This document shows positions 1 to 36,121 of a stretch of 36,121 nt of DNA, one piece after another. The translations under genes and the position numbers were made by a program. The DNA is taken from NCBI GenBank assembly GCA_944387735.1, contig CALXGF010000068.1, positions 1-36,121 on the forward strand, given 5' to 3'. The DNA comes from an uncultured Oscillospiraceae bacterium (GTDB lineage Bacteria; Bacillota; Clostridia; Oscillospirales; Oscillospiraceae). The notes below the pieces were generated by a model. It had not been told where the DNA came from. It worked only from the letters and a program-made list of their open reading frames with translations, and made no database searches. Positions within the stretch are counted from its first letter, which is position 1, and each line of letters begins with the position of its first letter.

Positions 1-32
1 CAGCTCCCGGCCTAATTCTTCAAAATTTTGCA

Positions 33-61
33 TTGAAACTCACTCCCATTCGTTCTATTAT
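33..61 (+). promoter_or_regulatory. Candidate sigma-70 promoter (TTGAAA, 17-nt spacer, TATTAT) for the yfcE-like/murT/gatD operon
   Basis: TTGAAA at 33-38 and TATTAT at 56-61 with a 17-nt spacer. It lies about 40 nt upstream of the ATG at 102, which is preceded by GAAAGGA. Its position argues against the upstream ORF start at 33. Confidence 0.4.
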
Positions 62-101
62 ATTCAATAGCTCATGCTATGATTACGAAAGGAACTTTGC
101 C

Positions 102-572
102 ATGAAAGCTGCCGTTTTTTCCGATACTCACACCAATATCGCCCTGTGCCTGGAGGCCGTGCGCCGCTACCGTCCCGATGCGATAATCCACCTGGGAGAC
201 CATGAGCGGGACGCCGTAGCCATTGCCCAGCAGTTCCCCGATATCCCTATGTACAATGTATGCGGCAACTGCGATCTTGCCCCCATCTCTCCCGCCAGCC
301 AGGTTATACAGCTGGGGCCGGTGAGGGCCTTTATCACCCACGGCCATCTGTACAACGTGGACTATGACCGCATCGATTCCCTGGTCTACGCCGCCCAGGA
401 GCAGGGCTGCAAACTGGCCATGTTCGGCCATACCCACCGCACTCTCTACCAGGAAGCGGGCGGCGTCACCGTCCTCAACCCCGGCACCGCCGGGAAAGGT
501 TCCAAGCTCACCTGGGCCCTGGTGGAAATTTTCGATAACGGCGGCATAATCTGTTCTATACAGGACCTGTGA
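102..572 (+). CDS. YfcE/MJ0936-family metallophosphoesterase (phosphodiesterase)
   Basis: Uses the internal start MKAAVFSDTHTN of ORF 33-572. The calcineurin-like metallophosphoesterase motifs appear in order: DTH, GDH, GNCD, and the HG/GH dipeptides of THGH and GHTH. Confidence 0.85.
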   Translation: MKAAVFSDTHTNIALCLEAVRRYRPDAIIHLGDHERDAVAIAQQFPDIPMYNVCGNCDLAPISPASQVIQLGPVRAFITHGHLYNVDYDRIDSLVYAAQEQGCKLAMFGHTHRTLYQEAGGVTVLNPGTAGKGSKLTWALVEIFDNGGIICSIQDL

Positions 573-622
573 AGCCGGGCCCCAACAGTGTAAACCATTC
601 TTTCTGCTGACGGAGTAAAAAC

Positions 623-1996
623 ATGAAGCTGAGAGCCATAATAGCAATCATAATCTGCAAGCTGCTCCGGGCCTTCTCCCGCCTGGTACACCGGGGCGGC
701 ACCGCCATGCCGGGGCGCATCGCCCTGAAGCTTTGTCCGGAGCTTTTATCCATTGTCTCCCAGGGAGTCAAAACCCTGGCCATAACCGGCACCAACGGCA
801 AGACCACCAGCTCCCGCATGGTGGAGCAGGCCTTTCTGGAGCAGGGCAAGAGCTACTTCTCCAACCGCTCCGGGGCAAACCTCATAAGCGGCATAACCAC
901 GGAGTTTGTGATGAACAGCAGTCTCGCCGGCAGGTGCCGTAAGGAATACGCCGTCATCGAGTGCGACGAGGCGGCGGCCCGCCGGGTCTTCCCCCAGCTC
1001 AGGCCCCAGGTGGTGGTGGTGACCAATCTCTTCCGAGACCAGCTGGACCGCTACGGGGAGGTGACCCATACCCTGGGCAACATTCGCGCAGCCCTGGAGG
1101 CCATCCCCCAGGCTACGCTCTGCCTCAACGCCGACTGCTCTCTCACCTCCTCCCTGGCTCTGGACCTGCCAAATCCCGTGGTCTATTTCGGCATAGAAAA
1201 AGGGGCCGCCCCCTCCCGGCCCAAGCCGGAGATCTCCGACGCCACCCACTGCATCCGCTGCAAGGCGGAATATGAATACGACTATATAAGCTACGGCCAT
1301 CTGGGGGGCTTTCGCTGCCCCCGCTGCGGCTACAGCCGCCATAAGGCCGACTATGCCGTGACGGACATACTCTCCCAGGGGGCGGACAGCAGCAGCCTCA
1401 TCATGGACATCAGGGGGGAAAAGCGCACGGTCACCGTGAACCTGCCCGCCATGTACAATATCTACAATGCCATAGGCGCCGTGGCCGCCGTCTCAGAGAT
1501 GGGCCTGGGCGCCCAGGCCGCCATCTCCGCCCTGGCGGACTTCCAGTGCGGCTTCGGACGCATGGAGCGCTTCCCGCTGGGCAAGGGGGGCGCCAGGATG
1601 ATGCTGGTGAAAAATCCCGCCGGATGCAGCCAGGTGATAGAATTTCTGGAAAATGTCCGGGAGAAGTTCGCCCTTGTGGTCTGTCTCAACGACCGCAGCG
1701 CCGACGGCACGGACATATCCTGGATATGGGACGCCGACTTTGAGGGGCTGAGCAGGCTCTCCGGCTATCTGGAAAAGGTGGTAGTCTCCGGAGACCGGGC
1801 CTCCGACATGGCCCTTCGTATAAAGTACGCCGGTATTGCCCCGGAGTATATACGGATAGAGCGCAGCTATGAAAAGCTGGTGGAATGGATAGAGCGGCAG
1901 GAAAAGCCGGTGTTTATCATGCCCACCTACACCGCCATGCTGGAGCTGCGGGAAGTGGTGATAAGCCACTGCGGCGGCAGCGAATTCTGGGAATAA
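623..1996 (+). CDS. murT: Lipid II isoglutaminyl synthase, Mur-ligase-like subunit MurT
   Basis: Mur-ligase P-loop ITGTNGKTT. Four-Cys ribbon CIRC...CPRC. The C-terminal region is of the DUF1727 type. The GatD partner gene follows 12 nt downstream. Confidence 0.9.
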   Translation: MKLRAIIAIIICKLLRAFSRLVHRGGTAMPGRIALKLCPELLSIVSQGVKTLAITGTNGKTTSSRMVEQAFLEQGKSYFSNRSGANLISGITTEFVMNSSLAGRCRKEYAVIECDEAAARRVFPQLRPQVVVVTNLFRDQLDRYGEVTHTLGNIRAALEAIPQATLCLNADCSLTSSLALDLPNPVVYFGIEKGAAPSRPKPEISDATHCIRCKAEYEYDYISYGHLGGFRCPRCGYSRHKADYAVTDILSQGADSSSLIMDIRGEKRTVTVNLPAMYNIYNAIGAVAAVSEMGLGAQAAISALADFQCGFGRMERFPLGKGGARMMLVKNPAGCSQVIEFLENVREKFALVVCLNDRSADGTDISWIWDADFEGLSRLSGYLEKVVVSGDRASDMALRIKYAGIAPEYIRIERSYEKLVEWIERQEKPVFIMPTYTAMLELREVVISHCGGSEFWE

Positions 1997-2008
1997 GGAG
2001 GAGCTGTG

Positions 2009-2734
2009 ATGGAGCTTAAAATTTGCCACATGTACCCGGATGTTCTGAACCTCTACGGCGACCGGGGGAATGTGATATGCATGACCAAGCGTCTTAGGTG
2101 GCGGGGCATAGAGGCCAGGGTTACAAAGCTGCCCATAGGGGACAGCCGCTCCCTGGCGGATTTCGACCTGGTATTCATAGGCGGCGGCCAGGACTTTGAG
2201 CAGCAGGTGCTGCTTTCGGACCTGCACAGGGGCAAGGACAGGGAGATAATAGCCGCCGTGGAAGACGGCGTCACCTTCCTGGCTATATGCGGCGGCTACC
2301 AGATGCTGGGCAGCTACTATGAGACCTTTGACGGGAAACGCTGCGACTTTATCGGAGCGCTGGATCTGTACACCAAGGGCTCTGTGAAGCGTATGATAGG
2401 CAATTACAAATTCAGGTGCTCCCCATCCGCCGGCGGCAGCGTAGTGGTGGGCTTTGAAAACCACAGCGGCAAGACCTGGCTGGGCAGCGGTCTGGAGCCC
2501 CTGGGGAAGGTGCTCTCCGGCTTCGGAAACAACGGAGAGGACGGCAGCGAGGGCGCCCACTACAAAAATGTCTTCGGCACCTACAGCCACGGGCCTCTGC
2601 TGCCCAAGAACCCGGAATTTTGCGATCTGGTTCTAAAGACCGCTCTGGAGCGAAAATACGGCTCCGTGGAGCTCTTGCCCCTGGACGACGGCGCAGAGCT
2701 TCTGGCCCACGACGAGATGTGCGCCAAGCTATGA
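2009..2734 (+). CDS. gatD: Lipid II isoglutaminyl synthase, glutamine amidotransferase subunit GatD (CobQ/CobB-type GATase)
   Basis: The N-terminus MELKICHMYPDVLNLYGDRGN is typical of GatD. Nucleophile Cys in AICGGYQMLG and His in GFENHSG. AAGGAGG sits 7 nt upstream of the ATG at 2009; the ORF-track start at 2006 is a GTG one codon earlier. Confidence 0.9.
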   Translation: MELKICHMYPDVLNLYGDRGNVICMTKRLRWRGIEARVTKLPIGDSRSLADFDLVFIGGGQDFEQQVLLSDLHRGKDREIIAAVEDGVTFLAICGGYQMLGSYYETFDGKRCDFIGALDLYTKGSVKRMIGNYKFRCSPSAGGSVVVGFENHSGKTWLGSGLEPLGKVLSGFGNNGEDGSEGAHYKNVFGTYSHGPLLPKNPEFCDLVLKTALERKYGSVELLPLDDGAELLAHDEMCAKL

Positions 2735-2753
2735 CGCCCTTTGGAGGACACAG

Positions 2754-4019
2754 ATGATAAGATTTTACAACGGAAAAATCCTCAGCTTTGCAGGCGGTAT
2801 CAAGGTAAGCAATGACGAGGTCTGGGTGGAGGGCAGCCGTATATCCTATGTGGGCCCCGCCAGAGAGGATATGCCGGCCTTTCAGCGGCAGATAGACCTG
2901 AAGGGCGACCTGCTCCTGCCCGGCTTCAAGGACGCCCACACCCACACCGCCATGGTCTTTCTCCGCTCCTACGCCGACGACCTGCCTTTGCAGGATTGGC
3001 TCTATAACAAGGTCTTCCCCCATGAGGCCAAGCTGACGCCGGAGGCCGTATACCAGTTCGCCCGCCTGGGTATCATGGAGTACCTATCCTCCGGTATTAC
3101 CGCCAGCTTTGACATGTATTACCACAACGAGGCCTACGCCAAGGCCAATGTGGACTGCGGCTTCCGCACGGTCATCTGCTCGGCCATGAACGATTTCGAC
3201 GCCGACCCTACCAATATCGAGCGGGAATACCTGCGCTTTAACAATTATAACGAGCTGGTGAGCTACAAGCTGGGCATCCACGCCGAGTACACCACCGGCA
3301 TTAAACGCATGGAGTACATGGCCTCTCTGGCGGAGAAGTACCAGGCCCCCTGCTATATGCACTGCTGCGAGACCAAGGCGGAGGTGGAGGGCTGCCTTCA
3401 GCGTCACGGCCTCACCCCGCCCCAGCTGCTGGACAGAATGGGCCTGTTCCGCTACGGCGGCGGCGGCTTCCACTGCGTATGGATGAGCGAGGAGGACATA
3501 GATCTTTTTGCCCGCAAGGGCATTTACGCCGTCACCAACCCCGCCTCCAACCTGAAGCTTGCCAGCGGCATAGCCCCGGTGGACAAGCTCCTTTCCGCCG
3601 GCGTACCCATGGCCTTAGGCACCGACGGGGCCGCCAGCAACAACGCCCTGGATATGTTCCGGGAGATGTACCTGGCCAGCTGCTTGCAGAAGCTCAGTCT
3701 CCGGGACGCCTCCGCCGGAAGGGCGGAGGACATTCTCTCCATGGCCTGCGTGGGCGGCGCCCACGCCATGGGCCTTTCAGACTGCGACGATATCGCCGTG
3801 GGGAAGAAGGCGGACCTCTGCGTTATTGATCTCCGCCGGCCCAACATGCAGCCGCTGCTGAACATCCCCAAGAACCTGGTCTACGCCGGGTCCAAGGAAA
3901 ACGTGCGCCTGACCATGGTAAACGGCCGCATCCTCTATGAAAACGCCCAATTCTTTATAGGCGAGGAGCCGGAGGAGATATACCGGCAGGTGAACAGCTT
4001 ATGCGGGAGCATACTATGA
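2754..4019 (+). CDS. Amidohydrolase-superfamily deaminase, MtaD-like (5-methylthioadenosine/S-adenosylhomocysteine deaminase type)
   Basis: Metal-binding HxH in PGFKDAHTHTAM, followed by LRSYADDLPLQDWL...EAKLTPE. Later motifs MHCCET and LGTDGAASNN. Size of 421 aa fits the family. GGAGGA RBS upstream. Confidence 0.8.
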   Translation: MIRFYNGKILSFAGGIKVSNDEVWVEGSRISYVGPAREDMPAFQRQIDLKGDLLLPGFKDAHTHTAMVFLRSYADDLPLQDWLYNKVFPHEAKLTPEAVYQFARLGIMEYLSSGITASFDMYYHNEAYAKANVDCGFRTVICSAMNDFDADPTNIEREYLRFNNYNELVSYKLGIHAEYTTGIKRMEYMASLAEKYQAPCYMHCCETKAEVEGCLQRHGLTPPQLLDRMGLFRYGGGGFHCVWMSEEDIDLFARKGIYAVTNPASNLKLASGIAPVDKLLSAGVPMALGTDGAASNNALDMFREMYLASCLQKLSLRDASAGRAEDILSMACVGGAHAMGLSDCDDIAVGKKADLCVIDLRRPNMQPLLNIPKNLVYAGSKENVRLTMVNGRILYENAQFFIGEEPEEIYRQVNSLCGSIL

Positions 4020-4858
4020 AGCTTATAGACCTGCATGCCCACAGCACCGCCTCCGACGGTACCGCCTCCCCCCGGGAGCTGGCGGAGCTGGCTCTCCGCC
4101 AGGGGCTCTCCGCCGTGGCTCTCACCGACCACGACACGGTGCTGGGCTATCCGGAGCTGAAAAAGGCCGGGGAGGAGCTGGGGATAGAGACCGTCCCCGG
4201 CATTGAGATAAGCACCAAGTTCCACCGGGCAGTCCATATTTTGGGCTATTACATTGATCCCCACTCCCCCCACCTAGAGCCGGTGCTCAACTGGGTGGTG
4301 GAGGACAGAGACAAGCGCAACCGGGAGATGTGCCGCCTAATGGCTGCCGACGGTCTGCCGGTAAATTATGAGGATATGAAAAAACGCTTCGGCCCGGTGA
4401 TAGGCCGTCCCCACTTTGCCGATCTGCTGGTAGAGCTGGGCCTGGCCAAAAACGTCCGGGACGCCTTCGACCGCTATGTGGAGAAGGGGCAGCGCTACTA
4501 TGTGGGCCGCAACATTCTCCCCATAGAGCGGGCCATTGAGATAATCAGTCTCTCCGGCGGCGTGCCGGTACTGGCCCATCCCTTCCAATACAAGCTGGAC
4601 GACCCCGGCCTCAGGGAGCTGATAGAACACTGCATAGCCCAGGGTCTGCGGGGCATGGAGTGCCGCTACAGCGGCTACGGCCCGGAGCAGAGCGCCTATC
4701 TGGAAAAGCTGGCGGAGGAGTACGGCCTCATCAAAACCGGAGGCAGCGACTACCACGGCAGCAACAAGCCCCGCATCTGTCTGGGCAGCGGCATAGAGGG
4801 CAATCTCCATGTGCCCTGGGAGTGGCTGGAAAGGCTGAAAGAAGCGGCCGGGAAGTAA
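4016..4858 (+). CDS. PHP-domain phosphoesterase (TrpH/YciV-like)
   Basis: MKLIDLHAHSTASDG...LTDHDT is the PHP N-terminal metal motif, with GGSDYHG near the C-terminus. The ATG at 4016 overlaps the upstream TGA (ATGA), indicating translational coupling. Confidence 0.85.
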   Translation: MKLIDLHAHSTASDGTASPRELAELALRQGLSAVALTDHDTVLGYPELKKAGEELGIETVPGIEISTKFHRAVHILGYYIDPHSPHLEPVLNWVVEDRDKRNREMCRLMAADGLPVNYEDMKKRFGPVIGRPHFADLLVELGLAKNVRDAFDRYVEKGQRYYVGRNILPIERAIEIISLSGGVPVLAHPFQYKLDDPGLRELIEHCIAQGLRGMECRYSGYGPEQSAYLEKLAEEYGLIKTGGSDYHGSNKPRICLGSGIEGNLHVPWEWLERLKEAAGK

Positions 4859-4870
4859 TATGGAAAAATC

Positions 4871-4901
4871 AAATCCAGGCGGTAAAGTTCCGCCTGGATT
4901 T
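4871..4901. terminator. Bidirectional intrinsic terminator between the PHP gene (+) and the MATE gene (-)
   Basis: Perfect 12-bp stem AAATCCAGGCGG / CCGCCTGGATTT with a 7-nt loop. The A/T runs lie within the stem arms (AAAT.../...ATTT), with further A- and T-rich sequence flanking on both sides. Confidence 0.75.
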
Positions 4902-4942
4902 AGTGTTATATTTTGCTGTCACCGGCCTTGCTTTACTGCAGC

Positions 4943-6274
4943 TCATTCTTTCACCAGATTCAGCTTTCTGGCCCAGTGGCCCTTATAGTAGTAGATGAGC
5001 AGCAGGGCGCTGCACATCATCCAGCCCATGGGGTAACCCAGGGCAATGACCCCGGCGGTGGCTCCCAGACGGGATACAATAAAGAGATACAGCTGCCGGA
5101 ACGCCACAAAGGAGAAGAGCATGATGTACATGGTGTTCTTGGTATCCCCCGCTCCCCGAAGGGCTCCGGAATACACCTGGTTGATGACGAAGGCCACATA
5201 GAAGGGGGAGCACAGGCGCACAAACAGGGTGCCGAACTCTATGACCTCTTTGTCGTCATTGAACAGAGCCGTGAGCTGGGGGGCAAAGACCATCATCGGC
5301 ACAAGGATCATCAGGGTGACGATAAAGCCCATTATAAGCCCGTATTTGGGGCCGGACTTGGCCCTCTTCAGGTCGCCGGCCCCCAGGTTCTGGCCAACGA
5401 AGGTGGTCAGGGCCAGGGACAGGCTCTGCATGGGCAGCATGGCCAGAGCGTCCAGCTTGTTATAGGCGGTCCAGCCTGCCATGCAGGAGCTCTCGAAGTG
5501 GTTGATATAGCCCATGACGAAGATATTGGAAAAGGCCGTTATGCCCATTTGCAGGGACGAGGGTATGCCTATATTGCAGATGCGCCGGAGCATGCCCTTG
5601 TGCATCCTCAGCTGGGAGAAGGCCAGGCGGTAGGGCTCCTTGGAGCGCAGCAAAAGCAGCATGACCAGTATGGCGGAGACAAACTGGGAGATAATTGTGG
5701 CTATGGCGGCGCCGGCTATGCCCTGCTCCAATACCGCCACGAAGAACAGGTCCAGCACCGTGTTCATCACGGCGGAGAATATAAGGAAGTACAGAGGCCG
5801 GGTAGAGTCCCCCACGGCTCTCAGTATACCAGAGCCTATGTTATACAGCAGCAGGCCCGACACCCCGCCGAAATAAATGCGTAAGTACAGCTCCGCCTCC
5901 AGGATGACGTCCGAGGGCGTATCCATCAGCTCCAGCATCAGAGGCGTGGCCCAGACGCCCACCACCGTCAGCACCACGCAGGTGACCAGGGTGAGCATCA
6001 CCGTGGTATGCACCGCCTTGCCCAGCTTCTCCTCATCCTTGGCCCCATAGTACTGGGATATGACCACTGAGGCTCCGGCGGCAAGGCCGCTGAAAAGTCC
6101 GATGAGGGTATTGATTATCGGCCCCGTACAGCCCACCGCCGCCAGGGCCTGTTTGCTGACAAAGTTGCCCACTATAAGGGAGTCTACCGTATTATACAGC
6201 TGCTGAAAAAGATTCCCCAGCATCAATGGCACGGCAAAGGCAAACAGAAGCTTTGATATGCTGCCCTGGGTCAT
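4943..6274 (-). CDS. MATE-family multidrug/toxin efflux transporter
   Basis: This is the C-terminal 443 aa of the 755-aa ORF. MTQGSISKLLFAFAVPLMLGNLFQQLYNTVDSLIVG is a canonical MATE N-terminus, followed by about 12 hydrophobic segments. An alternative TTG start at 6310 is preceded by GGAGGGGG. The upstream 312 aa are rejected as antisense to the sigma gene. Confidence 0.85.
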   Translation of the reverse strand: MTQGSISKLLFAFAVPLMLGNLFQQLYNTVDSLIVGNFVSKQALAAVGCTGPIINTLIGLFSGLAAGASVVISQYYGAKDEEKLGKAVHTTVMLTLVTCVVLTVVGVWATPLMLELMDTPSDVILEAELYLRIYFGGVSGLLLYNIGSGILRAVGDSTRPLYFLIFSAVMNTVLDLFFVAVLEQGIAGAAIATIISQFVSAILVMLLLLRSKEPYRLAFSQLRMHKGMLRRICNIGIPSSLQMGITAFSNIFVMGYINHFESSCMAGWTAYNKLDALAMLPMQSLSLALTTFVGQNLGAGDLKRAKSGPKYGLIMGFIVTLMILVPMMVFAPQLTALFNDDKEVIEFGTLFVRLCSPFYVAFVINQVYSGALRGAGDTKNTMYIMLFSFVAFRQLYLFIVSRLGATAGVIALGYPMGWMMCSALLLIYYYKGHWARKLNLVKE

Positions 6275-6343
6275 GTCCGTATCATGACGGGACTTATGCA
6301 GTATGGACAAAGCGATACCCCCTCCATATATACATTCAAAAAA

Positions 6344-6373
6344 AGTATATGCCCGCTTTGACATTTCTGTCAA
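6344..6373 (-). promoter_or_regulatory. Candidate sigma-70 promoter for the MATE gene (TTGACA, 18-nt spacer, TATACT on the minus strand)
   Basis: On the minus strand, TTGACA corresponds to plus-strand 6368-6373 and TATACT to plus-strand 6344-6349. The -35 is half of the palindrome TTGACA-N4-TGTCAA (6358-6373). Confidence 0.45.
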
Positions 6374-6553
6374 GGCCGCAGCAAATTTCTGTAAATATTT
6401 TACTATTTCTCTGCCGTTAATTACAATTTGCCTTTCTATTTCGTCTAAAGTAAAATAAGAGCAAAAAAATTTTGAAATCCGGTGACCCGGAGGGTACTTT
6501 TCCTGAGTATATAGGTGAAAGGCCTTTAACAAGGGAAGGATGGAGGGAAAGCC

Positions 6554-7114
6554 ATGGAAGACAGAGAGATAGTGGAACTGTACTGGCAGCGTTCGGAGTC
6601 CGCCATAGCGGAGACGGAGAGCAAATACGGCGCCTACTGCCGATACATCGCCCGGAATATTCTCCAGGACCGGGAGGACAGCGAGGAGTGCGTCAACGAC
6701 GCCTATCTGGGGGTGTGGAACAGCATCCCCACCAAGCGCCCTCAGGTGCTGAAGAGCTACATTGGCCGCATCACCCGGAACATCGCCCTGAACAGATACG
6801 GCAGCCTCTCCGCCGCCAAGCGGAACTTCGGCCAGGCGCCCCTGGCTCTGGAGGAGTTGGGAGACTGCGTTCCCGACCGGGACGGCTCCGACAGGCTGGC
6901 GGATGATCTCAGTCTGGCGGAGCTGCTCAATTACTTTCTCTCCTCCCTGCCGGCGGGACAGAGGAAAATCTTTGTACGCCGCTACTGGTATCTCAGTCCG
7001 GTAAAGGAGATAGCCGCCGAATACAACATCAGCGAGAGCAAGGTGAAGATGTCCCTGCTGCGCTCCAGGGACAAGCTGAGACTGCTTCTGGAAAAGGAGG
7101 GAATCTACCTGTGA
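6554..7114 (+). CDS. Sigma-70-family (ECF-like, regions 2 and 4 only) RNA polymerase sigma factor
   Basis: 186 aa. Region-2-like EECVNDAYLGVW and a region-4 HTH, YWYLSPVKEIAAEYNISESKVKMSLLRSRDKL. GGAGG lies 7 nt upstream of the ATG. Confidence 0.85.
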   Translation: MEDREIVELYWQRSESAIAETESKYGAYCRYIARNILQDREDSEECVNDAYLGVWNSIPTKRPQVLKSYIGRITRNIALNRYGSLSAAKRNFGQAPLALEELGDCVPDRDGSDRLADDLSLAELLNYFLSSLPAGQRKIFVRRYWYLSPVKEIAAEYNISESKVKMSLLRSRDKLRLLLEKEGIYL

Positions 7115-8826
7115 AACAGCAGCGAATCCTGGATATGCTGGAACATATCGACGAAAAATATATAATCGAGGCCGCCCCGGCCCTGAGGGCCCGCCGCTCC
7201 TCCGCCCCACGGAAAGCCGGGCGCACTCTCCTCATTGCGGCGGTGATAGTGTCCCTCTTTGCCGCCCTCTGCGCCGTGGCCTATGCCGCCGGCTGGTTCG
7301 GCCTGGCCCAGCGCATAACAAAGCCGGCGGAACCTGCCGGCGTATCCCTTATCATAGGCGAAGAGACGCCTGTGGAGGGATACATCAGCATGAACGGCAT
7401 TGCCGGCAGCCCGGAGGCCCAGGCCCACGCAGAATGGGTGGCCTTCCGGGATGAGTATGTGGCTCAGCACAGCTTCTCCAACCACACCGACCTGAGCTGG
7501 CTGGGCGGGGACGAGCTGATGGAGAGCTACTACATGATATACGGGGCTTACGACCAGACCATGCTGGACAAGCTCCTGGAAATCAGCGAGAAATATAATG
7601 TAAAGCTTCACAGCCAGATGTACGCACCTCCCACCGACGCCAAGTTCTACAAGGTCAGCGGCTGTGAGCCCTTTGTGCTCTCCGACAACAGCCTCAGCCC
7701 CATGTATCTCTATGAGGACGGCTCCTATAAGTTTGAGGGCTATGTCACCGCCGGGGAGCAGGAGCAGGTGCTCAGTTTTATCCGGGGCCGGAAGGGAGTG
7801 CTGGACCCCAGCCTGACCACGGTATATGACAGCGGGGATTACGAGGAATGGCAGTATATAAACGTCTCCGGGGACGAGCTGAACCTGGCCCGGAACACCG
7901 TGCCCAGCCAGGCTACCGGGGACTGCGGGCTGTTCATCTTCTGTGAGAAGGGGGACTATATCTTCACCGTCTATGCCGGGGCCGACAGCCAGGAGCAGGC
8001 GGAGCTGCTGGCGGACCAGTTCGACTTTGACGCCGCCGCCAAGGGCGGAGAGGAGCTGGATCTGGACAGCGTCCTCAAGGTGGAGGCCGCCCAGGCCAAG
8101 CCCAAGGAGGGGCTGATGACCATGGCCGACTGGCTGGCCACCGACGAGTACAAGGCGTCCTCAGAGTTTCGCAGCCTGGTCTGTGAGTACGCAGGCACTC
8201 TGCCGGAGAATGCGGACACTGTGGAGGGCACCATGATGTACAAATACTTCAACGGCTTTTCCGCAGCAGCCGACGAAAACATTCTGTCCTTCCGGGACCG
8301 GGTGGCGGAGGAATATCCCGATCTGGTATATCCCATAAACAACACCGCCGTCATTGCAAACATGGAGATCGCCGACGGATATATATCTTATATGGCGGGA
8401 CATCGCATAGGCGGAGAGACAGGCCGGGAATACACCGACGAGGAGATGTATGAGCTCTTCGGCGCCGAAAGCTTCAGCTCCCAGGGCAATATATTCTGGT
8501 CCATCGCCTATGACAACGGCGCCGCCTATGCCAATGTCGCCGCCTTCCACAGCAGCTACTATGTCCATTACATTCCCAAAGGCGCCTTCTATCCCCTTAT
8601 CCAGCCGGTGGTGAACCCGGAGCTGGAGGGCTGGGCCTACGACAGCGCCTGCGGTGAGCAGGTGTACATTGTCCCCGGCGGGCCCATTGACTACCCGGTC
8701 CTCTCCTACAGCAGCATCCTCTATGAGACGGACAAGGCCTATGTGATAGTGGAAGTGGGCGGCCAGGGTGACGCCGGCTCCTTGCAGACGGTGGCCGACG
8801 ATATTGATTTTACAAGGTTCAAATAG
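7111..8826 (+). CDS. Single-pass membrane protein, putative anti-sigma factor with a large extracytoplasmic domain
   Basis: The GTG start overlaps the sigma-gene stop (GTGA). A cytoplasmic N-terminus of about 39 aa (RILDMLEHIDEKYIIEAAP) is followed by one TM segment (LLIAAVIVSLFAALCAVAYAAGWF) and about 500 aa outside. No zinc anti-sigma HxxxCxxC motif is present. The function is inferred from position and topology only. Confidence 0.55.
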   Translation: MKQQRILDMLEHIDEKYIIEAAPALRARRSSAPRKAGRTLLIAAVIVSLFAALCAVAYAAGWFGLAQRITKPAEPAGVSLIIGEETPVEGYISMNGIAGSPEAQAHAEWVAFRDEYVAQHSFSNHTDLSWLGGDELMESYYMIYGAYDQTMLDKLLEISEKYNVKLHSQMYAPPTDAKFYKVSGCEPFVLSDNSLSPMYLYEDGSYKFEGYVTAGEQEQVLSFIRGRKGVLDPSLTTVYDSGDYEEWQYINVSGDELNLARNTVPSQATGDCGLFIFCEKGDYIFTVYAGADSQEQAELLADQFDFDAAAKGGEELDLDSVLKVEAAQAKPKEGLMTMADWLATDEYKASSEFRSLVCEYAGTLPENADTVEGTMMYKYFNGFSAAADENILSFRDRVAEEYPDLVYPINNTAVIANMEIADGYISYMAGHRIGGETGREYTDEEMYELFGAESFSSQGNIFWSIAYDNGAAYANVAAFHSSYYVHYIPKGAFYPLIQPVVNPELEGWAYDSACGEQVYIVPGGPIDYPVLSYSSILYETDKAYVIVEVGGQGDAGSLQTVADDIDFTRFK

Positions 8827-8877
8827 GGCGGAGCTGTTGGCGCAGCTCTCTTAAATCAACGGAGAAGGGAGGCTTTC

Positions 8878-11004
8878 ATGAAAAAAGGGATTGCCGCAGT
8901 ATTGCTTATCTGCCTTACGCTGGTCTTTGCCTCCTGCTCCTCGGAGAAAAGAGAGACGAATTATACCGGGGGAGAGATAGCAGGAAAAGACCTGAGCGGC
9001 AGCGGAGGGGCACGTATTTTCAGCGCAAACACCATTGCCCTGCCTGGCGGAGAGGGCAAAATCACGGACGCAGTGAGGGTCGGAGACCGTATCCTCCTCT
9101 GCTCCGTAGAGGAGGGCAAAAGCTGTTTCTATTTCATGGGCGCGGATCTTGATGTAACGAAGGCGGATATTGCGCTGGATTCTGCCGTTGTTTCCATAGA
9201 CGCCGACTCCGACGGAAACATATATGTCCTGTCCATGGAACAGGACGGGAGCTATATAATAACCAAGCTCAATCCCGCTTTGGTTGTCAGCGGCACGTTG
9301 ATTTTCCCGGCCGATATGGAGGAGGCCCTATGGGACATGACCTTGGGCCCTGAGGGCTATTATATCGAGACCTTCAACAATGTCCTGTGTTACGATCTTT
9401 CTGGCAAATACACAGGAGAACTCGGCCCCTTCCAGGACGCCTTTGATGTCATAAAAAACGATACGGAGCTCATACTGGCGGTATCGGGCGATGATTACAC
9501 TCAGTTCAGCATACTCAGCGGCTTTGAGACAGGGGATACATATAAAGTCTCCATGGCCCTCAGCGGCATATCCGCCGGCCCACGGGCCGGGCATGTTTTT
9601 GCAGTCAATTCGGGAATAGTCTGGGATCTGGACTTTACTTCCGGAAACTATACAGGCTATTCAAACAGCTATGCCAGCGGGGAAGTCGGCAGTTTTATGT
9701 ACCTGTCCCCGGATGCCTATCTGTCCGTGGTCAACGGGGAACTGATGTATTACACCCTGGCCCGGCAGGGGGAGGGCAGCGAAATTCAGACTCTTGTCCT
9801 TGCCACATATGCCCGGGAGGACTATGAGATTTCCGATCTGCTCAACGGTGTAAGCCTGTTCAACGAAGCCAACGGGGATATCAAGATCGACGTGGTAAAC
9901 TACGGCATATACGACGCCGGAAATGCCGAGGGCGCCGGTCTGCAAAAGCTCTACAATGATATTAGCGCAGGAAACGCACCGGACATCTACGACCTGTCCC
10001 TCCTGCCCTACAGGACATTTTACGACAAAGCTCTGCTGGAGAATCTATATCCGTATTTTGAAAGCTCCGGGAATATAAGGGCCGAAGACCTTACGGCCAG
10101 CGTACTGAAGGCAATGGAGTATAAAGGGGCCCTGTACAACCTCGTCCCAACATACACAATCATTACAATGTACGGGCCCGGGGATGTATGTGACAGGGAA
10201 AACTGGAACGCCGGAGCCTTCCTTCAGGTAGCTGATACGGCGGACCTCAGCCTTTTCGGGCCCCAGGTCACCAGATATGAGTTTTTAAAATATCTGCTGA
10301 TGTTCAGCGGAGACGAATACATAAATGAGGAAGAAAGGAGCTGTAGCTTTACAGATTCCACATTTCCGGCCATGCTCTCTGTCGCCAGGAGTTTGCCGGA
10401 GAGCTACGACGGGGCAAACGCCGCTTCAGACGATTTGGGCCTGGTATATACGGGGCGGCAAATGTTCATATTGAGCACCAACGCAAATATTGTTTCCAGC
10501 GTCCATACGGCTGACGCCGTATATGGAGGTAACTGCGTACACGTGGGCTTTCCCTCGGACAATAACGGGGTCATGGTAAATCCATATATAAACCTGGGTA
10601 TGTCGGCAAATAGCGCGGCTAAAGAGGGGGTCTGGCGTTTCTTCGAATATCTGCTCAGCGATGGATATCAAAACGGAATAAGAAAAACCATTCCGGTAAA
10701 GAACACTGCGTTGGACGCCAGGCTGGATTCCCTCTTGTCCAAGTATCTGGAGGTACACAATGTTGTGGTTTTTGCGGATAACAACATGATAAAGGTGCCC
10801 CTTGCGCCAATAAGCGAGGACGTGAAAACAAAGGCCATGGACATCATAGACAGCGTCGACTGCGTGTATTACTGCAACGACGGTCTGTATGATTTGCTGG
10901 TTAGAGAAGCCGAGTCCTATTTCAGCGGAGATTTGAGCGTCGAAAAGGCGGCGGAAAACATTCAATCCAAGGTAAGTATTTATTTGGCGGAGCAGTACGG
11001 CTGA
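8878..11004 (+). CDS. Large lipoprotein with a repeat-like N-terminal half (possibly beta-propeller) and a solute-binding-protein (family 1)-like C-terminal half
   Basis: Signal peptide with lipobox LVFASC. The C-terminal half resembles extracellular solute-binding proteins (NAPDIYDLS, YKGALYNLVP, AKEGVWRFFEYLLS, ending AAENIQSKVSIYLAE). It is a paralogue of the 33691-35910 product. Confidence 0.65.
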   Translation: MKKGIAAVLLICLTLVFASCSSEKRETNYTGGEIAGKDLSGSGGARIFSANTIALPGGEGKITDAVRVGDRILLCSVEEGKSCFYFMGADLDVTKADIALDSAVVSIDADSDGNIYVLSMEQDGSYIITKLNPALVVSGTLIFPADMEEALWDMTLGPEGYYIETFNNVLCYDLSGKYTGELGPFQDAFDVIKNDTELILAVSGDDYTQFSILSGFETGDTYKVSMALSGISAGPRAGHVFAVNSGIVWDLDFTSGNYTGYSNSYASGEVGSFMYLSPDAYLSVVNGELMYYTLARQGEGSEIQTLVLATYAREDYEISDLLNGVSLFNEANGDIKIDVVNYGIYDAGNAEGAGLQKLYNDISAGNAPDIYDLSLLPYRTFYDKALLENLYPYFESSGNIRAEDLTASVLKAMEYKGALYNLVPTYTIITMYGPGDVCDRENWNAGAFLQVADTADLSLFGPQVTRYEFLKYLLMFSGDEYINEEERSCSFTDSTFPAMLSVARSLPESYDGANAASDDLGLVYTGRQMFILSTNANIVSSVHTADAVYGGNCVHVGFPSDNNGVMVNPYINLGMSANSAAKEGVWRFFEYLLSDGYQNGIRKTIPVKNTALDARLDSLLSKYLEVHNVVVFADNNMIKVPLAPISEDVKTKAMDIIDSVDCVYYCNDGLYDLLVREAESYFSGDLSVEKAAENIQSKVSIYLAEQYG

Positions 11005-11060
11005 GCAGGTCCCCCCGCCGTACGGTATTACATATTGAATACCGGAAGATACGGCTTGCA

Positions 11061-11098
11061 AAAAATCCGTGGGCAAGACCCACGGATTTTTATTTTTC
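11061..11098 (+). terminator. Intrinsic terminator ending the sigma/anti-sigma/lipoprotein unit
   Basis: 13-bp perfect stem AAAAATCCGTGGG / CCCACGGATTTTT with a 5-nt loop, followed by ATTTTTCC. Confidence 0.8.
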
Positions 11099-11149
11099 CG
11101 ATTTTCCCGCTTCACCAGTATATAAGCGGTGCGAGGGGTATCTTTTGCC

Positions 11150-11177
11150 TTGTAATTGCTGAAATCTGTGGTATAAT
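11150..11177 (+). promoter_or_regulatory. Candidate extended -10 promoter of the nine-gene glycan-decoration operon
   Basis: TTGTAA at 11150-11155, a 16-nt spacer ending in TGG, then TATAAT at 11172-11177 (a TGnTATAAT extended -10). It lies about 60 nt upstream of wecE. Confidence 0.55.
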
Positions 11178-11240
11178 ATGTTGGTTATTACATTGAATGT
11201 TCCGAATTGTACAAAATATGTCTTTTATGGGGGATTAATG

Positions 11241-12374
11241 ATGATACCTTTTAATGTGCCTCCCTGCACCGGCGACGAGCTGGAGTATATCCGTCAGGCC
11301 ATAGCCAACCGCAAAATATGCGGAGACGGGGAATTCACGAAAAAATGCAGCCATTGGATGGAACAGCGTTTTCATGCCCAGAAGGTGCTGCTCACCACCA
11401 GCGGCACCACCGCCCTGGATATGGCGGCCCTGCTGTGCGAGCTCCGGCCTGGGGACGAGGTCATCCTCCCCAGCTTCACCTTCTCCAGCACAGCTACCGC
11501 TTTTGTGCTGGCCGGGGCCAGGCTGGTGTTCGTGGACATCCGCCCCGACACAATGAATATAGACGAGACTAAAATAGAGGCCGCCATCACTCCCAGGACC
11601 AAGGTCATCGTACCCATGCACTATGCCGGCGTGGCCTGCGAGATGGACGCCATCATGGATATCGCCCGCCGCCACGGCCTGAAGGTGGTGGAGGACGCCG
11701 CTCAGGGCGTTATGAGCTCTTACAAGGGCCGGGCTCTGGGCACCATAGGCGACATGGGCTGCTTCTCCTTCCATGAGACCAAAAACTACTCCATGGGCGA
11801 GGGGGGAGCCCTGCTGATAAACCGGCCGGAATACAACGAGCGGGCGGAAATACTCCGGGAAAAAGGCACCAACCGCTCCAAGTTCTTCCGTGGCCAGGTG
11901 GACAAGTATACCTGGGTGGACTTCGGCGACAGCTATCTGCCCAGCGAGCTCAACGCCGCCTATCTCTGGGCCCAGCTCCTTAAGGCCGACGAGATAAACG
12001 ACAACCGCCTCAACACCTGGAACAAATACCGGGAGGCTCTCCTGCCCCTGGCCCAGTCCGGCAAGCTGGAGCTGCCCACCGTCCCGGAGGGCTGCGTCCA
12101 CAACGCCCATATGTTCTATATCAAGGCCAAGGACCTTGAAGAGCGCACAGCCCTTATCAAGCATCTCAAGGAGCGGGACATCCTGGCGGTGTTCCACTAC
12201 GTCCCGCTGCACTCCGCCCCCGCCGGCTTGAGATTCGGCCGCTTTAACGGGGAGGACCTGTATACCACCTCCCAATCCGACAGACTGCTGCGCCTGCCCC
12301 TGTACTTCGGGCTCGCCGACCAGGACAGGCAGGCCGTTATAAATGCCGTCAGGGAGTTTTATAATGAGCGCTGA
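11241..12374 (+). CDS. wecE: dTDP-4-amino-4,6-dideoxygalactose (dTDP-4-keto-6-deoxy-D-glucose) transaminase, WecE type (DegT/DnrJ/EryC1 family)
   Basis: Collinear from residue 1 with enterobacterial WecE as I recall it (MIPFNVPPCTGDELEYIRQA...KICGDGEFTKKC). PLP-lysine motif CFSFHETKN. Further matches in EKGTNRSKFFRGQVDKYTW and NAHMFYIK. The second ATG (11241) fits the GGGGGA RBS spacing better than 11238. Confidence 0.9.
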   Translation: MIPFNVPPCTGDELEYIRQAIANRKICGDGEFTKKCSHWMEQRFHAQKVLLTTSGTTALDMAALLCELRPGDEVILPSFTFSSTATAFVLAGARLVFVDIRPDTMNIDETKIEAAITPRTKVIVPMHYAGVACEMDAIMDIARRHGLKVVEDAAQGVMSSYKGRALGTIGDMGCFSFHETKNYSMGEGGALLINRPEYNERAEILREKGTNRSKFFRGQVDKYTWVDFGDSYLPSELNAAYLWAQLLKADEINDNRLNTWNKYREALLPLAQSGKLELPTVPEGCVHNAHMFYIKAKDLEERTALIKHLKERDILAVFHYVPLHSAPAGLRFGRFNGEDLYTTSQSDRLLRLPLYFGLADQDRQAVINAVREFYNER

Positions 12375-13872
12375 GGCCGGAGCTTCTCTCTCCAAGGGCA
12401 AAGACGGATATCTGCGGCTCCTAGCCGCCCTGTTCCTTGTCGCCTCGCCTCTTATAATCATGCTCATGCTGTCCCTGCTGTCGGGCCACAACATGTTCCT
12501 GTCCAAGCCCGTCTTTAACGACGAGCTGGATTACTGGCGGCTCATGTATTCCATAAGCTGTCAGGGCTTTGACTTCGGCTCCACGGAGCATTTGGTGGGC
12601 TACGTCGCCCCTATAGGGCCTCTGGGCAGCCACGGCCTGTCGCCGGTGGCGGCCTGGCTGTGGTATGTGCTGCTCTTCCCCATGAGCGACAGCGCCCTGG
12701 TCATCGCCGGAGTGATAATGCTCTCCGCCGCCTTTGCCCTGCTGTGCCTTATAGCCAGGCCCAGCTCCAGGGAAATGCTGCTCATGGGACTGTTCACCCT
12801 GCTCTATCCCCCTCTGGTGAGGTATATTAACCTCTCCATGATGGAGATGCCCTGCTATGCCTGCGTAATCGTCTACATGGCCCTGCTATGGCGCTATGAA
12901 AAGGAGCGCCGGGGACTTATGCCCCCCTCCCGCCGGACTCTGCCTCTGCTGCTTCTCTGCGGCTTCTACTGCACGCTGCTGCGTATGAGCAACGTAGCCT
13001 TGTTCTTCCCCGCCATGCTCATTTTCTGCGACAACAGGCTGAGCCTGAAGCTCTTCATATGCCTGGTTCTCTACGCTCTGGGCACTCTGGCCTTCAACTA
13101 TTGCTTTTCCCTTTTCGTGGCCCCATACCCGGATGTGCTGTACAATCTGATGCAAAGCGGCAGCCTGGGCGAACTGCTTCAGGGCCTGTGGCTCAACATC
13201 AGGGGCAATATCATAAATTTTCTGGACCCCGGCTCGGACAATTCCCCGCCCCAGGCCGCAGCCCGGTATTTCTATCTGCTTTTGCTGCTCCTGCTCTTGG
13301 GAAAGACCCTGCTTAAAAGACAGGACGGCAGGCTGAGCTTCACATGGCGCTGGGATTACTTCGGAGTATTTATCTCCGCCGCCGGCTGCCTGGCCCTGGT
13401 CATAATGATATATTTCGTCTTCGACTGGCGGGATTACCGCACTCTCGCCCCCATAGCCTACTGCGTCGGTCTGTGGCTGCTGCTGCGCTGGGACCGGGAG
13501 GGCCGGGGCTTTAAAGCCGCCCTTGCCGCCGTGCTGCTTTTCGGCGTGCTCATGGCCCCGGAAGCCTACAGCCATGTGGCCTCCGACCCCCGCTTCTATC
13601 CGGACGAGTCCACCGGCCTTGATTACTCTCAGCTCTTCGGAGAGGAGAGCTGCACTCTTGGCCTCTACGGCAGCGATTATGACCTGGCCCTTATGAAAGA
13701 CGTGCCGCCTAATGTGGGTATCTGCGGCGGTATCTATGAGGAAAATACCCACGGCTACGGTATGGACTACATTCTGTCCAGGCCCGGCGACCCCGTGCCC
13801 TCCTCTGAATACTATGAGTACTACGGCCCCATGGAGGGCTATGGGGAGCTTTACCGGCGCCTTAATCCCTGA
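12364..13872 (+). CDS. Polytopic membrane protein (about 11 TM segments plus about 100 aa of C-terminal soluble domain), candidate GT-C-fold glycosyltransferase (ArnT/YfhO/GacL role)
   Basis: The ATG overlaps the end of wecE by 11 nt. The first extracytoplasmic loop after TM1 carries the acidic motif NDELDYW (D53-E54). About 11 hydrophobic segments follow. No family is recognisable by eye, so the function is contextual. Confidence 0.5.
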   Translation: MSAEAGASLSKGKDGYLRLLAALFLVASPLIIMLMLSLLSGHNMFLSKPVFNDELDYWRLMYSISCQGFDFGSTEHLVGYVAPIGPLGSHGLSPVAAWLWYVLLFPMSDSALVIAGVIMLSAAFALLCLIARPSSREMLLMGLFTLLYPPLVRYINLSMMEMPCYACVIVYMALLWRYEKERRGLMPPSRRTLPLLLLCGFYCTLLRMSNVALFFPAMLIFCDNRLSLKLFICLVLYALGTLAFNYCFSLFVAPYPDVLYNLMQSGSLGELLQGLWLNIRGNIINFLDPGSDNSPPQAAARYFYLLLLLLLLGKTLLKRQDGRLSFTWRWDYFGVFISAAGCLALVIMIYFVFDWRDYRTLAPIAYCVGLWLLLRWDREGRGFKAALAAVLLFGVLMAPEAYSHVASDPRFYPDESTGLDYSQLFGEESCTLGLYGSDYDLALMKDVPPNVGICGGIYEENTHGYGMDYILSRPGDPVPSSEYYEYYGPMEGYGELYRRLNP

Positions 13873-13885
13873 TAAGGAGGATTCC

Positions 13886-14440
13886 ATGAACATTTTTGAC
13901 CCCTGCGACCTGCCTGTCATCAATGGGGAAAAGGTCTCCCTTCGCCCTATCGCCAGGGAGGACACTCCCCTTATAGTCGCCTGGCGCAACAAGCCCTCGG
14001 TGTACCGGCACTTTATCTTCCGCCAGCCCTTTACCCGCCAGCTCCATGAGAACTGGCTCAAAACCAGGGTGGACACCGGCAAAGTCATCCAATACATCAT
14101 CATGGAAAATCCCAGCCGCCGCCCCATCGGCAGCGTCTATTTCCGGGACCTTGACCCGGAAAACGAGAGCGCCGAATACGGCATCTTCATCGGCGAAGAG
14201 GACTGCCTTGGCAGGGGCCTGGGTACGGAGACCGCAAAGCTCTTCGTCCGCTTCGGCCTGGATGTGCTGAAGCTGCACCGGATAAGTCTGAGGGTGCTGG
14301 GCGGCAACGACATTGCCCGGCGCAGCTATGAGAAGGCCGGCTTCGTTACCGAGGGAGTCTTTAAGGATATGGTAAAGCTGGACGGGAAATACCGGGACCT
14401 CAGCTTTATGGCCATTATTAACGAGGAGGGAGAGACTTGA
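13886..14440 (+). CDS. GNAT N-acetyltransferase, PseH/RimL-like (predicted amino-sugar N-acetyltransferase)
   Basis: Internal start MNIFD with AAGGAGG upstream. LRPIAREDTPLIVAWRNKPSVYRHF...LHENWL resembles the PseH-type N-terminus. Acetyl-CoA motif LGRGLGTE. Confidence 0.8.
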   Translation: MNIFDPCDLPVINGEKVSLRPIAREDTPLIVAWRNKPSVYRHFIFRQPFTRQLHENWLKTRVDTGKVIQYIIMENPSRRPIGSVYFRDLDPENESAEYGIFIGEEDCLGRGLGTETAKLFVRFGLDVLKLHRISLRVLGGNDIARRSYEKAGFVTEGVFKDMVKLDGKYRDLSFMAIINEEGET

Positions 14441-15375
14441 AACTTGTATCTTTTGTAATACCCTGCTATTGCTCGCAGAATACCATAGGTTCAGTTGTGG
14501 ACGAGATAGAGAGGACCATGCCCTCCCTCCCCCAGTACGACTACGAGATAGTCCTGGTAAACGACTGCTCCCCGGACGACACCTTTTCCGTCCTCTCCGC
14601 CCTGGCGGAAAAGGACGGGCGCATAACCGCCGTTGACCTGACCCGAAACTTCGGCCAGCACGGCGCCCTGATGGCGGGCTTTCATCACTGCCGCGGGGAT
14701 ATCGTGGTCTGCCTGGACGACGACGGACAGACCCCTGCCGACGAGGTGGGCAAGCTCCTCAGCAAGCTGGAGGAGGGCTACGACGTGGTCTACGCCTCCT
14801 ACGAGCATAAACAGCACTCCAGGTTCCGCAACTGGGGCACCCGCATAAACAACAAAATGACGGAGATAATGCTGGGCAAGCCCAAGGACCTGTCCATCCC
14901 CAGCTATCTGGCGGCCAAGCGCTTTATTATTGATGAGATGCTTAACTACAAGCACTGCTTTCCCTATGTGGACGGGCTTGTGCTCCGCTCCACCCGCAGG
15001 ATCTGTAACGTGCCGGTGAACCACCGGCAAAGGCAGCAGGGGGAGTCCGGCTACACTATCGGCAAGCTCCTCAGCCTGTGGATGAACGGCTTCACCTCCT
15101 TTTCCGTCAAGCCCCTGCGCCTGGCTACCTACGCCGGAGTCTTCACCGCCTTCCTGGGCTTTATCTATGCTCTGGTCATTGTAATAAAACATTTCATCGA
15201 CAGCAGCGTCCCCGCCGGCTGGAGCTCCACCATGGCCCTGCAGCTGGTGCTGGGAGGCATAATCCTGGTGGTCCTGGGCCTTATCGGTGAATATATCGGG
15301 CGCATATACATGTGCATCAACGCCTCCCCCCAGTTTGTGGAGCGACAGGTGGTAAAAAAGGACAGTGAGAGCTGA
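14437..15375 (+). CDS. GT2-family polyprenyl-phosphate glycosyltransferase (ArnC/GtrB/CsbB-like), copy A
   Basis: The TTG start overlaps the GNAT stop (TTGA). GT-A motifs VIPCY, VNDCSPDDT and LDDDGQ. Two C-terminal TM helices (YAGVFTAFLGFIYALVIVI and ALQLVLGGIILVVLGLIGEY) are typical of Und-P glycosyltransferases. Confidence 0.85.
   Translation: MKLVSFVIPCYCSQNTIGSVVDEIERTMPSLPQYDYEIVLVNDCSPDDTFSVLSALAEKDGRITAVDLTRNFGQHGALMAGFHHCRGDIVVCLDDDGQTPADEVGKLLSKLEEGYDVVYASYEHKQHSRFRNWGTRINNKMTEIMLGKPKDLSIPSYLAAKRFIIDEMLNYKHCFPYVDGLVLRSTRRICNVPVNHRQRQQGESGYTIGKLLSLWMNGFTSFSVKPLRLATYAGVFTAFLGFIYALVIVIKHFIDSSVPAGWSSTMALQLVLGGIILVVLGLIGEYIGRIYMCINASPQFVERQVVKKDSES
14761..14803 (+). repeat. 43-nt run identical to 17610-17652 (inside GT2 copy A)
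   Basis: AGCAAGCTGGAGGAGGGCTACGACGTGGTCTACGCCTCCTACG occurs in both GT2 genes, while flanking synonymous sites have diverged. Confidence 0.9.
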
Positions 15376-15377
15376 AC

Positions 15378-15743
15378 ATGGAAAAATCCAACAAGAAGGT
15401 ATTTATCGCCCTGCATCTGCTGCTGCTGTTCTATTCCCTGTCCTCGGTGCTCTCCAAGCTGGCGGCGGCGGAGGATTTTCTCAGTTTTAAATTCTGCCTG
15501 TACTATGGGGGAATGTTCTGTATCCTGGTCATCTACGCCCTTGGCTGGCAGCAGATACTCAAGCGTCTTCCCCTCACCGTGGCTTTCGCCAACAAGGCGG
15601 TGACCCTGGTGTGGAGCATGGTCTTCGGCGCCCTGCTCTTCAAAGAGCAAATACAGCTCAATCAGCTCATAGGCTGCGCCCTGGCCGTGGCCGGGGTAAT
15701 ACTCTTCGTACAGCCTGAGAAAGACGGGGAGGCGCAGCCATGA
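15378..15743 (+). CDS. Small 4-TM DMT/EamA-half-size membrane protein, ArnE/ArnF-like flippase subunit
   Basis: 121 aa with four hydrophobic segments. Starts 2 nt after the GT2 stop. Paired with a second small 4-TM protein, as ArnE/ArnF are. Confidence 0.65.
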   Translation: MEKSNKKVFIALHLLLLFYSLSSVLSKLAAAEDFLSFKFCLYYGGMFCILVIYALGWQQILKRLPLTVAFANKAVTLVWSMVFGALLFKEQIQLNQLIGCALAVAGVILFVQPEKDGEAQP

Positions 15744-16087
15744 CAAGGGAAATGCTGCCATATCTGTTTATCGGCTTTTTCAGCGTCTTTGTCTCCTCCG
15801 TGTCTCAGACGGTTTTGAAAAAAGCTTCCCTCACAGAGCATAAGAGCTTTATCCGGGAATACCTGAATCTCCCTGTCATCCTGGCCTACGGCATGTTCTT
15901 CTCCAGCACCCTGCTGACCATGCTGGCCTACAAAAAGCTGCCCCTCAGCATGAGTCCCGCCTTTGAGAGCAGCTCCTATATCTTTGTCACCATCTTCGGC
16001 GTCACTATCTTTAAGGAAAAGGTGGGCCGCCGCAAGCTTTTCGCTCTCTTCCTGATACTCCTGGGCATTATCATATTCACCCTGTGA
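15740..16087 (+). CDS. Small 4-TM DMT/EamA-half-size membrane protein, ArnE/ArnF-like flippase subunit (partner)
   Basis: 115 aa with four hydrophobic segments. ATGA overlap with the preceding gene. Confidence 0.65.
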   Translation: MTREMLPYLFIGFFSVFVSSVSQTVLKKASLTEHKSFIREYLNLPVILAYGMFFSSTLLTMLAYKKLPLSMSPAFESSSYIFVTIFGVTIFKEKVGRRKLFALFLILLGIIIFTL

Positions 16088-16098
16088 TTGGAGCCGCC

Positions 16099-17271
16099 AT
16101 GGACAACAAGAAAAAAAATATAATAATAATCGGCGCAAACGAATTTCAGAATCCCCTCATTCTCTCCGCTAAGGCCATGGGCTACGCCACCCATGTCTTC
16201 GCCTGGCAGAGCGGCGACCTGGGGGAACGCAGCGCAGATTATTTCTATCCTATCAGCATAGTGGAGACGGACAGGATTCTGAACATCTGCCGTATGCTCT
16301 CCCCGGCGGGCGTGGTCTCCATTGGCTCGGACCTGGCCGCCATAACCGTAAACTACATCGCCCAGGAGCTGGGCCTTACCGGCAACGGTATGGAAAGCGC
16401 CATGGCAGCCACCAACAAGCACCTCATGCGCCTGGCCTTTGAAAAGGCGGGGCTGCCCTCCTGCAAAAGCCGCCTGGTATCTTCTCCTGTGGAGGCGGAG
16501 GCCCTAAAGCTCGCTTACCCCGTCATCGTCAAGCCCACGGACCGCTCCGGCAGCCGGGGCGTCTTCAAGGTGACGGAGCCCTCCCAGCTGCCCTCAGCCA
16601 TAGAGAAGGCCATGGGCCACTCCTTTGAAAAGAAAGCTCTGGTGGAGGAATTTGCCCCCGGCAGGGAATACAGCATAGAGTACCTATCCTGGCAAGGCGA
16701 GCATCACTTCCTGGCCTGCACAGAGAAATTTACCACCGGCGCCCCCCTATTTGTGGAGACCGGGCACCTTCAGCCCCCCCTGCATATGACGGAGGACCTT
16801 CTCGGCCAAATACAGGACCTGGTTCCCAGAGTTCTGGACTGCTTGGGTATCCGCTTCGGCGCCTCCCACACGGAGCTGAAAATAGACGAGAACGGGAAAA
16901 TCCGTATCATAGAGTGCGGCGGCCGTATGGGGGGGGACTGCATCGGCTCAGACCTGGTATACATCAGCCGGGGCGTGGACTTCGTGGGAGCCTGCGTTGA
17001 CGTATCCTGCGGCAAAGCCCCGGATCTGAGGCCCAAGCAGCCGCCTCGTATCTCCGCCATACGCTTTATATTCAATCAGCGGGACCTGGACGACCTGGAG
17101 CTTATCCGCCGCAATCATCCCCAGGCTATATACCGCATAAGCGATATTCTTCCCCTGGACGGTCGGGAGATAAGCGACAGTTCCACCCGCTACGGCTTCT
17201 ATATCCTGGCCACCGAAACTATGGAAGAAATGCAGGACATCCTGAGCAAGCTTGACTTTGATTTGAACTGA
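16099..17271 (+). CDS. ATP-grasp carboxylate-amine ligase (L-amino-acid-ligase/PurK-like fold)
   Basis: MDNKKKNIIIIGANEFQ forms a pre-ATP-grasp Rossmann-like N-terminus. Further motifs: YPVIVKPTDRSGSRGV, EEFAPGREYSIE and SHTELKIDENGKIRIIECGGRMGGD (Mg/ATP site). GGAG lies 5 nt upstream of the ATG. An alternative GTG at 16084 overlaps the upstream stop. Confidence 0.85.
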   Translation: MDNKKKNIIIIGANEFQNPLILSAKAMGYATHVFAWQSGDLGERSADYFYPISIVETDRILNICRMLSPAGVVSIGSDLAAITVNYIAQELGLTGNGMESAMAATNKHLMRLAFEKAGLPSCKSRLVSSPVEAEALKLAYPVIVKPTDRSGSRGVFKVTEPSQLPSAIEKAMGHSFEKKALVEEFAPGREYSIEYLSWQGEHHFLACTEKFTTGAPLFVETGHLQPPLHMTEDLLGQIQDLVPRVLDCLGIRFGASHTELKIDENGKIRIIECGGRMGGDCIGSDLVYISRGVDFVGACVDVSCGKAPDLRPKQPPRISAIRFIFNQRDLDDLELIRRNHPQAIYRISDILPLDGREISDSSTRYGFYILATETMEEMQDILSKLDFDLN

Positions 17272-17285
17272 CTGGGTGTTTTCCT

Positions 17286-18227
17286 ATGAAACTTGTGTCC
17301 TTTGTTATACCCTGCTACCGCTCTGCGTCCACTATCTCCTCAGTAGTGGCGGAGATAAACTCCGCTATGGAGGACCTGCCGGACTATGGCCATGAGATAG
17401 TCCTGGTGAACGACTGCTCCCCGGACGGCACCTTCTCCGTTATAGAGGGCCTCGCCCGGTTGGACAGACGCATTATTGCAGTTGACCTGGCCAAAAACTT
17501 CGGCCAGCACGCCGCCATCATGGCGGGCCTCCGCCATTGCGGCGGAGACTATATAGTCTGTCTAGATGACGACGGCCAGACCCCGGCCGATGAAGTGGGG
17601 AAGCTTCTGAGCAAGCTGGAGGAGGGCTACGACGTGGTCTACGCCTCCTACGGCCACCACAAGCAGCACAGCTTTTTCCGCAATTTCGGCAGCTGGCTCA
17701 ACGGCAAGATGACGGAAATAATGCTGGGCAAGCCCAAAAATCTCTCCCTTACCAGCTATTTTGCCGCCCAACGCTTCATTATAGACGAGATGCTCCGCTA
17801 TGAGCATTGCTTCCCCTATGTGATGGGCCTGGTGCTGCGCTCAACCAAAAACATCTGTAATGTGCCTGTAAACCACCGGCAGCGCCGGGAGGGCAGCTCC
17901 GGCTATACCCTGGGCAAGCTGCTGAACCTGTGGATGAACGGCTTCACCTCCTTCTCCATAAAGCCCCTGCGCCTGGCCAGCTACCTGGGCTGTCTCACCG
18001 CATTTATAGGCTTTATCTACGCCATAATAATCGTTATTAGATACTTTACCGTACACATGGCCCCTATGGGCTGGAGCTCAACCACCGCTCTGCTGCTTAT
18101 CCTGGGCGGCATCATACTGCTGGTGCTTGGCCTGGTGGGAGAATATGTGGGGCGCATATTCATGTGCATCAACGCTTCTCCACAGTATGTGGAGCGGAAA
18201 GTCGTCAAAAACGGAAGGGAGGAATAA
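17286..18227 (+). CDS. GT2-family polyprenyl-phosphate glycosyltransferase (ArnC/GtrB/CsbB-like), copy B
   Basis: About 74% identical to copy A by my hand alignment (roughly 231 of 313 residues). Same GT-A motifs and the same two C-terminal TM helices. Confidence 0.85.
   Translation: MKLVSFVIPCYRSASTISSVVAEINSAMEDLPDYGHEIVLVNDCSPDGTFSVIEGLARLDRRIIAVDLAKNFGQHAAIMAGLRHCGGDYIVCLDDDGQTPADEVGKLLSKLEEGYDVVYASYGHHKQHSFFRNFGSWLNGKMTEIMLGKPKNLSLTSYFAAQRFIIDEMLRYEHCFPYVMGLVLRSTKNICNVPVNHRQRREGSSGYTLGKLLNLWMNGFTSFSIKPLRLASYLGCLTAFIGFIYAIIIVIRYFTVHMAPMGWSSTTALLLILGGIILLVLGLVGEYVGRIFMCINASPQYVERKVVKNGREE
17610..17652 (+). repeat. 43-nt run identical to 14761-14803 (inside GT2 copy B)
   Basis: Same 43-mer as in copy A. 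A second shared run of 27 nt lies at 15075-15101 and 17927-17953. Confidence 0.9.
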
Positions 18228-18229
18228 AC

Positions 18230-19030
18230 ATGGCCGTATTGGGATTTATAGGCGTGGGCAACATGGGCGGCGCCCTGGCCAGGGCCGCTGCGGCGAGGGT
18301 GCCCGGTTCTTCCCTGCTGCTGGCAAACCGCAGCCGTGAAAAGGCGGAAAAGCTGGCGGCGGAGCTGGGGGCCGTGGTCTCGGACAATTTCTCCGTCGCC
18401 GCTCGGGCCGACTATATTTTCCTGGCAGTCAAACCCCAGGCGCTCCCCGGGGTACTGGCGGAGCTGGCGCCGGCGCTGGCCGGGAGAAAAAGCCCCTTCG
18501 TGCTTGTAAGCATGGCAGCCGGAACCTCTATAGAAAAAGTCCGGCAGCTCGCCGGGGACGCCTGGCCGGTGATACGCATTATGCCCAATACCCCCGCTTC
18601 CATAGGCAAGGGCATGATACTCTATGCCCCCGGCCCCGATGTCCCGGAGGAGCGGCTGAAAGAATTTCTGGAGCTCATGTCCGGCGCCGGACGCTTTACC
18701 CGTCTGGAGGAGCGGCTCATAGACGCCGGGTCCTCCGTCTCAGGCTGCGGCCCGGCCTTTGCCGACCTGTTTATCGAGGCTCTGGCTGACGGGGGAGTGG
18801 CCTGCGGGCTGCCCCGCTCCGCCGCTGTGGAGCTGGCCGCCCAGATGCTCCTGGGCTCGGCGGCCCTGGCGCTGGAAAGCGGAAAGCATCCCGGAGAACT
18901 TAAGGACGCCGTATGCTCCCCCGGGGGCACCACCATTCAGGGAGTGAGAGTCCTGGAAAAAAGCGGCTTTCGCAGCGCAGTCATGGAGGCCGTTATAGCC
19001 GCCTACGAAAAAAATTTTGATCTGAAATAA
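18230..19030 (+). CDS. proC: Pyrroline-5-carboxylate reductase
   Basis: Internal start MAVLGFIGVGNMGGALA (NADPH Rossmann motif). Further motifs: IMPNTPASIGKG, SGCGPAF and CSPGGTTI. The ATG lies 2 nt after the GT2-B stop. Confidence 0.9.
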   Translation: MAVLGFIGVGNMGGALARAAAARVPGSSLLLANRSREKAEKLAAELGAVVSDNFSVAARADYIFLAVKPQALPGVLAELAPALAGRKSPFVLVSMAAGTSIEKVRQLAGDAWPVIRIMPNTPASIGKGMILYAPGPDVPEERLKEFLELMSGAGRFTRLEERLIDAGSSVSGCGPAFADLFIEALADGGVACGLPRSAAVELAAQMLLGSAALALESGKHPGELKDAVCSPGGTTIQGVRVLEKSGFRSAVMEAVIAAYEKNFDLK

Positions 19031-19051
19031 TTTATCCGATTATCCTCAAAA

Positions 19052-19098
19052 ATCTGCCGTATACGGAAAGACTCCGTATACGGCAGATCTTTTATTTT
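19052..19098. terminator. Bidirectional intrinsic terminator between proC (+) and the LysR gene (-)
   Basis: 15-bp perfect stem ATCTGCCGTATACGG / CCGTATACGGCAGAT with a 7-nt loop, then CTTTTATTTT. An A-run upstream could serve the minus strand. Confidence 0.85.
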
Positions 19099-19122
19099 CC
19101 CGACGTTTACCTGTCTAAAAAC

Positions 19123-20094
19123 TCACTTGTTTGCCCAGGCATCCAGCGAACCCTTAGTGTAGTCGGCAAAAAACTTTTTGAAACTGTCCAGCAGCTCCTG
19201 GGTGCCGCCGTGAAGTACTCTCTCCTTGTGGAAGTAGGCGCAGACCCTGTCGATATCCGGCAGATAGGGCAGAGGGAACACATAGATGTTCTTCAGATAG
19301 TCGTTTTGCAGCTCCCTGCCCACCAGGTCCCAGAAGATGCGCGGGTATATGAACACCCCCAGGCCGCTGTTTGCCAGCTGGAAGGCGTTCTCCATATTGG
19401 TCAGCTCGCAGATAAAGCGGGGACTTATATCGTAATACTTGAGATAGCTGGCCAGAGTCCGTCCTCCGGAGGACTGGGGCGGTATCTTTATAAACGGCGC
19501 CTTTTCAAAATATCTCAGGTCGGCGCACTGGGCAAAGCCCTCCGCCACGGAACCGCAGTCCTCTCCGGCAAGGCTTTTCATTATGCTCTTTGGCACCACC
19601 AGCAGCTGTTCCTTTTTGCACAGCTCAACCGTCTCATAGCTCTCCGGCGTGCTGGTAATGGAGCCTATGACCAGGTCCACACCGTCGTGAGTCACCGCCT
19701 TTTGCAGCACTTCCGGGGAAGCCTCGTTCAACTTCACGTAGGTGTCAGGATGGCCCCGGAGATACGCCGGCAATACATAGGGCAACACCGCCCTGGCCAC
19801 CGTGTGCTCAATACCCATGTGTATATACTGGCTGCCGGCGCTGCCCCGGTTGGTGTTCTCCTCATACTGCTGTTTTAAATGCAGTATCTCCTTGGCTACC
19901 CGTAAAAATTGCATCCCGTCCCTGGTGAGGCCCAGGGGGCGGCTGCGCACAAAGAGCTGAGTGCCCAGCTCCTCCTCCAGCTTGGCTATCTGCTTGGAGA
20001 GAGATTGCTGAGAGATAAACAAGTGCTGCGCCGCTACAGATATACTCTTCTCGTCGGCCACAGCAATAAAACTTTTTAACAGTGAAAAATCCAT
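19123..20094 (-). CDS. LysR-family transcriptional regulator
   Basis: N-terminal wHTH MDFSLLKSFIAVADEKSISVAAQHLFISQQSLSKQIAKLEEELGTQLF plus a substrate-binding-type C-terminal domain. Divergent from the TAXI-TRAP genes. Confidence 0.9.
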   Translation of the reverse strand: MDFSLLKSFIAVADEKSISVAAQHLFISQQSLSKQIAKLEEELGTQLFVRSRPLGLTRDGMQFLRVAKEILHLKQQYEENTNRGSAGSQYIHMGIEHTVARAVLPYVLPAYLRGHPDTYVKLNEASPEVLQKAVTHDGVDLVIGSITSTPESYETVELCKKEQLLVVPKSIMKSLAGEDCGSVAEGFAQCADLRYFEKAPFIKIPPQSSGGRTLASYLKYYDISPRFICELTNMENAFQLANSGLGVFIYPRIFWDLVGRELQNDYLKNIYVFPLPYLPDIDRVCAYFHKERVLHGGTQELLDSFKKFFADYTKGSLDAWANK

Positions 20095-20298
20095 TTGCCC
20101 TTTCTCCGCTTATCCGGCTGCGGGGGACCCTGAGCTCCCCGAAAGCCAATTCCAATATTTGCCGTTATTTTTTTGTCAAGCCCTGAATGTCGCTAAAAAT
20201 TTTCTTGCATTGTGCACAATACAGCCTATATATTTCCTTGGTTTTCTGTTACTTATGCAAATGTATGAAAAAACTGTTGCCGGCTTTCAAAAAAACTA

Positions 20299-20327
20299 TT
20301 GCTTTTCTCAACTTTCGGTTGTATTAT
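20299..20327 (+). promoter_or_regulatory. Candidate sigma-70 promoter (TTGCTT, 17-nt spacer, TATTAT) for the TAXI-TRAP genes
   Basis: Hexamers at 20299-20304 and 20322-20327. A second candidate (TTGCAT at 20205-20210, 16-nt spacer, TATATA at 20227-20232) overlaps the palindrome at 20209-20220. I cannot choose between them. Confidence 0.3.
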
Positions 20328-20417
20328 AAACGCAGATAAAGCGTAATGCAAGAGCAATTTGTGTTATGCCCATTAAATTTTTTGTTTCTCTAGGGAGACT
20401 AAATCAGGAGGTCAAGT

Positions 20418-21374
20418 ATGAAAAAGATCATTGCAATCGTTGCACTTCTGTGCATGGTATTTGCCCTGTGCGCCTGCGGAGGCGGCAGCAAGGGAGAAGC
20501 ACTGACTTTCACCACCGGCGGTGAGACGGGTACATACTACGGTTTCGGCAGCGTTATCGCCCAGTATGTTTCCGCCAACACCGACCTTTCCGTCACCGCC
20601 GTCACCAGCAACGGCTCCCAGGCCAACATTGAGGATATGGATGCAGGCTCTTATCAGCTTGGCTTCTGCCAGTCCGCCGTTATGAGCTACGCCTATGCCG
20701 GCACCAACCTCTTTGACGAGACCGGCGCCGTCACCAGCTTCTCTGTTGTAGCTTCTCTGTATATGGAGCAGGTTCAGATCGTCACCATGAACCCCGACAT
20801 CAAGACCGTTGAAGATCTGCGCGGCAAGAGCGTTTCCATCGGCGCTCTGGGCTCCGGCGTCTACTATAACGCCATCGACGTTCTGGGTGTCTACGGCATG
20901 ACCGAGGCCGACATCAACCCCGTTTACCAGAGCTTCGGCGACAGCGCCGAGAGCCTGAAGGACGGTAAGATCGACGCCGCCTTCATCGTGGCCGGCGCTC
21001 CCACCACCGCCATCACCGACCTCTCCACCGGCGGCCAGGTCTACCTGGTGAGCATTGATGACGAGCACATTGACCAGCTCATCGCCAAGTCTCCCTACTA
21101 CAGCAAGTACACCGTTACCGCCGACACCTACGGTATGCCTGAGGATGCTCAGACCGTGGCTATCGCCGCCGTTATCCTGGCCCGTGACGACGTCTCCGAG
21201 GATGCGGTCTACACCTTCGTGTCCACCATCTTCGACAACGTGGATCAGCTCCAGCACGGCAAGGCCGCCGAGCTTGACCTGGCCTTTGCCTCCAGCATTA
21301 CCGACGTGCCCTACCACCCCGGCGCCGCCAAGTACTTCTCCGAGAAGGGCATTGAGGTAGCTTCCGTCAAGTAA
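20418..21374 (+). CDS. TAXI-family TRAP transporter solute-binding lipoprotein
   Basis: Signal peptide with Cys (ALCACGGG). The TAXI signature TFTTGGETGTYYGFG is present. About 320 aa. The fused TRAP permease follows. Confidence 0.9.
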   Translation: MKKIIAIVALLCMVFALCACGGGSKGEALTFTTGGETGTYYGFGSVIAQYVSANTDLSVTAVTSNGSQANIEDMDAGSYQLGFCQSAVMSYAYAGTNLFDETGAVTSFSVVASLYMEQVQIVTMNPDIKTVEDLRGKSVSIGALGSGVYYNAIDVLGVYGMTEADINPVYQSFGDSAESLKDGKIDAAFIVAGAPTTAITDLSTGGQVYLVSIDDEHIDQLIAKSPYYSKYTVTADTYGMPEDAQTVAIAAVILARDDVSEDAVYTFVSTIFDNVDQLQHGKAAELDLAFASSITDVPYHPGAAKYFSEKGIEVASVK

Positions 21375-21405
21375 GCTGCGTCTGCCGTCTGAGATTTAGC
21401 GGTTA

Positions 21406-21440
21406 AAAAGCTACGGCGCTTTTTAGGCGCCGTAGCTTTT
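21406..21440 (+). terminator. Intra-operon intrinsic terminator/attenuator between the TAXI binding protein and the permease
   Basis: 14-bp perfect stem AAAAGCTACGGCGC / GCGCCGTAGCTTTT with a 7-nt loop. The 3' arm ends in TTTT. Confidence 0.7.
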
Positions 21441-21613
21441 CAAGTCATTTAGGGCCCTTATTTTTGAGTCAGAATTCAACCGTTTCCTTTGTTTATTTCC
21501 TAATCTTTACGCTCTCTTGATACATATCCTCCATTTTGAACTTGATTTTTCCTCTGCTTTAGTGCAGAATTATATTTATATATAGTATAACCCAAGCGAA
21601 AGGAGCAAAGTGA

Positions 21614-23590
21614 ATGTCCGTATTTCACAAGCATGATACCCAAGTGGAAGAGACCATAGAAGTTGGCACTGCCGAAGACGTAGAAAAGCTGATGCGTAAG
21701 TACGACAAGGAGTCCAACACCAGGATTTGGGAGGGCAAGCCTGCTCTCATTATCCGGGGCGTCATGGTGCTCTTCTCTCTCTACTGCATCTACTCCACTC
21801 TCTTCAGCGTGGCCGCTCTGGAAAAGCGTCTCACCGCTTTCCTGGCTTTGGTGGTAGTCATGGGTTATCTCACCTACCCCGCCAGCAAGCACCACGTGCG
21901 CCACAATTATATCCCCTGGTATGACTTCGTCTTTATGATAATCGGCGCCGCCTGCTTTATGTATTACTGTGTCAGCTACGACGCCCTGGTAAAGGTACTC
22001 ACCAGCGCCTCAAAAATGACCTGGTTCCAGGTAACTGTCGGCGTCGTGGGCCTGCTGTGCATCATGGAGCTGTGCCGCCGCTGCGTGGGTATCCCCATTC
22101 TCTGTGTGGCCGGCGTGCTGCTTATCTACACCTTCTCCACCGGCATAGGCATGAAGCGGGTGCTCTACACCCTCTTCTTCACCACCAGCGGTATCATGGG
22201 CACCCCGGTGCAGGTCTGCGCCAAGTACATAGTGGTGTTCATCATCTTCGGAGCCTTCCTTGAGCGCACCGGCATCGCCGCCTTCTTTATCGACCTGGCC
22301 AACTCCCTGGTGGGACGCTTCTCCGGCGGCCCGGCCAAGGTGGCCGTTATCTCCTCCGCCCTGTGCGGCATGGTCTCCGGCTCCTCAGTGGGCAACACCG
22401 TCACCACCGGTTCCGTCACTATCCCCATGATGAAAAAGACCGGCTACAAGGGCGAGTTTGCCGGAGCTGTGGAGGCGGCAGCCTCCACCGGCGGCCAGAT
22501 ACTGCCCCCCATCATGGGCGCCGCCGCCTTCCTCATGGCCGAGTACATGAACGTCACCTATGCGGAAGTGGCTCTCAGGGCCATTCTCCCTGCCGTCCTC
22601 TACTTTACCGGCATTTTTATAGCCGTGCATCTTGAGGCCAAAAAGCTCGGCCTCAAGGGCATAGACAAGGCCGAGCTGCCCGTCCTGGGCAAGCTGATGA
22701 CCAAGCTCTACCTCCTGCTGCCCCTGATAGTTCTGGTGGCCCTGGTCACTACCAACACCCGCACCATGCAGTTCTCCGCCACCATCGCCATCCTCTGCGC
22801 CATCGTGGTCAGCCTCTTTGACAAGGATAACCGTATCACCCTGACTAAGATCATGGAGGCCCTGGAGGCCGGCGGAAAGGGCACCATTACCGTTGCTGTG
22901 GCCTGCGCCATGGCAGGCGTTATAGCCGGCTGCATCACCGCCACTGGTCTTGCTTCCAAGCTCATCGGCGCCGTCATTGCCGCCAGCAACGCCGTACCCC
23001 TGGTAGACCCCATGATGGTGGCTCTGTTCCTCACCATGGTCTGCTGCATCATCCTGGGCATGGGCGTGCCCACCACCGCCAACTACTGCATCATGGCCTC
23101 TACCTGCGCCCCCATCCTCATCACCATCGGCGTGCCCAAGATGGCGGCCCACTTCTTCGTGTTCTACTTCGGTATCGTGGCCGATATTACTCCCCCTGTG
23201 GCTCTGGCCGCCTATGCCGGCTCCGCCATTGCCAAGTCCAACCCCATGAAAACCGGTATAAATGCCACGAAGCTGGCTATAGGAGCCTTTGTCGTGCCCT
23301 ATATTTTCTGCCTCAATCCCGCAATGCTCCTTATCGACGTCACACCCCTGGGAGTAATCCAGATAATCATCACCTCACTCTTGGGCATCTTCGGCGTGGC
23401 CGCCGCCATGAACGGCTACCTCTACCGGAAGCTCAACTGGGCCGCCCGCATCGCCATATGCGTGGCGGGCCTCATGATGATGGATCCGGGCTTTGTCACC
23501 GACGTTATCGGTATCGCCCTTATGGCAGTTATCGTGCTCATCCAGTATCTGGGAGCAAAGAAAGCCACCCAGCCTCCCGTGTCCGCATGA
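21614..23590 (+). CDS. TRAP transporter fused (4TM/12TM, DctQM-type) permease, TAXI class
   Basis: 658 aa and highly hydrophobic throughout. The size and the position after a TAXI binding protein fit this class. AAAGGAG RBS upstream. Confidence 0.9.
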   Translation: MSVFHKHDTQVEETIEVGTAEDVEKLMRKYDKESNTRIWEGKPALIIRGVMVLFSLYCIYSTLFSVAALEKRLTAFLALVVVMGYLTYPASKHHVRHNYIPWYDFVFMIIGAACFMYYCVSYDALVKVLTSASKMTWFQVTVGVVGLLCIMELCRRCVGIPILCVAGVLLIYTFSTGIGMKRVLYTLFFTTSGIMGTPVQVCAKYIVVFIIFGAFLERTGIAAFFIDLANSLVGRFSGGPAKVAVISSALCGMVSGSSVGNTVTTGSVTIPMMKKTGYKGEFAGAVEAAASTGGQILPPIMGAAAFLMAEYMNVTYAEVALRAILPAVLYFTGIFIAVHLEAKKLGLKGIDKAELPVLGKLMTKLYLLLPLIVLVALVTTNTRTMQFSATIAILCAIVVSLFDKDNRITLTKIMEALEAGGKGTITVAVACAMAGVIAGCITATGLASKLIGAVIAASNAVPLVDPMMVALFLTMVCCIILGMGVPTTANYCIMASTCAPILITIGVPKMAAHFFVFYFGIVADITPPVALAAYAGSAIAKSNPMKTGINATKLAIGAFVVPYIFCLNPAMLLIDVTPLGVIQIIITSLLGIFGVAAAMNGYLYRKLNWAARIAICVAGLMMMDPGFVTDVIGIALMAVIVLIQYLGAKKATQPPVSA

Positions 23591-23636
23591 GTTTCTGAGG
23601 TCCGGCCGAATAAACACATGTCTCTACAAAATAATG

Positions 23637-23667
23637 AAAAAGCCCCGTCCGACGGACGGGGCTTTTT
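23637..23667. terminator. Bidirectional intrinsic terminator between the TRAP permease (+) and rpmE (-)
   Basis: 14-bp perfect stem AAAAAGCCCCGTCC / GGACGGGGCTTTTT with a 3-nt loop. Confidence 0.85.
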
Positions 23668-23677
23668 CATATCATAA

Positions 23678-23878
23678 TCACTTGATGCCGTACTTCTTGT
23701 TGAACTTATCAACGCGGCCGCTGGTGTCAACCAGCTTCTGCTTGCCGGTGTAGAAGGGGTGGCACTTGGAGCAGATTTCAACGGTGATGTTCTTCTTGGT
23801 GGAGCCGGTCTCGATGACGGCGCCGCAGGCGCATCTGATGGTGGTCTGCTCGTATTTGGGATGGATTCCTTCCTTCAT
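23678..23878 (-). CDS. rpmE: 50S ribosomal protein L31 (zinc-ribbon, type A form)
   Basis: [19 protein letters not shown]...[12 protein letters not shown]. The full L31 signature is present, with CxC and CxxC cysteines. Confidence 0.95.
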
Positions 23879-23944
23879 TGGGCTTATCTCCTCATCTAAG
23901 GCTATCTTGATTGTGCAAAAGCATAGTTACAAGACGCAAAGAGA

Positions 23945-23973
23945 ATTGTATCACAGCGTACCCGGTATTGCAA
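23945..23973 (-). promoter_or_regulatory. Candidate rpmE promoter (TTGCAA, 17-nt spacer, TACAAT, with TGn extended -10) on the minus strand
   Basis: On the minus strand, TTGCAA corresponds to plus-strand 23968-23973 and TGATACAAT ends at plus-strand 23945. It lies about 65 nt upstream of the rpmE ATG. Confidence 0.5.
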
Positions 23974-23988
23974 GCCTTTTTGAAAAAA

Positions 23989-26900
23989 TCATTTTATCTC
24001 CACCGTCTTCCCCGGCGAGATAAAATAAAGCAGGCGCTGCTTTACCTTCTTGCCCCGGATACGCTCCATTGCGGCGGCATAGCTCAGCAGCTGGCCCCTA
24101 TAAAAGGCGCTGCGCTTTGCGATCTCCTCCGCCGTCCTTACCCGGTCGGTCTTGTAGTCTATAAGCACAAGCCCGTCCTCTTCCTCCAGGCAGCAGTCCA
24201 CCACTCCCTGGAGCAGCAGCTGCTCTCCGGCGGCTTTGCCGAAAATCTCCCCCGCATCCCACAGCAGGGAAAATTTAAACTCTCTGTAGAGCTCTTTGCA
24301 GTCTTTCATTCTCTGTCCCAGGGGGGAGTCGAAGAGCTTCTTTACCGCTTTTATATCCACGGCCCGGGCCTCCCGAAGAGAGAGGAAGCCCTGGTTCTGC
24401 AGCCGCTGAGCCTCGGCCTCTATCTCCTCCAGGCTGCCGCTGCGGGAAAAGTCCATGTATTGCAGCAGCAAATGGGTGGCCACGCCCTTTTCCGCCCCGG
24501 TGAGAGGCCGCTCCGCTCCGGTAAAGTCCGGCATGCGAAAGATGCCGGAGGGCTTTTCCGTCAAGTCCACCGCCTCGGCGTCCCGCTCCCAGCGGCCCTT
24601 CATCTCTGTTGCAGTGACCTTGGACGGCAGCTCCTCCGCCGCCGAATAGGGATAGACAAAGTTCAGCTCCCGCTCCAGCTCCTTGAGCTCCGCCGGGTCC
24701 GCCGCCGGCGCCTCCTCCTGCTTTTGAAGCTTTTCAGCCTCCCCGAGCTCCTGCCCCGGCAGGCTCAGGCTCAGACGCTTTCCCCCATCCGCCAAGGCGG
24801 CATATATGAGCCAGTTCACCATGGCCCCCGCCTGCCCCAGCAGTTCCGGAGCCATGGGTCTGGTCACCAGGCTTTTAGCCTTTGCCACGGCATCCTTGGG
24901 TCTCTTCATGGCGGCGGTAATAAACAGCCGCTCCTTGGCCCTGGTCATGGCTACGTACAAAAGGCGCAGCTCCTCTGAGAGAGTCTCCCGCTCCAGGCGC
25001 AGCTTTATGGCGTTTCTGGCCAGGGTGGGATATTCCACACGTCGCTCCGTATCCGTGAGCTTCGGCCCCAGGCCCAGCTCCGGATGCACCAGCACCGTGT
25101 CCCGGCTGTCCTGCTTGTTAAAGCGTCTGGCCGTGTCGCAGAGGAACACTACCGGAAACTCCAGACCCTTGGACTTGTGTATACTCATTATCTGCACAGC
25201 CGAGCTCTCCCCGGTCCCCAGCGCCGGCTCCAGGCCCTTTTCGCCGAGCTTTCTCAGCCACAGCACAAAGCGGTGCAGGCCCCTGTAGCCGCTGCTCTCA
25301 TACCTCTCCGCCAGGGTAATAAAGGCCATGAGCCGCTCCCGCCGGCGTTCTCCATCCTCCATGGCGCTGCACAGGGCCAGCAGATCCAGTTTTGACAGCA
25401 GCAGCCAGCTCAGCTCAGCCATGGACATGTCCGCCGCCAGGTCCCGCAGCTGCTCCAGCAGCTCCAGAAATGCCCGGCATTTATCGTTTTTCTCCCCGGC
25501 GGCTCTCAGGGCGGTATAGAAGTCCCCCTGTCTGCCGGCGCTGCGTATCTCCACCAGCTCGTCGGGAGTAAAGGCAAAGGCCGGGGAGCGGAGTACGGCG
25601 ATAAGGGGCACGTCCTGGTGGGGATTGTCCAGCACCGCTAACAGGGACGTCAGTGTAGACACCTCCAGGGAATCAAAGTAGTCTCCCCCCTGGGCGGCGG
25701 AGACCGGTATGCCCCGCTCCATGAAGACCCTGCGATAGACTGTACCCACCGCATTGGCCGAGCGAAGGAGTATGGCAATGTCCCCGTAATTCAGCGCCCT
25801 TGGCCCGTTTCTGTCGGATACCGTGCAGCCGCCCTCTATCAGCTCCCGTATCTTTTCCGCCACATAGGCGGCCTCCCGGTCGGTCTTGTCCGGACTGTCC
25901 TCCTCCCCCTCGTCCTCTACATCCAGCAAAACAAGCTCCGGCGGCGGCACGCTGCCGGTATAGCTTGCGCCGTACTTCAGGGCCGCAGCCGCATCATAGT
26001 CCACATCTCCCAGCCGTCGGGACATACACAGGCCGAAAACGGCGTTGGCCCCCTCCAGTATCTCCCGGCGGGAGCGGAAATTCTCGCTAAGCAGTATCCT
26101 CCTGGGCTGCCCCGGCAGGGCGGGACCCTGGGCGTAGCCCAGGTACTTCTCGGTAAATATTTTGGGGTCCGCCAGGCGGAAACGGTATATGGACTGCTTC
26201 ACGTCTCCCACCATGAACAGGTTTTTTCCTTCCCTGGATACGGCTCGGAATATGGCATCCTGTACCCGGCTCACATCCTGATACTCGTCCACCATTATCT
26301 CCCCGTAACGCCGGGACAACTGCCGGGCCAGGTCCGTAGGCTGCCCGTCCTCGCCGCTGAGGAGCCGGGCGGCATAGTGTTCCAGATCCGAGTAGTCCAC
26401 CAGAGATCGCTGGCGCTTGTCCTTTTCAAACTCCCGGTCGAAGTCCAATGTCAGCTCCAGCAGGGCCTCCATGGCCGGAGCCGTCCGGGCCAGCTCCCGG
26501 AGGAGCTGCTCCGAGGGGGCATACAACAGCTCTTCAATGGACTTCATGGCTTTCTTGCATGCCTCCCGCCGCTCCTTCAGCATGGAGGGCATAAGGGGAT
26601 TTGAGCAATCTCTCAGGCCCTTGAGCCGGTTAAAGCTCACCGGCAGACAGTCTCTGGCCCTGTCCCAGCCCAGGCTCAGGCTGCGGCACAGCTCCCTTAT
26701 GTCCTCCGCCGTGCGGCTGAAGCTCTCCATATAGGCGGCTCTTATCTTCGCATCCGGAGCCATCAGCCTTATGAGCCGTTCCATCTCTCCGGCCCAGTAG
26801 GCGGCAATATTTCCAACCTGCTCCAAAATCTCCCGGCCCCAGGGCGTGTCTCCCGCATCCCCTGCCGGGGCCTTCAGCGCCGCCACCTGCTCCCTGGCCC

Positions 26901-27480
26901 ATTTTTCAGGTCGTGCATGGCACTGCATACGGCTGTGTAGGCTCAGCACCAGCGCCGCCAGCCGCTCGTCGGAGCGGCCCGCCCCTACCGTGTCCGCCAG
27001 GCTGAGAAAGCCGGGAAAGTCCTGGGCCTTGGCGTACCGTTTCTCCAGCACTCGCTCCAGGGCCGCTTCCTTCATGGTCTCGGAGCGCTCCTCGTCCACT
27101 ATCCTGAAGTCGGGGCTCAGACCCAGCAGCTGGCAGTTCTCTCTCAGCAGTGAGGCGCAGAAGCTGTGGATGGTGCCTATCTGAGCTCTGGAGCAGAGGG
27201 CGTTTTGACGGCGCAGCCGACGGTTCCCCGGCTCCTTGGCCAGCCTCTCACCCAGCTCCTCCATTATCCTGCCCCGAAGTTCTCCGGCAGCAGCCCTGGT
27301 AAAGGTTATTATGAGAAAGCTGTCCAGGTCCATAGGCTCCTTGCTGTCGCAAATACGGCTCATGAGCCTTTCTGTGAGGACCCTGGTCTTGCCGCTGCCC
27401 GCTCCTGCGGACACCAGCAGGGCGCCTCCCCTGGCCTCTATGGCCTCGGCCTGGGCGGGCGTGGCTTTGAATTCACTCAT
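23989..27480 (-). CDS. addA: ATP-dependent helicase/nuclease AddA (UvrD-type helicase plus RecB-type nuclease)
   Basis: Helicase motif I SAGAGSGKT. Motifs VDEYQD and the C-terminal nuclease motif LVLIDYKTD. 1163 aa. The ATG overlaps the addB stop by 8 nt. Confidence 0.92.
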   Translation of the reverse strand: MSEFKATPAQAEAIEARGGALLVSAGAGSGKTRVLTERLMSRICDSKEPMDLDSFLIITFTRAAAGELRGRIMEELGERLAKEPGNRRLRRQNALCSRAQIGTIHSFCASLLRENCQLLGLSPDFRIVDEERSETMKEAALERVLEKRYAKAQDFPGFLSLADTVGAGRSDERLAALVLSLHSRMQCHARPEKWAREQVAALKAPAGDAGDTPWGREILEQVGNIAAYWAGEMERLIRLMAPDAKIRAAYMESFSRTAEDIRELCRSLSLGWDRARDCLPVSFNRLKGLRDCSNPLMPSMLKERREACKKAMKSIEELLYAPSEQLLRELARTAPAMEALLELTLDFDREFEKDKRQRSLVDYSDLEHYAARLLSGEDGQPTDLARQLSRRYGEIMVDEYQDVSRVQDAIFRAVSREGKNLFMVGDVKQSIYRFRLADPKIFTEKYLGYAQGPALPGQPRRILLSENFRSRREILEGANAVFGLCMSRRLGDVDYDAAAALKYGASYTGSVPPPELVLLDVEDEGEEDSPDKTDREAAYVAEKIRELIEGGCTVSDRNGPRALNYGDIAILLRSANAVGTVYRRVFMERGIPVSAAQGGDYFDSLEVSTLTSLLAVLDNPHQDVPLIAVLRSPAFAFTPDELVEIRSAGRQGDFYTALRAAGEKNDKCRAFLELLEQLRDLAADMSMAELSWLLLSKLDLLALCSAMEDGERRRERLMAFITLAERYESSGYRGLHRFVLWLRKLGEKGLEPALGTGESSAVQIMSIHKSKGLEFPVVFLCDTARRFNKQDSRDTVLVHPELGLGPKLTDTERRVEYPTLARNAIKLRLERETLSEELRLLYVAMTRAKERLFITAAMKRPKDAVAKAKSLVTRPMAPELLGQAGAMVNWLIYAALADGGKRLSLSLPGQELGEAEKLQKQEEAPAADPAELKELERELNFVYPYSAAEELPSKVTATEMKGRWERDAEAVDLTEKPSGIFRMPDFTGAERPLTGAEKGVATHLLLQYMDFSRSGSLEEIEAEAQRLQNQGFLSLREARAVDIKAVKKLFDSPLGQRMKDCKELYREFKFSLLWDAGEIFGKAAGEQLLLQGVVDCCLEEEDGLVLIDYKTDRVRTAEEIAKRSAFYRGQLLSYAAAMERIRGKKVKQRLLYFISPGKTVEIK

Positions 27481-30400
27481 CTTCTTTTCCTCCTTCCAGC
27501 AGCGCCCAGAGCTTTTCCCCGGAGAGCTTGGGCATGTAGCGGCAGCTCTCCCCGTTTTCTCCCTGGGAGAAATGGCAGGCGTCGTAATAGTCGCAGTTGA
27601 TGCAGGCGTTCTCCTGCTGGCTGCGGTAATAGGGGTCGGCAGCTATATTGCCCTGGCGCAGCTGTTTTGCCATACCCCGGAGCGTCCGGGCTATGTGCCG
27701 GCGCAGTATGCCCATGCGTTCCAGAGAGGCCAGAGCCTCCGCCGTGGGCTTGCCGGAGCGGAACTTCACCGGGATATAGCTCTTGTCTTTCCCCTGTTCC
27801 CAGGCTTCCAGCAGCTCCATATCATCCAGCACCAGGCCGCTGCGCCGTACCTCCTCCAAACGCTTGGCCTCCGCCTCCCCGGTCTCCGGGGCTCGGCCCA
27901 GGCTCAAAATGGCGTTACGGGCCGGTATGTACATTACTCCGGCGGGGACTATCTCATAACCGTAACGCCGCCTTCCGTCCCGCTCCAGTGCGAAAAGATA
28001 CAGCAGCATCTGCAGTCCCATGCCGTACCAGACATCGGAGAGGCTGAACTTTTTCTTCCCGGTCTTGTAGTCCACTACCCGCAGATACAGCTTTCCATCA
28101 TGTAACCAGCCGTCCACCCGGTCGGCTATGCCGCTGAGAGTCAGGCGGTCCTCCCCCTCCCCCAGCTCTATGGGGGGAAATTCATTTGCATCGGAGAAGT
28201 CCAGCTCGAAATCCAGCGGCGCAAAGTCCGAACGGCGCAGCTCCGCCGCCATGTCCTCCACTACCTGGTACACGTCCTTTTTCAATCTCCTGAATAGATA
28301 TATGAAGCGGCTGGACTTCTCCTGGAAATCCTCCAGCTCCTCCGTTATAAACCTCTCTATGTATTTATCGCACAGTTCCCGCAGCTTCTCCCGGTCCACA
28401 GCCTTGAAGCCCCCCAGAGCCTTCACCTCCCTGGCGGTGTTCTCCAGCACATAGTGCATGAAGCTGCCTATCTCCGGAGGGCTGAAGCTGGCGGGCCTAT
28501 TGGGCTTTGCCCTCAGGCCGTACTGGCAGAAATATGCGAATTTGCAGCCGGCAAACTTGTCTATCCGTGAGGCGCTGAGCCGCAGGCGTTTGCCGTAGAG
28601 CTTCTCCACCATGGCGGGGGACAGGCGGCCCCGGCCCAGTCTCGCCGCAGATTCCAGTCTGGCCATACGCTCAGGCTGCCGCTGCCGGAAGTACTCCGCC
28701 GCAGCCTGCGCCAGGCTGTCGCCGCCCTTTATAGCGGCTGCCGCCAGGCTCAGGGCCGGGCCCTCCGCCGCTCTCCGCACTCGGCCCAGGTCCACTCTTT
28801 TTTCCTCCAGGCCGAATATTGCCTTCGCCCGATTAAAGACAAAGGCCGCTCGCAGCTCGCCTCCCTCCCCGTCGGTCAGAGGACAGCTGAGCAGCAGGCT
28901 CTCCGAGGGCAGGCTAAGGCCGTTATATATGAGGGAAAATTCCCGCCAAAGCTCCCCCTCTCCGCCGCCGCCCAGGTCCAGCTCCAGCTCCAGCAGCCGC
29001 TGACGCTCATCCTGAGAGAAGATGCCCGCCGCCTCCTGCACGTAGGGCAGCCTCTGGTCCGAGGCCCCCAGCACAATGAGGTGCTTCAGGCTGCGGCGGC
29101 GGTTGCGGTCAAAATCCCCGGCGCTGACCCGGTCCAGGGATACGGGAATGGTGCCGATATCATACTTGGAGAGCATCAGCACAAAGAGCTTTCCGAACTC
29201 CTCCATGTCCATGGGGCTATCCCCCAATATGGCGGCAAACTGCTCCAGAGCCGACACGCTTATATCCCAGAGCTGCCGGTATTCCGCCGCCAGCTCCTCC
29301 CGGCCTTCCTCCACAAGCTTTCCGGAGCGCCGTTCCAAAGTCTCACCCAGCCTCAGCTCCTCCAGCAGACTGGCAAAGGCGCGGCTCTGGTCCAGAGCCG
29401 TCTCCGCCTGGGAGGCCGCCTGATAGTAGTTCAGCAGGGGACGGCTTATAAAGCGGCGGGCAGCGTTTATTTGCTCCAGCCGCTCCTCCGCCCACCGGTC
29501 GTATTCCATGCCGTAGCCGTCCGGGTGCTGCCGCCAGCTGCGGCTGCGCTCCCAGGCCGGAGCCCTCAGCTGCCATTTGAAGATGTAGCTCTCCAAGAGA
29601 TCGCAGCCGTCCCTATCCAGGCCGGTGAGGCCGGTGCGCAGATAAGTTGCCACCTCGTCCACAGCCCAGCCGGAGCGATGTATATCAAAAACTCCGCTGA
29701 TAAGCGCCGCCAGTGGGCGGGACAGCACTTCGCTTTTCCGGACGGTATACAGAGGAACCCCGTAATGGCGGAAGGCGCTCTCCAGACTGCCCCGGTAGTC
29801 CTCAAAGCCCCGGACCAGGATGGAGATATCCCTCCAGCGGCAGCCCCTGCAGCGCACCAGCTCCAGAGCCTTGGAGGCCGCCAGCTCGCACTCGGCGGAG
29901 ATATTCTCCCCCCTGTACAGCTCCAGGGCCCCCGTGTCCCCGGTGAACTGCGTCCGGGCAAAGGAAAACATATTGTCGCTGAAAAAGCTTAAAGCCGCCG
30001 CCTTTCCCCCGTCTCCCTCCAGCTGCTCCACCGAGCTGTTCAGGCCCAGATCCCGGGCCTGCCTCAGCAGGAAGCGTCCGGAGCGGCGGGACAGCTCGTA
30101 TATCTCATCCTCACCCTCCAAGCTGTCCACAGTCAAACACACGGTGAGCTGTACGCCCTTTTTCATAAGAGCCATAAGCAGCTCCAGCTCCTGGCGGGTA
30201 AAGTCGGTAAAGCCGTCCACATAGACCCAGGTGTTTTCGTCCATGTCGCTTTCCTCTATTTGCCCGGCCAGCTCCGTGAGCCGGTCCGCCGGGTCGGCGT
30301 GGCCCCGGCTCACTACGGCGTCGTAAGCCTCCAGCACCAGGGCCATGTCCCGGAGCTTATCTCCAAGGGCGCCCTCGCACTCCTCCGCAGCAGCGAGAAG

Positions 30401-30808
30401 CTGCTGCGAGCCTATGGAGGCGCTCTTAAGTTCGTCCAGCTCCCGCAGCAGCATGTCCTGGAGTTCCGGCCGCCGGTCGGCGGAGGAATAGACTTTCAGC
30501 CGGGGGCCTATGTCCCTGAGCGCCAGGGCCATGCACAAAAGCCGCCCGCCCTTGTCCAGATAGGGCTTGCCGCTGCCTCCAACCCGGCCAGCCATGCGCC
30601 GGGCCAGGCCCGTGAAGCTGAACACCTCCCCGTAAAGGGAGAGGCTGTCGCCGCAGCGCAGGCACAACTCCCGCTCCGCCTCGTGGCTGTACTGCTCCGG
30701 GACTATCAGCAGCCTGGAGCCCTGCCTTTTCTCCACGGCCTGCCTTATCTCCTCAATTATGGCGGCGGTCTTGCCGGTGCCCGCCTTGCCGGTTATAAGC
30801 CTCAGCAT
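27473..30808 (-). CDS. addB: ATP-dependent helicase/nuclease AddB (Fe-S nuclease subunit)
   Basis: N-terminal GKAGTGKT. C-terminal nuclease motif RVVDYKTGK. The Cys cluster FAGCKF ... CINCDYYDAC matches the AddB 4Fe-4S ligand pattern. 1111 aa. Confidence 0.9.
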   Translation of the reverse strand: MLRLITGKAGTGKTAAIIEEIRQAVEKRQGSRLLIVPEQYSHEAERELCLRCGDSLSLYGEVFSFTGLARRMAGRVGGSGKPYLDKGGRLLCMALALRDIGPRLKVYSSADRRPELQDMLLRELDELKSASIGSQQLLAAAEECEGALGDKLRDMALVLEAYDAVVSRGHADPADRLTELAGQIEESDMDENTWVYVDGFTDFTRQELELLMALMKKGVQLTVCLTVDSLEGEDEIYELSRRSGRFLLRQARDLGLNSSVEQLEGDGGKAAALSFFSDNMFSFARTQFTGDTGALELYRGENISAECELAASKALELVRCRGCRWRDISILVRGFEDYRGSLESAFRHYGVPLYTVRKSEVLSRPLAALISGVFDIHRSGWAVDEVATYLRTGLTGLDRDGCDLLESYIFKWQLRAPAWERSRSWRQHPDGYGMEYDRWAEERLEQINAARRFISRPLLNYYQAASQAETALDQSRAFASLLEELRLGETLERRSGKLVEEGREELAAEYRQLWDISVSALEQFAAILGDSPMDMEEFGKLFVLMLSKYDIGTIPVSLDRVSAGDFDRNRRRSLKHLIVLGASDQRLPYVQEAAGIFSQDERQRLLELELDLGGGGEGELWREFSLIYNGLSLPSESLLLSCPLTDGEGGELRAAFVFNRAKAIFGLEEKRVDLGRVRRAAEGPALSLAAAAIKGGDSLAQAAAEYFRQRQPERMARLESAARLGRGRLSPAMVEKLYGKRLRLSASRIDKFAGCKFAYFCQYGLRAKPNRPASFSPPEIGSFMHYVLENTAREVKALGGFKAVDREKLRELCDKYIERFITEELEDFQEKSSRFIYLFRRLKKDVYQVVEDMAAELRRSDFAPLDFELDFSDANEFPPIELGEGEDRLTLSGIADRVDGWLHDGKLYLRVVDYKTGKKKFSLSDVWYGMGLQMLLYLFALERDGRRRYGYEIVPAGVMYIPARNAILSLGRAPETGEAEAKRLEEVRRSGLVLDDMELLEAWEQGKDKSYIPVKFRSGKPTAEALASLERMGILRRHIARTLRGMAKQLRQGNIAADPYYRSQQENACINCDYYDACHFSQGENGESCRYMPKLSGEKLWALLEGGKEDE

Positions 30809-30835
30809 CTTCTTCTCCTCCAGTCTTCCTCTGCA

Positions 30836-31264
30836 TCAGTCCCGGTGGGCCCGGTCATAGGCCCCCTTTATCTCCTCCGGCAGCAGGTCGATAATGCCCT
30901 CTTCGCCGCCCTGGGCCAGGGCCTGCTCATAGTACCAGCATTTGAAGCGCAGCATGTCCAGGGTCCTTTCCAGCTGGTGAAGCTCGGCCTCTACCGCTGC
31001 CTTCTGCCGCCGGAACAGCTCCAGCCGCTCCGGATAGGTCTCCTTGCCCTGGGCGCACCAGAGCATGAACTGCTTTATATCCTTTATCTCCATACCGGAA
31101 CGCTTCAGGCACTCGATGACCCGCAGGGCCTCCAGCTCCCGCTCCCCAAAACGGCGTATCCCCGAGGTGCGCTCAAGGCCGGGGAAAAGCCCCTCCCTGT
31201 CATAATACCGCAGAGTGGATATGGGTACCCCGAACAGCTCCGACACCTGGCCTATTGTATACAT
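30836..31264 (-). CDS. MerR-family transcriptional regulator, NmlR/AdhR-like (Cys52-type, no metal-binding C-terminal Cys pair)
   Basis: Internal start MYTIGQVSELFGVPISTLRYYDREGL (MerR HTH). A coiled-coil dimerisation helix is present. A single conserved-position Cys lies in VIECLKRSG (residue 52 counted from the ATG at 31264). Confidence 0.88.
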   Translation of the reverse strand: MYTIGQVSELFGVPISTLRYYDREGLFPGLERTSGIRRFGERELEALRVIECLKRSGMEIKDIKQFMLWCAQGKETYPERLELFRRQKAAVEAELHQLERTLDMLRFKCWYYEQALAQGGEEGIIDLLPEEIKGAYDRAHRD

Positions 31265-31307
31265 GGCAGCCTCCCGCAAAAAAATTTTCAAAACTCTCAA
31301 AAACATC

Positions 31308-31338
31308 TTGACCTAAAGTTAGCTTTAGGTGTTATCAT
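31308..31338 (+). promoter_or_regulatory. MerR-type promoter/operator: TTGACC, 19-nt spacer, TATCAT, with a dyad inside the spacer
   Basis: -35 TTGACC at 31308-31313 and -10 TATCAT at 31333-31338, giving a 19-nt spacer. The dyad ACCTAAAG-TTAG-CTTTAGGT lies at 31311-31330. It sits between the divergent merR gene and the flavoprotein operon. Confidence 0.75.
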
Positions 31339-31457
31339 TAGGGTATCACAGGGCGGCTGGAAAGTCAAGCCGCAGTCTGTGAGGGGGGAGTATGTCCAGG
31401 AAGATGCCGGTAGGGCTGATCCCGCTTTCCCCTCGGACTTTCCAGGGAGGTTATACA

Positions 31458-32000
31458 ATGGCAAAAAAGATTCTGGTCATCAGCACCAGCCTTAGAGAGC
31501 GCAGCAATTCCCGGTCTTTGGCAGAGGCTTTTGCCGCAGGGGCCGTCGCCGCCGGCCATGAGGTGGAGACGGTCTCGCTGCGAGATAAGCAGATATCCTT
31601 CTGCCGGGGCTGCTTTGCCTGTCTCAAGCTGGGCCGCTGCGTAATTAAGGATGACGCCCCTGCCATCGTGGAAAAAATGCACGACGCTGAGGTCATAGCT
31701 TTTGCCAGTCCCATTTACTACTATGAGATGAGCGGACAGATGAAGACCCTGCTGGACCGGGCCAATTCCCTTTTTGACTCCGACTACGCCTTCAGGCAGG
31801 TATTTCTGCTCACCGCCGCTGCGGAGGAGGAAGAGCAGGTGCCGGAGAGGGCCATAGCCGGTCTGGAGGGCTGGGTGGAGTGCTTCCCCCGGGCAAGTCT
31901 TGCCGGCGCCGTATTTGCCGGAGGTCTTAACGGCGAGGGTGAAATAGCCGGGCATCCGGCTCTTAAAAAAGCCTATGACATGGGCGCAGCTATAAAATAA
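31458..32000 (+). CDS. Flavodoxin-like NAD(P)H-dependent FMN reductase, iron-sulfur flavoprotein (Isf)-like
   Basis: Internal start MAKKILVISTSLRERSNS (FMN phosphate-binding loop). Compact Cys motif CRGCFACLKLGRC (CX2CX2CX5C). AGGGAGG RBS upstream. Confidence 0.8.
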   Translation: MAKKILVISTSLRERSNSRSLAEAFAAGAVAAGHEVETVSLRDKQISFCRGCFACLKLGRCVIKDDAPAIVEKMHDAEVIAFASPIYYYEMSGQMKTLLDRANSLFDSDYAFRQVFLLTAAAEEEEQVPERAIAGLEGWVECFPRASLAGAVFAGGLNGEGEIAGHPALKKAYDMGAAIK

Positions 32001-32014
32001 GGAGGAAATTTCAA

Positions 32015-32989
32015 ATGGAAGAGAAACTGAATATGACTATGGAATGGGACAAGACCTTCCCCAAAAGCGGCAGGGTAGAGCACAGCAAGGTCTGTTTCCA
32101 CAACCGCTACGGCATAAATCTGGCGGCGGACCTGTACAAGCCCAAGGGGGCCGAGGGCAGGCTGCCCGCCCTGGCGGTATGCGGGCCCTTCGGGGCGGTA
32201 AAGGAGCAATGCTCCGGCCTCTACGCCCAGACCATGGCGGAACGGGGCTTTCTCACTCTGGCCTTCGACCCCTCTTTTACCGGAGAGAGCGGCGGCAGCC
32301 CCAGGTATGTGGCCTCCCCCGACATCAACACCGAGGATTTCCAGGCGGCTGTGGACTTTCTGTCGGTCCATGGGGACGCAGACCCGGAGCGGATAGGCAT
32401 TATCGGTATCTGCGGCTGGGGGGGCATGGCCCTCAACGCTGCGGCAATAGACACCAGGATAAAGGCCACGGTTGCCTCCACCATGTACGACATGAGCCGG
32501 GTCAACGCCAAGGGCTATTTTGATTCGGAGGACAGCCCGGAGCAGCGGCACGCAAAACGCCTTGCCCTCAACGCCCAGCGCACCGAGGACTATAAAAACG
32601 GCTCTTATAAGCGGGCCGGCGGCGTGGTGGACCCCCTGCCGGAGGACGCCCCCTTCTTTGTAAAGGACTACTACGACTACTACAAGACCTCCCGGGGATA
32701 TCACAGGCGCTCTCTCAACTCCAACGAGGGCTGGAATGTGACTTCCTCCCTGTCCTTTCTCAATATGCCCATCCTCCAATACAGCTGCGAGATAGAGAGC
32801 GCCGTGCTGCTCATCCATGGAGACAAGGCCCACTCCTGCTATTTCAGCCGGGACGCCTTTGAAAAGCTCAAAGGCGACAACAAAGAGCTGCTGCTGATTC
32901 CAGGGGCCGTACACACGGACCTGTATGACCGGACGGACATCATCCCCTTTGACAAAATCACCGCCTTCTTCCGGCGGTATCTGGCCTGA
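32015..32989 (+). CDS. Alpha/beta-fold hydrolase (dienelactone-hydrolase-like, Cys at the nucleophile-elbow position)
   Basis: 324 aa. LPALAVCGPFG lies in the oxyanion region. The elbow-like IGIIGICGWGGMA carries Cys133 where a Ser is usual. C-terminal LLIPGAVHTDLYD supplies a candidate catalytic His. GGAGG RBS upstream. Confidence 0.7.
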   Translation: MEEKLNMTMEWDKTFPKSGRVEHSKVCFHNRYGINLAADLYKPKGAEGRLPALAVCGPFGAVKEQCSGLYAQTMAERGFLTLAFDPSFTGESGGSPRYVASPDINTEDFQAAVDFLSVHGDADPERIGIIGICGWGGMALNAAAIDTRIKATVASTMYDMSRVNAKGYFDSEDSPEQRHAKRLALNAQRTEDYKNGSYKRAGGVVDPLPEDAPFFVKDYYDYYKTSRGYHRRSLNSNEGWNVTSSLSFLNMPILQYSCEIESAVLLIHGDKAHSCYFSRDAFEKLKGDNKELLLIPGAVHTDLYDRTDIIPFDKITAFFRRYLA

Positions 32990-32999
32990 AGGGCAGGCT

Positions 33000-33539
33000 A
33001 TGACCGGTAGGAAATATGCGGCGGCAGCTCTTGCGGCCTGCCTGGCGTTTATCCTGACCGCCTGCGGCGGGTCCAGCCCGGCGGCGGAGAGCTCAGGCCC
33101 TGTCGCCGAAAATCCGGGGGCTGCGGCCCCGGAACTCTCCCCCGGCCGGGAGAACACAGGTCAAAAGGAGGAAGACATCTTGATTTACGCCCATGTGGGA
33201 GACGAGGTTTTGAAGATAGTCCCGGAGGACAATTCCTCAGCAGAGGATTTTATCTCTCTGCTGGGAGAGGGTGACGTCACCATAGATATGGAGGACTACG
33301 GCGGCTTTGAGAAGGTGGGCAGCCTGGGGCGGAGCCTCAGCACAAACGACCGGCCCATCACTACTCAGCCCGGAGACGTGATCCTGTATCAGGGCAGCTC
33401 CGTCACCATATATTACGACACCAACACCTGGAGCCTTACTCTCCTGGGCAGGATTCAGGGCCTGAGTCAGGAGGAGCTGAAAGACATTTTGGGCGGCGGC
33501 AGCGTCACAGTCACCTTCTCCCTTAAAGAAAATATTTAA
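33000..33539 (+). CDS. Exported lipoprotein with a cyclophilin-like-fold domain
   Basis: Internal start MTGRKYAAAALAACLAFILTAC (lipobox LTAC). The body (NSSAEDFISLL...MEDYGGFEKVGSL...TTQPGDVILYQGSSVTIYYDTNTWSLTLLGRIQG) resembles the cyclophilin-like family common in Clostridia, as I recall it. Confidence 0.6.
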   Translation: MTGRKYAAAALAACLAFILTACGGSSPAAESSGPVAENPGAAAPELSPGRENTGQKEEDILIYAHVGDEVLKIVPEDNSSAEDFISLLGEGDVTIDMEDYGGFEKVGSLGRSLSTNDRPITTQPGDVILYQGSSVTIYYDTNTWSLTLLGRIQGLSQEELKDILGGGSVTVTFSLKENI

Positions 33540-33545
33540 GCTTAC

Positions 33546-33575
33546 AAAACCCGGCGGGAAATACCGCCGGGTTTT
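33546..33575 (+). terminator. Intrinsic terminator of the MerR-controlled operon
   Basis: 12-bp perfect stem AAAACCCGGCGG / CCGCCGGGTTTT with a 6-nt loop. A second 8-bp GC hairpin lies at 33611-33634, followed by a T-rich tract. Confidence 0.8.
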
Positions 33576-33690
33576 GTCGGCTGCATACGGCAAAAGTAAA
33601 AGAGAATTTTCGCCGGGCTGCAAAATGCCCGGCGTCTTTGCGTCTTTATAATATATAGCCATATAGCCGAAAACATGGAGGTACAAAACC

Positions 33691-35910
33691 ATGAGGAAAA
33701 AACTCACGGCGGCGCTGCTTATATTTATACTGCTGCTCAGCGCCTGCGGCCGGGGAGGAGAGGTTACCGCTCCCCCGGAGAATGTGGAAGCGGAAGGGGA
33801 GGGAGCCCAGGCCCAAGCCGTCTCCGCAGAGGAGGCCAAGCTCTCCGCAGCCTATGTGCCCAGGGAGATCGCCTTTCCCCCGGAACTTAAAAAGTGTGAT
33901 TTCTGGACTTCCCTGGGGGATAGCCTGTGGTTTGCCGGGCGGGACAGTGAAGGCGGCTTCCTCCTGGCGGAGTACGACACCATTTCCGGCAGCTGGCGCA
34001 GCTTGCCTCTGGATGCGGGGGAAGCCCATCGGCCCGAAATCCGGAGTTTTTCCATGGCCGATGGCAGCTTCTGGCTGCTGCTGGCAGAAAGCCGCAACCA
34101 GGAGGACGTGGAAAACGGTCTGTCCCTGGAGGAGCTGGGCTACTACGTCTTAAGCGGCAGCATAGACGGAGAGCAGAGCTGCGTCCGTGTGCCCTTTGAG
34201 GGCGGAGCCTCCACGGAGACCAGCATGCTCAGCTTCTCCTCCCTTCTGGCCCTGGACTCCAACCGGGCCCTGCTGAGCACCGAGAGCTCCTTTTTTGAGG
34301 TAGACCGGCAGCTGAACATCCTATCCCAGCCGGAGCCGGATGCGGAGGGCTACGGGGCAAAATTAAAGATAGATGATGAGACCTGGATGCAGACTCGCTC
34401 CGGGGCCTGGGCCCCGCTGGATACGGCAAGTCTGAGCCTGGACATGAGCCGCAGCATAGAAGCGGAGCGTCTCAGCGGCTCCAGCAATGCCGGGCGCTTC
34501 CTGTGCCTGGAAGACGGAGCTCTTTACGCCTATGACCCGGCTACTGGGGAAAAGACGGATATATTCAAGTACATTGACGTTGCCCTGAAGCTGGAGAGCC
34601 TGAGCAGCTTCACATTCTTTGAAAACTCCAGGGGCGTCTTTTTCTACAGGCAGAGCAGTTCCCTTGTGGAAGTCAGCCCCAAGCTGGTGAGGGAAAAGCG
34701 GCCGCTGCGCCTGCTCTGCTTCGGCAACGCCGGGACCGATGCCTATCAATATTCCCTAACCGGCTACGACTACAGCGACGCCATGATGGACGCCGTCATC
34801 CGCTTCAACAACACCGACCCGGAGTACAGAGTGGAGATAGTCTCCTGGGTATATGAGGACGAGGCAGAGCTGGACCGGCTGCTGATAGAGCTGAGCCGGA
34901 CGGAGGACATCGACCTGGTGGATACCAGCTTTCTGCCGGAAGGGGCGGTGGACGCCGGGCTCTTTACCGATATGCTGCCTTATCTGGATTCCGACCCGGA
35001 GCTGAGCCGGGAGGACTTTATCCAGCCCCTTTTAAACGGCATGATATACAAGGGCGGGCTCTACCAGTACACCGCCAGGTTCTCCATGATATCCATGGCC
35101 GCCAGCGATAAGCTGTTCCCCGGCCGGGAGAACTGGACTTCCCAGGCGGTCATGGACATAGCGGAAAAGTACGGCGCCATGCCCGGGGTGGATAGGGAAA
35201 AGCTCTCCTCCCTGTTTCAGCAAGCCGCCACGGCGGAGTTCATAGACTGGGAGAACATGAGCTGCGATTTTGAAAGCCCGGCCTTTATAAACTGGATGGA
35301 GCTGCTCTCCAAGCTGGCGGCTGAGGAGGGCGGCCAGGGGTTGCACCCGCTCACGATGATATCCGATATGGCTACGGATGCCGGGACCATGCTGCGGAAC
35401 CCTTACGGCCCGGAGCAGGATTTCAGCTTTGTGGCGGCCGGTTTCCCGGACACGGAGGGAACCGGCAGCTACTTCATCCCCATGAGCCGGGAGACTGAGC
35501 GATTCAACGTATCTCTCAGCACTTGGGGAAAAAATGCCAGCGCCGGCATCCTGGCGTCCAGTCCCAACAAGGAGGCCGCCTGGCGCTTTATCCGCTGTCT
35601 CATGCTCAGCGGCGGCACGGACAAGACCGACGGCATACCGCCCCTGAAGGCGAGCTTTGAGGCGGTCCTGGAGTCCTCCATAGACTATGAGGATGGGAAC
35701 TCCGAATCCAGCTCCTTCAGCCCGGAGGACGCTCAGATGCTGCGGCAGCAGGTCTACGGCGACAGCAAGCTGTCCCATACGGACCCGGCTTTGCTGGACA
35801 TTCTGGACAGGGAATTCACCGCTTTCCTGGAGGGCGGCTCCACGGCTCAGGACTGCGCCGGACAGATACAGAGCCGGGTGAGCCTTTACCTGGCGGAAAA
35901 TGCAGACTAA
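33691..35910 (+). CDS. Large lipoprotein, paralogue of 8878-11004, with a repeat-like N-terminal half and a solute-binding-protein-like C-terminal half
   Basis: Lipobox LLSACG. Collinear matches to the 708-aa protein: FNNTDPEYRVEIVSW vs FNEANGDIKIDVVNY; YKGGLYQY vs YKGALYNL; GRENWTSQ vs DRENWNAG; NKEAAWRFIRCLMLS vs AKEGVWRFFEYLLS; QIQSRVSLYLAEN vs NIQSKVSIYLAEQ. Confidence 0.65.
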   Translation: MRKKLTAALLIFILLLSACGRGGEVTAPPENVEAEGEGAQAQAVSAEEAKLSAAYVPREIAFPPELKKCDFWTSLGDSLWFAGRDSEGGFLLAEYDTISGSWRSLPLDAGEAHRPEIRSFSMADGSFWLLLAESRNQEDVENGLSLEELGYYVLSGSIDGEQSCVRVPFEGGASTETSMLSFSSLLALDSNRALLSTESSFFEVDRQLNILSQPEPDAEGYGAKLKIDDETWMQTRSGAWAPLDTASLSLDMSRSIEAERLSGSSNAGRFLCLEDGALYAYDPATGEKTDIFKYIDVALKLESLSSFTFFENSRGVFFYRQSSSLVEVSPKLVREKRPLRLLCFGNAGTDAYQYSLTGYDYSDAMMDAVIRFNNTDPEYRVEIVSWVYEDEAELDRLLIELSRTEDIDLVDTSFLPEGAVDAGLFTDMLPYLDSDPELSREDFIQPLLNGMIYKGGLYQYTARFSMISMAASDKLFPGRENWTSQAVMDIAEKYGAMPGVDREKLSSLFQQAATAEFIDWENMSCDFESPAFINWMELLSKLAAEEGGQGLHPLTMISDMATDAGTMLRNPYGPEQDFSFVAAGFPDTEGTGSYFIPMSRETERFNVSLSTWGKNASAGILASSPNKEAAWRFIRCLMLSGGTDKTDGIPPLKASFEAVLESSIDYEDGNSESSSFSPEDAQMLRQQVYGDSKLSHTDPALLDILDREFTAFLEGGSTAQDCAGQIQSRVSLYLAENAD

Positions 35911-35935
35911 CGGTTTTAATTTGGAAAATGCATAT

Positions 35936-35961
35936 GGCCCCGCCGGAAATCCGGCGGGGCC
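35936..35961. terminator. GC-rich hairpin downstream of the second lipoprotein gene (terminator-like, no clear plus-strand U-tract)
   Basis: 11-bp perfect stem GGCCCCGCCGG / CCGGCGGGGCC with a 4-nt loop. There is no T-run directly abutting either arm. The nearest one on the minus strand (ATTTTCC) lies about 8 nt beyond the hairpin, so the assignment is ambiguous. Confidence 0.4.
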
Positions 35962-36121
35962 TGAGACTGTCAAAAAACTATGCTTTTGTTCAACACAATA
36001 GAGCAGCGGGGGAGCGCGAGGGGGTCAAGACCCGCCTCGCAGCACAATAACCCGCCACAGAAAAGCCTTGAAAATCAAGGCTTTTCGAGCGCAGCAGCAT
36101 TTTGCCCTTAGCAAAATGCTT

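Follow-up and report, generated by a model that had tools for sequence, protein, structure and literature searches.

A nine-gene operon of a gut clostridium predicted to encode a transmembrane glycosylation system with a derivatised 4-amino-4,6-dideoxy-D-galactose donor

In the ECA pathway, the canonical logic is that WecE acts first and is followed by an acetyltransferase. Amide-linked glycine, N-acetylglycine, L-alanine and N-acetyl-L-serine have been documented in the O antigens of E. coli (PMC7685785), and the characterised YfhO enzymes have teichoic acids as their glycosylation targets (PMC8035078). Here we describe an operon from Candidatus Limivicinus, a Gram-positive gut anaerobe of the Clostridia that is known from metagenome-assembled genomes only. 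The operon lies in a 36,121-nucleotide stretch of DNA (the window). We consider it probable, judging from sequence comparisons, that it encodes a transmembrane glycosylation system whose donor is a derivatised 4-amino-4,6-dideoxy-D-galactose (Fuc4N), and that this system comprises six steps, running from g1 to g2, with proC as a passenger on the transcript.

Gene and family searches together with a site scan confirmed the nine same-strand genes between a promoter and a terminator that had been reported in the first-pass annotation. The genes occupy 11238-19030 on the plus strand and are bounded by a TG-extended -10 promoter and a terminator with a 16-bp stem, directly 3' of which there is a T run (Table 1). 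These two sites were the top promoter-like and terminator-like sites within 10500-20500. The gaps at the successive junctions from g1 to g9 were -11, +13, -4, +2, -4, -4, +14 and +2 nt, which bears out the earlier statement that none exceeds 14 nt. Three overlapping junctions had been counted; there are four with the starts used here, and three should g7 begin at ATG 16099, which its 390-aa homologues suggest. Nothing in the site scan or at the junctions indicates separate units, consistent with a single transcription unit. Note that the start of proC was corrected from 18227 to ATG 18230, and that a longer ORF for g1, starting at 11178, was rejected; it begins directly after the -10 box. Members of the Wzx, Wzy, initiating phosphoglycosyltransferase and RmlA/B families were absent, as previously noted, among the large ORFs of the window that were scanned. 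Elsewhere in the window, an Amidohydro_1 gene, whose product might conceivably be a deacylase, is located at 2754-4019.

Table 1. Genes and boundary elements of the operon.
Feature	Position	Strand	Basis
Upstream terminator; ends upstream lipoprotein gene and sets the unit's 5' boundary	11061..11091	+	13-pair stem, then T run
Promoter, sigma-70-type, TG-extended -10	11150..11177	+	TTGTAA-16-TATAAT, 10/12 matches, TG before -10
g1, WecE-type dTDP-4-keto-6-deoxy-D-glucose 4-aminotransferase (to dTDP-Fuc4N)	11238..12374	+	TIGR02379, NF008687, 4piw
g2, polytopic GT-C-like transferase (putative), uncatalogued family	12364..13872	+	502 aa; AF2 model and Foldseek
g3, GNAT N-acetyltransferase, PseH/SpeG/AAC(6')-like	13886..14440	+	Pfam Acetyltransf_3, 75.7 bits
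g4, ArnC/GtrB-type polyprenyl-phosphate glycosyltransferase, GT2	14437..15375	+	Glycos_transf_2, 104 bits
g5, half-size DMT/EamA protein, candidate flippase subunit	15378..15743	+	EamA, 32.8 bits
g6, second half-size DMT/EamA protein, candidate flippase subunit	15740..16087	+	EamA, 27.2 bits
g7, ATP-grasp amide ligase, L-amino-acid-ligase-like	16084..17271	+	ATP-grasp_4, 77.8 bits
g8, second ArnC/GtrB-type GT2, paralogue of g4	17286..18227	+	domain and TM layout as in g4
g9, proC, pyrroline-5-carboxylate reductase	18230..19030	+	TIGR00112, 261 bits (cut-off 197)
Intrinsic terminator of the unit	19052..19098	+	stem 19052-19088, 16 pairs, 8 GC, 5-nt loop, then CTTTTATTTT

The identity of the first enzyme is well supported. 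In particular, g1 scored 642 bits against TIGR02379 (cut-off 435) and 639 bits against NF008687 (cut-off 375), and matched E. coli WecE (4piw) over its full length with 572 bits and approximately 67% identity (counted from the alignment), the lysine motif SFHETKNY being kept. The dTDP-Fuc4N-type sugar that had been proposed for the cluster is thus a strong assignment at the level of sequence. RmlA and RmlB, encoded elsewhere, would supply dTDP-4-keto-6-deoxy-D-glucose, from which g1 would make dTDP-Fuc4N; a bona fide RmlB adjoins the module in one related locus, L061.

A profile scan with the ATP-grasp protein returned more than 528 metagenomic matches. Of the loci that were fetched, 30 were well flanked, with 5 kb or more on each side; these loci are partly redundant, so that counts over them are not independent. 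WecE was present in 27 of them, a GT2 in 23 and a DMT pair in 21, with all three in 19 and all three plus a large polytopic protein in 15. Homologous clusters are therefore not confined to Wzx/Wzy loci. The complete gene order was kept in 12 relatives (11 complete loci and L002, which is cut at g1). Judged from these comparisons, the core of the system is WecE, the ATP-grasp ligase, an ArnC/GtrB-type GT2 and two half-size DMT proteins.

In the PDB, g7 is closest to the L-amino-acid ligases 3vot and BacD. We propose that g7 acylates the 4-amino group of dTDP-Fuc4N. Using ATP, it would join a carboxylate, most likely that of an amino acid, to the sole amine of the sugar, and may thereby also pull the transamination forward. 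The amino acid, once attached, would still have a free amine, which g3 would acetylate to yield a nucleotide-linked N-(N-acetyl-aminoacyl)-Fuc4N. Moreover, the WecE-ATP-grasp pair occurs without the DMT pair in 8/30 well-flanked loci, some of them in Wzx/Wzy-type clusters; this speaks for a ligase whose substrate is the soluble nucleotide sugar. An alternative is a simple Fuc4NAc system, in which dTDP-Fuc4N itself is the substrate of the GNAT, as it is of WecD in ECA synthesis, Und-P-Fuc4NAc is the donor, and the ATP-grasp protein has a separate job such as dipeptide synthesis or modification of the acceptor. PseH, which acetylates a sugar 4-amine, is indeed the top sugar-related model for g3 (70 bits, under the cut-off of 93), the order of WecE and acetyltransferase matches the ECA logic, and one variant locus, L015, combines a GT-C-like gene with a GNAT and a GT2 but lacks an ATP-grasp gene. 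We nevertheless regard this alternative as unlikely. The most constant partner of WecE in the well-flanked loci is the ATP-grasp gene (27/30), whereas a g3-type GNAT is present in just 1/30 and is absent from most distant clusters, so acetylation would not be general. In addition, GNATs homologous to g3 are fused N-terminally to ATP-grasp in four proteins (P0113, P0119, P0127 and P0143). Nor does g3 appear to be WecD, since the WecD model is absent among its model matches; its top PDB relatives are AAC(6') and SpeG. Finally, because Fuc4N has one amine and no carboxylate, capping by the GNAT would leave an amide ligase with no target in the pathway. The constancy of the ATP-grasp gene beside WecE and the fusions argue against Fuc4NAc and for N-(acetyl-aminoacyl)-Fuc4N as the probable sugar. 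Thus the scheme in the first-pass annotation, in which a sugar is made, N-acylated, loaded on Und-P, flipped and transferred, is supported as a whole, but the ligase, listed there as a non-canonical extra, belongs instead to the core, and the acyl group is probably acetyl-aminoacyl.

The family of the two GT2s is likewise well supported. The alignments of g4 and g8 to ArnC and GtrB run the whole length of the proteins and take in the C-terminal TM hairpin (for g4, 173 bits against ArnC 9hwj and 138 bits against GtrB 5ekp, full length). The two C-terminal helices described previously were seen as hydrophobic helices in both proteins (232-250 and 266-284 in g4), the DDD motif of g4 is intact, and the proteins are paralogous, as had been stated, with 74% identity. 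A second GT2 is also found in relatives outside Limivicinus (L016, L021, L025, L026 and L029). At the inner membrane face, one or both enzymes would load the sugar on undecaprenyl phosphate; the donor is assigned with less certainty. We know of no characterised precedent for an ArnC/GtrB-type enzyme with a dTDP-linked donor. By analogy with the role proposed for ArnE/ArnF, the lipid-linked sugar might then be flipped by g5 and g6. These two proteins are 26% identical over a 66-residue local alignment and are always paired in related loci. The pair matches the ArnE/ArnF models weakly (19-32 bits, cut-offs 92-99; g6 scored 31.6 bits against the ArnE cut-off of 92), and the matches of g5 to ArnE/ArnF and SMR models are weak and below the cut-offs.

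The last step is proposed to be carried out by g2, which would pass the sugar to an extracytoplasmic acceptor, possibly a teichoic acid, a wall polysaccharide or a surface protein; this assignment is supported by predicted fold and genomic context. The sequence of g2 has no match in Pfam, NCBIfam or PDB, and no sequence similarity to known GT-C families was found. With the AF2 model (pLDDT 79.5, pTM 0.81), Foldseek PDB ranks 1-9 were exclusively GT-C enzymes (among them DPY19 at ranks 1-3, ALG9, ArnT, Pmt4, AftA and EmbC; probability 0.97-1.00, E-values 4e-4 to 2e-2), with TM-scores of just 0.37-0.50. Residues D53, E54, Y57, W58 and R59 are invariant after TM1, D53-E54 forming an acidic pair in the first loop, a part of the model with low confidence (pLDDT approximately 40-55). 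The model thus agrees with the earlier suggestion of a GT-C-like fold with a conserved acidic loop. The lack of sequence similarity and the TM-scores, stated as below 0.5, would also fit a transporter or a polymerase- or ligase-like polytopic protein, with the GT2s acting on a non-lipid acceptor. We consider this very unlikely, given that transporters appear only from rank 10 on (probability at most approximately 0.3, TM-scores 0.11-0.15), that the acidic pair is invariant, and that the matches of the GT2s to ArnC and GtrB are full-length. Distant relatives of g2, too, adjoin sugar aminotransferases and dTDP-sugar enzymes.

The place of g2 in related clusters also argues for a glycosyltransferase. 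Within the cluster, the GT-C gene varies most and is specific to the lineage, and its neighbour equivalent elsewhere is YfhO, DUF2142, DUF6056 or GtrII. Across all fetched loci there were 52 distinct large polytopic neighbours, including YfhO (10), DUF6056 (3), DUF2142 (2), DUF6077, DUF6020 and GtrII. YfhO and GtrII are known GT-C transferases, and the DUF families are presumably GT-C-like; on that reading, non-orthologous transferases of similar type have taken the place of g2. When the g2 family was compared, profile against profile, with the YfhO, DUF2142 and DUF6056 neighbours, nothing was found (probabilities of at most 3%). The acceptor might instead be a surface protein (S-layer, pilins or adhesins) that is O-glycosylated as by PgfS/PgfM of Streptococcus mutans or PMT/DPY19. 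The top Foldseek matches, DPY19 and also Pmt4, modify proteins, and g4 and g8 score 166 and 158 bits against the PgfS model; these scores, however, are far under its cut-off of 500, and ArnT, ALG9, AftA and EmbC reach similar scores for g2, so that the fold match cannot separate acceptors. As YfhO is often the transferase in related clusters and its characterised members act on teichoic acids (PMC8035078), we think protein rather than wall polymer an improbable acceptor.

The last gene, proC, is probably a co-transcribed housekeeping passenger that serves ordinary proline synthesis. We entertained the idea that it is a working part of a nine-gene functional unit, the ATP-grasp ligase attaching proline or some other cyclic imino acid that the reductase produces. 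The gap between g8 and proC is 2 nt here and 2 to 8 nt across all Limivicinus loci, other clusters contain genes of amino acid metabolism (a PLP enzyme fused to ATP-grasp in L061; an AHAS-like enzyme and an SDR in L041), and the Fuc4N of Mycobacterium marinum LOS-IV is reportedly N-acylated by a pyrrolidone-type acid. This idea seems rather unlikely, because proC is found within the cluster solely in Limivicinus and is absent from all other clusters, including those whose ATP-grasp protein is 69-70% identical. Furthermore, g9 passes the ProC equivalog cut-off, and Oscillibacter has a homologue, 68% identical, within a proB-proA-proC operon. Because the LysR and TRAP genes downstream show synteny equal to that of proC, its linkage may reflect shared ancestry only.

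No characterised example of the core was found, in keeping with the first-pass view that the cluster matches no characterised system. The putative transferase g2 would represent a family of membrane transferases described in no database. By its sequence features, we class the operon as a variant of the three-component glycosylation systems.

The gene families that the first-pass annotation had assigned to the nine plus-strand genes of the operon (g1-g9) were borne out in Pfam and NCBIfam scans, g2 being a polytopic protein that matches no model, and the promoter and terminator with which it had bounded them are the best sites of their kind within 10500-20500. The tight packing that it had described also holds, with successive junctions of -11, +13, -4, +2, -4, -4, +14 and +2 nt. 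Gene starts needed only small corrections, for proC (g9) and for g1; g1 begins where the table places it and not at the ORF start at 11178, which directly abuts the -10 box. A further correction may apply to g7, whose 390-aa homologues suggest a start at ATG 16099. Promoter-like and terminator-like sites inside the operon were not taken as boundaries because their scores are no better than shuffled expectation. Rfam and tRNA scans for a leader riboswitch or other RNA element returned no family and no tRNA.

Features of the operon and of its surroundings in the window
Feature	Position	Strand	Assignment or supporting match
MurT/GatD pair	623-2734		lipid II isoglutamine amidation
ECF-type sigma factor	6554-7114
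571-aa protein gene	7111-8826		no Pfam match
708-aa lipoprotein gene	8878-11004		weak SBP_bac_1 match
Terminator of gene upstream of operon	11061-11091
Promoter-like site	11150-11177		TTGTAA-16-TATAAT, TG 5' of -10
g1	11238-12374	+	WecE: TIGR02379 642 bits, NF008687 639 bits, both far over cut-off
g2	12364-13872	+	502 aa, polytopic; no match in Pfam or NCBIfam
g3	13886-14440	+	GNAT, Acetyltransf_3; PseH model 70 bits against a cut-off of 93
g4	14437-15375	+	GT2 (Glycos_transf_2)
g5	15378-15743	+	half-size EamA/DMT protein
g6	15740-16087	+	half-size EamA/DMT protein
g7	16084-17271	+	ATP-grasp_4 enzyme, 77.8 bits
g8	17286-18227	+	GT2 (Glycos_transf_2), paralogue of g4
g9	start 18230	+	ProC: TIGR00112 261 bits against a cut-off of 197
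Terminator 3' of g9	19052-19088		16-pair stem

Along its full length the g1 protein shares ~67% identity with E. coli WecE (as counted from the alignment), and it scores 572 bits against 4piw; by the cut-off of NF008687 (375 bits) it is a member of the WecE equivalog, and its catalytic-lysine motif is kept. Given this full-length identity and the retained motif, the product of g1 should be dTDP-4-amino-4,6-dideoxy-D-galactose (dTDP-Fuc4N). The closest solved relatives of the ATP-grasp enzyme g7 are the L-amino-acid ligases BL00235 (3vot, E = 6e-22) and BacD, and every score of g7 against the NCBIfam equivalogs lies under the cut-off. Fuc4N has one amine and no carboxylate, and an amide ligase can therefore use it only as the nucleophile. 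The GNAT g3 falls in the RimJ/SpeG/AAC(6')/PseH branch, whose members acetylate primary amines; its matches are PseH, SpeG and AAC(6') models, with no WecD model among them. The simplest joint role for the two enzymes would be that g7 aminoacylates Fuc4N and that g3 then N-acetylates the attached amino acid. E. coli O antigens are known to carry glycine, N-acetylglycine, L-alanine and N-acetyl-L-serine in amide linkage (PMC7685785).

Homologues of g3 and g7 also occur as natural fusions of ~570 aa with an N-terminal GNAT and a C-terminal ATP-grasp part (proteins P0113, P0119, P0127 and P0143), and a gene for such a fusion lies at 7703-9430 of L021, one of the relatives' loci. These fusions sit within clusters of the order WecE-GT2-DMT-DMT-...-GT2. 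In other lineages the GNAT is replaced by different tailoring genes, and the acyl group probably differs from lineage to lineage. In locus L061 (8822-16167) the order is RmlB, a 722-aa ATP-grasp-PLP fusion, a second ATP-grasp, the DMT pair, GT2 and WecE; the PLP enzyme of the fusion is of the D-cysteine desulfhydrase/ACC deaminase/CuyA family, which hints at an unusual acyl group. In locus L041 (4356-12135) the WecE/ATP-grasp pair is separated from the GT2/DMT genes by an SDR, an acetolactate-synthase-like (AHAS-like) ThDP enzyme and a second ATP-grasp of PRK12767 type, which suggests yet another side chain. The RmlB of L061 is a true one (TIGR01181, 483 bits against a cut-off of 365), and its place beside the WecE, ATP-grasp, GT2 and DMT genes fits a dTDP-4-keto-6-deoxyglucose precursor. 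Note that the 330-340-aa SDR of more distant clusters was considered as an RmlB and rejected, since it scores far under the dTDP-glucose 4,6-dehydratase cut-off; the L061 neighbour is the only true RmlB.

The GT2 g4 matches ArnC (173 bits) and GtrB (138 bits) along its entire length; its match to dolichol-phosphate mannose synthase is weaker. These enzymes are all polyprenyl-phosphate glycosyltransferases. Both g4 and g8 (74% identical to each other) combine a Glycos_transf_2 match with two C-terminal hydrophobic (TM) helices, as in membrane-anchored GT2 polyprenyl-phosphate sugar synthases, and retain the DDD motif. An identical run of 35 residues surrounds this motif in the two proteins, and their differences fall mainly near residues 11-35 and 121-135. 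Between strains g4 is more variable than g8 (77-96% versus 84-90% identity). In Francisella two ArnC paralogues use different donors, a possible model for the g4/g8 pair. The EamA/DMT halves g5 and g6 (115-121 aa, each with three hydrophobic segments in a hydropathy scan) share 26% identity over a 66-residue local alignment; their ArnE/ArnF and SMR matches are weak and under cut-off, and there is no GtrA match. Such a pair is kept beside the GT2 in 21 of 30 relatives' loci. From their size, pairing and position, g5 and g6 are a candidate flippase.

Sequence methods failed to place g2, and fold comparison alone worked. A word-indexed search among 5.8 billion proteins found only 41 relatives; an exhaustive search by profile yielded 1,131 representative clusters at E <= 1e-3, 104 of these at <= 1e-30. 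A profile search against the PDB gave no match, no PMT_2 domain was matched, and hhalign comparison of the family with YfhO, DUF2142, DUF6056 and other polytopic neighbours gave a probability of at most 3%; profile-level similarity to known GT-C sequence families (YfhO, PMT_2, DUF2142, DUF6056, GtrII) was thus not found. When ten distant relatives, including members of fusion size, were scanned with Pfam, two had sub-threshold matches at chance level (E 0.004-0.005). At the level of sequence comparison, g2 belongs to no described family.

An AlphaFold model of g2 built from 16 sequences (pLDDT 79.5, pTM 0.81) has ~11-12 helices. Foldseek ranks 1-9 for this model against the PDB are all GT-C glycosyltransferases, namely DPY19 (three entries), ALG9 (two entries), ArnT, Pmt4, AftA and EmbC, with probabilities of 0.97-1.00 and query TM-scores of 0.37-0.50; transporters appear only from rank 10, with probabilities of ~0.3 or less and TM-scores of 0.11-0.15. 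In the alignment D53, E54, Y57, W58 and R59 are invariant just after TM1, the loop that carries D53/E54 being modelled with low confidence, and R207, R301, R356 and R359 are further invariant arginines. The hallmark of GT-C enzymes is an acidic motif that lies in their first outside loop (PMC8035078). The GT-C-like fold and acidic loop expected of this protein were therefore found, at the level of prediction. Distant homologues (29-33% identity) also adjoin DegT/WecE aminotransferases and dTDP-sugar enzymes, and g2 is GT-C-like by predicted fold and context.

Throughout comparisons within Candidatus Limivicinus, a genus name on relatives' metagenome-assembled genomes, g2 is the least conserved gene of the operon (53-81% identity versus 77-97% for the others). 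In locus L011, for example, DctM and the TRAP solute-binding protein are 98% identical to their counterparts here and the rest of the operon 81-97%, with g2 at 53%. The g2 alleles are mosaic: between allele types, identity is 85-100% over the N-terminal ~60 residues and at the C-terminus, and it falls to 31-50% in the central segment (columns 241-340 of alignment A1). This pattern suggests recombinational cassette exchange in what is probably the acceptor-facing part, like that of serotype-specific Gtr transferases. A fast-diverging, mosaic GT-C gene in an otherwise conserved operon suggests variation of the surface at the level of strains, resembling that brought about by serotype-converting Gtr enzymes.

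Within Limivicinus the gene order, from g1 through g9 and on into the downstream LysR and TRAP genes, is unchanged in 11 complete loci; it is also unchanged in L002, a locus cut at g1. Because the shared order extends to LysR and TRAP, linkage inside Limivicinus says little alone. Wider relatives tell more. Members of the ATP-grasp family far outnumber those of the g2 family, and a profile scan of metagenomes matched more than 528 loci, of which 80 were fetched. Neighbours were counted within 7 kb of the ATP-grasp gene in those 30 loci that extend 5 kb or more to each side, some of which are near-duplicates from different samples, so that the counts overstate independence. WecE was present in 27 of the 30, an ArnC-like GT2 in 23 and a DMT pair in 21; all three occurred jointly in 19, and together with a polytopic protein (at least 450 aa and at least 8 TM) in 15. 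A g3-type GNAT, proC and the g2 family were each present in a single locus of the 30, the Limivicinus one. One group of loci has the order WecE-GNAT-GT2-DMT-DMT-ATP-grasp without a GT-C gene, a second GT2 or proC; in a further group the order is WecE-GT2-DMT-DMT-[GNAT fused to ATP-grasp]-GT2.

Among 52 distinct large polytopic neighbours, taken from all fetched loci and not just from the 30, matches to GT-C-type families were to YfhO (10), DUF6056 (3), DUF2142 (2), DUF6077 (1), DUF6020 (1) and GtrII (1). YfhO and GtrII are known GT-C transferases, and we count the four DUF families as putatively GT-C-like. As the first-pass annotation required, homologous clusters are not confined to Wzx/Wzy loci: some have YfhO/GtrII-type neighbours, and other loci carry Wzx-like (Polysacc_synt, MurJ, MatE) and Wzy-like (EpsG, O_anti_polymase) proteins. 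Gene content thus points to two uses of the WecE/ATP-grasp sugar, one in a three-component route with interchangeable GT-Cs and the other in ordinary Wzx/Wzy clusters. Use inside the latter implies a ligase whose substrate is the soluble nucleotide sugar.

Polytopic proteins of ~575-606 aa with 8-10 TM adjoin the GT2/DMT genes in locus L071 (12921-14648) and also in L035, L087 and L098. The L071 protein, the one member of this group that was scanned separately, had no Pfam match, and the group may be another uncatalogued GT-C-like family. A more distant version of the whole cluster, with a g2 of ~32% identity, lies beside a different TRAP transporter in L015 (7284-13025) and L016 (9938-18173). 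The L015 form is limited to the GT-C-like gene, a GT2, a GNAT, an Acyl_transf_3 protein and an unknown protein of 381 aa. Added to it in L016 are ATP-grasp, the DMT pair, another GT2 and two unknown proteins, of 381 and 395 aa.

The metagenome-assembled genomes in which relatives of g2 were found bear the names Candidatus Limivicinus or Oscillospiraceae and belong to Bacillota, class Clostridia, and the organism is a monoderm member of the Clostridia; the MurT/GatD pair in the window is consistent with a monoderm cell wall. Outside the operon the window is ordinary chromosome, with an amidohydrolase, a PHP protein and a minus-strand MatE transporter in addition to MurT/GatD, and with a divergent LysR regulator, a TRAP transporter and AddAB on the downstream side. 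As the first-pass annotation had stated, the window ORFs scanned include no Wzx, Wzy, initiating phosphoglycosyltransferase or RmlA/B. Upstream of the operon lie an ECF sigma factor, the 571-aa protein, whose gene start it overlaps and which may be an anti-sigma factor, and the 708-aa lipoprotein, directly 5' of the operon. These three genes were considered as parts of the system and rejected, as they stand apart from the cluster in L001 and in loci like it. Moreover, the 708-aa gene is swapped for ~1.3 kb of different DNA in L011 and L008, where both flanks still align, and its position is a strain-variable surface-protein slot.

The last gene of the operon, proC, was also weighed as a pathway enzyme. 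Its product passes the ProC equivalog cut-off and matches P5CR_dimer with 135 bits, and is thus a ProC family member. It is found in the cluster only in Limivicinus; its homologues form a smooth series of 67-72% identity across Oscillospiraceae, and one that is 68% identical belongs to a proB-proA-proC operon of Oscillibacter and another to an unrelated context. Hence proC is probably a housekeeping gene that is co-transcribed owing to its place immediately downstream of the cluster, and a real link to the pathway is unlikely.

Taken together, these findings allow a joint reading in which g2 founds a new glycosyltransferase family and the set of WecE, ATP-grasp, ArnC/GtrB-type GT2 and two half-size DMT proteins is a widespread, unrecognized decoration route of gut Clostridia, a reading to which we give somewhat under an even chance. 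If it is true, wall polymers or surface proteins would be decorated with aminoacylated 4-amino-6-deoxyhexoses, lineages without the GNAT would keep a free amine on the amino acid, and the result would be a sugar-borne charge modification with a role comparable to that of D-alanylation or Ara4N. The GT-C gene would then be exchanged among strains in the manner of a serotype cassette. Public data already contain ~1,100 representative g2-family clusters, none of them annotated. Surface glycopolymers determine how phages adsorb, how the immune system recognizes the cell and how well it resists cationic peptides, and to our knowledge next to nothing has been learned about those of the abundant, mostly uncultured gut Oscillospiraceae and other Clostridia. 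From this locus a testable path leads to a putative new surface sugar, Fuc4N bearing an amino acid, by which the Gram-positive three-component scheme would reach past Glc, Gal and GlcNAc. It also gives an uncharacterized ATP-grasp family (more than 528 metagenomic matches) a concrete putative role, and flags a Pfam-less GT-C-like family of ~1,100 representative clusters.

The proposed logic of the operon is that of the Gram-positive multi-component systems CsbB/GtcA/YfhO, GtlA/GtlB, CsdA-F/CflA and GacI-L, in which the C55-P-sugar product of a membrane-anchored GT-A/GT2 is flipped by a small membrane protein and its sugar is then attached on the outside by a polytopic GT-C (PMC8035078). Related clusters with WecE and ATP-grasp also use YfhO, and several characterized GT-Cs of this class likewise lack a Pfam domain (PMC8035078). 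Whereas the characterized systems add Glc, Gal or GlcNAc from UDP-sugars (PMC8035078), the donor here would be a WecE-derived 4-amino-4,6-dideoxyhexose with an acyl group added; a half-size DMT/EamA pair, rather than a GtrA-type or Wzx-type protein, forms the candidate flippase, the GT-C is from a different, uncatalogued family, and the sugar-building genes lie within the same operon.

The proposed likeness to the Arn pathway is a DegT-family aminotransferase followed by N-acylation, an ArnC-type GT2 that loads Und-P (ArnC being the best solved relative of g4), a pair of small 4-TM proteins, here a candidate heterodimer, as flippase, and a GT-C as the final transferase. The sugar, however, would be dTDP-Fuc4N and not UDP-Ara4N, acylation would be by ATP-grasp and GNAT and not by a formyltransferase, and lipid A cannot be the acceptor because the organism is a monoderm. 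No ArnA (decarboxylase/formyltransferase), ArnD deformylase or ArnT (PMT_2) domain was found within the operon, and matches to the other Arn models were far below cut-off: ArnB 194 bits (cut-off 631), ArnC 199 and 180 bits (529), ArnE 24 and 32 bits (92) and ArnF 19 and 22 bits (99). With the Fuc4NAc branch of ECA (RmlA/RmlB-WecE-WecD) the operon shares the WecE equivalog and a later acylation of the amine; WecD, WecF, WzxE and WzyE have no counterpart here, and the sugar appears to be routed as a monosaccharide to Und-P instead of into an Und-PP-linked repeat unit. Since equivalog models and accessory genes are missing, the operon is a member of neither pathway.

In the lipid A amino-sugar systems of Francisella (FlmF1/FlmF2/NaxD/FlmK) and Bordetella (LgmABC) an ArnT-like GT-C transfers the amino sugar, and two paralogous ArnC-like GT2s in one organism that make different Und-P-sugars are a precedent for a pair like g4/g8. 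These systems are Gram-negative, use GalN or GlcN, require a deacetylase and have neither WecE nor ATP-grasp. We know of no ligase for the amino acids of O antigens that has been characterized as a member of the present ATP-grasp family. The O antigens of E. coli O121 (N-acetylglycine) and O114 (N-acetyl-L-serine), both amide-linked to a sugar (PMC7685785), are a structural precedent for an amide-joined amino acid with or without N-acetylation, which matches the ATP-grasp and GNAT pair; unlike the operon, they are Gram-negative and assembled in the cytoplasm from Wzx/Wzy clusters. In the three-component pentofuranose system of Citrobacter youngae O1 the GT-C founded a new CAZy family, GT136, without sequence similarity to existing families; in this recent case the GT-C was picked out by its predicted fold and its gene context and turned out to be the final transferase (PMC11127046). 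Its Und-P-ribofuranose donor from PRPP, MATE-type flippase and Gram-negative O-antigen acceptor all differ from what is seen here.

A full-text literature search returned no published description of the WecE/ATP-grasp/GT2/DMT-pair combination, in agreement with the earlier view that it matches no characterized system. Judging from gene content and analogy, the operon would work like the Gram-positive multi-component glycosylation systems and the Arn pathway, and what appears to be new when compared to characterized systems is the donor sugar, its tailoring by ATP-grasp and GNAT, the putative DMT-pair flippase and the family of the GT-C.
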